The notes under the pieces were generated by a model. It made no database searches, was not told the DNA's origin, and was given only the letters and a program-made list of their open reading frames with translations. From Eledone cirrhosa (Eukaryota): DNA of 64,000 bases. Numbering within the stretch: position 1 is the stretch's first letter; every line of letters starts with the position of its first letter. The DNA lies in assembly GCA_964016885.1 (NCBI GenBank), contig OZ024744.1:93310001-93374000 (forward strand), given 5' to 3'. The position numbers and the translations under genes were made by a program. Shown here piece by piece: positions 1-64,000 of this stretch.

Positions 1-354
1 TGATGGCTAGTTGCTACATAAGTAGGTAACTATTGGATGAATAAGCAGCCCTGGACTAACAGTGGTAAATTACTAGGGGAGATGGAGCAATGGGTGACAC
101 CTGTAGCTCCCAAGAAAACTTTCACAACGCAGTGACGTAACTGACAAGGTGAGTAAAGGCTGCTTCTAAAAAAGCCTAGTTTTCATGAGTTTGACAAAGT
201 ACCATATTGGAGACTGGCTCGAATAAGACTATTGAAACTGAAACTGCAATATCACGAGGAAAACAAAAAAGAACCATACCGCATCGTCCTTTGCTCGGAT
301 TAACAAGGGACGCATTCGAGCCTAGGGTAGAGGGGCCTGTTCGAAAATATATTG

Positions 355-525
355 AAATTTTACTGCCAGAAAAATTCTATAATGTGGATGAAACCACTTT
401 TTTTCTGGAAATGTATGTTTAGTAAGAACTTAATCACACATACCAAAACCTCTATCCAGTGGCATAAAGGAAATGAGAGACAGTGACGATTATAGGTTGC
501 TATAATGCTGCAGAGGGGGATGGAC
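355..525 (+). pseudogene. Decayed Tigger/pogo DDE transposase fragment
   Basis: Across frameshifts: FYNVDETTFF/WKCM.SK.L...HK/VTIIGCYNAAEG, resembling the Tigger N.DETGLFWK...RLT....NA.G motif. Confidence 0.55.
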
Positions 526-859
526 TCTGCCAGGTTTTTAAGAAATGCACAATAAACACTGTATGTCACTATGGCACCGCTACCACACCTTCCAAGAGAT
601 ATTGAGGACTCTGCTAGGTTTTTAGTTTTTAGGACATGCACAAGAAACACTGTATGTCACTATGGCACCCCTACCACACCTCCAAGACATTATGGGTTCT
701 TACATACATACGATGCTGCAGCTACTCATATGTGCAAACTGTTAGTGGTCGGTAAAAGTGTAAAATCTTGTACCTTTAAAGGGGTTAAAATATTTTCTGT
801 AATTTTCTGTGGTTATAAAAAAGAGTGGATGACATGCACAATTTTACCAGAGTAATACA

Positions 860-1493
860 AAAAGTAATTTATATCAGAAGCTATAGAGTAGGAAAATCTA
901 GGAAGGCTTGGGATGAGATGATAAAAGCTCACTTTGCACAATTGCACCTCTCAAAAATGATGACACAGGATTGAGATTTTTGGGGTTATGCAATAGTGCA
1001 AAAGGCCCACCTTCCCAGGTGCATGGATTCAAGCATACATCTAGTATGCCCCACTTTCCCCTTTCCTCTGCCTTCCTAACACTCTACCTTCGTCCTAACA
1101 CTCCACCCTTCACTCATGTCATTACACCCCCACACTAGACCTACCTTTCCAATCCTCATGCTACAAGCATGTACCTCCACCACCCCCAGCCAAATGTCAT
1201 GTTGGCAATATGACAAAAAGTGCCCAGCTCACACTGTAAAGGTATCACGACAAAAAGCACCTAGTACACATTGTAAAGTGGTCATCTTGGTGCCATGATA
1301 AAAAGCACCTAGTCCATGCTCTAAATGTGGTTTGAATTAGGAAGGGCATCCAGCCACATAAACAAAGCTAGAAACAGTTCTGTATCAGCAAGACATGGTT
1401 ATCCGATCTGACTTGTCTCACAATGGGATAACTCATCTAACCCATGCTATTGTGGAAAAATGGAATTTAATGGTGATGATGATGATGATGATG
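860..1493 (+). mobile_element. Old RTE LINE 3' end
   Basis: RVGKSRKAWDEMIKAHFAQLHLSKMMTQD; 3' UTR with GGAAGGGCATCCAGC motif; (GAT)n tail. Confidence 0.75.
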
Positions 1494-1746
1494 CAATGGC
1501 CACATTGTAAAAGTGTGGGTCTGGCAGATAATTTCAATACTGTGTTCATTTTGAACCATTGTTCAGTCTCCCATAAACCTGAATGTCTTGTGATAAATGT
1601 TACTGTTGGGACTTATCTACCTTTAAATTGTATATCTCTTATTTAACCTTGTAATCATGGAATATTATGGTCATTAAAAACCAAATACACAATTTATTCA
1701 CCTTATATTACTTGATTATCAAGTGTTAAGCCTGTAAAAGATTGTC

Positions 1747-2241
1747 TTAACCTTTTAACATTTAAACCAGCCGTATCCAGCCATTTCCATGTGTCTAACA
1801 CACGTGGACATGCCCACAAAGTAAGAAAACAGCACAGTTCCCATGACTTTTGGAAACATTTTTTCACGCTCAGAGTTGCTGAAGCATGGAACAAACTACC
1901 TGCATCAGTTGTTAGCTGTCGAGACACTGCATCCTTTAAGGCCTCCATGCTTCCCGAGATCCGCCAACAGAACAGCTAACACATACACACATGTACTTCC
2001 CTGACATTTGTGTATTATTCTATGTACTATATTGACGAGTTGTAGTGCACCTGAGCACTTTACACAATAATTTCATTATTATTATAATTCTCTCACTTCT
2101 TTCTGTTCAAACTGGCTGTAACTGACTGCTTATACCAATGTTATATATCAAAATTTCATAGATTCAATATTATGTGAGGTAAAACCTTTACCATGAAAAT
2201 ACAATAGTAAATATAGAGTAATGTAAATGCTAAAGGGTTAA
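1747..2241. mobile_element. piggyBac-type (TTAA) MITE interrupted by a CR1-like fragment
   Basis: TTAA-CCTTTTAACATTT ... AAATGCTAAAGGG-TTAA termini; a second copy lies in the opposite orientation at 3461-4036. Confidence 0.7.
1785..2085 (+). mobile_element. CR1-clade LINE 3' end
   Basis: TRGHAHKV...HFFTLRVAEAWNKLPASVV...SFK, the typical CR1 ORF2 C-terminus; (ATT)n tail. Confidence 0.8.
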
Positions 2242-2482
2242 GGAATTCAACTTGAAAGATATAATAAGGTAGGTATTATCTAGGGCATGGGCCAATGTGA
2301 CAAGACACTAAAAAATGTGTGGTATAATATTTGGTCATCCTGCATGATTGCAGGCAGTCCTGGTGTAAAGAATAAGAAGATTGTTTAAATGTTTTCTTTT
2401 GTCTTAGGAGAGAACAAAATAATTTCAGAGTTAATGGATTATGTAAGTTGTTCAAGTATCAGCAATACAGTACAATATATGC

Positions 2483-2690
2483 CAGGGGTTTCAAATGCAA
2501 GGCTTGTGGGCCATATGTTACCCTGAAATTATTTTTCTCTGGCTTGCAACAGGACAATTTTCATGTCTAATATTTTCCTAGTCAAGCTTTGTAAGGCTAG
2601 GAAAATATTAGTCACGAAAATAGTTTGACTGCGAACCATAGAAAAATAGTTTGAGGGTCGCATGTGGCTCACAAGTTGCTGCTTTTTGAA
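2483..2690. mobile_element. Palindromic hAT-like MITE remnant
   Basis: CAGGGGTTTCAAA start; internal inverted repeat TAATATTTTCCTAG/CTAGGAAAATATTA. Confidence 0.5.
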
Positions 2691-2699
2691 TTGAGAGAT

Positions 2700-2935
2700 C
2701 ACAATTCCGATATTATGGGCATTAGGTCAGAAAGTTTCAGGAAAGAATCACTGGACAGATTTTACAGGCAAAACCAACCAGCAGAAGACCCAGAGCAAGA
2801 TGGTTGGATAACATCCATGAGCTCAGCTGATCTCGCTTGGGGATCCTGCCAGATGAACTGAAAACAGTTGCTTCTGACAGAACTTGTTGAGGACTCTACC
2901 CCTGTGTCCTTCACAGCAATTAATGGGCAAAGAAG
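2700..2935 (+). mobile_element. RTE (Expander/Rex3-like) LINE 3' fragment
   Basis: QILQAKPTSRRPRARWLDNIHELS*SRLGILPDELKTVASDR. Confidence 0.65.
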
Positions 2936-3460
2936 AAGAATATTTTCCAAGAACTCCTTCAATGTTCTTACAACATCAATAAGAACATTAGTGAAATTTA
3001 CATTGACTTGTTTCAAAGATCTGTTGTTGTGGTGGTGGTGGTGGGGACTGGAACCCTGCTGTGTCCCTTCACCAAGACGTAATAGTCCTTTTGAGTCTTT
3101 GACTTTGACACCCCTGTTATATGTATTATTTTGTTATTTTGCATATGGGCAGTGGATTGGCAGTTTGGATAGCATGTCAGATAACATGCATATAATTATG
3201 GCCCTTTATGTTCTGAGTTCAAATCTCGCCAAGGTTAGCTTTACCTTTCATCCTTAAAAGGGTCAATAAAATAAAGTAGCAGTAATGCATTAAAGTCGAT
3301 TTAATCGACTTTCCCCTCCTCCCAAAAGTAGAAACAATTATTTTGTCATTTTTTTACCCTAAGCTTCACTGGTTCAAAACAACTGCTACTCTGGTAGCAC
3401 TTGTCTGGTTCCCAGCTTGCCAGATTACTGAGATACATACAGCCTCTATAAACATTTAAA

Positions 3461-4036
3461 TTAACCCTTTAGCATTTACATTACTCTGTGTTTACTGTTG
3501 TATTTTCACAGTAAAGGCTTTACCTCACACAATTCATCATCATCATCATCATTTCATTTTACGTCTGCTTTTTCCCTGCTTGCAAGGGTGAGACGGAAAC
3601 TGATGCTGGCTTAATTTCTACAGCTGGATGTTTCCTAACACCAACCTCATTTACAGTGAGTGCTGGGTGCTCTTTTGCCGTGGCACCTCCACAACCACTT
3701 TGCAGTGGAATGATATGTACCCCAGTCCCTATCATCTCATTTCTACAGCTGAGTAAACTGGAGCAATGTGAAATAAAGTGTCTTGCTCAAGGAAACAACA
3801 CATCACCTGGTCTGAGAATTGAACTCACAACCTTTCGATTGCAAGCCCAATGCTCTAACCACTAAGCCATGTGCCTCCATTATCTCACATAATATCGAAT
3901 CTACGATATTTCAATATTATTTATTTTGAGAACAATACCTTAGCATAAGTATGAGTGGCTGGCTTCAGCTGGTTTGAACTGAAAGAGGTGAGAGAATTCT
4001 GGTTGGATATAGCCAGTTTAAATGCTAAAGGGTTAA
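3461..4036. mobile_element. piggyBac-type (TTAA) MITE interrupted by a SINE
   Basis: TTAACCCTTTAGCATTT ... AAATGCTAAAGGGTTAA termini. Confidence 0.75.
3535..3880 (-). mobile_element. tRNA-derived CORE-SINE with RTE-derived tail
   Basis: A-box TGGCTTAGTGG, B-box GAGTTCAATTC, CORE-like CCTTGAGCAAGACACTT...CAGTTTACTCAGCTGTAGAAATG, (GAT)n tail; possible TSD CTCACA(C/T)AAT. Confidence 0.85.
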
Positions 4037-4179
4037 CAAACATGTTATTTTAAGTATTTTCTGCCAATTCATTACATGATGTTAAAGAGTTACAGAATCC
4101 TGGAATACCTTGGAAACATTGCTAAAGACAATGGAGTTAAACAGGGTGAGTGTGGAACAACGGACGTAAAATGAGGGCA

Positions 4180-4184
4180 ATGAA

Positions 4185-4217
<33 letters not shown>

Positions 4218-4541
4218 GGTGGTGGCGGCGGCGACGATGACGACGACGATGGTGGTGATGTTGATGATGATGATGATGAGAATGATGATGTTGGTCGTGA
4301 AAATGATGATCACGATCAGGATGACAACGAAGATGAAGATGACGATGATGATGATGATGATGACAATGATGACAACAGTGATGATGATGATGATGATAAC
4401 AGTGATGATGATGATGATGATGATGGATGGTAGTGATGATGACGACGACGACGACGACGACGATGATGATGATGGTTATGAAAATGATGGTGATGATGAT
4501 GATGATAGTAACAATGATGACAACGGGGATGATGGTGATAG

Positions 4542-4609
<68 letters not shown>

Positions 4610-4612
4610 GTG
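4180..4612. repeat. (GAT/GAC/GGT)n microsatellite
   Basis: Directly visible. Confidence 0.95.
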
Positions 4613-4649
4613 ATTCTACTCCACTTTTATGCTTTTCCAAGATTACCCA

Positions 4650-4934
4650 GGTTCTGCTGCACGTCGGGCTGAGGGGGCCAAACTCCTCAAATACCGGTCG
4701 CTCTCCGACAGGTTTGCGGTCGTTCCCCTGGCAGTGGAAACTTCTGGTGTCCTCAGCCCCAGGGCTACCTCCTTACTCACCACCATAGGCGCTGAGCTGG
4801 CCAGCCGCAGGTGTGAGCCCCGCGAGTTGGAGTGGCTTTTCCAGCGCGTCTCCCTTGCCGTCCTCCGGGGAAACGCCTTCTCTATTCTGTCCGCCGGGGC
4901 TGTGGGTGGGCCCCATCGCGTACCAATACATTAG
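4650..4934 (+). mobile_element. CRE-like non-LTR retrotransposon restriction-like endonuclease (RLE) C-terminal fragment
   Basis: AEGAKLLKY...FAVVPLAVETSGVLSPRA...LFQRVSLAVLRGNA; locally GC-rich. Confidence 0.75.
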
Positions 4935-5191
4935 TTAAATACCATTCTTTCATCGTTACAACTTATATCCCCATTAAAGTTGTTTAGTACAACAGGAACG
5001 GTATTTGATCTGAGGATATTAAACTGTAACTCTAAGACATTCAGAACTTTGGTTTAAGAACTTCTTATGCAGCTGAAACTGATTCTATATTGCTCATACT
5101 GAATATCACATGGAACAGCTTGTACTGAGGAAATTCACTGCTGCTTGTGTTGCTATTTGGTCTCACATCATCATCATCATCATCATCATCA

Positions 5192-5236
<45 letters not shown>

Positions 5237-5623
5237 TCATTATCATCATCTTACGTTCGCTTTTCCCTTCTTGCAAGGGTTGGACGGGTCCTATTCAGCA
5301 TAGCATCTCACCACTTGTCACGGTCCTTCGTCATCTCCTCGGTGAGTTTCAGCTATCTGGGGTATCCCCCCCCCCCCCCCCCCCCCGCGCCGCCCATGTT
5401 TTTCACAATAATATATAAATGTTGTGGTGAACACCTCCTTTGGGATTAAACAAATTGATTCAGCAAACTATTATAAATAAGCAATGTGTTTCATTGTCAG
5501 GAGTTCAGTTGGAGTCTCGCTAGAAAGTCTCAAGTTTTGTAGCCGGATGTTAAGCCTGAAATAAAATTGCTAGTACCTCCGCATCGTAGAAAATATAATC
5601 AGTCTAAAGGGTTATAAAAATAA

Positions 5624-5812
5624 TTGTTTCTACGTTAGGCACAAGGCCAGCAATTACCCAGTGTATTACTGGTACTTTATTTTATCGACCCCGTAAGGAT
5701 GAAAGGCAAAGTTAACCTCGGCGGGATTTGAACTCAGAATGGCAAGGGCCGTAACTCTATGCGTCAAAGCATGGCGTCCGACCCTCTACCGATACTGCCA
5801 ATCCACTGCCTT
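5624..5812 (-). mobile_element. tRNA-derived Meta-domain SINE (one of about 14 copies, e.g. near 3150, 7600, 7840, 13940, 30660, 37150, 37300, 37550, 38760, 43400, 43860, 44100)
   Basis: B-box GAGTTCAAATCC followed by GCCTTTCATCCTTACGGGGTCGATAAAATAAAGTACCAG. Confidence 0.75.
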
Positions 5813-5839
5813 GGGTTATAAAAATAATGGTCTCTAAAA

Positions 5840-6280
5840 AGTCTAAAGTTTGTCTCAAGTCCGGAGACTCATCAGGACGGTGCTTATCCGGGTTTACATG
5901 ACTTGAAATGACTGATAGTATAAGACACCCTCCTGGACAGGTTGCCAGTCAAGGAGTCAAACCTACAACATTATGATCATAAGTCCAACACCTTAACCAC
6001 TAGGCCACACACCTCCACTGAGTACACTGGAGCAACATGAAATGAAGTGTTTTGCTCAAGAACACAACACACAATCCAGTCCAGGAGTCAAACCTACAAC
6101 ATTATGATCATAAATCCAATACCTTAACCACTAGGCCACACACCTCCACTGAGTATACTGGAGCAACGTGAAATAAAGTGTTTTGCTCAAGAACACAACA
6201 CACAACCTAACCCAGTAATCAAACCCAAGACATTATGATCATAAGTCCAACATCCTTACCACTAGGCCACACACCTCCAC
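5840..6280 (-). mobile_element. Nin/Deu-domain SINE with tandemly repeated tRNA heads
   Basis: GCTTATCC.GGTTT.CATG...CCTGGACAGG..GCCAGTC segment plus three heads (AACCACTAGGCCACACACCTCCA); related copy at 49329-49605. Confidence 0.6.
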
Positions 6281-6332
6281 AAAATATATAAACGTAAAGG
6301 ATCTAAAACTGTATGTGATAGAATTGAAGACA

Positions 6333-6414
6333 TACTCTCGGGTCTCAAATAATCGCTTATTCCAACCCTCCACCCCCACTTATCTCGCCCCTTATTATTT
6401 GGGACCCAAGAGTA
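6333..6414. mobile_element. Tiny TIR element (Tc1/mariner-type MITE)
   Basis: TACTCTCGGGTCTCAAATAAT / ATTATTTGGGACCCAAGAGTA inverted termini. Confidence 0.55.
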
Positions 6415-6711
6415 GAGTAAAGAAGATTAAAAAAGACAAAGGTAATGTTCACTTCTGTAACCAGTTACCCTCTAAAATGCTCGGTTAGTTGAGCATCATA
6501 CATTAAACCAAACATCTTCATGTATGTCATCAGATTAGAAGTTATTTAGACATATGTTGTAGTAGACCTTCCGTGAAGGTAGGTGTGTGGCATGGCTTTG
6601 TGGTTAGACAATTGGATTTGCAATCATGAGGTTGCGAGTTCGATTCCAGAACCAGGTGAATGCATTATGTTCTTGTAAAAGACATGTTATTTCACAGTGC
6701 TCTTTTAGCCA

Positions 6712-7165
6712 GGTGGTGGTAGTGGAAGTGGTATGGTGGTGGTGAGGGCTGTGGTAGTGATGGTGGCGGTGGTGGTGGTGGTGGTGGTGGTGATGGTAGT
6801 GGTGGCGGTGGTCATGGCGGTGGTGATGATGATGATGATAGTGAGTGTGATGTTGGTGAGGGTTGTGGTAGTGGTGATGGTTGAGGTTGTGGTGGTAGTG
6901 GTGGTGATGGTGGTGAAGGTTGTGGTGATGATGATGGTAGTGGTAGTGATGGTATTAGTGATGGTAGCAGTAGTGATGGTGGTGGTGGTGGTGGTGGTGG
7001 TAGTGATGGTGATTGTGGTGGAGATGGTGTAGTGGCAGTGGCAGTCACAGTAGTAGTAGTGGTGGTGGTGCTGGTGGTGGTGATGGTAACAGTGATGGTA
7101 GCTGCATTGGTGGTGATGGTGATGGTAGCAGCAGTAAAAGTGATGGTGGTGGTGGTGGTGGTGAG
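6712..7165. repeat. (GGT/GAT/AGT)n degenerate microsatellite
   Basis: Directly visible. Confidence 0.95.
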
Positions 7166-8199
7166 TAATAGCTTTTATTCAAACAGTATTATATGATACA
7201 ACTCTCAGACTTTCAGGTGCTTCCATTAGATTCTTCTTTGAGGAAGCACAACTATATTTCTACAAAAGCTAAAAAAACCTGCTAAGATCCCAAATCTGAG
7301 TGTTAATTAACACCACAAGGGATTGAACCGATAATGAAGAATTTTTATTCCTGCTATTTTCTTTTTTGTTTTTGTTCTTTTTTCCCCCCTATATTATTTA
7401 TTTATTTATTTGTTTGTTTATTTGTTTATTTATTTACGAATAGATTAAGAAGAGGATTAAGAGAATCTTTTCAAAAATGCCACTGCTATCTAGCTAGAAT
7501 AGCAAAGAAGTTTCAAGTTTGAAAATCTCTTTGTAACTTTGTTTTCTCTCACTACCTGGCCTCAACATCGGAAAATAACATCTAAGATTAAAGAGTTTCT
7601 ATGTTTGGTACAAGACCAGCACCATTTGAAGGAGGGAAGGAGAGAAAAGGATTAAATCAATCTCAGTGTCTTACTGGTACTTTATTTTATTGCCTCCACC
7701 ATAATTATGAAAGGCAAAGATAACCTCAGCAGGATTTGAACACGGAATGTAAAGGGATGTAACTATATTCTGCAGAGCATGTTGCTCAAGCTCTACCAAT
7801 ACTGCAAATCCACTGCTCTTTTTACAAAGAAATTATGGTTTCTTATATAAACACATGGCCAGCATTTTGGCGGGGAAGGAGAAGTCGATTAAATCGACCC
7901 CAGTGTGTGCCTGGTGCTTTATTTCATCGACCCATTAACGATGAAAGGCAAAGCTAACCTCAGCAGGATTTGAACTCAGATCGTAAAGGGACATAACACT
8001 ATGTCATGAAGCATATTGTCCGATGTTCTACCGATAGCGCTAATCTACTTGGCAGGATTTGAACTCAGTGGAACAGTGTTAGTGACCAGGTCACAAACAA
8101 TACAACAAAAGTTTTGACTCTAAGAAATAAATGATAAATATAAAGTCATGTTAACAGTTTTTCTATATTTTAAATGATTAAAACAACCCTTAGAAACTA

Positions 8200-11100
8200 T
8201 AATTGTTTTAGTTTCAACACACAGTCTCAGATCAAGTCACTTGCCAGACATCTACAACTGTGGCTAAAATGACTTCCATGATGTAATTGTTTTAGTTTCA
8301 ACACAGTCTCAGATCAAGTCACTCACCAGACATGTACAACTGTAGCTAAAATGACTTCCATGATGTAATTGTTTTAGTTTCAACACAGTCTCAGATCAAG
8401 TCACTCACCAAACATGTACAACTGTGGCTAAAATGACTCCCATGATGTAATTGTTTTAGTTTCAATAGTCTCAGATCAAGTCACTTGCCAGACACGTACA
8501 ACTGTAGCTAAAATGACTTCCATGATGTAATTGTTTTAGTTACAACACAGTCTCAGATCAAGTCACTCACCAGACATTTGCAACTGTAGCTAAAATGACT
8601 TCCATGATGTAATTGTTTTAGTTTCAACACAGTCTCAGATCAAGTCACTTGCCAGACATGTACAACTGTGGCTAAATTGACTTCCATAATGTAATTGTTT
8701 TAGTTACAACACAGTCTCAGATCAAGTCACTTGCCAGACATGTACAACTGTGGCTAAATTGACTTCCATAATGTAATTGTTTTAGTTACAACACAGTCTC
8801 AGACCAAGTCACTTGCCAGACATGTACAACTGTAGCTAAAATGACTTCCATGATGTAATTGTTTTAGTTTCAACAGTATCAGATCAAGTCACTTGCCAGA
8901 CATGTACAACTGTAGCTAAAATGACTTCCATGATGTAATTGTTTTAGTTTCAACACAGTCTCAGATCAAGTCACTTGCCAGACATGTACAACTGTGGCTA
9001 AATTGACTTCCATAATGTAATTGTTTTAGTTACAACACAGTCTCAGATCAAGTCACTTGCCAGACATGTACAACTGTGGCTAAATTGACTTCCATAATGT
9101 AATTGTTTTAGTTACAACACAGTCTCAGACCAAGTCACTTGCCAGACATGTACAACTGTAGCTAAAATGACTTCCATGATGTAATTGTTTTAGTTTCAAC
9201 AGTATCAGATCAAGTCACTTGCCAGACATGTACAACTGTAGCTAAAATGACTTCCATGATGTAATTGTTTTAGTTTCAACACAGTCTCAGATCAAGTCAC
9301 TTGCCAGACATGTACAACTGTAGCTAAAATGACTCTTCCATGATGTAATTGTTTTAGTAACAATAGTCTCAGATCAAGTCACTCACCAGACATGTACAAC
9401 TGTGGCTAAAATGACTTCCATGATGTAATTGTTTTAGTTTCAACACAGTCTCAGATCAAGTCACTTGCCAGACATGTACAACTGTAGCTAAAATGACTTC
9501 CATGATGTAATTGTTTTAGTTAAAACACAGTCTCAGATCAAGTCACTCACCAGACATTTACAACTGTAGCTAAAATGACTTCCATGATGTAATTGTTTTA
9601 GTTTCAACACAGTCTCATATCAAGTCACTCACCAGATATGTACAACTGTGGCTAAACTGACTTCCATAATGTAATTGTTTTAGTTACAACACAGTCTCAG
9701 ACCAAGTCACTTGCCAGACATGTATAACTGTAGCTAAAATGACTTCCATGATGTAATTGTTTTAGTTTCAACACAGTCTCAGATCTAGTCACTTGCCAGA
9801 CATTTACAACTGTAGCTAAAATGACTCTTCCATGATGTAATTGTTTTAGTAACAATAGTCTCAGATCAAGTCACTCACCAGACATGTACAACTGTGGCTA
9901 AAATGACTTCCATGATGTAATTGTTTTAGTTTCAACACAGTCTCAGATCAAGTCACTTGCCAGACATGTACAACTGTAGCTAAAATGACTTCCATGATGT
10001 AATTGTTTTAGTTTCAACACAGTCTCAGATCAAGTCACTTGCCAGACATGTACAACTGTAGCTAAAATAACTTCCATGATGTAATTGTTTTAGTTTCAAC
10101 AGTCTCAGATCAAGTCACTCACCAGACATGTACAACTGTGGAAAAATGACTTCCATGATGTAATTGTTTTAGTTTCAACAGTCTCAGATCAAGTCACTCA
10201 CCAGACATGTACAACTGTGCCTAAAATGACTTCCATGATGTAATTGTTTTAGTTTCAACACAGTCTCAGATCAAGTCACTTGCCAGACATGTACAACTGT
10301 GGCTAAAATGACTTCTATGATGTAATTGTTTTAGTTTCAACAGTATCAGATCAAATCACTCACCAGATATGTACAACTGTAGCTAAAATGACTTCCATGA
10401 TGTAATTGTTTTAGTTTCAACACAGTCTCAGATCAAGTCACTCACCAAACATGTACAACTGTGGCTAAAATGACTTCCATGATGTAATTGTTTTAGTTTC
10501 AACACAGTCTCAGATCAAGTCACTCACCAGACATGTACAACTGTAGCTAAAATGACTCCCAAGATGTAATTGTTTTAGTTTCAACACAGTCTCAGATCAA
10601 GTCACTTGCCAGACATGTACAACTGTAGCTAATATGACTTCCATGATGTAATTGGTTTTAGTTTCAACAGTATCAGATCAAGTCACTCTCCAGATATGTA
10701 CAACTGTGGCTAAAATGACTTCCATGATGTAATTGTTTTAGTTTCAACACAGTCTCAGATCAAGTCACTTGACAGACATGTACAACTGTAGCTAAAATGA
10801 CTTCCATGATGTAATTGTTTTAGTTTCAACACAGTCTCAGATCAAGTCACTCACCAGACATGTACAACTGTAGCTAAAATGACTTCCATGATGTAATTGT
10901 TTTAGTTTCAACACAGTCTCAGATCAAGTCACTTGACAGACATGTACAACTGTAGCTAAAATGACTTCCATGATGTAATTGTTTTAGTTTCAACACAGTC
11001 TCAGATCAAGTCACTCACCAGACATGTACAACTGTAGCTAAAATGACTTCCATGATGTAATTGTTTTAGTTTCAACACAGTCTCAGATCAAGTCACTCAC

Positions 11101-13822
11101 CAGACATGTACAACTGTAGCTAAAATGACTTCCATGATGTAATTGTTTTAGTTTCAACACAGTCTCAGATCAAGTCACTTGACAGACATGTACAACTGTA
11201 GCTAAAATGACTTCCATGATGTAATTGTTTTAGTTTCAACACAGTCTCAGATCAAGTCACTCACCAGACATGTACAACTGTAGCTAAAATGACTTCCATG
11301 ATGTAATTGTTTTAGTTTCAACACAGTCTCAGATCAAGTCACTTGCCAGACATGTACAACTGTAGCTAAAATGACTTCCATGATGTAATTGTTTTAGTTA
11401 AAACACAGTCTCAGATCAAGTCACTCACCAGACATTTACAACTGTAGCTAAAATGACTTCCATGATGTAATTGTTTTAGTTTCAACACAGTCTCAGATCA
11501 AGTCACTTGCCAGACATGTACAACTGTGGCTAAATTGACTTCCATAATGTAATTGTTTTAGTTTCAACACAGTCTCATATCAAGTCACTCACCAGATATG
11601 TACAACTGTGGCTAAACTGACTTCCATAATGTAATTGTTTTAGTTACAACACAGTCTCAGACCAAGTCACTTGCCAGACATGTATAACTGTAGCTAAAAT
11701 GACTTCCATGATGTAATTGTTTTAGTTTCAACACAGTCTCAGATCTAGTCACTTGCCAGACATTTACAACTGTAGCTAAAATGACTCTTCCATGATGTAA
11801 TTGTTTTAGTAACAATAGTCTCAGATCAAGTCACTCACCAGACATGTACAACTGTGGCTAAAATGACTTCCATGATGTAATTGTTTTAGTTTCAACACAG
11901 TCTCAGATCAAGTCACTTGCCAGACATGTACAACTGTAGCTAAAATGACTTCCATGATGTAATTGTTTTAGTTTCAACACAGTCTCAGATCAAGTCACTT
12001 GCCAGACATGTACAACTGTAGCTAAAATAACTTCCATGATGTAATTGTTTTAGTTTCAACAGTCTCAGATCAAGTCACTCACCAGACATGTACAACTGTG
12101 GAAAAATGACTTCCATGATGTAATTGTTTTAGTTTCAACCGTCTCAGATCAAGTCACTCACCAGACATGTACAACTGTGCCTAAAATGACTTCCATGATG
12201 TAATTGTTTTAGTTTCAACACAGTCTCAGATCAAGTCACTTGCCAGACATGTACAACTGTGGCTAAAATGACTTCTATGATGTAATTGTTTTAGTTTCAA
12301 CAGTATCAGATCAAATCACTCACCAGATATGTACAACTGTAGCTAAAATGACTTCCATGATGTAATTGTTTTAGTTTCAACACAGTCTCAGATCAAGTCA
12401 CTCACCAAACATGTACAACTGTGGCTAAAATGACTTCCATGATGTAATTGTTTTAGTTTCAACACAGTCTCAGATCAAGTCACTCACCAGACATGTACAA
12501 CTGTAGCTAAAATGACTCCCAAGATGTAATTGTTTTAGTTTCAACACAGTCTCAGATCAAGTCACTTGCCAGACATGTACAACTGTAGCTAATATGACTT
12601 CCATGATGTAATTGGTTTTAGTTTCAACAGTATCAGATCAAGTCACTCTCCAGATATGTACAACTGTGGCTAAAATGACTTCCATGATGTAATTGTTTTA
12701 GTTTCAACACAGTCTCAGATCAAGTCACTTGACAGACATGTACAACTGTAGCTAAAATGACTTCCATGATGTAATTGTTTTAGTTTCAACACAGTCTCAG
12801 ATCAAGTCACTCACCAGACATGTACAACTGTAGCTAAAATGACTTCCATGATGTAATTGTTTTAGTTTCAACACAGTCTCAGATCAAGTCACTTGACAGA
12901 CATGTACAACTGTAGCTAAAATGACTTCCATGATGTAATTGTTTTAGTTTCAACACAGTCTCAGATCAAGTCACTCACCAGACATGTACAACTGTAGCTA
13001 AAATGACTTCCATGATGTAATTGTTTTAGTTTCAACACAGTCTCAGATCAAGTCACTCACCAGACATGTACAACTGTAGCTAAAATGACTTCCATGATGT
13101 AATTGTTTTAGTTTCAACACAGTCTCAGATCAAGTCACTTGACAGACATGTACAACTGTAGCTAAAATGACTTCCATGATGTAATTGTTTTAGTTTCAAC
13201 ACAGTCTCAGATCAAGTCACTCACCAGACATGTACAACTGTAGCTAAAATGACTTCCATGATGTAATTGTTTTAGTTTCAACACAGTCTCAGATCAAGTC
13301 ACTTGACAGACATGTACAACTGTAGCTAAAATGACTTCCATGATGTAATTGTTTTAGTTTCAACACAGTCTCAGATCAAGTCACTTGACAGACATGTACA
13401 ACTGTAGCTAAAATGACTTCCATGATGTAATTGTTTTAGTTTCAACACAGTCTCAGATCAAGTCACTTGACAGACATGTACAACTGTAGCTAAAATGACT
13501 TCCATGATGTAATTGTTTTAGTTTCAACACAGTCTCAGATCAAGTCACTTGACAGACATGTACAACTGTAGCTAAAATGACTTCCATGATGTAATTGTTT
13601 TAGTTTCAACACAGTCTCAGATCAAGTCACTTGACAGACATGTACAACTGTAGCTAAAATGACTTCCATGATGTAATTGTTTTAGTTTCAACACAGTCTC
13701 AGATCAAGTCACTTGACAGACATGTACAACTGTAGCTAAAATGACTTCCATGATGTAATTGTTTTAGTTTCAACACAGTCTCAGATCAAGTCACTTGACA
13801 GACATGTACAACTGCGGCTAAA
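8200..13822. repeat. 82-bp tandem satellite, about 68 copies
   Basis: Unit GTAATTGTTTTAGTTTCAACACAGTCTCAGATCAAGTCACTTGCCAGACATGTACAACTGTAGCTAAAATGACTTCCATGAT. Confidence 0.97.
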
Positions 13823-14279
13823 ACGATTTTCCAATGCAGTAACTCTATGCAGCAAAGTATGTTATCTGATGATCTACCAACACTGCCAATCCACTGCCAT
13901 ATATCTATGAACAGTAAATATCATAACTAAGACAATGAATTGGCAGAGTAATTGGAAAGTCAGGTAGAATATTCTGTAGCATTGGTATTTGTTTGGATCT
14001 GAACACTCTGAGTTCAAATCTAGCCAGGGTCAACTTTGTCTTTCATCCTTCAGAGGTCAATGAAATACTACTAATAGCATTAGTCTATACAAACAAAACG
14101 ATTGGCCAATAGCATTAGTGTATACTACCAAAGCCTTTGACCAATATCTGGCACGAGACCTCCTTTCTAAGTTGCTTGCCATATTGATTCCATACTTTTT
14201 AATTTGTTGAACGAGAAATTTTCTGTTGGACTCCATCAGAATGTACAAAAAGAGTTCACTTTCTGACCCTCTCTAAAAT

Positions 14280-15000
14280 ATACCCAGTACACCCTGTAAT
14301 GTGGTAGTGCTGGAGCTCACTCTGTAAAATCATACTAGTGCCATGATAAAATGCACCCTGTCCAGTCTGTGAAGTGTTAGTGCTTGATGCCTTGATAAAA
14401 TGCACCCAGTACAACCCATAAAATGGTAGTGCTGGTGCCATGAGAATATACATACAGTCACCTGTACACCCCTGTAAAGGGGTAGTGTTGGTGTTATAAT
14501 AAAATGTACCAAGCAAGGGCGTGCAACATGTGGCCCACGAGCCACAATCCGGCCCGCCAGACCAGTCAGAGTGGCCCGCGATGACCGTTTTTAATTTTTA
14601 CCTTGTAGGTTTATTTAGAATTTTTTTCGTAACCGTAATACAATTCTCTGTTAGTTGACCTATACTAAAGGGCTTCACTGATAGGGTTATGTGTGTTATA
14701 ATTTCCCAGTTCCATGTTATGGAAAGAAGTTGTGGTGAATCTTTGGAATAGTGCTTAATAAATATTTAATGGCCCTCATAGTTGTTCCAATGTTCAAAAG
14801 TAGCCTGCCAATGGAATATGTTGCACACCCCTGCTCGAAAGTGTTAGTGTTGGTGCCACTGTAAAACGCCATGATAAATTGCACCCAGTCCTCTCTGTAA
14901 AGTGTTAGTGTTGGTGCCATGATAAAATGCAGCCAGTACACCCTGTAAAATGTTAATATTGATGCCATGATAAAATACAACCTGTCCAGTCTGTAAAATA
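14280..15000 (+). repeat. Degenerate tandem repeats (about 50 bp) of the RTE/SINE tail motif
   Basis: Recurrent GTGCCATGATAAAATGCACCCAGT.CAC.CTGTAAA. Confidence 0.65.
14514..14833. mobile_element. hAT (Charlie-like) MITE
   Basis: CAAGGGCGTGCAAC / GTTGCACACCCCTG TIRs with subterminal GGCCC motifs. Confidence 0.75.
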
Positions 15001-15458
15001 GTAGTGGTGGTAGTGGTGGTGGTGGTGGTGGTGGTGGTGGTGGTGGTGGTGGTGCTGCTGCTGATGATGATGATGATGATTGTGATATAGTTTTCTTTTA
15101 ATCATCGGAAAGGCCAGTCCAGTTTGAGGTGCTGGAATATTAATGAGGATCATGAATACATACCTCAATGTATGAGTCATTGCATTGAGTCCTTGAGCAA
15201 GGCACCAACCAAAAATTTTACTTTCCTAATCCTTTGTGTCAGATTAAGAAACGTAAGTCGTAAGTTGTTCACTGCAGATGGAAGAATGGTTGTTTCCAAT
15301 GAAAGACATCACGTATATGTAGGTTTTTGGAAAAAAAGGGTGCACACACTCACACACACAGACAGACAGACAGACACTACACTTGCATGCACACACTCAC
15401 ACACAGAGATAGACTAACATACACACGTACACACACATACATACACAGACAGGCAGTA

Positions 15459-15495
<37 letters not shown>

Positions 15496-15496
15496 G

Positions 15497-17125
15497 TGTG
15501 GTTGTGGTAGTGGTGGTGGTGGTGGTTGTGCTGGTGGTGGTGGTGGTGGTAGTGATTGTGGTGTTGGTGGTGGTGTGGGTGTTGGTTGTGGTGGGTGGTG
15601 GTAGTGGTTGTGGTGTGGGTGGTGGTTGTGGTGGTGGTGGTGGTGGTGGTAGTGGTTGTGGTGTTGGTGGTAGTGTGGGTGGTGGTGGTTGTGGTGGTGG
15701 TGGTGTGGGTGGTGGTAGTGGTTGTGGTGTTGATGGTAGTGTGGGTGGTGGTTGTGCTGGTGGTAGTGGTTGTGGTGTTGGTGGTAGTGTGGGTGTGGGT
15801 TGTGGTGTTGGTGGTAGTGTGGGTGGTGGTGGTGGTGGTGGTGGTGTGGGTGGTGGTTGTGGTGGTGGTGGTAGTGTGGGTAGTGGTGTGGGTGGTGGTT
15901 GTGGTGGTGGTAGTGGTTGTGGTGGTGTGGGTGGTGGTTGTGGTGGTGGTAGTGTGGGTGGTGGTTGTGGTGGTGGTAGTGGTTGTGGTGGTGGTGTGGG
16001 TGGTGGTTGTGGTGGTAGGTAGTGGTTGTGGTGTTGGTGGTAGTGTGGGTGGTGGTTGAGTGGTGGTAGTGGTTGTGGTGGTGGTGTGGGTGGTGGTTGT
16101 GGTGGTGGTAGTGTGGGCGGTGTTGGTGGTAGTATGGGTGGGTGGTGGTTGTGGTGGTGGTAGTGGTGGTGGTGGTGTGGGTGGTGGTTGTGGTGGTGGT
16201 AGTGGTTGTGGTGTTGGTGGTAGTGTGGGTGGTGGTTGTGGTGGTGGTGGTGGTAGTGGTTGTGGTGTTGGTGGTAGTGTGGGTGGTGGTTGTGGTGGTG
16301 GTTGTGTGGTGGTAGTGGTTGTGGTGTTGGTGGTAGTGTGGGTGGTGGTTGTGTGGTGGTAGTGGTTGTGGTGGTGGTAGTGGTTGTGGTGGTAGTAGTG
16401 GTTGTGGTGGTGGTAGTGGTTGTGGTGTTGGTGGTAGTGTGGGTGGTGGTTGTGGTGGTGGTAGTGGTTGTGGTGGTGGTGGTGGAGGGGGGGTTGTGGT
16501 GGTGGAGGGGGGTTGTGGTGGTGGAGGGGGGTTGTGGTGGTGGTGTGGGTGTTGGTTGTGGTGGTTGTGCTGGTGCTGGTTGTGGTGGTGGTGGTAGTGG
16601 TGGTGGTAGTGTGGGTGGTGGTTGTGGTGGGTGGTGGTGGTGGTGGTTGTGTGGGTGGTGGTGTGGGTGGTGATGGTGGTGGTGTGGGTGTTGGTTGTGG
16701 TGGTGGTGGTGGTGGTTGTGGTGTTGGTGGTAGTGTGGGTGTTGGTTGTGGTGGTGGAGGGGGGTTGTGGTGGTGGAGGGGGGTTGTGGTGGTGGAGGGG
16801 GGTTGTGGTGGTGGTGGTGGTGTGGGTGTTGGTTGTGGTGGTTGTGTGGGTGCTGGTTGTGGTGGTGGTGGTGGTGGTTGTGTGGGTGGTGGTTGTGGTG
16901 GGTGGTGGTGGTGGTGGTTGTGTGGGTGGTGGTGTGGGTGGTGGTTGTGGTGGTGGTGGTGTGGGTGTTGGTTGTGGTGGTGGTGGTGTGGGTCGTGGTG
17001 GTGGTGGTGGTGGTGGTGTGGGTGTTGGTTGTGGTGGGTGGTGGTTGTGGTGGTTGTGTGAGTGCTGGTTGTGGTGGTGGTGGTAGTGGTGGTGGTAGTG
17101 TGGGTGGTGGTTGTGGTGGTGGTAG
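15497..17125. repeat. Long (GGT/GTT/GTG)n G-rich compound microsatellite
   Basis: Directly visible. Confidence 0.95.
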
Positions 17126-17139
17126 GGTGAGTGGACAGT

Positions 17140-19959
17140 AACTAACACACACAGACACATACATGTGATAGGCAGTAACACCCCCCACATGCACACACAC
17201 GGACAGACAGAAACACACACATGCATGCACACATACATTCATGCACACTCACAGTCAGGTAGTAACATACACACACACACACATGTACACACACAAAGAG
17301 ACAGAAACAGTTAGTAGCACACACATACACATATAGACAGATAGTAGCACACATACAGACACACAGTAATACACACACACACATACACACACACATACAT
17401 GTGCAGGCACACAGTAACATACACATGCACCCATTTACATACACACATTTACACACACAAACAGACAGACATACACATACAGAAACACTCACACACACTC
17501 ACACAGACCAACAGACAGACAGATAACAACACACATACACACACAGAAACACTCTCTCTCACACATACACACACACAGATAATAACACACATACACACAT
17601 AGAAACACTCACACACACAAAGATAATAACACATACACACACAGAAACACACTCTCATACACACAGATAAAAACACACAGAAACACACAGAAACACACGC
17701 ACACAGACCAACAGACACACAGATAATAACACACATACACACACATACACACTCTTTCTCTCTCTCTCACACACACACACATACACAGACCAACAGACAG
17801 ACATATAACAACACACATACACACAGAGAAACACTCTCTCTCTCTCACACACACAGATAATAGCACACATCCACACACAGAAACACTCTCACACACATAC
17901 ACAGACTAACACACACACAGATAACGACACACATATACACACAGAAACACGCCCAAACACACAGATAATAGCACACATACACACACAGTAACACTCACAC
18001 ACACACACGCACACAGACCAACAGACAGACAGATAATAACACACATACACACACAGAAACACTCTCTCTCACACACACACACACACAGACCAACAGACAG
18101 ACATATAATAACACACATACACACACAGAAACACTCTCTCTCTCACATATACACACACACAGACCAACAGACAGACATATAGTAACACACATACACACAC
18201 AGAAACACTCTCTCTCACACACACACACAGACCAACAGACAGACATATAATAATACACATACACACACAGAAACACTCTCTCTCACATACACACACACAG
18301 ACCAACAGACAGACATATAATAACACACATACACACACAGTAACACTCTCTCTCACACACACACACAGACCAACAGACAGACATATAATAACACACATAC
18401 ACACACAGTAACACTCACACACACACACACACAGACCAACAGACAGACATATAATAACACACATACACACACAGTAACACTCACACACACACACACACAG
18501 ACCAACAGACAGACATATAATAACACACATACACACACAGTAACACTCTCTCTCACACACACACACAGACCAACAGACAGACATATAATAATACACATAC
18601 ACACACAGAAACACTCTCTCTCACATACACACACACAGACCAACAGACAGACATATAATAACACACATACACACACAGTAACACTCTCTCTCACACACAC
18701 ACACAGACCAACAGACAGACATATAATAACACACATACACACACAGTAACACTCACACACACACACACACAGACCAACAGACAGACATATAATAACACAC
18801 ATACACACACAGTAACACTCACACACACACACAGACCAACAGACAGACATATAATAACACACATACACACACAGTAACACTCTCTCTCACACACACACAC
18901 AGACCAACAGACAGACATATAATAACACACATACACACACAGTAACACTCACACACACACACACACAGACCAACAGACAGACATATAATAACACACATAC
19001 ACACACAGTAACACTCTCTCTCACACACACACACACAGACCAACAGACAGACATATAATAACACACATACACACACAGTAACACTCTCTCTCACACACAC
19101 ACACAGACCAACAGACAGACATATAATAACACACATACACACACAGAAACACTCTCTCTCTCACATATACACACACACAGACCAACAGACAGACATATAA
19201 TAACACACATACACACACAGTAACACTCTCTCTTACACACACACACACAGACCAACAGACAGACATATAATAACACTCATACACACACAGAAACACTCTC
19301 TCTCTCACATATACACACACACAGACCAACAGACAGACATATAATAACACACATACACACACAGTAACACTCTCTCTCACACACACACACAGACCAACAG
19401 ACAGACATATAATAACACACACACACAGTAACACTCACACACACACACAGACCAACAGACAGACATATAATAACACACATACACACACAGTAACACTCTC
19501 TCTCACACACACACACAGACCAACAGACAGACATATAATAACACACATACACACACAGTAACACTCACACACACACACACACAGACCAACAGACAGACAT
19601 ATAATAACACACATACACACACAGTAACACTCTCTCTCACACACACACACAGACCAACAGACAGACATATAATAACACACATACACACACAGTAACACTC
19701 TCTCTCACACACACACACAGACCAACAGACAGACATATAATAACACACACACACACACAGTAACACTCACACACACACACACAGACCAACAGACAGACAT
19801 ATAATAACACACATACACACACAGTAACACTCACACACACACACAGACCAACAGACAGACATATAATAACACACATACACACACAGTAACACTCACACAC
19901 ACACACACACACAGACCAACAGACAGACATATAATAACACTCATACACACACAGAAACA

Positions 19960-19994
<35 letters not shown>

Positions 19995-20300
19995 AGAGAC
20001 AGACATATAATAACACACATACACACACAGAAATACTCTCTCTCTTACACACACAGACCAACAGACATACATATAATAACACATATACACACACAGAAAC
20101 ACTTTCTCTCACATACACACACACACAGACCAACAGACAGACATATAATAACACACATACACACACATACACACTCACACACACACACCAACAGACAGAC
20201 ATATAATAACACACATACACACACAGAAACACTCTCTCTCACATACACACACAGACCAACAGACATATAATAATACACATACACACACATACACACTCTT

Positions 20301-20331
<31 letters not shown>

Positions 20332-20510
20332 GACCAACAGACATATAATAATACACATACACACACATACACACTCTTTCTCTCTCTCTCACACACAGAC
20401 CAACAGACATACATATAATAACACACATACACACAGAGAAACACTCTCTCTCTCTCACACACACACAGAAACACACACTCGCTCTCTCTCTCTCACACAC
20501 ACACACAATA
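17140..20510. repeat. CA-rich minisatellite, units of about 64-70 bp
   Basis: Recurrent AGACCAACAGACAGACATATAATAACACACATACACACACAGTAACACTC. Confidence 0.93.
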
Positions 20511-20751
20511 ACAGATGTTGAGTCTTCAGTTGCAACAATGAGTGTTCCAGTTGTTCAAACAATGGAACAGCTTGCTTGTGAAATTAATGTGCAAGTGGCT
20601 GAGTATTCCAAAGACCCATTTATGTGTATGTTTAACATGAGATTAAAATATCTTAACCAGATTTAATGTGATACGCTGTGTATGATGAGGTGCGTCTATT
20701 GAATCTCAAAAAATACAACTTTTGCAAGCTTAGAGAAAACTGTAGCAGTGT

Positions 20752-22335
20752 GAAATAAAGTGTCTTGCTTAAGGACACAATGTACTGCTGGTAACGAAAT
20801 ATATCAGCCTGATAATCATCAGCTGAACACACCCTAACCACTAACCCACACAAGCTTTCACACACACTCATACCCTATACACAAACACCCACATACACAT
20901 ACACACACAAACACATGCACATACACACACTCACACACACACATAACCCCCCGAAATAAAGTGTCTTGCTTAAGGACACAATGTACTGCTGGTAACGAAA
21001 TATATCAGCCTGATAATCATCAGCTGAACACACCCTAACCACTAACTCACACAAGCTTTCACACACACTCATACCCTATACACAAACACCCACATACACA
21101 TACACACACAAACACATGCACATACACACACTCACACACACACATAACCCCCCGAAATAAAGTGTCTTGCTTAAGGACACAATGTACTGCTGGTAACGAA
21201 ATATATCAGCCTGATAATCATCAGCTGAACACACCCTAACCACTAACTCACACAAGCTTTCACACACACTCATACCCTATACACAAACACCCATATACAC
21301 ATACACACACAAACACATGCACATACACACACTCACACACACACATAACCCCCCGAAATAAAGTGTCTTGCTTAAGGACACAATGTACTGCTGGTAACGA
21401 AATATATCAGCCTGATAATCATCAGCTGAACACACCCTAACCACTAACTCACACAAGCTTTCACACACACTCATACACAGTAACACAAACACCCACATAC
21501 ACACACACACTCAAACACATGCACATACACACACTCACACACACACATAACCCCCCGAAATAAAGTGTCTTGCTTAAGGACACAATGTACTGCTGGTAAC
21601 GAAATATATCAGCCTGATAATCATCAGCTGAACACACCCTAACCACTAACTCACACAAGCTTTCACACACACTCATACACAATAACACAAACACCCACAT
21701 ACACACACACACTCAAACACATGCACATACACACACACACTCACACTCACACACACACATAACCCCCCGAAATAAAGTGTCTTGCTTAAGGACACAATGT
21801 ACTGCTGGTAACGAAATATATCAGCCTGATAATCATCAGCTGAACACACCCTAACCACTAACTCACACAAGCTTTCACACACACTCATACACAATAACAC
21901 AAACACCCACATACACACACACACTCAAACACATGCACATACACACACACACTCACACTCACACACACACATAACCCCCCCGAAATAAAGTGTCTTGCTT
22001 AAGGACACAATGTACTGCTGGTAACGATATATATCAGCCTGATAATCATGAGCTGAACACACCCTAACTACTAACTCACACAAGCTTTCACACACACTCA
22101 TACACAATAACACAAACACCCACATACACACACACACTCAAACACATGCACATACACACACACACTCACACTCACACACACACATAACCCCCCCGAAATA
22201 AAGTGTCTTGCTTAAGGACACAATGTACTGCTGGTAACGATATATATCAGCCTGATAATCATGAGCTGAACACACCCTAACTACTAACTCACACAAGCTT
22301 TCACACACACTCATACACAGTAACACAAACACTCA
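20752..22335 (-). repeat. 8 tandem 201-213-bp units of a CORE-SINE head plus CA repeat
   Basis: Each unit carries GAAATAAAGTGTCTTGCTTAAGGACACA...CCCTAACCACTAA; ORF track offsets are 201 and 212-213. Confidence 0.9.
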
Positions 22336-22587
22336 CATACACACACACTCAAACACATACACATACACACATACTCCCCCCCCCCTGCACACACACACAT
22401 AAAGACACAGACATACACACACACGCACATATATATATATACACACTAATGCACAGACACACAGGCTATATTAGAAAAAGTCGGAAACCCGACAACTGAG
22501 CTCTTGCAATTTCAACGGACTTGAGTCTTGCACTAACTGTTGAAACGGCAAGAGCTCAGCCGTTCAGTCTCGACACTTTATTTTATT

Positions 22588-23273
<686 letters not shown>

Positions 23274-23544
23274 TATATATATATATATATGTGTGTGTGT
23301 GAGTGTGTGTATTCATGTGTCCATGTTGTTTTTGTCCGTTTGTTTTTCTTTAACATTTAAGAAGAAGAAGAAGAACCACAACAACATCAACAACAACAAC
23401 AGCAACAAAATAGTAATTACAAAGGAACAATAAGTGTCTGTGTGTCAACAGTACCATCTAACAACTGGAGGTACATACCCAGGTAATAAAGTATAAGGTA
23501 TAATGTTTCTTTTCATTTCAAACAATATATGTATGTATGTATGT

Positions 23545-24440
23545 ATGGTCAGGTCACCAGTTGGTGCTACTGGTAACATGTATCCCAGTACAACCTGTCT
23601 CATGGTCGGGTCGTTGGCAACCCCACCAAGGTTTCTTGGTGAGGAGGGTGACTTTGGACATCCTGCAGGACTAAAAACAAAACCTGTCAAAAGGCAAAGG
23701 AGCTCTTAAGAGTCAATGGCCATCCAAAATCACCGGGAGAGATGACCCCTTAGCCTTTGTCAAGGCAGAATTCTAGGAGAAGGAAAACTCTGATATAACA
23801 CCTGCAACCCTGATGGTATCCAATGATGTTGACTTGTTCTTCTTTTTGGTAAATATCATCTTGGTTAAGAGAGTGGGACTGGCTTTGTGCAGTGCCTTTG
23901 CTCACTATAAAAGGTTCACGGCACAGGCATTGCTTTATATCTATATCTCTCTCTGTACTTGTCGTCACATGGTACCATGGGCCCAGCACTATGTGTCAAT
24001 AATTGTCACAGGTGTAGTGCTTGAACCAGAGTTTTCAAGTCGCTGGCTGGACTAAAAAGTCACACTCGTTCAGCGCATCAGTAGGGGTTCTCCTACATGG
24101 ATATAAAGTAGTGGCCGTAGTCGAAAACGAGTTGGCAGCAACCATGTATGTATGTATGTAGTTACCGATGATGTTGATCTATTCTTCTTTTCGGATTATA
24201 GCTACTGTCGCTCAGAGAGTGGGATTGGCTCAGTGCACAGTCTTTCCTCACTTTAAAAATATCTTCATGCACAGGCATTGCACGATAGAATTACTTAATA
24301 ATTATTAATAATGGTATATCGTGCAATGGCCATACTCGATAACGAGGGGGCAGCCATCATGTATGTATGTGTGTATGTATGTGTGTATGTTTGTATGTAT
24401 GTATGTGTGTGTGTGTATGTATGTATGTATGTATGTATGT
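23545..24440 (+). mobile_element. RTE-related non-autonomous elements with (TATG)n tails
   Basis: Shared GATGTTGA.(C/T)T.TTC...AGAGAGTGGGA.TGG core and GGCC.TA.TCGA.AACGAG..GGCAGC.A.CAT 3' end; related copies at 28275-28600 and 38045-38225 (minus). Confidence 0.55.
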
Positions 24441-25175
24441 TCTTCTGGTTTTATAATTTCACAAAGTTTTACCAATAGAGAGAGAGTCGGTTTCTAACAT
24501 AGACACAAGACTCTCTCATTAGAATTTACACAACATCAACTAGGTAGATTATGTATACATGCATGCATGTGTAGATATGGATGTTATTGTATGTGTGGAT
24601 GTTTTGAGTTGTATGTGTACATGTGTATATGCTTTGTATCTGTACATGTGTATATGCAGTTATTAGATGCAAAATGTTTGGAATGTTTTACATATTTTTA
24701 CTGTTCCATTAATGGATTGTACTTGTAATTTCCTAACTAGTTGTGTTCTTTCTGTTCCTGTGAAGCCCAGCTTCTCAAGATTTGTATTGAGGTAGTTACT
24801 AACATACCCCAGTGCCCCAATAATCACAGACATAAATCTGAAGTTGTAATCAGGGTGGAGTATCTGCAGATTTCTCATCAGTTCTGCATAAATATTCTCC
24901 TTTTCACTAATCTTTGATATTATATTGGCATCTGCTGGGCAGCTAACTTCCACTACTGTGCATGGCTTCTTTTCCCTGTCCCATAATATCTGGTCTGTTA
25001 TGCCTGCATTTTATTGGGGTTTTTACTGGAACATTCCACCAGTACTCTTTCATATTATGTACATGGATGTCTTCCACATTGCTGTAGCTTTTAATGTGTT
25101 TATTATCAGGGCTTTCTTTTCTATAGATCACATTGTACAGTCTTTTGACCACTACACCATGCTTCATAGGTAGAT
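24440..25175 (-). mobile_element. R4/Dong-like RLE non-LTR retrotransposon 3' end
   Basis: YWWNVPVKT...HNRPDI / EVSCPAD.NI..K..EK...Y..L...FMSVIIGALGYV; flanked by (TATG)n. Confidence 0.8.
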
Positions 25176-26288
25176 AGTACCGCAATGATGTATGTACGTA
25201 TGTATGTATATATATATGTATAGTATTATACACCGCTCTATAGGTAATTTGAGCATGAATTGATTGGTTTGGTAGTGTTGTGCAGAGGAAGTGCCTTCCT
25301 TAGACAGATGAAAAACGATTTAATCTAGTAACGCTGTTGAGCAGTAGGACCAGGACGCTGAGCGCAGAGAATGAATGTATTGCAACTGGCGTGCGGGTTG
25401 TACATATATGGATGATTTGGCGGTCAGAGAGGGGTCGTGAGGACTGCGGGGTGACCTCTGGCTGGACCTGGTGATGATTATCTTTCGACATCCAATGTAG
25501 TAAGCTATGACCCAGAACTTACCAGAGATCATTGTGTCTTGAAGTGATTCTGCAACCACCACGCCTGGTCCTATGAGTAGACTACAACCACAGAGATCAT
25601 TAATTCACCATAATAATACGAACACCTTCAGCACAACTTAATTAAACTACTCTATAGTTAAAACACTTTATGCTTTAGAATTTTTTTGGAAGTTGCGCAT
25701 AACCATAGAAATTAGGGTCTATATTGAGACACATTTCAATAGCTAGGTATAGAAACCCCGGAGTTACCTCCCCTCATGCATTAACTCCCCTTAGCCACAC
25801 ACACACTTCCGGGTGGTATTCAATGTCGTTTCTCGAAACGTAACAGCCTCCTGTATTGAACTAAAGAACATCAGACTACGATTCTCTAACTGGATTGTCA
25901 AACGCTCAATATTGAATTGTCGTGGATTATGTAAGGGACATATAATCGAAAAATACACTCCCCTGACCATGAAAATGTCGAAGTACATGAAGTACTTGTC
26001 ATCCCTTCGCTGTGCATCTCCAATATTTTTAATGCTTGCACTATTTTTAATGCTTATATCATTTCTCCACACACAGACTATATCAATCATATAAAGAATT
26101 TGCCACCAGATCAACCAACCTAACACTCTTGTTTACCTACCTAAGTGCCTCTACTACACGTATCTCTCTGCCACACTATATAAACAAGACACACGTGCTT
26201 GCCACACATATAACATTTGCACTATATAACCGCTTATCTGCATGTTGTATTTTAACCTGTATTTTTGATTTTTGATTGTACCTTTTAA

Positions 26289-27716
26289 TCATCATCATCA
26301 TCATCATCAACGTTTAACGTCCGTGTTCCACGCTTGCATGGGTTTGGACGGGGGTAGTCCCACTTGAGGCAAGAGTGATTGTCTTGCTCGCATAGGACTG
26401 TCTGGCAGGTTTTCTACAGTTGGATGCCCTTCCTAACACCAACCACATTTACAGTGTGGGTCTGGGAGGTTTTTACCGTGTTGCCTACACGGCCACATTA
26501 CAGCGTGGACTGTGTGTTTTTTTGTCGTGACACCTACACGATCTCATTTGTTTCGGCCTGGATGGCGCGGCACCAACATAACTTTACATAGGACGGGGTG
26601 GTGTGGATGGGTGGGGGTGGTGGCGGGACGGGGTGTATTTTGTTAGAGATGCCTACTGGCAAGGCGGGTCTTCTCTGTTACTGAGTACCGCCAAAGGTCT
26701 CGGTCCAGTGACATTGTCTTGGAGAGGTGTAAGTGTGTGAGGTCGGAGTTTATCAGCTCGTCCCAGGTTTTTCTAGGTCTGCCTATTCCGTGGCTACCGT
26801 CTATCTTTATTGCCCTGCACTTTGTTATACAGCTATCGACTTTCATGCGCATCACGTGTCCATACCAACGTAGCCTTCTCTCGAGTAAACAACATCTGAT
26901 CCCTCTTATCTCTAATTTTTTCCTTAGTTCGTTTATGCTTTGCCGTTCACGTATATTACTGTTACACATCCAGCGGAGCATGCAAGCTTCGTTCCTCTCT
27001 AGTCTGCATATATCCTCTGCACACAATGCCCAGGTCTCACTGCCATGCAACATTGCTGTTCGTATGCAGGCATCGTACAACCTGCCTTTCATTTTTAGGG
27101 AGAACCCTTTAGCAGCTAATAGTGGTATAAGCTCTCTGAACTTTTTCCAACCAGTTCTGACTCTAGCTACAGTACTTTCAGAGCACCCTCCCCCACTGCT
27201 GATTTTATCGCCCAGGTAACGGAAGCTGTCCACTATTTCTATAGAGCCCTCTGCGCAGTTGTAAGAGCTAGTATTTTGTGGGCACTTGCTGCTACTTATT
27301 GCACCAGAGCACCAGCCACATGTCAAATCTATGTTCTTAGTTAGCTTACCTGTGATCCCACTACATCTTTTATGCACCCATACTTTGCATTTAGGACATA
27401 AAATGGAGTTTCTACCTACGCCTTTCCTACACACCGAGCACGACCATTTCCCAGAAGGGACCGCCGCCTTGTTTTCTTTCCTACAAACTAGAACTTTGGT
27501 CTTAGCCAGGTTAATTTTAAGTCCTTTTGACTCTAGGCCGTGCTTCCATGTTTGGAATTTCTTCTCTAGCTCGACCATTGATTCCGCTATGAGTGTCAGG
27601 TCGTCTGCGTATAGGAGTTCCCATGGGCAGCCTGTCTTGAACTCCTCTGTTATAGCCTGAAGGGCAATAATAAATAGTAGGGGGCTGAGAACAGAGCCCT
27701 GATGGACGCCAACTTT
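26289..27716 (-). mobile_element. 5'-truncated RTE LINE (RT C-half, PHD-like finger, 3' UTR)
   Basis: GVHQGSVLSPLLF, YADD, YLG, WYGHV, GRPRKTW motifs; (GAT)n tail. Confidence 0.95.
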
Positions 27717-27966
27717 ATGAATGTAATCTCGAAGTGTGTACTGCCACTCTAAATTCTGTAATGAATGTTGACCCACAATATTTGCATATGTATCGGTATG
27801 TCTCTCGGCTGAAAAGGAGGTCATATAACTGTCCATTCATTAATAAATTGCTCCGAAGAATCCAAACCTCGGTTTGGAGGAAACAGCTGTAAGCACAATA
27901 ATGTTTTGAACAGTTCTTTGATTCTTATATTTCATATATTTCATATATATATGTATATATGTATGT

Positions 27967-28130
27967 ATGATGCAAGACCTAATGCCAAGGAGATCCATAG
28001 TTGTCATCAATGTAGAAAGGAGTGCAAGTCTCTAGCAGGCTTCAAAAGCCATATCCGAGGGTCACACATGTGAATTTGACAAACAATTGCAATACTCTTA
28101 GCGTGAGTTTGTAGCCATCATATATGTATT
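27967..28130 (+). mobile_element. RTE/BovB-type 3' end with C2H2 finger
   Basis: HSCHQCRKECKSLAGFKSHIRGSH followed by a (TATG)-type tail. Confidence 0.55.
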
Positions 28131-28842
28131 TAACATACGGATGTTAAATGAAAAAATCTGACCACCTTCATTTTATGTGCACTTTCCTCACTTGAATGTA
28201 GTGTGTGTAGTGTATGTATGTATGTGTGTATGTATGTAGTGTGTGTATGCATGTATGTATGAGTGTATATATGTATGTTCTTCTTTTTGGTAAATATCAT
28301 CTTGGTTAAGAGAGTGGGACTGGCTTTGTGCAGTGCCTTTGCTCACTATAAAAGCTTCACGGCACAGGCATTGCTTTATATCTGGAGATCTCTCTGCACT
28401 TGTCGTCACATGGTACCATGGGCCCAGCACTATATGTCAATAATTGTCACAAGTGTAGTGTTTGTACCAGAGTTTTCAAGTCGCTGGCTGGACTAAAAAG
28501 TCACGCACGTTCAGCGCATCGGTAGGGGTTCTCCTACATATAAAGTAGTGGCCGTACTCGAAAACGAGTTGGCAGCCACCATATATGTATGTATGTATGT
28601 ATGTTTGTGTGTATGTATGTATATGTGTAAGAGTGTATGTATGTGTGTATGTATGCATGTATTTATGTATGTATGTGTTTATGTATGTATGTGTGCGTAT
28701 GTTTGTGTGTTTGTATTGTGTTCGTATGTGTGCATGTGTGTGTCTATGTGTGTGTATGTGTGAGTGCGTGATAAAAAATGTATCAGATTGCCAGTTGAAG
28801 TATTGTCACTACAGTTTGTATCACACACCAAGCATTCCATTG

Positions 28843-30652
28843 TCATCATCATCATCAACGTTTAACGTCCGTGTTCCACGCTTGCATGGGTTTGGACGGG
28901 GGTATTCCCACTTGAGGCAAGAGTGATTGTCTTGCTCGCATAGGACTGTCTGGCAGGTTTTCTACAGCTGGATGCCCTTCCTAACACCAACCACATTTAC
29001 AGTGTGGGTCTGGGAGGTTTTTACCATGTTGCCTACACGGCCACATTACAGCGTGGACTGTGTGTTTTTTTGTTGTGACACCTACACGATCTCATTTGTT
29101 TCGGCCTGGATGGCGCGGCACCAACATAACTTTACATAGAACAGGGTGGTGTGGATGGGGTGGGGGTGGTGGTGGTGGTGGTGGTGGGATGGGGTGTATT
29201 TTGTTAGAGATGCCTACTGGCTGTAGTAGGTTTTACTATGTATTTAGGTAAGGCGGGTCTTCTCTGTTACTGAGTACCGCCAAAGGTCTCGGTTCAGTGA
29301 CATTGTCTTGGAGAGGTGTAAGTGTGTGAGGTCGGAGTTTATCAGCTCGTCCCAGGTTTTTCTAGGTCTGCCTATTCCGTGGCTACCGTCTATCTTTATT
29401 GCCCTGCACTTTGTTATACAGCTATCGACTTTCATGCGCATCACATGTCCATACCAACGTAGCCTTCTCTCGAGTAAACAACATCTGATCCCTCTTATTT
29501 CTAATTTTTTCCTTAGTTCGTTTATGCTTTGCCATTCACGTATATTACTGTTACACATCCAGCGGAGCATGCAAGCTTCGTTCCTCTCTAGTCTGCGTAT
29601 ATCCTCTGCACACAATGCCCAGGTCTCACTGCCATGCAACATTGCTGTTCGTATGCAGGCATCATACAACCTGCCTTTCATTTTTAGGGAGAACCCTTTA
29701 GCAGCTAATAGTGGTATAAGCTCTCTGAACTTTTTCCAACCAGTTCTGACTCTAGCTACTGTACTTTCAGAGCACCCTCCCCCACTGCTGATTTTATCAC
29801 CCAGGTAACGGAAGCTGTCCACTATTTCTATAGAACCCTCTGCGCAATTGAAAGAGCTAGTATTTTGTGGGCACTTGCTGCTACTTATTGCACCAGAGCA
29901 CCGGCCACATGTAAAATCTCTGTTCTTAGTTAGCTTACCTGTGATCCCACTACATCTTTTATGCACCCATACTTTGCATTTGGGACATAAAATGGAGTTT
30001 CTACCTATGCCTTTCCTACACACTGAGCATGGCCATTTCCCAGAAGGGACCGCCGCCTTATTTTCTTTCCTACAAACTAGAACTTTAGTCTTAGCCAGGT
30101 TAATTTTAAGGACTTTTGATTCTAGGCCGTGCTTCCATGTTTGGAATTTCTTCTCTAGCTCGGCCATTGATTCAGCTATGAGTGTCAGGTCGTCTGCGTA
30201 TAGGAGTTCCCATGGGCAGCCGGTCTTGAACTCCTCTGTTATAGCCTGAAGGGCAATAATAAATAGTAGGGGGCTGAGAACAGAGCCCTGATGGACGCCA
30301 ACTTTTACGCTAAACTCTTCACTATATTCGTTGTTAATTCTAACCTTGCTGACTGTTTCTTTATACATGGCTTGTATAGCTCTCACAAGCCATTCGTCAA
30401 CCCCTAGTTTTCTAAGAGCCCACCAGATAATGGAGCGGGGGACTCTGTCGAAGGCTTTCTCCAAGTCGACAAAAGCTAAGTAGAGGGGTTTACCTTTAGC
30501 TAGGTACTTCTCCTGTAGTTGCCGTACAATGAAAAGAGCGTCTGTGGTACTTTTGCCTGACACAAACCCGAACTGCATTTCATCTAGGTCAATTCTCTCT
30601 CTGATTAGTTGTGCTATTACTTTTTCCGTGACCTTCATGACCTGGTTGATTA
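28843..30652 (-). mobile_element. 5'-truncated RTE LINE with uninterrupted 464-aa RT reading frame
   Basis: QFGF..GKSTTDA, FVDLEKAFDRV, QGSVLSP, YADD; near-identical to the 26.3-kb copy. Confidence 0.96.
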
Positions 30653-30952
30653 ATAATAATAATTGTTTCTACTTTTGGCACAAGGCCAGCAATTATCCCA
30701 GTGCATTACTGGTACTTTATTTTATTGACCCCGTAATGATGAAAGGCAAAGCTAAACCTCGACAGAATTTAAACTTAGATCGTAAAGGAATGTAACTATA
30801 TGCCAAAAAGCATGTTGTCCAACGCTCTACCGATACCGCTGCCAATCCATGGCCACAAAAGCAGTAATGAATAACGGTTTCTGATTTGAAACCAGATCAT
30901 AAAAGGCTATAACTCTATGGTGTTGAATTTTCTTAATTTTTTATTACTGTAA

Positions 30953-31010
30953 ACACTATGCACATTTCAGTGGCCAGGTTGCGTCAGAACCCGGAGACCT
31001 CATCAGGTGT
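30953..31010 (-). ncRNA. Type I hammerhead ribozyme motif
   Basis: ACAC-CTGATGA-GGTCTCCGGGTT...AACCTGGCCACT-GAAA-TGTGCA-TA-GTGT. Confidence 0.75.
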
Positions 31011-31197
31011 AAATTGCGTAATAGATGTATACCAACAGAATGATAGTAAGCTTTAAGGATACAATCAAAGAAAAACAAAGAGGAAAAGTGTGTGCCATGC
31101 TTCTGACCAAGAGACGGACAATGCTCACCCACCTCTATATAATTGCTTGAGTTTACCTGTAAATAAATATGTATATTGAATCATATGTATGTAACCT

Positions 31198-32775
31198 CAT
31201 CATCATCATCACCACCATATAATGTCCATTTTTCCATGCTAGAATGGGTTAGACATGTTATCCTATTGTAAGCAATGCCAGGTCAGGTGACCGTGTCTTG
31301 TACATACAGAACTGATTTGGACTTGGTTTCTACAGCTGGATGCCCTTCCTAACACCAACCTCATTTACAGTGTGTGCTGGATACTTTTTGTTGTGATACA
31401 AACACGATCACTTCAGAGTGTGGACTGGGTGCTTTTTGTCATGACATCAACATGACCACTTTACAGTGTGGGGTGGGTGCCTTTTGTCATGACATCTACA
31501 TGACCACTTTACAGTGTGTGCTGGGTGCCTTTTGTCGTGACATCTACATGACCACTTTACAGTGTGGACTGGGTGCCTTTTGTCGTGACATCTACATGAC
31601 CACTTTACAGTGTGGGGTGGGTGCCTTTTGTCGTGACACCTACATGACCACTTTACAGTGTGGACTGGGTGCCTTTTGTCGTGACATCTACATGACCACT
31701 TTACAGTGTGGGGTGGGTGCCTTTTGTCGTGACATCTACATGACCACTTCACAGTGTATGCTGGGTGCTTTTTGTCATGACATCTACATGAACACTTCAC
31801 AGTGTGTGCTGGGTGCTTTTTGTTGTAACACCTACACGACCACTTTACAGTGTGGACTGGGTGCTTTTTGTCATGACACCTACATGACCATTTCATAGTG
31901 TGTGCTGGGTGCTTTTTGTCATGACACCTACATGACCACTTTACAGTGTGGGGTGGGTGCTTTTTATTGTGACACCTACACGACCACTTTACAGTGTGGA
32001 CTGGGTGCTTTTTGTCATGACATCAACACGACCACTTTACAGTGTGGGGTGGGTGCCTTTTGTCATGACATCTACATGACCACTTCACAGTGTGTGCTGG
32101 GTGCCTTTTGTCATGATACCTACATGACCACTTTACAGTGTGGACTGGGTGCCTTTTGTCGTGACATCTACATGACCACTTCACAGTGTGTGCTGGGTGC
32201 CTTTTGTCATGATACCTACATGACCACTTTACAGTGTGGACTGGGTGCTTTTTGTTGTGACATCTACATGACACTTTACAGTGTGGACTGGGTGCTTTTT
32301 GTCGTGACATCTACATGACCACTTTACAGTGTGTACTGGGTGCTTTTTGTCATGACACCTACATGACCACTTTACAGTGTGTACTGGGTGCCTTTTGTCG
32401 TGACATCTACATGACCACTTTACAGTGTGTACTGGGTGCTTTTTGTCATGACACCTACATGACCACTTTACAGTGTGGGGTGGGTGCTTTTTGTCGTGAC
32501 ATCTACATGACCACTTTACAGTGTGGACTGGGTGCTTTTTGTCATGACATCTACATGAACACTTCACAGTGTGTGCTGGGTGATTTTTGTCATGACATCA
32601 ACATGACCACTTTACAGTGTGGGGTGGGTGCCTTTTGTCATGACATCTACATGACCACTTTAACAGTGTGTGCTGGGTGCTTTTTGTAGTGACATCTACA
32701 CGACCACTTTACAGAGTGGACTGGGTGTTTTTTGTTGTGTCATCATCACAACCCCACTTTACAGTGTGGGCTGGA
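31198..32775 (-). repeat. 48-bp minisatellite (about 29 copies) grown from an RTE/SINE 3' tail
   Basis: Unit GGGTGCCTTTTGTCGTGACATCTACATGACCACTTTACAGTGTGGACT, contiguous with tail motif CTACAGCTGGATGCCCTTCCTAACACCAAC. Confidence 0.92.
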
Positions 32776-33674
32776 CACTTAATATGTATGTATATGTTTG
32801 TATGTATGTATATATATATATATATATGTGTGTGTGAAAAGTAAACAGAAGTAACACAACAGAGAATAAGGTTCAATGAAGATATATATTAGTTTCACGC
32901 TTAATATAAAAGGAAAAGTCTCAATGTTTTGGATACTGGTCCCTCATCAGAACATAGAATGAGAAATTAAGGAAGAAATAGAAAGATAAAGGAGAGTGGG
33001 CAGAGGTAGAAAGGAAAAAAATGTGTGTGTGCATGTGTGTGTAAGTGTGTGTGTGTATGAGTTTGTGTGTGTGTATGTTTGTGTGTGTGTGTGTATGTTT
33101 GTGTGAGTGTGTGTGTGTGTTTGTGTTTGTGTGTGTGAGTTTGTGTGTGTGTGGTGTGTGAGTTTGTGTGTGTGTACGTTTGTGTGTGTGTTATTTATCT
33201 GAACAAACATGTAAGGATATGTGTGTGTATAAGTTTAAGATATTGATCTAAAAACCTTCCGTCATAATTTTTTTGATAGCTTTTCTTAAGATATGTTCCA
33301 AACACCAGATAAATAATTGGAAAGTTTGTTATATTGCTAAATCTCTGTAGATTCCAGATTATTTTATAAATTATTTAAAAATAATAGGCAGTGTCTTTCA
33401 TTTAGTAATATGGTAAGGAAAGGATTAACAAGGTTTACCTGGTCTTTGGAGGCAGATCTGACAGCATCAGTTGTGAAAAAACTTACCATTTTACATAGTA
33501 AAGAATTCATTAGTTGTCTTCTGAAGAATTTACCCGTTCATGACCACATTTCTAATGAAATACACTCTATTTTAATTAATTAATTAATGAAGAATTTTGA
33601 GGGATTTACTAAAATTATTAATTATTCCATTATTAAGAGAGTAACAATGTAAGGTTCTTATATAAAACAATGTT

Positions 33675-34280
33675 GGAAGGAAGAGGGTGATGACGTCATA
33701 CACTAAAGATGACTGAGAAAGGAAGGGGCGATGACGTCACACACTAGAGATGACTGAGGAAGGAAGGGGCGATGACGTCACACACCAGAGATGACTGAGG
33801 AAGGAAGGGGTGGTGACGTCACACACCAGAGATGACTGTGGAAGGTAGGAAGGGGTGATGACGTCACACACTAGAGATGACTGAGGAAGGAAGGAGTGAT
33901 AACGTCACACACCAGAGATGACTGAGAAAGGAAAGAGTGATGACGTCACACACCAGAGATGACTGAGGAAGGTAGGAAGGGGTGATGACGTCACACACTA
34001 AAGATGACTGAGAAAGGAAGGGGTAATGACGTCACATACTAGCGATGACTGAGAAAGGAAAGAGTGATGACGTCACACACCAGAGATGACTGAGGAAGGT
34101 AGGAAGGGGTGATGACGTCACACACTAAAGATGACTGAGAAAGGAAGGGGTAATGACGTCACACACTAGCGATGACTGAGAAAGGAAGGAGTGATGACGT
34201 CATACACTAGAGATGACAGGACGGAAGGGGTGATGACGTCACACACTAGAGGTGACTGAGGAAGGAAGGGGTGATGACAA
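33675..34280. repeat. 41-45-bp minisatellite containing TGACGTCA
   Basis: Unit GGAAGGGGTGATGACGTCACACACTAGAGATGACTGAGGAA. Confidence 0.92.
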
Positions 34281-34300
34281 ACTACAGAAAACAGCCTTTA

Positions 34301-35488
34301 TGATGCAGGCTGCTACCACTGTTGTTATGACTACCTCATACTACTCCTCCCTCTTTACATCTGATGCTGGCTGCTACCACTGTTGTTATGACTACCTCAT
34401 ACTACTCCCTCCCTCTTTACATCTGATACAGGCTGCTACCACTGGTGTTATGACTACCTCATACTACTCCTCCCTCTTTACATCTGATACAGGCTGCTAC
34501 CACTGTTGTTATGACTACCTCATATTACTCCTCCCTCTTTACATCTGATGCAGGCTGCTACCACTGGTGTTATGACTACCTCATACTACCCCTCCCTCTT
34601 TACATCTGATGCAGGCTGCTACCACTGGTGTTATGACTACCTCATACTACTCCCTCCCTCTTTACATCTGATACAGGCTGCTACCACTGGTGTTATGACT
34701 ACCTCATACTACTCCTCCCTCTTTACATCTGATGCAGGCTGCTACCACTGGTGTTATGACTACCTCATACTACTCCTCCCTCTTTACATCTGATACAGGC
34801 TGCTACCACTGGTGTTATGACTACCTCATACTACTCCTCCCTCTTTACATCTGATACAGGCTGCTACCACTGGTGTTATGACTACCTCATACTACTCCTT
34901 TCTCTTTACATCTGATGCAGGCTGCTACCACTGGTGTTATGACTACCTTATACTACTCCTCCCTCTTTACATCTGATGCAGGCTGCTACCACTGGTGTTA
35001 TGACTACCTCATACTACTCCTCCCTCTTTACATCTGATGCAGGTTGCTACCACTGGTGTTATGACTACCTCATACTACTCCCTCCCTCTTTACATCTGAT
35101 ACAGGCTGCTACCACTGGTGTTATGACTACCTCATACTACTCCTTTCTCTTTACATCTGATGCAGGCTGCTACCACTGGTGTTATGACTACCTCATACTA
35201 CTCCTCCCTCTTTACATCTGATGCAGGCTGCTACCACTGGTGTTATTACTACCTCATACTACTCCCTCCCTCTTTACATCTGATACAGGCTGCTACCACT
35301 GGTGTTATGACTACCTCATACTACTCCTTTCTCTTTACATCTGATGCAGGCTGCTACCACTGGTGTTATGACTACCTCATACTACTCCTCCCTCTTTACA
35401 TCTGATACAGGCTGCTACCACTGGTGTTATGACTACCTCATACTACTCCTTTCTCTTTACATCTGATGCAGGCTGCTACCACTGGTGT
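34301..35488. repeat. 61-bp minisatellite, about 19 copies
   Basis: Unit TGATGCAGGCTGCTACCACTGGTGTTATGACTACCTCATACTACTCCTCCCTCTTTACATC. Confidence 0.96.
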
Positions 35489-35634
35489 ATGTTATTTATA
35501 ATTCCTGAAAGAATGTTTAGACTCAATATACAAGTTTAATAAATCTTAAATTCAAACATAACAACGAAAAAAAAAAAAAAACCAAAATACAAAACTTCTA
35601 GTTTTCTTTTTTTCTTCTTCTTTTCTTTTTTCTT

Positions 35635-35640
35635 TTTATT
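35635..35640 (-). promoter_or_regulatory. Candidate polyadenylation signal of the GRXCR-like gene
   Basis: AATAAA on the minus strand about 580 nt after the stop codon, followed by U-rich sequence. Confidence 0.3.
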
Positions 35641-35729
35641 TACTTATTTGTTTTTGTTTTTGTTAATTTTTTTTTTCATTTTGTTAACTTAGACGTGATG
35701 TGATTGGTAATAATCGGTAATATCTGAAA

Positions 35730-36191
35730 TATTGGTAACATTAGTAACATTAATAATAATAGTAATATTAATACTATTGGTAACATTAGTAATATTAGTT
35801 ATATTAGTAACATTAGTAATATTACTAATATTACTAATATTACTACTATTGGTAACATTAGTAATATTAGTAACATTAGTAATATTAGTAATATTAGTAA
35901 CATTAGTAATATTAGTAATATTAGTAACATTAGTAATATTAGTAATATTACTAATATTGGTAATATTAGTAATATTAGTAACATTAGTAATATTACTAAT
36001 ATTACTAATGATACTAATGTTACTAATGTTACTAATGTTACTAATATTAGTAATATTAGTTATATTAGTAACATCAGTAATATTAGTAATATTGGTAATA
36101 TTAGTAATATTACTAATATTACTAATATTACTAATACTACTAATGCTACTAAATATTACTAATATTAGTAATATTAGTAATATTAGTAATT
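35730..36191. repeat. 9-bp AT-rich repeat (TAATATTAG/TAACATTAG/TAATATTAC), in the predicted 3' UTR
   Basis: Directly visible. Confidence 0.9.
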
Positions 36192-36221
36192 AAACCGCTT
36201 TCGTTTTATGTAATCTGCCAT

Positions 36222-36407
36222 CTATTCGGTATACCGACAATGGTCGCACTTTAAAAGTCCATTTTCATCACAAAAAACACAGCGGAGTTCTGCAAATTCT
36301 TCTGTGAAGTTATTCCGATGAATGGAACGCTTGCTTCCGTGACACACCGAGCATGGGACGTAGTTGTAGCCACCACACTTGGCACACTCCATTTGTACTG
36401 CAATTTT
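36222..36407 (-). CDS. GRXCR1: Terminal coding exon of a glutaredoxin and cysteine-rich domain protein (GRXCR1-like)
   Basis: After acceptor ttttcTAG, phase 0 reads KIAVQMECAKCGGYNYVPCSVCHGSKRSIHRNNFTEEFAELRCVFCDENGLLKCDHCRYTE*. Four CxxC motifs and PCSVCHGSK...C..C.ENGL..C..C match the GRXCR C-terminus. Confidence 0.93.
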   Translation of the reverse strand, partial: KIAVQMECAKCGGYNYVPCSVCHGSKRSIHRNNFTEEFAELRCVFCDENGLLKCDHCRYTE

Positions 36408-36611
36408 CTAGAAAAGGAAGAAAAAAAACAAACAAACATTGAATTGAATTGTAAAATAAAGTACCAGTAATGTACTGGAGTCGATGATTTAATCGACTCC
36501 CCCCCCACCCCTCCCCTCCTTCCAAATTGCTGGGCTTGTGCCTATATAAGAAATTATAATTATCTGTCATATTAGTACCAGCTTCTCCCTCTTCCCTCTC
36601 TCTCTCCCTCC

Positions 36612-37142
36612 CTCATCACCGTCATCATCATCATCATCATCATCATCGTCATCATTTATCGTCATCATCATCATCATCGTCATCATTTATCATCATCATC
36701 ATCGTCATCATCATCATCACCATCATTATCATCATCATCATCATCATCATTGTTATCATCATCATCACCATTATCATCATCTTCACCACCATCATCATAT
36801 CACCAACATCATCATTGTCATCATCATCATCATCACCATCATCATCGGCATCATCATCATTGTTATCATCATCATCATCATCATCATCATCGTCATTGTC
36901 ATCATCATTGTAATCATCATCATCATAATCACCATCATCATCATCATCATCACTATCATCACCATCACCACCACCATTATCATTGTCATCATCATCATAA
37001 TCACCATCATCATCATCATCACTATCATCACCATCACCACCACCACCATTATCATCATCATCATCATAATCACCATCATCATAATCATCATCATCATCAT
37101 CATCATCATTGTCATCATCATCACCATCATCATTATTATTAC
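36612..37142. repeat. (CAT)n microsatellite
   Basis: Directly visible. Confidence 0.95.
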
Positions 37143-37780
37143 TACTTTAAAGGTTAACTTTGCCTTTCATGCTTACAGGGTCGATAATAAAATAAAGTAC
37201 CAGTTATGTACTAGGGTCGATTTAATCGACTTTCCCTCTCCTCCAAAATTGTTGGCCTTGTGCTAAAATCAGAGACCATTATTATTCCTACTTTTGTGGC
37301 CGTGGATTGGCGGCAGTATCGGTAGAGCGTCGGACAAGGTGCTTTTCAGCATAGAGTTACATCCCCTTACATTCTAAGTTTAAATTCAGTCGAGGTTTAG
37401 CTTTGCCTTTCATCCTTACGAGGTCAATAAAATAAAGTACCAGTAATGTACTGAGGTCAGTTTAATCAACTTTCCCCTCTTTCCCTTCAAATTGCTGGCT
37501 TTGTGCCAAAAGTAGAAACAATTACTACTTTTGTTGTTATTATGGTCTGAGTTCAAATCCCGCCAAGGTTAACTTTGCCTTTCACCCTTATGGGGTCAGT
37601 AAAATAAAGTACCAGTAATGTACTGGGGTCGATTTAATCGACTTACCCCTCTTTCTAAATTGCTGGCCTTGTGCCTATATAAGAAACCATAATTATCTGT
37701 CATATTAGTACCAGCTTCTCCCTCTTCCCTCTCTCCCTCTAAGACAATATATTACAAATCTCACCAACCTTACTTGAAAA

Positions 37781-37823
37781 TCCTGATGATTTCATATAAA
37801 TGAAACAGTTCTAGTCCTGTAGA
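37781..37823 (+). ncRNA. Degenerate hammerhead motif (relative of the 40.7-kb copy)
   Basis: CTGATGA-TTTCATATAAAT-GAAA-CAGTTCTAGTCCTG-TA-GA; stem I is weak. Confidence 0.5.
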
Positions 37824-38913
37824 AGTCATTTTTATATAAAATAAATATACTTATATTATACTAACGTATTGAGTACCGTTTTTAACTGTTTTTTTTTTTT
37901 TTCTTGATGTCCTTCAGAATGCTATATTTGATTATATATGGTGAGAGGAAGAACATTCCGCTTTAAAAATCTTGCCAAATAAATCTCTGTAGAGAGTATT
38001 GCAATTGTTTGTCAGATAATAGAGTTTGGTGCACTTTTAGGCTATGGCCAGCCACACGAACCTGTAACATATCCTGAACAAACAATGCCTGTGCTTTGAA
38101 GGTTTTTTAAATGGAGAAAGGTCTTGTACTCAACCAATCCCACTCTCTGAGCATCGAAAAGACTACCCGAAAAGTTGAACAGGTCAACGTCATTGGATGC
38201 TTCCGAAGATGCAGGTTTTTTTTTCAACCCCACATACATACATACACAAATACACACACATACACATATATATACACTCATGGAAAAAAGAATTATTAGA
38301 GCTTTGGATAGAATGCAGGACATTCTCCAAAGCTAATGACAAAATGGCATTGTCCAGAAGGGCCTTTCAAAAGAAGATTCTATAATAAATGAAAGGTTCT
38401 TAAGTTTCATCTTTTAAAGAAAGAAAAAAAAGTTACAATATCAATTAGAGGATGATTGAAAGATCCAAGTCTTATTTAAAAGGGAGCGAAAGATGTGACC
38501 CATCTCCTGCCAAGGAAAAACTAACATTTAAATACCAAGCTGGAAGTGTTTGGTAAATGTAAGCATTCTGATAAATTCATAGTACATAACTGGCCACAGC
38601 CATCCAGGTCAAGACAGCAATGGTGGGGATGCAAATTATTTTTAATATATGCATCTCTTTTTTTAAATTTTTACTTTTGTTCTGACAGGTGGATTGTTTT
38701 GTTGATCCGATTCGACGAGTTCCATCCCTGAGGTCAAGATCTTGTTGATCTTAATAATAATTGTTTCTACTTTTTGGCACAAGGCCTGCAATTACTCAGT
38801 ACATTACTGGTACTTTATTTTATCGAATCCCCCGTAAGGATGAAAGGCAAAGTTAACCTCAGCGGGATTTGAACTTAGTCCGTAAATGGACATATATATA
38901 TATATAGAGAGAG

Positions 38914-40865
38914 ATGGAACCCAATAGAACAGTAGTGAATTTCCTGGACACCACCCTCAACCTCAACACCAAGCTACACCACCCATATCATAAACCCAAT
39001 GAGAAGCTGGTGTATATCAATGCTGGGTCCAATCACCCTAGATCTATAGTTAAGGCCGTAGTTAAGAGTGTCTCTGACAGGATCTCTAACTTGTCGGCTA
39101 ATAAAGAGATCTTCAATAGTAACGCTGATTACTATAACTCAGCGCTAGCTAAGGCGTCCCACAGCCATACAATCAGCTATAACCCTAAGGAACATGATCG
39201 AGATGACCCAAGGGTGGGTACCCCGGACCAATGCCCTCAGGGGCCTGAGTCACCCACCTAATACCTTGGTGACCAGTAGTAACACTCCCAGACCCATATC
39301 CGTCACCACCCCCGGTAGAAGGTCCTGCATACCCCACTGGTCTAATACCTACAACACTGAAGACCACTGTGGAGCATAGGCACCCCTGCACCGGCCCCAC
39401 CACCTGCCGAACCCTAATTGAGCAGGGAGGCCGCACCTCGCAGGTTTATAGCCCCATGGTGGGCCCATATAACCCTCATGATAGTGACTGCTCCGCACAC
39501 CTGAGTGACACCAACCGAGCTCGACCTGAGCTGTGCACAACCCCGCGATGGCCCGCGGCGGACACCCAACAACCCCACAAGAATAGGACCAGGAAGGTCA
39601 CATGGTATAACCCCCCCGTACTCGGTGGGTCTACATACCAGCCTGGCTAGAACATTCTTTAGAGTACTGGATAAATGTTTCCCTAGGGCCCACAAGTACC
39701 ATAAAATATTCAACAGGCACATGGTGAAACTTTCCTACTCAACCACACGCTCTGTAGCCCAGCACATAGCTGGCATAAATAGGAATAGGCTCACTGCCTC
39801 TAATACCACCGTTAACCCCGGAGCCACCCAACAGAACCAGCACGCAGGACGCAACGGAACCCGGTCAGGCCCAACTAGCACCACGGAACCCAACAACCCT
39901 GTGCTGATTGCGGAGGCTACCCAGCCAACCCCGAGTGATGGTAACCACGCGGTACATGTGGTGGGGCTTAAGAAGTCATGTAATTGGAGAGACCCATCCC
40001 TATGCCCTCTTAGTAACGAATGCATGACGAAAAACGTAGTCTACAGGTGCAAGGTCACAACCCCTAACTTGGAGCACCACTACATAGGATCCACAGTAAC
40101 GAGCTTCAAAGCTCGGCGGTATAACCATCGCCATTCCTTTAACAGAATAGATAGGAGGAAATGTACGGCCCTTTCTGAATTGATCTGGAAGCTCAAACTT
40201 GAAAAAGACCCCGCACTCTCTGGTCTGGTCCGTGGTTAGAAAGGTTCCCCCAGACAGAGGCGGGTCTGGTATTTGCAACCTCTGTCTTAGTGAGACACTC
40301 GAGATTCTTCATGGCGGAACCAAGCTATTAAACAGAAGGGCCGACTTATTCGGTGCCTGCAGACACCTAAGGACGGGAACTTTCCTCAAGCTATATGGAT
40401 AAACCCCGGTTACGGCCTCCCACAACCCCCCCCCCCCCTGTAGGTCCCCTACACCCCGTACCAAAGACCAATGGACAACAACAACCACCCATAGTTTGTG
40501 GTCCCTATGGTGGATGGTCCTCCGGATCCTCTACTGGTTAGGAGTCATTTAAACAACGTTTTATTGAACCTGATTTTATATATATATATATATATATCAT
40601 GTGTATGTATATATGTATATATTTTATGTAAGTGTGTTATTTTATGTATATATATATATTTTATATATAAGTTTTAATATAGATGAGATTCTACAGGACT
40701 AGAACTGTTTCATTCTTTAGACATCATCAGGAGATTCCTGATGATTTCTAAAGAATGAAACAGTTCTAGTCCTGTAGAATCTCATCTATATTAAAACTTT
40801 TATACTCTGCTATGTATTGAGTACCTTACTTACTGTGGTTACCTCCGATTCAACCCGGAATAACG
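38914..40865 (+). mobile_element. 5'-truncated, frameshifted Penelope-like element (Naiad-like) with 3' pLTR
   Basis: NFLD.TLNL...PY.KPN...SNHP, WYNPP, KIFNR..KLSYS, CPL...C...NVVY.C...YIG (GIY-YIG), C.LCLSE...LLN.R....CRH; flanked by (TA)n. Confidence 0.92.
40731..40783 (+). ncRNA. Type I hammerhead ribozyme in PLE 3' repeat
   Basis: GAGATTC-CTGATGA-TTTCTAAAGAAT-GAAA-CAG(TTCTAGTC)CTG-TA-GAATCTC; 7-bp stem I. Confidence 0.8.
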
Positions 40866-40918
40866 TATATTTTATATATATATATTTTATATATATATGT
40901 ATGTTCTGTGTATATATA

Positions 40919-40984
<66 letters not shown>

Positions 40985-41747
40985 GTGCGTACATACATCC
41001 ATATATATATATATATATATACACACCTGTATGGATTTGTGTGTGTAGATGTGTGAGTGTCTGAGGGGGTAGGTGTGAGTGTATGTACAAGTCAACCAAC
41101 CTTTTATTTCTAAATTTTCTATACTATCTAAGTATTGGACTCTAACCATTATTTTCAGTATTACCACCCCACATTAATTCCTCAATTTGTATGTGTGGAT
41201 GTGTGTGTGTGTCTGTGGAGGTGGATGTGAGTGTACATGCAAGCCAACCTACATAAGTAGGTTTGTAAATTTTCTACTCTAACCATAAATTTCAGTAGCA
41301 CCACTCCACATAAATTCCTCAATTTAAGAATGACCTCTAGTATCTATTTCATACTATTAACCTTAATTGAATATATATCTGACCAGGAATGCTTTTTGTG
41401 AAAATCAGTCATATGGAACTATTGTCATCTTGCCTGATGGTTTGAACTTTACAACACCACCTGCCTCTTTGAGGTCAAATACTAACCCTACTACCATCTA
41501 CAAACTGACCAATGAGAATCAAGACTATTCCTGCTGACAACATTAAAGTATTCCTAACAAGCTCATAAGTCCCAAGGCTTTGATACAATCAACACCATAA
41601 ACACAGAGCTGGCATATCTAAGAACTGACTAACTGCCTGATGAGGTCATAGCCATCATCTAAATATATATAGCAGTAAATAAAGGATTATGAGTTCATGC
41701 AATTGACTTATGTTTCGTCACTATATATTTATATATATTTATTTATT

Positions 41748-41809
<62 letters not shown>

Positions 41810-41937
41810 TAGGAGGTGAGTTTTATTGTAGTACAATAAAGCAATGCAGATATCGGATAAGAAGCACTCTACAGTTTGTAGGACTGGAGTATACATAATA
41901 TATAAGATCAAAAGATGGTTAAATGAGTTCCATGTAT

Positions 41938-42008
41938 TATTTTATTATGCGCATTTCAAAAACAAATATTATCATGCAATAACATTTGTGTTTTCATCAG
42001 ATAAAATA
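41938..42008 (-). ncRNA. Type I hammerhead ribozyme (mirror copy in palindrome)
   Basis: Reverse complement of 42127-42197. Confidence 0.8.
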
Positions 42009-42126
42009 GGAAGACATGATATGAAGGTTAAAACACTTGTGGATAGTGCAGTTTTAAATCAACATATCATGTTGATTTAAAACTGCACTATCCACAAGTG
42101 TTTTTAACCTTCATATCATGTCTTCC

Positions 42127-42197
42127 TATTTTATCTGATGAAAACACAAATGTTATTGCATGATAATATTTGTTTTTGAAATGCGCATAATAAAATA
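42127..42197 (+). ncRNA. Type I hammerhead ribozyme
   Basis: TATTTTAT-CTGATGA-long stem II-GAAA-TGCGCA-TA-ATAAAATA; 8-bp stem I, palindromic stem III. Confidence 0.82.
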
Positions 42198-42230
42198 ATA
42201 CATGGAACTCATTTAACCATCTTTTGATCT

Positions 42231-42287
<57 letters not shown>

Positions 42288-42459
42288 AATATAATATGTT
42301 GAGAAGGTAACACACCAGAGAGAGATATATAGTGCGTTATCAATAATACAGGGAAAAAACCACCAGTGTATGGAATCTATAACCTATGAAAGGCAGACTA
42401 TAGACACGATAATTAAAAATATAAATTAAAGCGTAAATAAATACCTCTATAACTATATA

Positions 42460-42540
42460 ACACACGTACAAATCCAAAGATATGTTTCACCAGAAAAATT
42501 GTTGAAAGAAATGGTCTGGTCTCGGTTCATCAGCGTGTGT
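42460..42540 (-). ncRNA. Type I hammerhead ribozyme
   Basis: ACACACG-CTGATGA-ACC...GGT-GAAA-CATATC(TTTG)GATTTG-TA-CGTGTGT. Confidence 0.8.
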
Positions 42541-42854
42541 AAGGCCATACATTTCAGACAACACTAAGAGAATTTTACAATTGACTGTCCAGCTACACGT
42601 GGGAGAGAGAAGTCACAGCGTGTTTAAGGGCAGTGAACCAGTGGCCTCTGGGAGACGAACTGCTAGAAAGGGCAGCCCAAAGCCACTCAGAGAAGAGTGC
42701 TCAACCAAACAGAGATAGGAAAGGCTGTTGTTAGGAGCGAAATATCACGATAAATTAACGGAGGCATAGGCCGTCGTTATTCCCTGTAAATAATGTGCTC
42801 AAAGGGGAAGAGATCCTGAGCCCTTTAGAATATAATATGTTGAAATGTAGAAAT

Positions 42855-43038
42855 GAGGTCCCTATCATTCCACTGCAAAGTGGACGTGTAGGCGCCACGG
42901 AAAAAAAGCACCCAGCACCCACTGTAAATGAGGTTGGTGTTAGGAAGAGCATCCAGCTGTAGAAATCAAGCCAGAATCAGTTCCCGACCCACCCTTGCAA
43001 GCAGGGAAAAGCGGACGTAAAATGATGATGATGATGAT
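42855..43038 (+). mobile_element. 5'-truncated CORE-SINE/RTE tail
   Basis: Matches the 3' half of the 22933 element; (GAT)n tail. Confidence 0.8.
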
Positions 43039-43283
43039 ATAATTCTTTTATTTTTGTTATTAGTTTTTTTTTCTTTATATTGAACTTGAACTTTCTTATC
43101 AAATAAGCGCACTCTGTTATAGGGTCTCTTAACTCCTGATGGAAGCATAGGAATGCTATAGTAATATATGACTTGCTTTGAGCATTATTTAGACAAGGCA
43201 AAACCAACCCCTTTCCAGATCTGAACACAACCAGTTTCTTCCAGAGAGAGAGGGAACAAGAGAGAGAGAGAGAGAGAGAGAGA

Positions 43284-43390
<107 letters not shown>

Positions 43391-45570
43391 CAAGGAAGAA
43401 TTAACTCCTGTACCTAACTGGTACTTTATTTATTGTCCTCCTCAAAATGACGAAAGCCAAAGTTAACCTTGGCAGGATTTGAACTCAGATTGCAGAAAAC
43501 TGGAATGATTGCTGTGAAATATTCTATCCAACTTTCTAATGACTGTGTCAGTTCCTCACCTACTCTATTATAGAACTCAATTGAATGTTATTACAAGTTT
43601 AATAAGTCCTTTACAAAAAAAAAAAAAAAAAAAAAATTAATCCCTTCAGTATATTCACAAGTGATCTCCCCTTAACTTAAAAAGAATTGGGGGAGGAAAA
43701 ACATTTCTTTTTTTCTCCTCCAAGATGTTCAGTGTGCGAAATAGGAAAAAAATGAACTTCCTTTTGTGACCAAACCACATCTTTTAGTTTAAGATGGTAA
43801 AATATTTATCTGTGTCTGGCTTCAGTTACACAAATATTTTGTGTTTCTTAAAAACAATTGTTTCTACTTTTGGCACAAGGCCAGAAATTAGCCAGTGCAT
43901 TACTGGTACTTTATTTTATCGACCCCCGTAAGGATGAAAGGCAAAGTTAACCTCGGCGGGATTTGAACTCAGAATGGCAAGAGCCATAACTCTATGCATC
44001 AAAGCATGGTGTCTGACCCTCTACCGATACTGTCAATCCACCGCCCTAAAATACTAGTAACATGGATTGCCAAATTGCCAAGGGTTATATATTTATAACA
44101 ATTGGCGAATTGGAAGAGTTGTTAGAATGGCAGATAGAATGTTTTGCAGTATTTGTTTTGGCTTTCTACTCTCTGAGTTCCAACTCTGCTCTGGTTGACT
44201 TTGGCTTTCATTCATTCAAGGTCGATAAAGAAAAGTACCAGTCCAGTACTGGGATTGATTCTGTCTCTGTATCTCTTTTATTTCCATTCACTTACTCACT
44301 ATCCTCTGGAAGAAATCTGCTGTATTCAGATCTGGAGAGGAGATGGGCTCCACCAGGTTTAGAAAATGCCCTAGAAATTCCCTCATATATTTGTAACACA
44401 ACATTAATTGGGTATGAATTGTAATTACAAAAGAGTGAACCCTTGATATGTTAAGATTACTTAAAATACATGTCAACTAAGCATATGTTTTCATTGGTAC
44501 TCAGACGAGTCATAGGTGCCTAATGAAAGCATATACTTAGTTACTATGTATTTTAAGTAATAATGCCAACACAAGAGCAAGAATGAAGGGTTCATTCTAA
44601 TGACAAGGCTTATAAAAGAGAGTGTTTGCATAATTGTGAATCGAATATCATTATTAATATTTGAAAACTCAGATTATGTTTATTGTATTCAACCATGTAG
44701 GCGATAACTATTTGTTAGTTATATATATATATATATGTATAAATATATATATATAGTGAAAAAAAGTGTGGACATTAGAAAGTGTTCTGTACAGATCACG
44801 TTATATAAGGAAAAAGATTTTTAAAAAGTGTTTGAAAGATGTACAAAAATTCATTGACAAAAAACAGTTTAACCTAATAACAAATGTTTTGATATTCCAA
44901 AACAGAGAAAGCAGGCTTTCTTAACATCAATTTTTGTACATGTTATAAAGATCCTTTTTATATATATACCAGGGTATGCTTTCCAAACCCTTTTCTTTTA
45001 TATATATATATATATATATATACGTCCCACCCTTGCAAGCAGGGAAAAAGCGGACGTAAAATGAAATGATGATGATGATATATATATATATATGTGTTAA
45101 TTCAAGTGAAAAACCAAAGGTGATACTTCAAATCAATTTTATGAAGTGTAGAGGTTAATAAAACGATTTGAAGTATCCACATCTAAAATTATTATGCTCT
45201 GTATTTTTGTCCATAAGCAATTAATACATTGAGCTTTCTTGCATTTGGAAAAGAATGAGTGATATTCCCACTCCTAGTCTCCTATTCATCTTTTATTTAT
45301 ATACACAATAGAGTTCTTGTCCTTTCAGCAGCTAGTTCCAGACCAGCTCCAGTCTGCAACTAGCAGTTGAAAGGGCAAGAGCTCATCTGTCAGGCCCCCA
45401 CTCTTTCTAATATAGTCATACTCTACTATCCCACGTATCAAGTACTCTGTTGAGTATTGGTCTAACTAGTTTAAAACTGGTTCTATCCTGATATATATTT
45501 ATATATATATATATCGTTTCTGAATTTGTTTAGCAAGATTCTTTATCTGAAAACGTGTGTTGAAACCGAT

Positions 45571-47104
45571 ATTGTTATACTTTGGGAGGGTTATGTTGCC
45601 AATAAGAAACACCCCCACTAGAGAACAGTCAGGAATTAGAGAAAAACACAATGGAAAGCATCCAGCAAATAGCTAACCCCATCCACCAGAGTATTAGAGT
45701 TACTATAGACTACCCCAGCAAACACCCCAACCATCGATTACCTGTACTAGACACAGAGCTCTGGTTAGATACCATTAATAACAAAAAACAAATCCTCCAT
45801 TCCCATTATGCCAAACTCATGACTTCCAAATATCTGATCCACCGAAACTCAGCTGTTTCGGACCATACCAAAATCAACATACTGATTGCGGATTTGGTAC
45901 GGGTGATGAGAAACGTGTCCCGCATGTGCAACCCCAAAGAACTAGAGAGACACATACAACACTTCATCCACCGTATGCAGTTTTCTGGTTACAATCAGAG
46001 AGATAAAATCAGAGTATATAGAGGAGCCAGAACCAAATGGGAAAAAATGGTAAATAATGACACAAATTTGACCTGCCCCTTGTATAGGAGAAAATTTTGG
46101 AATAGAGTAGAAAGAACTAGGAATAAGGCTAATAGAATAAACTCATGGTATGATAACAATAAATACCAGAGTGTAATGTTCATCGATACAACCCCTAGAG
46201 GTGAATTAGCTTACAAATTTAGAAGGGCACTAGATAAACATAAACTCAATATTAAGATAGTAGAAAGACCAGGTACCTCCATAAAAAACACTTTTTAGCA
46301 ATACATACCCTTTTCAAAGACCTCCCTGTATAGATAAGAAATGTATAATCTGTAAATTAAGCCCCCATATTAACTGTAAAACTAGAAATGTAGTATATAG
46401 CATAAGATGTACTGAAGGACAATGTAGAGATAAAAATATAGTGTACATAGGTAAGACAGCTCGTAGTATAGGGGAACGGATAAATGAACACTGGCGAGAC
46501 CTTCAAGATAGTAAAGAATCATCTGTACTCTACCATCATGCTAAAATAGAACATAAGGGTAAATTAGAGAACATAGAAATAAAAATAGAATCTACACACA
46601 GAAAAGACGCAATGTTTAGACAAATCACAGAGGCAATAAACATAAATGAACTCCAACCAAAATTAAATAGAAAACATGAATGGAACAGCAACATCACAAC
46701 TTACAATTAAGGACAAAATGAAAACACACACGCATATAGAACAAACAACCAACCAGTAACATGCAAATAAACAAATAAATAAACGAATATAAACACACAC
46801 GGACACCCGGATGTAACACATACGCAAACTAAGCACACAACACACACAAAAACAAGTTGGCGTAGGACAGAACAAAGGAGAGGCACAAAAACAAAGAAAA
46901 GAATCCCCAGTCACTGAAGAGGTCACAGAATGTGTGACGAAAGAACTTTGACAATATATAAACAATCATCTGGTAGTGGAACCAACCAACCAACTGGAAA
47001 TTTATAAATTCCTAAATTTATAAATTTATTATAATAAATTGAAATGAAAGCAACTGGTGCGTGTATTTCTTATTGGCAACATGACCCTCCCAAAGTATAA
47101 CAAT
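45571..47104 (+). mobile_element. 5'-truncated Penelope-like element (different type from the Naiad-like copies) with inverted terminal repeat
   Basis: IDYPS...LPVLD, SGY, C...NVVYSIRC...YIGKTARSIGERINEH (GIY-YIG), P.LN; ATTGTTATACTTTGGGAGGG...AATAAGAAA at 45571 is inverted at 47068-47104. Confidence 0.9.
46910..46952 (+). ncRNA. Hammerhead motif in PLE 3' UTR
   Basis: GTCA-CTGAAGA-G-GTCACA(GAATG)TGTGAC-GAAA-GAAC-TT-TGAC. Confidence 0.6.
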
Positions 47105-47124
47105 ATATATATATATATATATAT

Positions 47125-48114
47125 ATCATCATCATCATCATCATCATCGTTTAACGTCCATCTTCCACGCTTGCATGGGTTTGGACGGGAATTTTCCCAC
47201 TTTAGGCAAGATTGGTTGATTTGCTAGTATAGGACTGTCTGGTAGGTTTTCTACGGCTGGAGGCCCTTCCTAACACGTTTACAGTGTGGACGGGGAGGTT
47301 TTTACCGTGTTACCTCCATGGCCACATTACAGCGTGGACTGTGTGTTTTTTTGTTGTGACACCTACACGACCTCATTTGTTTCGGCCTGGATGTTGTGGT
47401 ACCAACATAACTTTACATCGAAAGGGGTGAAGTGGATGGGGTGGGGGTAGTGGGACGGGGGGTGTATTTTTGTTAGAGGTGCCTACTGACTGTAGGTTTC
47501 GCTTTGTACTTAGGCAAGGCGGATCTTCTGTATTACTGTGTAGCGCCAAAGATCTCGGTCCAGTGACATTGTCTTGGAGAGGTGTAAGTGTGTGAGGTCG
47601 GAATTTATCAAGTCGTCCCAGGTTTTTCTGGGTCTGCCTACTCCGTGGCTACCATCTATTTTTATCGCCCTGCACATTTTTATACAGCTGTCGTCTTTCA
47701 TGCGCATCACGTGACCATACAACGTAGTCTTCCCTCGAGTAAACAACATCTGATCCCTCTTATTCCTAATTTCTCCCTTAGTTCATTTATGCTTTGCCGT
47801 TCACGTATTACACATCCAACGGAGCATGCAAGCTTCGTTCCTCTCCAGTCTGCGTATATCCTCTGCACACAATGCCCAAGTCTCACTGCCATGTAACATT
47901 GCTATTCGTATGCAGGCATCATACAGCCTGCCTTTCATTTTTAGAGAGAACCCTTTAGCGGCCAATAGTGGTATAAGCTCTCTGAACTTTTTCCATGCCG
48001 TTCTGACTCTAGCTACTGTACTTTCAGAGCACCCTCCCGCACTGCTGATTTTGTCACCCAGGTAACGGAAGGTGTCCACTATTTCTATAGATCCATCTGT
48101 GCAATGGAATGAGC
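47125..48114 (-). mobile_element. RTE LINE 3' fragment
   Basis: FRYLGDKISS...LHGSETW...GRPRKTW; 3' UTR and tail abut (TA)n. Confidence 0.92.
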
Positions 48115-48115
48115 T

Positions 48116-48581
48116 CATCATCATCATCATCATCATCACCGTTTTACGTCCGTTCTTCCACGCTAGCATGGGTTAGACGGGTTGTCCTGTTGTGGGCAGT
48201 GTCTGGTCGGCTGACCATGCCTTGCTCATACAGGAACTGATCTGGCTTGATTTCTACAGCTGGATGCCCTTCCTAACACCAACCTCATTTACAGTGAGTG
48301 CTGGGTGCTTTTTCGTGGCGCCTACACGTCCACTTTACAGTGTGGGCTGGGTGCTTTTTTGCCGTGGCACCTCCACGACCACGTTGCGGTGGGGGGGGGG
48401 GGGGTATATTGTTTATATGCTTCAGCATGTACCCATGGGAGGTGTCATTGACTTTGAGAGGTGTAGTTGGGTAAGGTCGGCTTTTATCACCTCATCCCAA
48501 GTCATCTTGGGTCTCCCCACTCCGCGGTTTCCATCAACTTCTAGTGCTCTGCACCTTTTTATGCAGCTGTCATCCTTCATA

Positions 48582-48586
<5 letters not shown>
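48116..48586 (-). mobile_element. RTE LINE (second subfamily) 3' end
   Basis: MKDDSCIKRCRAL.V.G..GVGRP..TW; tail shared with the CORE-SINE. Confidence 0.8.
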
Positions 48587-48651
<65 letters not shown>

Positions 48652-48659
48652 TATATATT

Positions 48660-49318
48660 ATTTTCCCATTAATTTCTCTATTTTCATTTATATATTTAAA
48701 CTCAGAATTTTTCCTTGAGTGCTTAAAATTATTTGTGACTAATCCCGTTTTTTTTTTTTTAAACTGCGATAATATTGCTTCATGCTGAACTCCGTATTTT
48801 TTGTTGAGTTTTTTTGGAATGTTTTGACTGCTGTTTCTTGTAAACAGACTCTTGTCTCATTCCGGCATCACTAGCCGATCACCACGTGTGTTTTTATTAT
48901 TTCAATTCCACACGATGTTTGACTTGCCTGCTTTTAAATTCCCTTCTGGCATATTTTAGCAGTGTGAATTAGTTAACGTGTTGAGCACTACTGATGAACG
49001 GTTCCAACCGTGACTAACCCCACTGAAAAGTTTCGTGAAATAGTCTTTTTAAGACTATATAGTGCATTTGTAGATTTTCCCAAATTGACGGATAAGTATT
49101 TTTTCTTGATTTTATTTTGAGTTAAGATTCTATTAGTTTTTTCCCCAGATTACACAAAGTCTGAGGATAACATTTTTCTTCTTGACTTGTTTTGAATTAA
49201 GATTATTTTCCCATATCTTATGTTAAATATTTTTCATCTTGATGTTATAGTCACTTATATGTCTGAATTACTGTCGGCTTCTTGCTTACATTAATTTCTC
49301 TATTTTCATTTATATATA
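48660..49318 (+). mobile_element. ORF-less hammerhead-bearing element in (TA)n (solo pLTR or retrozyme-like)
   Basis: Direct terminal repeat CATTAATTTCTCTATTTTCATTTATAT at both ends; homologous to 60004-60570. Confidence 0.7.
48985..49065 (+). ncRNA. Type I hammerhead ribozyme
   Basis: GCACTA-CTGATGA-ACG...CGT-GAAA-TAGTCTT(TTT)AAGACTA-TA-TAGTGC. Confidence 0.88.
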
Positions 49319-49328
49319 TATATATAAA

Positions 49329-49605
49329 GTCTAAAGTCTGTCTTAAGCCAGAAGGCTCATTTGGTCAGTGCTTATCCCAATTTCATGGCGTGAAGCAACT
49401 GAGAGTACAGCATTCCCCCCTGGACAGGACGCCAGTCTATCGCAGGTTTAAACTCCCAGCTATTATTGATACTCATTTCCAGCTGAGTATACTGGAGCAT
49501 TGTGAAATGAAGTGTTTTGCTGAAGAACATAACACACAACCCAGGAATCAAACCCACAACATTATGATAAGTCCAACACTCTAACCACTGGGCCACGTGC
49601 CTCCA
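49329..49605 (-). mobile_element. tRNA-derived Nin/Deu-domain SINE
   Basis: Head TGGCCCAGTGGTTAGAG and CCCCCCTGGACAGGACGCCAGTCTATCGCAGG domain. Confidence 0.7.
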
Positions 49606-49630
49606 CTATATATATATATATATATATATA

Positions 49631-50230
49631 TCATCATCATCATCATCATCATCATCGTTTAACGTCCGTGTTCCATGCTTGCATGGGTTTGGACGGAGGG
49701 TTTTCCCACTTGAGGCAAGAGGGGTTATCTTGCTCGCATAGTACTATCTGGCGGGTTTTCTACAGCTGGATGCCCTTCCTAACACCAGCCACATTTACAG
49801 TGTGGGGCTGGGAGGTTTTTACCGTGTTGTCTACACGGCCACATTACAGCGTGAACTGTGTGTTTTTTTGTCGTGACACCTACACGATCTCATTTGTTTC
49901 GGCCTGGATGTTGTGGCACCAACATAACTTTACATTGAAAGGGGCGGTGTGGATGGGGTGGAGGTGGTGGGACGGGGGTGTGTTTTGATAGAGATGCCTA
50001 CTGACTGTAGTAGGTTTTTACTTTGTATTTAGGTAAGGCGGGTCTTCTCTATTACTGAGTACCGCCAAAGGTCTCGGTCCAGTGACATTGTCTTGGTGAG
50101 GTGTAAGTGTGTGAGGTCGGAATTTATTAGCTCGTCCCAGGTTTTTCTGGGTCTGCCTATTCCGTGGCTACCGTCTATCTTTATTGCCCTGCACTTTGTT
50201 ATACAGCTATCGTCCTTCATGCGCATCATG
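49631..50230 (-). mobile_element. RTE LINE 3' end in (TA)n
   Basis: MRMKDDSCITKCRAIKIDG...EKTRLT; 3' UTR; (GAT)n tail. Confidence 0.92.
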
Positions 50231-50622
50231 TGTATATATATATATATATATACATGTACACACACAAACACACATATATATATATATGTATGTATATATA
50301 TATGTGTATATATATATGTATATATATATATAAAGAATGAATAATAACAGGTAGACATCATAAAAAGGTAGTTTATTCCGTGTGCTTACAAGTGTTTCCA
50401 CGGTGGTGCTGCAGCCTAGTTCCGCTACGTGCATATATATATATACACACACACACACATATATATATATCCAGGGAGTGTAACTTGGAGTTACTGTAGG
50501 TTCACCTGGGTGAGCACTCGATGTTTAGGTTCACTTCAGTGTCGAGGTGTAGAGCTAGACAGTGTATTATATTGAAAAGATAACAAGGAAGATTGGTTAC
50601 TCCTTCATTACATTTATTGGTT

Positions 50623-50706
50623 GGTGACGCGCGTTTCGACACTGATCAGTTCAAGGTTTGATCTGTATCAATCTGACCCGACTGTATCAATCTGTATCGT
50701 CAGACC
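50623..50706 (-). ncRNA. Type I hammerhead ribozyme with palindromic stem III
   Basis: GGT-CTGACGA-long stem II-GAAA-CGCGCG-TC-ACC. Confidence 0.75.
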
Positions 50707-50940
50707 CCTTGTAATGGTAATGGATCAGATCGATACAGATCGAACCTTGAGCTGATCAGTGTCGAAACGCGCGTCACCAACCAATAAACGTAATGAAGGA
50801 GTAACCAATCGTCCTTGTTATCTTTTCAATATAATACACTGTCTAGCTCTACACCTCGACACTGAAGTGAACCTAAACATCGAGTGCTCACCCAGGTGAA
50901 CCTACAGTAACTCCAAGTTACACTCCCTGGATATATATAT

Positions 50941-51990
50941 AGAAAAGATAAATATAAAATGAAAGTGCTTTTTTTTAAAAAGGAATTTATTAGGTATTGA
51001 CATATGTTTCTGTAACAGACGGAATACCTATGTATCGCTGCTTGCGTAATCATATAATGTTAACAAGTATTCGATAGCAAATGTATAATCAGTTGTCACT
51101 TCTTCAGTGATATTGGATAAATTGGAAAAAATCAGAAAAATTGAAGTATTTATATTAGTTGCAATAAAGGAAGAAGAGAGGAGATAGTATATGACAGATG
51201 GCAATTCAATTTACTGGTAAACAAGTATATAAAGGGTTTCTAATGAGAATACAATGAGTATATGGTTTATTTTATCTAAATAAGAATTTTTGGGAGTGCC
51301 TATTTTAATCTATACTTGACCAATTGAACAATGGACAGGGCTGGTCGTTTGGTGTAGTAGTATTAATTATAAAGTGTCAATTAAGGAAGAGGGAGATTTT
51401 CGCTGCTACTGAATAACAACAATGTTGGTAGCTTGCTGGTATATGCATTAGGGAATTGAATTAAGAAATCTCATTTTATCTATAGCAGTTTATATTAAAT
51501 GGTAAAGAATAGAAAAGTTGATAGAATTAAGACTAATAGAGAATGTTAATATGTATTTTGGCAATCAAATGGAGATGGAGACAGGCGTTCAATCCTGGTA
51601 GTGTTTGTAATATGAAAATGTAAATTTTTAGCGATGGTTACAGTATAACGATCGCTCTATTCTGTTATTTAATAAAATATTTTTGGATTTCATAATACAA
51701 AATAATTCCATATTACACAATTTACAAAATTCTTGTCCGTGGGATAATGGAGGGGCACACTATTATATCCCATTTTAGGTTAAATTGTTGGTTATTTTCG
51801 CGCAGCTGCCAAGCCTTGTCTGCGAGTGTTGTTACCCTTTATATACTTGTTTACCAGTAAATTGAATTGTTAACATTATATGATTACACAAGCAGCGATA
51901 CATAGGTATTCCGTCTGTTACAGAAACATGTCAATACCTAATAAATTCCTTTTAAAAAAAAAGCACTTTCATTTTATATTCATCTTTTCT
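50941..51990 (-). mobile_element. Severely truncated Naiad-like PLE with inverted 5' pLTR copy
   Basis: About 51830-51625 reads TTLADKAWQLRENNQQFNLKWDII / CKLCNMELFCI...LLNNR....CNHR; 50941-51066 is inverted at 51868-51990. Confidence 0.8.
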
Positions 51991-52092
51991 ACATTTTCTC
52001 CGGAATATAATTTATACTCGTTGAGCAAACCTACACGTACGCTGTTCATCTCTAACGTGACGATATATTATCACTACATTATTGATAACCTG

Positions 52093-52139
<47 letters not shown>

Positions 52140-52152
52140 TTGTTATCTTATT

Positions 52153-52194
<42 letters not shown>

Positions 52195-52801
52195 CATATA
52201 TATATTAAAAGCACTCACTGTAGGTTGAATGTAGAGTTTATATATATATATAACAAAGGAGGTGTGGTAAGGAACCAGATAGACCATAATGCACCAGAGT
52301 ACTCAATACTTAGGGTAGTAGATTGGGTAATAGGAAAATGTTTAACCCCGACGGCAGAGCTCAAACGTCGGGGTTAAACATTTTCCTATATATATATATA
52401 CATTCAACGTACAGTGAGTGCTTTTAATTTTGAGATATAAAAGGAAATTCAGTGTGACCTTTTCAATTACTAGTACACTCCATGTTGTATTTTAGTGTAT
52501 GTGGCTGAGTATTTCCTATATATATGTATCCTTAATGTAATTCTCAGAAATTTGGCATAACACACTGCGTGGCAAGGCTGGCGCTTTCATTTACAGACAT
52601 AGTCCACCCTCAAGATATGGGTCCACTGACAAGATATGGGTATATATGGTAAATGACACTTGTCTAAGATGCCACACAATGGGATTGAACCAGAGATTTA
52701 TTGATTGCAAAGTTAACTTCATAACCATTTAGCTATGCTGTGTCTATTAAGCCACCAACCCAGACTTTCGAAATAACCACTTTGTCATGATGTCGACTTA
52801 C

Positions 52802-52867
52802 CTCAAAGTTTTTCAAAATCTCCCTTAATTCTCCAGATTCATTTAAAACTTCTAGGGTTTCTGCCGT
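52802..52867 (-). CDS. GRXCR1: Penultimate 66-bp coding exon of the GRXCR1-like gene
   Basis: tttttCAG acceptor, TAETLEVLNESGELREILKNFE, GTAAGT donor. Phase 0/0 joins in frame to the 36407 exon, and the NESGEL motif is typical of GRXCR. The upstream glutaredoxin exon was not found in the window. Confidence 0.9.
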
Positions 52868-52950
52868 CTGAAAAATATTGGACAAATATAAAGGAACATG
52901 TTATAAATAATGTTTTATATTCTTTCTGGGTTTTTTTTTTTCAATAACTC

Positions 52951-53550
52951 AAAGGGTTGAGAAGACCCTTCACTTGTGTCAAGGACATGACAATCTTCCT
53001 AGTGTTGGTGATCTACATGGTAAAAGCACCCAGTATACACATACACTGTAAATTGGTTGATGATAGAAAGGGCATCCAGCCATAGAAAGCTTGCCAAAGG
53101 GTTGGAAGGACCCTTTAGTTATGCCCAAGACATAACAATCTCCTTAATATTGGTGATCTACATGATAAAAGCACCCAGTACATGCTATAAAGGGGTTGGT
53201 GTTAGGAAGGGTATCCAGCTGTAGAAAGCATGCCTAACAAAAGGTTGGGCGGACCCTTCAGTTGTGTTAAAGACATGACAATCGCCCTAGTGTTAGTGAT
53301 CTACATGGTAAAAGCACCCAGTACATGCTGTAAATTGGTTGAGGATAGGAAGGGCATCCAGCCATAGAAAGATTGCCAAACAAAGGGTTGGAAGGATCCT
53401 TCAGTTATGTCAAAGACGTGATAACCTCTCTAGTGCTGGTGATCTAGATCATAAATAACACACAGTACATATTGTAGTCTGGTTGGTAATAGGAAAAGCA
53501 TCTAACTGTCAATGTGGTTGGCTTTAGGAAGGGCATCCAGCCGAAGAAAA
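52951..53550 (+). repeat. Four tandem units (about 145 bp) derived from the RTE/SINE tail
   Basis: AAAGGGTTGGAAGGACCCTT...AAAAGCACCCAGTA...GGAAGGGCATCCAGC repeated. Confidence 0.8.
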
Positions 53551-53589
53551 CCAGCTAAAGTTTGGAAGAAACAATTGTCAGCGATTAAA

Positions 53590-55266
53590 TGTCTTGCTCA
53601 TATATGACTGATTCTGACTTGATTTCTACAGCTGGATGACCTTCCTAACACCAACCTCATTTATAGTGAGTGCTGGGTGCCTTTTTTCCGTCGTGCCTAC
53701 ACGTCCACTTTACAGTGTGGGCTGGGTGCTTTTTTGCGTGGCACCTCCACGACCACTTTGCAGTGGGTGGGGTGGGGGGATATTGTCTATATGCTTTAGC
53801 TTCGGCTTGTACCCATGGGAAGTCGGGTCTTCTGTATTACTGTGTGATGCCAGAGGTCGTGTGTCATCGCCTTTGAGAGGTGCAATTGGTTAAGGTCGGC
53901 TTTTATTACCTCATCCCAGGTCTTCTTGGGTCTCCCCACTCCGTGGCTTCCATCGACTTCTAGTGCTCTGCACCTTTTTATGCAGCTGTCATCCTTCATA
54001 CGCATCATATGTCCATACTAATGCAACCACCTCTCCTGCACACAGCATTTGATTCCTCTTATGCTCAGTCTCTCTCTCAATTCGTTTATGCTTTGCCATT
54101 CACGTATATTACTATTACACATCCATCGGAGCATGCAGGCTTTGTTTCTTTCCAATCTACGCAAGTCTTCTATAGACAGCGCCCAGGTCTCACTACCATG
54201 TAACATTGCTATTCGTATACACGTATAATACAGTCTGCCTTTCATTTTGAGGGAAAAGCCTTTTGTAGCTAGCAGTGGCAGTAGCTCCCTGAACTTCTTC
54301 CATCCCATTCTTACCCTAGTTATTGTACTTTCTGAACACCCACCTCCGCTGCTAATTCAGTCACCTAGGTAGCAGAAGCTGTCTACTGTTTCTACAGAGC
54401 CCTCCCACAGTTTGGTGGTACCTGTTTCCTGTGGCTGTTTGCTGCTTGCTGTCCCAGTGCTGCTGCTACATATGAAGCCTACATTCTTAATTAAGCTTCC
54501 TGAGATCCCACTACATCTCTTGTGTACCCATTGTTTGCATTTGGGGCAGAGGATGAAGTTCCTACCTACACCTTTCCTACATACTGAGCAAGGCCACTTC
54601 CCTGAGGGGATCTGGGTTCTGTTTTCTCGTCTACTTACGAGGACCTTAGTCTTTGTCAGGTTGACTTTGAGACCCTTTCTTTCTAGTCCCTGCTTCCATA
54701 TTTGGAATTTCTTTTCTAGTTCTACCATAGATTCAGCTATAAGTGTGAGGTCATCTGCATACAGGAGTTCCCATGGGCATCCGGTCTTAAACTCCGCCGT
54801 TATTGCCTGCAGGACTATGATGAACAGGAGGGGGCTAAGAACAGAACCCTGGTGGACACCGACCTGTATGCTAAATTCCTCACTAGTGTCATTGCTAATC
54901 CTAACTTTGCTGACTGCTCCCCTATACAAGGCTTGTACAGCTTTCACAAGCCATTCATCTACTCCTAGTTTTCTAAGAGCCCACCAGATTATAGCACGGG
55001 GACTCTGTTGAAGGCTTTTTCCAGATCGACAAATGCAGCTTACTTTTAACTAGGTACTTTTCCGGTAAATGCCTCACACGGAAGAGGGCATCAGTGGTGC
55101 CTTTTCCTGGCACAAACCCAAATTGCATCTCATCTAGTTTTACTCGATCCCTAATCAACTGTGCTATAACTCTTTCTCTTACTTTCATGACCTGGTTCAT
55201 CAGCTTTATACCTCTATAGTTTCCTCTATCTAGTGCATCACCTTTACCCTTGTGCTGCTGCACCAA
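53590..55266 (-). mobile_element. Decayed RTE LINE (second subfamily)
   Basis: KGKGD....NYRGI, QFGF, QGSVLSP, YADD, PHD-like insert; frameshifts. Confidence 0.93.
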
Positions 55267-55267
55267 T

Positions 55268-55329
<62 letters not shown>

Positions 55330-55335
<6 letters not shown>

Positions 55336-55760
55336 ATACTTGGGGAGGGTCATATTGTTATAATATTGCCACAAATAATAACAGAATGCACTCACTGCTT
55401 GGTTTGGTTTGGTTTGGGTTGGTTTTCGCTTCTGTATCTTTTATATCTCCATATTTAATTTTTCTGCCAATCAATGTTTATCATTGATTCACCAACGGTT
55501 AAAAATACAGATATAAATATATATATATAGTCTATCAAAGTTCTTTTGTCACACATCTGTGACATCATCAGTGGTACTATTATGTTTCCTCCCGTTGTAT
55601 TGTAATGCCTTACCATTGGTCAATCAATGATAAACATTGATTGCCAGATAAATTAACTATGGAGATATAAAAGATACAGAAGCGAAAACCAACCCAAACC
55701 AAACAGCGAATGTGTTCTGTTATTATTTCTGGCAATATGACACTCCCCAAATGTAACAAT
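55330..55760. mobile_element. Fold-back PLE pLTR remnant in (TA)n
   Basis: Arms about 55330-55500 and 55612-55760 are inverted; termini match the 45.6-kb PLE end; HHR in the loop. Confidence 0.7.
55534..55575 (-). ncRNA. Degenerate hammerhead motif (46.9-kb family)
   Basis: ACCA-CTGATGA-T-GTCACA(GATG)TGTGAC-AAAA-GAAC-TT-TGAT; GAAA is mutated to AAAA. Confidence 0.5.
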
Positions 55761-56530
55761 ATATATATATATATGTCTATATGTGTGTACATAGATAGGG
55801 AGTTACCAATTTAGATTAGTAAGACCATTGTTTAGCTTAGTACTTGATACATATATGCATATAAACCAACATACATATTGCTATGTAGGTTAGAATTGGC
55901 TTTCTTTAGGCAATTTTTACTTGTATTCCCTCCCACAGTGTGATTTTGGCTTAAATTTAATATTTTTGTATATATATTCCACTGCAAAGTGGTCGTGGTA
56001 GTGCCACGGCAAAAAAGCACCCAGCCCACACTGTAAAGTGGACATGTAGGCGCCATGGAAAAAAAGCACCCAGCACTCACTGTAAATGAGGTTGGTGTTA
56101 GGAAGGGCATCCAGCTGTAGAAATCAAGCCAGAATCAGTTCCCGTCCCACCCTTGCAAGCATGGAAAAGCGTACGTAAAAAAAAATAGGATGATATATTT
56201 AATTTAAAATCTTAATTAAATGGATACAAATCAGACAAATTAAAATAAGTCAGTTTCACTCATGTAATGTCTCTAACTGCAGTTTCTGGAATTAAGAAAC
56301 AATACTAATTATCCCAATAAATTAAGATGATCAATATTGGAAGAATTATTCTGTCTTCAGGAGTAAATGTAATTAAAGAAAATATTGAATTGATAGCATA
56401 CAAACTATGTCATTAAATAGTTAATGTAGTTTCAGACTATATATGGTTATGGGGGTCTATCTCCAAAACCATAGGAGTAGTTCGTGAACAAACAAACAAA
56501 CAGACAGGAATACAACTTTATATATATATA

Positions 56531-56882
56531 TGGAGGCACATGGCTTAGTGGTTAGAGCATTGGCCTTGCAATCGAAAGGTTGTGAGTTCAATTCTCAGAC
56601 TGGGTGATGTGTTGTTTCCTTGAGCAAGACACTTTATTTCACATTGCTCCAGTTTACTCAGCTGTAGAAATGAGATGATAGGGACTGGGGTCCCTATCAT
56701 TCCACTGCAAAGTGGTCGTGGAGGTGCCACGGCAAAAAAGCACCCAGCACTCACTGTAAATGAGGTTGGTGTTAGGAAGGGCATCCAGCTGTAGAAATCA
56801 AGCCAGAATCAGTTCCCGTCCTACCCTTGCAAGCAGGGAAAAAGCGGACGTAAAATGAAATGATGATGATGATGATGATGAT
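56531..56882 (+). mobile_element. Full-length CORE-SINE with RTE tail in (TA)n
   Basis: As 22933. Confidence 0.9.
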
Positions 56883-57409
56883 ATATATATATATATAAAG
56901 TTGTATTCCTGTTTGTTTGTTTGTTTGTTTGTTCATGAACTGCTCCTATGGTTTTGAAGATAGACCCCCATAACCATATATAGTCTGAAACTACATTCAC
57001 TATTTAATGACATAGTTTGTATGCTACAGGGTACTTGGATAAGTATATTTCATCTTAATCAAAGGGTTCCTTGGGGGCACAAAACCTTGTTGAAAATGTT
57101 TTCCCTTCGATTTATACATAATTTAAATCATAGGTAAATGACAAGATACGATGCCTATTCATAAAAGTTTTGAATTGATATTTTGAAAAAAAATTATTTA
57201 CAAGAAACAAAATAAGAATAAGATTTAATAATGTAATTTTGATTTGATATATTACAGAAATTAATGTTTTTCCAATTATTCATGCATTACATTTTAAATT
57301 GAGTAATATTGAAATGCAGAGTTTTTCTCCATAAATTAAATCACTGATTTAAAATCAATCATCATTTCTTACAAAGAAAATGTGTGAATTCGGGTAGTAT
57401 ATATATATA

Positions 57410-59605
57410 TCATCATCATCATCATCATCGTTTAACGTCCATATTCCACGCTCGCTTGGGTTTGGACGGGAGTTTTCCCACTTGAGGCAAGAGTGGTTGT
57501 CTTGCTCGCATAGGACTGTCTGGCAGGTTTTCTACAGCTGGATGCCCTTCCTAACACCAACCACATTTACAGTGTGGAACTGGGAGGTTTTTACCTTGTT
57601 ACCTACACGGCCACATTACAGCGTGGACTGTGTGTTTTTTGTCGTGACACCTACACGACCTCATTTGTTTCGGGCTGGATGTTGTGGTACCAACATAACT
57701 TTACATTGAAAGGGGCGGTGTGGATGGGGTGGGGGTGGTGGGACGGGGTGTATTTTGTTAGAGATGCCTACTGACTGTAGTAGGTTTCACTTTGTACTTA
57801 GGTAAGGCGGATCTTCTCTATTACTGCGTAGTGCCAAAGATCTTGGTCCAGTGACATTGTCTTGGAGAGGTGTAAGTGTGTGAGGTCGGAATTTATCAAG
57901 TCATCCCAGGTTTTTCTGGGTCTGCCTACTCCGTGGCTACTGTCTATTTTTATTGCCCTGCACTTTTTTATACAGCTGTCCTCTTTCATGCGCATCACGT
58001 GACCATACCAATGTAGTCTTCTCTCGAGTAAACAGCATCTGATCCCTCTTATTTCTAATTTCTCCCTTAGTTCGTTTATGCTTTGCCGTTCACGTATATT
58101 ACTATTACACGTCCAGCGGAGCATGCAAGCTTTGTGTCTCTCCAGTCTGCGTATATCTTCTGCACGCAATGCCCAGGTCTCACTGCCATGTAACATTGCT
58201 GTTCGTATGCAGGCATCATACAGCCTGCCTTTCATTTTTAGAGAGAACCCTTTAGCAGCCAATAGTGGTATAAGCTCTCTGAACTTTTTCCATGCCGTTC
58301 TGACTCTAGCTACTGTACTTTCAGAGCACCCTTCCCCACTGCTGATTTTGTCACCCAGGTAACGGAAGCTGTCCACTATTTCTATAGAACCATTTGTGCA
58401 ATGGAATGAGTTAGTATTCTGTGGGCACTTGCTGCTACTTATTGCACCAGAGCACCGGCCACATATAAAATCTATATTCTTAGTTAGCTTACCTGTGATC
58501 CCACTACATCTTTTATGCACCCATACTTTGCATTTGGGACATAAAATGGAGTTTCTACCTACTCCTTTCCTACACAATGAGCATGGCCATTTCCCAGATG
58601 GAACCGGTGCCCTATTTTCCTTCCTACAAACTAGAACTTTAGTCTTAGACAAGTTAACTTTAAGGCCTTTTGATTCTAGGCCATGCTTCCATGTTTGGAA
58701 TTTCTTCTTTAGTTCAGCCCTTGATTCAGCTATGAGCGTTAGATCATCTGCATATAGGAGTTCCCATGGGCAGCCGGTCTTGAACTCCTCTGTTATAGCC
58801 TGAAGGGCAATAATAAATAGTAGGGGGCTAAGGACGGAGCCCTGATGAACACCAACTTTTACGCTAAACTCTTCACTATATTCGTTGTTAATTCTAACCT
58901 TGCTGACTGTTTCTTTATACATGGCTTGTATAGCTCTCACAAGCCATTCATCAACACCTAGTTTTCTAAGGGCCCACCAGATAATGGAGCGGGGTACTCT
59001 GTCAAAGGCTTTCTCCAAGTCAACAAAAGCTAAGTATAGGGGTTTACTTTTAGCTAGGTACTTCTCCTGTAGTTGTCGTACAATGAAAATAGTGTCTGTT
59101 GTACTTTTACCTGACACAAACCCGAACTGCATTTCATCTAGTTTCACCTCGCTCTATGATTAGTTGCGCATTTACTTTTTCTGTGACAATCATGACCTGG
59201 TCAATTAATTTAATAGTTTCCCCTATCTAGGGTATCACCTTTACCCTTGTAGCAGTTAATGATGATGCTGCTGCGCCAGTCCTTCGGAATGACCCCAGTC
59301 CTTCGGAACAACCCCATTCTGTATGACTTGGTTTACTATCCGGGTGACCATAGTGTGTCCCACCGTTCCAGATACTTTCAGAATTTCGGCAACTATTTCC
59401 GAAGGCCCGGCCGCCTTGCCCATTTTCATGTCTTTGATCGCCTTACTTATTATACTACCTTCAACTTGCACTGCTGGTCCCTCTATTGGGTCGATGTGGG
59501 GGAGACTGTCTTTCTCCCAATTATTCTCCTCATTTAGTAGCCTTTTGTAGTGACACTTCCAAGCTACCTTCTTATCAGCGTCAGTGATGGCAAGTACACC
59601 ATCAT
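57410..59605 (-). mobile_element. RTE LINE, longest copy (linker plus RT, frameshifted 5' part)
   Basis: AIKDMKMGKAAGPSEIVAE, then a 449-aa RT ORF with YADD. Confidence 0.96.
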
Positions 59606-59644
59606 CATTAAGTACACACTTATATATATATTTATATATATATA

Positions 59645-59925
59645 TTGTTATACTTGGGGAGGGTCATATTTGTGTAATATTGCCAGAATTAATAACAGAA
59701 CACACTCACTGTTTGGTTGGTTTTCGCTTCTCGCTGTCTTTTATATCGGTAATCTAACTTACTCGGTCCTCAATGTTGCCATTGACTGACCGACGGTCAA
59801 AAATAATACAGATACAATATAGACACAAACACATATATATAGTTTATCATAAATCTTTCGTGAGTGTGTTCTGTTATTAATTCTGGCAATATTACACAAA
59901 TATGACCCTCCCCAAGTATAACAAT
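59645..59925. mobile_element. Fold-back PLE pLTR remnant
   Basis: About 65-bp inverted termini ATTGTTATACTTGGGGAGGGTCATATTTG...CACACTCAC; only the 3' half of an HHR is present at the inversion junction. Confidence 0.7.
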
Positions 59926-59968
59926 ATTTGTTTCGACACACGATTTCATATAAAAAAACCTCGCAAAA

Positions 59969-60003
<35 letters not shown>

Positions 60004-60008
<5 letters not shown>

Positions 60009-60570
60009 TGTGATAATTATTGCTATTTTGCTGAACTCCTTTGTAGAGTTTTTTTCAGAATGTATTTGACTGCTATTTCTTGTAAATAAACATTCACTTC
60101 CATCCTGACGTCACTAGCCCCGTTTTTTCCTCATGTGCTTTTTCATAAATACACATGAAGGCGAACTAGCCAGTTTTAGAATTCCCTTTTTCGGATTATA
60201 TTACTGTGAGAGCCCTGGTTTTCTGTTGAGCTCTGCTGATGATTGAAATTCCAACCGTGACCATCTCCACTGAAAGTTTTCATGAAATAGTCTTTTAAGA
60301 CTATACAGAGCATTTGATGTTATTCCAAATTGAAGGATAAGTGTTTCAAACTTTATTTTATCATGAGTTAAAGGTCTATAGATTTTTCCCTGGATTTTAC
60401 TAAATTCTGTGGATGAATTTATATCCTGATTCTCTTTTGAGATGAGTTTGAGTTATTTTTCCTAAATCTTTCGTTAACTACTTTTCCCATCTTGACGTTA
60501 TAGTCGCATATATGTTATAGAATGCTGTTAGCTTCTTGCTAAAACAATCTCTATACCTCTCATTTATATA
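60004..60570 (+). mobile_element. ORF-less hammerhead-bearing element in (TA)n
   Basis: Colinear, diverged homolog of 48760-49318. Confidence 0.7.
60230..60311 (+). ncRNA. Type I hammerhead ribozyme
   Basis: GCTCTG-CTGATGA-TTGAAA...TTTCAT-GAAA-TAGTCTT(TT)AAGACTA-TA-CAGAGC. Confidence 0.86.
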
Positions 60571-60695
60571 TAAATATATATATATATATATTTATATATG
60601 AGGGCGGCTGGCTGTGAAGCTAGTTAGTCAGCCACTCTCTCTGTCTCTGGTTTCTCGGACCCATGGTTTTTTACATATTCCTTTGTTATATTCCA

Positions 60696-60753
60696 ATACC
60701 TGATGATATCACCGGATTCATATGGAACCCGGTCATTGAAATGATCATAGTAT
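60696..60753 (+). ncRNA. Type I hammerhead ribozyme with palindromic stem III
   Basis: ATAC-CTGATGA-TATCACCGG...CCGGTCATT-GAAA-TGATCA-TA-GTAT. Confidence 0.75.
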
Positions 60754-60820
60754 AATAAACCTTTCAAGGATTTACACCAGTCCAGCCTCCTGTTATTTCA
60801 TTTATATTTATATATATATA

Positions 60821-61161
60821 TGGAGGCACATGGCTAAGTGGTTAGAGCATTGGCCTTGCAATCGAAAGGTTGTGAGTTCAATTCTCAGACCGGGTGATGT
60901 GTTGTTTCCTTGAGCAAGACACTTTATTCCACATTGCTCCAGTTTACTCAGCTGTAGAAATGAGATGATAGGGACTGGGGTCCCTATCATTCCACTGCAA
61001 AGTGGTCGTGGAGATGCCACGGCAAAAAATCACCCAGCACTCACTGTAAATGAGGTTGGTGTTAGGAAGGGCATCCAGCTGTAGAAATCAAGCCAGAATC
61101 AGTTCCCGTCCCACCCTTGCAAGCAGGGAAAAAGCGGACGTAAAATGAAATGATGATGATG

Positions 61162-61167
<6 letters not shown>
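60821..61167 (+). mobile_element. Full-length CORE-SINE with RTE tail in (TA)n
   Basis: As 22933. Confidence 0.9.
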
Positions 61168-61198
<31 letters not shown>

Positions 61199-61202
61199 TA
61201 TT

Positions 61203-61277
<75 letters not shown>

Positions 61278-61642
61278 AAAGTAAATATATTGTAAACTGA
61301 GCTGAAGCTGACTAGTAACACATGGAGAATAGAGTTTATGACCTTTACATCACCAGCTAGTAAAATACTAAGTATAAATGAAAATGGGTCTCATTCTTTA
61401 TCTTGTTTAACAAAAGCCTTTTTTTAATCTTGTAGTTTGACATTTTTGACAATTGTGTGGGAATTCAAATAAAAAGACACATGATTGGATGCTTAATTCA
61501 ACAATAAGATTTACAATGGTCACCAACAATAGTGACACATATTTTCCTGCCTATGACAACAATTGATATGAACAAATCCTGACCCCCTGCTAATAAATTT
61601 AATAATTTTTTTGATTTACTAAAATTGTTCTCACATAGCTAG

Positions 61643-61765
61643 GAGGGTCAACTAAAAAGTTCCCAGGCTGACTATGAACTATGAAGGAGTGATGCTAGAG
61701 ATGTGAAATCTTGCATGCATTCATTTCAACTCTTGGTCAGCCTATGAAGTTCTCAGTCAACCCTC
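61643..61765. mobile_element. mariner-like MITE
   Basis: GAGGGTCAACTAAAAAGTTCCCAGGCTGAC / GTCAGCCTATGAAGTTCTCAGTCAACCCTC imperfect TIRs. Confidence 0.5.
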
Positions 61766-61784
61766 ATATCTATGTATGTATGTT

Positions 61785-62060
61785 ATCTCTTTCTCTTAAT
61801 TTCGAGTATATTTTTTTAGACCGGCCACCTTCCTGGTGGCAAGGTTGTAAAAGAAAAGAAATTGTCATCCCTTGAATCGCAAGAATGTTTTGCAAATTTT
61901 GAAGGTGCCAGCTATCGCAGCCACTTGTAGACTATGAATTAGGGAGCTGCGCTCTTTGTCCGCAAATCCAAGTTCAGTCATGCTTTGGTCCAAGCGGGTT
62001 GGTATATAACCCGTAGCTCCAATAATGATGGGTATGAAGCTAAAGGTGTATCTTGGATAC
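61785..62060 (-). mobile_element. R4/Dong-like RLE LINE 3' end
   Basis: PRYTFSFIPIIIGATGYIP...LQVAAIAGTFKICKTFLRFKG*, homologous to the 24.7-kb fragment; the 3' end abuts (TATG)n. Confidence 0.75.
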
Positions 62061-64000
62061 TGGCAACCTATATCAAGTGGAGTGCAGTACTTACCATCAA
62101 CTACGACATAATGCTGTAACTAAGGATTACCGTAAAACTAATCGGAGCGTCATCACTGAAATCAACGATGCTGGGTTTAAAATCACCTCTGATCTCAACA
62201 TCCTGGACCGGACCGAACCTCTGGACCCTATTTCTCCCCACTTTACCCTGAAGGATCACAAATCCAATTTTCCAAACAACCCCTCTATTCGGCTTATTAA
62301 CCCACGAAGTCCGATTTAGGTAGACTTAGTAAAAGGATTCTTGATAGAATTATACCTGAAATTAGAAGTTTGGCACCTCTTGCACTGTGGAACAATTCTT
62401 TCGCGGTGATTGATTGGTTCAACGGCATATGTAACAAGGAACATTGCCGTTTTATCCAATTCGACATCAACAATTACTACTCCTCCATCACTTTACCACT
62501 TCTCCTTAGAGCTATCAATTTCGCTAAAACACTCACAGTGGTTAAGGATTTCGAAGTTGATGTCATCCTCAATGCCCGTAAGTCGGTGATTAATTTCGAC
62601 GACTCTATTTAGATTAAAAAATCCAATAGTACCCCATTCGACGTGAGTATGGGCGCCAGCGATTCTGCGGAGGTTACTGATCTTATCGGCCTTTTCCTTC
62701 TTTTCTCTATCAAGAACGAATTCCCCAACGCGGGCGGTGGTTTGTACCATGATGATGCTCTTTTGACCATGACTAAGTGCGGACCTCGTGCTTGCGACAG
62801 GTTCAGAAAAGAACTACAGCCTTCTTTAAAGGCTTCAACCTCTCTATACAGGTTGAGGCCAACCTCTCGGTTGTTAATTACCTCGACGTTACCCTCAATT
62901 TATCGAATGGGTTGTATTACCCGTATAGAAAGCCGAATGATACGCTTAATTACATAAGTAAGCATTCCAACCATCCTGCCAGCATAACCAAGAACCTGGT
63001 AAGAAACGTTTCGTTGAGGCTTTCCCGTCTATCTACTAACGACCATATTTTCAACGACCATTCCACTTATTACAATGAAGCTCTTGCTCGGAGTGGATTT
63101 GTCGATAAGGTAGCATATTCAGAGTACGAAAATAGACCTAGAAGAAATAGATCCCATCGCATTTGTTGGTATAACCCACCATATAATATGGAGGTGGCCA
63201 CACCATTAGCTAAGATCTTTCTTTCCCTTATTACGAAGCATTTTCCACCTACACATAAATATAGTAAAATTTTTAATAGAAATACCATTAAAATTTCTTA
63301 CTCTACGACTCCTAACCTTGCACATAACATCACAGCTTCTAATTTAACTAAACTACCTAGCCGTAGGAACACGTGCAACCCTGTAGTTAGTACTAACTGT
63401 AATTGTAGGAATCGGGTTGACTGCCCCCTATCCGGGAAATGCCTCTCTAGTAACATTGTCTACAAATGTGAGGTTGAAACACCCACGTCCCATAGGGCCT
63501 ACATAGGGTTAACCGCCAATAGATTCAAGCAGCGTCTTTACATGCATACCCATTCTTTTCGTTACCCTCTAAGAAGGAATATGACGTCACTTTCAGCTTA
63601 TATCTGGAATCTACACACCCAATATAAGTTACACTGGGAGATCCTAGCTAGGGCTAGATCATATAATGGAAATAAAAGACCATGTGACCTCTGCGCCGCT
63701 GAGGCCCTGGAAATACTCTACGCCACAGACCACATCTTAAACAAAAATCTGAGGCAATTTCGGTTTGTAAACATAAATTGCACAAAACTTTCCTGTATTA
63801 CAGCCCCACGTTATCCCCTAACGGATAGTACGATCTATACGTGGAGATTTTACGTCTTGATGTGGTAGCTAAGTATATGTTATGTTTATACCATTACTTA
63901 TTTGCATAGGTAAGTATATATTACCTGTATGTTTTGTGAAGGTACGTATACTTTCTCGTACGTATATTTGATTGTATATGTTATGGCGGATAATTTTATA
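62055..64000 (+). mobile_element. Frameshifted Naiad-like Penelope element (RT plus GIY-YIG), running off the window end
   Basis: TLKDHK.NF...P..RLINP, FDINNYYSSI, MGASDSAEVTDLIG, LYHDD, WYNPPY, CNCR....CPL.GKC....IVY...YIG. Confidence 0.94.

Follow-up and report, generated by a model that had tools for sequence, protein, structure and literature searches.

The 64,000-nt stretch of Eledone cirrhosa DNA analyzed here (contig OZ024744.1, positions 93,310,001 to 93,374,000; hereafter, the window) contains two elements, E1 and E2, that carry a hammerhead motif (Table 1). The question raised by this locus is whether such elements form a retrozyme-like family, as suggested in the preliminary description, or are solo pLTRs of a Penelope-like element, the alternative named there. 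Our analysis favors the former, with a probability of roughly 0.7: the family would be a non-LTR retrozyme, made of ORF-less units of 622-633 nt with a type I hammerhead motif, which occur in 5'-truncated head-to-tail runs with a fixed 3' end in (TA)n, and whose RNA is predicted to self-cleave, to circularize, and to be copied by a Penelope-like reverse transcriptase (RT) and GIY-YIG endonuclease. This probable hammerhead retrozyme family belongs to a described class and not to a new one.

Table 1. Features of E1 and E2, in positions of the window
Feature	Positions	Strand	Basis
E1 5' flank and target, (TA)n microsatellite	48585..48657	.	sequence
12-nt piece, copy of 49203-49214, joined via CAT	48658..48669	+	sequence
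E1, 5'-truncated upstream copy of the unit end, with head-to-tail junction	48667..48695	+	
E1, full unit of an older subfamily (period 622 nt)	48696..49317	+	
Candidate recognition element directly 3' of the fixed RT start, a predicted hairpin with a bulge (ACTC...GAGT)	48700..48720	+	
E1 type I hammerhead, predicted cleavage after 49059	48985..49065	+	
Predicted small hairpin with UUCUU loop, preceding the fixed 3' end	49270..49292	+	
E1 fixed 3' end, ...TCATT followed by (TA)n	49311..49326	.	
E2 5' flank, (TA)n, directly adjoining the tail at the end of an unrelated Penelope-like element	59972..60003	.	
E2, 5'-truncated, 0.9 unit, youngest subfamily, unit 628-633 nt	60004..60570	+	
E2 type I hammerhead, stem II with basal U.U, cleavage predicted after 60305	60230..60311	+	
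(TA)n past the E2 fixed 3' end	60565..60599	.	

The two elements are diverged, colinear homologs, as had been proposed, and align over 587 nt with 72% identity (E = 1e-64). They are also ORF-less, in agreement with the preliminary description: in five subfamily units treated as circles and read on both strands, the longest stop-free frame spans 64-94 codons, or 37-66 when counted from a methionine. The GC content of the family units is 0.32-0.33. The best other copies of E1 are 85-94% identical to it and those of E2 98-100%; E2 is without the first ~64 nt of the unit. The direct terminal repeat reported for E1 was recovered, with its length corrected from 27 to 29 bp (exact, 48667-48695 and 49289-49317), and about 7 nt of it read TATATAT. 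Judging from the sequence, the 12-nt piece at the 5' junction of E1 is likely the trace of a short template jump, and array L091 is headed by a 54-nt piece of the same kind.

In E1, stem I of the hammerhead is formed by GCACTA (48985-48990) and TAGTGC (49060-49065), the core by CTGATGA (48991-48997) and GAAA (49037-49040), and stem III by the 6-bp helix A-TAGTC/GACTA-T, with an AUA cleavage triplet ending at 49059; in E2, stem I is GCTCTG (60230-60235) and CAGAGC (60306-60311), with CTGATGA at 60236-60242. The motif shows the CUGANGA and GAAA core, the UH cleavage site, stems I-III, and the open stem I of a type I hammerhead. The earlier observation that two stem I pairs covary holds, with both sides changed between E1 and E2, as does the retention of the core and of TAGTC/GACTA in stem III; stem II, previously taken to be unusually long, is in fact 4 bp capped by a loop of 31-33 nt. 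Stem II contributes a further compensatory pair, the third (C-G in E1-type, U-A in E2-type copies), and the first stem II pair of E2 is U.U, which is also found in the youngest sub-branch. Across 34 diverse copies, 92.5% of the cells in the hammerhead pairs are paired and 29 are changed on both sides; none of 500 shuffles was as high, and slid controls were 27-52% paired. Each of the three compensatory pairs maps to one clade, and these are the only three events on the tree. Since stem III is nearly invariant, no covariation comes from it.

The core and all three stems are retained across subfamilies down to 69% identity, and the conservation of the hammerhead (0.84) is only slightly higher than that of the rest of the 3' half (0.69-0.85). 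For loop 1-loop 2 contacts, a candidate GUUG/CAAC pseudoknot is 86% paired with no covariation, and an inner GUG/CAC helix is 94% paired with one-sided changes only. Rfam gave no hammerhead match on E1 or E2, at the gathering score or at E<=5, which is likely due to the long loop 2; with this loop and a stable stem III, the predicted ribozyme is an unusual type I variant that Rfam misses. Folded as circles, the five subfamily units do better than shuffles (25 per unit; z -2.5 to -3.6) and are 59-63% paired; in only one of the five does the state of minimum energy include the full hammerhead fold.

The preliminary description left it to be seen whether further copies are tandem, circularly permuted, or attached to a Penelope ORF. 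Genome-wide, the hammerhead pattern has 1,763 exact matches (894 + 869; reversed control, 0), the fixed 3' end followed by (TA)n occurs at 3,292 sites (1638 + 1654; control, 0), and exact head-to-tail junctions number 441 (229 + 212). Tandem copies are thus present, in arrays that reach 12 full units and begin with a truncated 5' unit, and in each of the five sampled subfamilies the end of one unit leads into the start of the next. Permutation at random was not seen: copies have one fixed 3' end in common, and only their 5' ends vary. Among 90 insertions, picked from the 3,292 by their 3' end in genome order, lengths range from 39 to 3634 nt and the 5' flank is TA in 67. Half (45/90) are 3' stubs of less than 140 nt, 35 exceed the 262 nt that reach the cleavage site, 77 are shorter than one unit, 13 are longer, and 4 pass the cleavage site twice. 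The E1 repeat, which had been attributed to reverse transcription just past one round, fits in as the shortest member of this continuum. One insertion (L101/L230) is inverted-plus-direct.

No pile-up of TA-flanked 5' ends was found at the cleavage site. On the minus strand, 41 5' ends lie in the 30 nt up to this site, a count whose anchor may include an extra subfamily, with 9 just after the site and 13 in a control window; by hand count, the 5' end coincides with the site in 3 of the 28 loci listed first. In the 90-insertion sample, 10 ends at 220-252 nt and 0 at 138-219 nt gave an apparent cluster 10-42 nt downstream of the cleavage site, which was rejected because it did not replicate genome-wide (9 vs 41 and 13).

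Within one insertion, 23 of 78 private variants are common to the partial and the full unit, the figure across loci being 23 of 4,990. Such sharing is limited to 11 of the 28 informative loci, and some of the variants stem from a subfamily's sole representative. A nearest-neighbor test was weak, the own unit being nearest in 20 of 48 cases, with 8 ties. Private changes are common to whole arrays in L099, L100, L102, and L110, and the three units of L102 show 0 substitutions among themselves versus 0.8% to the nearest array; in the young arrays L092-L096, changes are mostly unit-private. Unit types A and B alternate in L097, L098, L099, and L100, so that long arrays are partly DNA-level products. 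The 1.4-kb spacing in L103 was rejected as a longer unit, being a tandem duplication that takes in flanking DNA. Assembled contigs of runs X1, X2, and X4 span the unit and the end-to-start join; they are possibly source material and are not informative on RNA. Runs X5 and X6, from other organisms, yielded 1-2 short contigs at low depth, which we do not count toward the range of the family.

The family has several of the properties by which animal non-LTR retrozymes are recognized: a non-coding, low-GC unit with one type I hammerhead, tandems in which two or more hammerheads are complete, many dispersed copies whose variable 5' ends speak against an LTR architecture, a predicted self-paired circle, and autonomous Penelope-like elements in the same genome. 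In the mechanism that we propose, a tandem locus would be transcribed, the hammerheads would cut the transcript into monomers, as the intact core, the 6-bp stem III, and the three clade-level compensatory pairs suggest, and a host ligase would close the monomer, by analogy with published retrozymes. A protein, presumably of Penelope type, would nick a (TA)n tract, and RT would begin inside the RNA at a short UAUA stretch that follows the cleavage site by 262 nt, where the fixed 3' end is observed. The enzyme would then proceed around the template, pass the cleavage site, and stop at variable points, often at AT microhomologies, to give the 0.06 to 12 units seen in the DNA; DNA-level duplication would later enlarge some arrays, as the A/B periodicity indicates. 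The RT template is likely a circle; the DNA evidence fits a circle and an uncleaved multimeric transcript alike and does not separate the two. Since the family is young, abundant, and clean-ended, it records the RT start, the read-through of the ribozyme site, and the passage beyond one unit.

A GIY-YIG ORF lies within the window, and TA-flanked Penelope-like elements are abundant in the genome (37,001 first-look candidates with one GIY-YIG query). The family itself shows the fixed 3' end, 5' truncation, partial tandem, and microsatellite target of non-autonomous Penelope-like elements. An autonomous partner with matching ends was not found among three autonomous-type ends compared, none of which was significant. 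An in-register likeness of the unit to the 3' end of a second RT-EN family (TTCTT.GCT.AAAC) was rejected as not significant, 60 of 1000 shuffles and 159 of 593 background windows being as high; a TA-flanked GIY-YIG family, also compared, showed no significant end similarity to the unit. Chimeras with Penelope ends occur upstream in the same orientation in 1 of 90 insertions and downstream in the opposite orientation in 3 of 90, with no enrichment. A PDB sequence search with a local Penelope fragment returned 0 matches, and a bacterial promoter scan, a method not applicable to this DNA, gave chance levels.

Could the copies instead lack an independent life cycle, as solo pLTRs or as the truncated 3' ends of an autonomous Penelope-like element? 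The prevalence of short 3' stubs and the pLTR matches of Xenopus retrozymes (Li, Clavereau, and Pollet, bioRxiv 10.64898/2026.07.22.740005) speak for it, as does the scope of our comparison, which covers 90 of 3,292 3' ends with five protein queries from three local families. We nevertheless consider it very improbable. None of these 90 insertions joins a Penelope ORF, and none of the 30 that span the whole hammerhead continues into an RT or GIY-YIG ORF; Penelope ORFs upstream of sampled copies are parts of other elements, which have a UTR of their own, or were interrupted by the insertion. Non-TA 5' flanks do not recur, unit end runs into unit start in every subfamily sampled, and a profile of 59 full units has no match in the Penelope loci compared. 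Given the lack of joined ORFs together with variable 5' ends and copies beyond unit length, solo pLTRs are not supported, and the retrozyme-like reading of the preliminary description gains from the same absence, from the tandem copies, and from the continuum past one round. The family comprises thousands of insertions that are dispersed, sit in TA targets, and share one fixed 3' end while varying at the 5' end, which likewise makes it highly unlikely that it is a minisatellite that arose from one pLTR and spread mainly via unequal crossing-over. Tandem growth is so explained in the same preprint, and the higher-order A/B patterns would conform to this, whereas the unit-private changes of L092-L096 and the 77 sub-unit insertions would not.

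Less easily set aside, if still rather unlikely, is the reading that existing arrays give rise to long multimeric transcripts which stay uncleaved and serve as the template for a non-autonomous Penelope-type element. The hammerhead would then be an inherited feature that seldom cuts, or does so only when a protein assists, and circles would be by-products or missing altogether. A homogeneous multimer template would fit the fixed 3' end, the cleavage-site read-through, and the shared private variants equally well, and hammerhead cleavage was dispensable for the anole element in vitro, where RNA that had not been cleaved was the main substrate and mutation of the hammerhead left insertion normal (PMC11167929). 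The U.U at the base of stem II in the youngest sub-branch points the same way, although an axolotl ribozyme with this mismatch cleaves and yields circles (PMC7229834). Retention of the core and three stems with three compensatory pairs argues against such a template, as do the homogeneity of L102 and the 6-bp stem III, which would favor monomeric cleavage (PMC4209133, PMC7761336).

Returning to the non-LTR retrozyme as the preferred explanation, we note that two other ORF-less hammerhead families in the genome have a predicted hairpin just past the RT start in common with the ~630-nt family. We tentatively suggest that at least three sequence-distinct ORF-less hammerhead families (units of ~630, ~540, and ~508 nt) might present the RT start in one RNA domain, which would be the signal recruiting the Penelope RT, with the insertions as direct footprints of rolling RT round RNA circles. 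The domain would comprise the AT-rich start itself, a hairpin on its upstream side, a bulged CTC...GAG hairpin on its immediate downstream side, and a helix that closes the domain across the unit junction. It would form only across this junction, whether in a circle, in a monomer after cleavage, or in a tandem transcript. According to a 2020 review (PMC7761336), a retrozyme recognition motif for the Penelope RT had not been found at that date; if our suggestion is true, the domain is the recognition signal by which animal retrozymes recruit this enzyme. Movement of animal retrozymes has been proposed, not shown, as RT round a circle by an unknown RT in one paper and as local tandem growth in another. 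The family provides a defined substrate for an existing in vitro Penelope assay, along with a candidate recognition hairpin common to two sister families.

Like the animal non-LTR retrozymes of Cervera and de la Pena (2020, PMC7229834), the family has tandem units that lack an ORF, are low in GC (32-33%), and carry one type I hammerhead each, along with thousands of copies, dimers to multimers, co-existing Penelope-like elements, and a predicted self-paired circle; the U.U mismatch at the helix II base recalls axolotl HHR_Amex2 of the same study. Its units are 622-633 nt versus ~170-400 nt there, and its 6-bp helix III and 31-33 nt loop 2 contrast with a 1-2 bp helix III and small loops; cleavage and circles were shown for those retrozymes and are predicted for the present family. 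The main text of that paper does not mention octopus or cephalopod, and a search of the literature on octopus and cephalopod hammerheads, Penelope elements, circular RNA, and retrozymes, with subscription papers, Repbase/Dfam, and key supplements outside its scope, yielded no description of the family. The retrozymes of Li, Clavereau, and Pollet (bioRxiv 10.64898/2026.07.22.740005) similarly form hammerhead monomers, dimers, and multimers, with consensus lengths (51-972 bp) that cover 622-633 nt and a proposed Penelope origin; the survey, as presented, comprises 31 vertebrates, 3 insects, and 1 coral, with no mollusc. It ties retrozymes to pLTRs by sequence, a tie not seen here with the three autonomous-type ends compared, and attributes tandems to local expansion, whereas the insertion anatomy here points to RT past one unit. 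Eight of nine predicted retrozyme dimers showed no cleavage in that work.

With EN+ Penelope-like elements (Neptune/Naiad, with their microsatellite bias, PMC8557442; Poseidon of Anolis, PMC11167929), the family shares partial tandems that form pLTRs, truncation and the occasional inversion at the 5' end, (TA)n targets without visible target-site duplication, an internal RT start, and a hammerhead in the repeat. Partial tandems and 5' inversions are described for such elements in PMC8557442, and internal RT initiation and AT-rich cleavage were shown in vitro for one of them in PMC11167929. Unlike them, the family has no ORF, carries a full three-stem instead of a minimal hammerhead, and shows no second RT start ("tail"). 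The non-autonomous Chlamys elements, e.g., MRC1 (PMC8557442), are also ORF-less and Penelope-type, with pLTRs and multicopy head-to-tail insertions; they differ in being green algal, mostly without canonical hammerheads, and similar at the 3' end to an autonomous partner. Finally, plant LTR retrozymes (PMC4918200; PMC6765202) are likewise non-autonomous hammerhead retroelements, with circles of 600-1000 nt, and have type III hammerheads, LTRs, PBS/PPT, and 4-bp TSDs, whereas in the present family the hammerhead is of type I, the 5' ends vary, and the targets are microsatellites.

E1 and E2, the two ORF-less elements of the window, align at 72% over 587 nt, and each carries a type I hammerhead with a 6-bp stem I, a CUGAUGA core, GAAA, a 4-bp stem II capped by a loop of 31-33 nt, and a 6-bp stem III. 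Inspection of both elements bore out the two compensatory pairs that the preliminary description had reported in stem I, and stem II contains a third; the stem II it had called unusually long is actually short, the long part being the loop. The direct terminal repeat of E1 is present as claimed, with a length of 29 bp instead of 27 bp. An Rfam search of E1 and E2 did not detect the hammerhead motif. The 91-nt hammerhead region of E1 folds better than shuffles (z -3.2), and that of E2 shows a weaker excess (z -1.7).

In the host genome (3.0 Gb, with plentiful (TA)n tracts and tRNA-derived repeats, features suggestive of an octopod), two DNA searches returned 2,931 and 2,340 first-look candidates, 40 of which were scored from each. 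Pattern searches matched 1,763 hammerheads (control, 0), 3,292 3' ends followed by TA, and 441 head-to-tail junctions, the junction pattern fitting mainly the young subfamily. The unit of this family (family 1) measures 622-633 nt at 32-33% GC and contains no ORF, the longest frame being at most 94 codons with circular reading included. There are at least five subfamilies, with identity down to 69%; E2 falls in a young one (98-100% identity) and E1 in an older one (85-94%). Tandem copies, for which the preliminary description had proposed a search, are evident from the junctions and from head-to-tail arrays of up to 12 full units, in which the first unit is truncated.

To describe the insertions, we took the first 100 3' ends listed along the genome and used 90 of them, with 1.5 kb of upstream sequence in 30 and at least 3 kb in 60. 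Their lengths range from 39 to 3,634 nt, and the 5' flank is TA in 67/90. In 23, the sequence breaks off after 59-63 nt, within an internal TATAT tract; 35 extend beyond the predicted cleavage site, 262 nt from the 3' end (4 of the 90 pass it twice); 13 are longer than one unit; and one is an inverted-plus-direct pair. Endonuclease-bearing Penelope-like elements are described as leaving the same marks: their insertions share one 3' end and differ at the 5' end, form partial tandems and inversions, and target (TA)n (available text of PMC8557442). For one such element, internal initiation by the RT after cleavage of AT-rich DNA has been demonstrated in vitro (available text of PMC11167929). Therefore, we interpret E1 and E2 as insertions of this kind, 1.05 and 0.9 units long.

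The alternative that such copies are solo terminal repeats of Penelope-like elements (pLTRs) is not borne out: an ORF continuation was found in 0 of the 30 sampled insertions spanning the whole hammerhead, in a test that covered 90 of the 3,292 3' ends and used proteins of three local families as queries. Penelope ORFs upstream at three loci (L203, L119 and L191) are parts of different elements, each having a UTR and hammerhead of its own, and at a fourth (L180) the unit sits within the UTR of a Penelope element, after a full round. The sampled insertions have no recurrent non-TA flanks, and a profile of 59 full units retrieved family copies only from all loci collected.

Had the template been a linear monomer, cleaved at both of its hammerheads, the cDNA could not exceed 262 nt and 5' ends would accumulate at the cleavage site. 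Neither was seen: with one TA-flanked 5' end counted per locus (young subfamily, minus strand), the 30-nt stretches leading up to and following the site contain 41 and 9 ends, respectively, compared with 13 for a control window, and by hand count 3 loci among the first 28 have their 5' end exactly there. Therefore, the template was continuous across the cleavage site. We consider that this template was probably a circle (probability about 0.7). Private variants of a full unit recur in the partial unit of the same insertion in 23/78 cases, compared with 23/4,990 at other loci (48 insertions), several of them coming from lone subfamily representatives; a cruder nearest-neighbour test of partial against full units was weak (20/48). 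Private changes are also common to whole arrays, as with a ~30-nt deletion in both full units at L110. Such sharing is compatible with one molecule read more than once, and also with the transcript of a homogeneous array, which would suit an uncleaved multimer as template, a reading we regard as unlikely. Four arrays have alternating unit types, and later duplication at the DNA level therefore takes place as well.

Under the circle-template model, the unit would be transcribed, the transcript would cleave itself as predicted, the cleaved RNA would be ligated into a circle, and a Penelope RT and endonuclease would copy and insert the unit. The genomic copies display a non-coding unit, a fixed internal start and read-through of the site, along with more-than-unit products, TA targeting and later array growth.

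Maintenance of the ribozyme was assessed on 34 diverse copies, with 10 of 44 representatives left out (nine unrelated motifs and one truncated copy), one mis-registered row removed and E2 added. In this alignment, 92.5% of cells are paired (27-52% in slid controls) and 29 are changed on both sides, a count as high in 0/500 shuffles; two pair-count measures were unexceptional (46/500 and 72/500). On a tree of 59 units, each of the three compensatory changes marks one clade, and we therefore count three events. Stem III is nearly invariant; a stable helix III makes monomeric cleavage possible in other invertebrate retrozymes (available text of PMC7761336). We counted against an active ribozyme both that 8/9 predicted Xenopus dimers were uncleaved (available text of bioRxiv 10.64898/2026.07.22.740005) and that the full hammerhead fold is the minimum-energy state in only 1/5 circular units. 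Each of these five units has a better fold than its shuffles (z -2.5 to -3.6), as does the linear unit (z -4.9), and across 17 full units 14/109 consensus pairs are changed on both sides.

Two other ORF-less hammerhead families share the genome. Family 2 has a long loop 2, tandem copies 98-99% identical, 5' inversions and a tail of ~90 nt that represents a second RT start; family 3 has two RT starts, inversions and (TA)n targets. The sequence CTCCGTTAATTT is common to both, which are weakly alike (1/300), and their similarity to family 1 is not significant. No joined ORF was found in 12 fetched loci of family 2 or 30 of family 3. A few bases 3' of an RT start, all three families have a predicted bulged hairpin with a CTC...GAG outer stem, present in 25/25 junction copies of family 1 (drawn at random from 53 distinct junctions), 7/7 of family 2 and 24/24 of family 3; a junction-spanning closing helix is predicted in 24/25, 5/7 and 18/24, respectively. 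The pattern was spotted after the fact and the rule is loose, with both parts satisfied by 31/300 shuffles (median z -1.8 to -2.6). The hairpin is a lead worth testing because a 2020 review states, in its available text, that animal retrozymes conserve no motif pointing to their partner (PMC7761336). The two autonomous-type families compared do not clearly carry it, and the comparisons revealed no partner.

Features of the window and of related loci (positions are in the window; L numbers are genome loci)
Feature	Position	Strand	Remarks
E1, family 1	48660-49318	+	last base of predicted AUA cleavage triplet, 49059
E2, family 1	60004-60570	+	last base of predicted AUA cleavage triplet, 60305
Family 2, ORF-less hammerhead	42287-42847	-	~540-nt unit; 2,701 candidates
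Family 3, ORF-less hammerhead	L010 / L243-L272		~508-nt unit; 3,088 candidates; found via flank
Small palindromic insertion	40653-40870		centred on hammerhead, CTGATGA at 40738; tail; 434 candidates, 99-100% identical, top copies all inverted-plus-direct; parent not found
Minimal-hammerhead element, inverted pair	~41830-42240		TATTTTAT-CTGATGA...GAAA-TGCGCA-TA-ATAAAATA; very common, several variants across many loci
Penelope-like element, 5'-truncated	45500-47050	+	RT C-terminus, CxxC linker, GIY-YIG; minimal hammerhead; inverted end in (TA)n; frameshift near 46290; 37,001 candidates
Penelope-like RT/GIY-YIG fragment	62100-64000 + adjoining stretch L303		1-kb 3' UTR; variant hammerhead at end, CAGAAGA replacing CUGANGA (three copies)
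Another Penelope-like RT/GIY-YIG fragment	39273-40400		
Palindromic end + tail, related Penelope-like family	59640-59970		directly upstream of E2; tail also adjoins a family 1 unit copy in L203
LINE, four fragments	26643-27836, 29244-30668, 54357-55049, 57798-59153	-	RVT_1 then PHD finger
tRNA-derived SINE copies	3632-3880, 22935-23179, 56530-56778, 60820-61068		94-97% alike
Tandem satellite, 82 bp	8139 to about 13500		~64 copies
Short element ending GCCTAAAGTAGAAACAATTA	L007, L022		identical insertion spot near 3' end of the unit

Altogether, family 1 has all the genomic features that the available text of PMC7229834 gives for animal non-LTR retrozymes and is a member of that already known class, in agreement with the retrozyme-like reading proposed from the sequence; its cleavage and circle are predicted. 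The literature searches brought up no description of family 1, and supplements or repeat libraries may contain one. The family suits the proposal that retrozymes are non-autonomous Penelope derivatives (available text of bioRxiv 10.64898/2026.07.22.740005). Its unit of 622-633 nt differs from the 170-400 nt circles of the first described animal retrozymes, as does the shape of its ribozyme (available text of PMC7229834). In its youngest branch, the base of stem II is a U.U, as in an axolotl ribozyme that, according to the same text, cleaves weakly and produces circles (PMC7229834).
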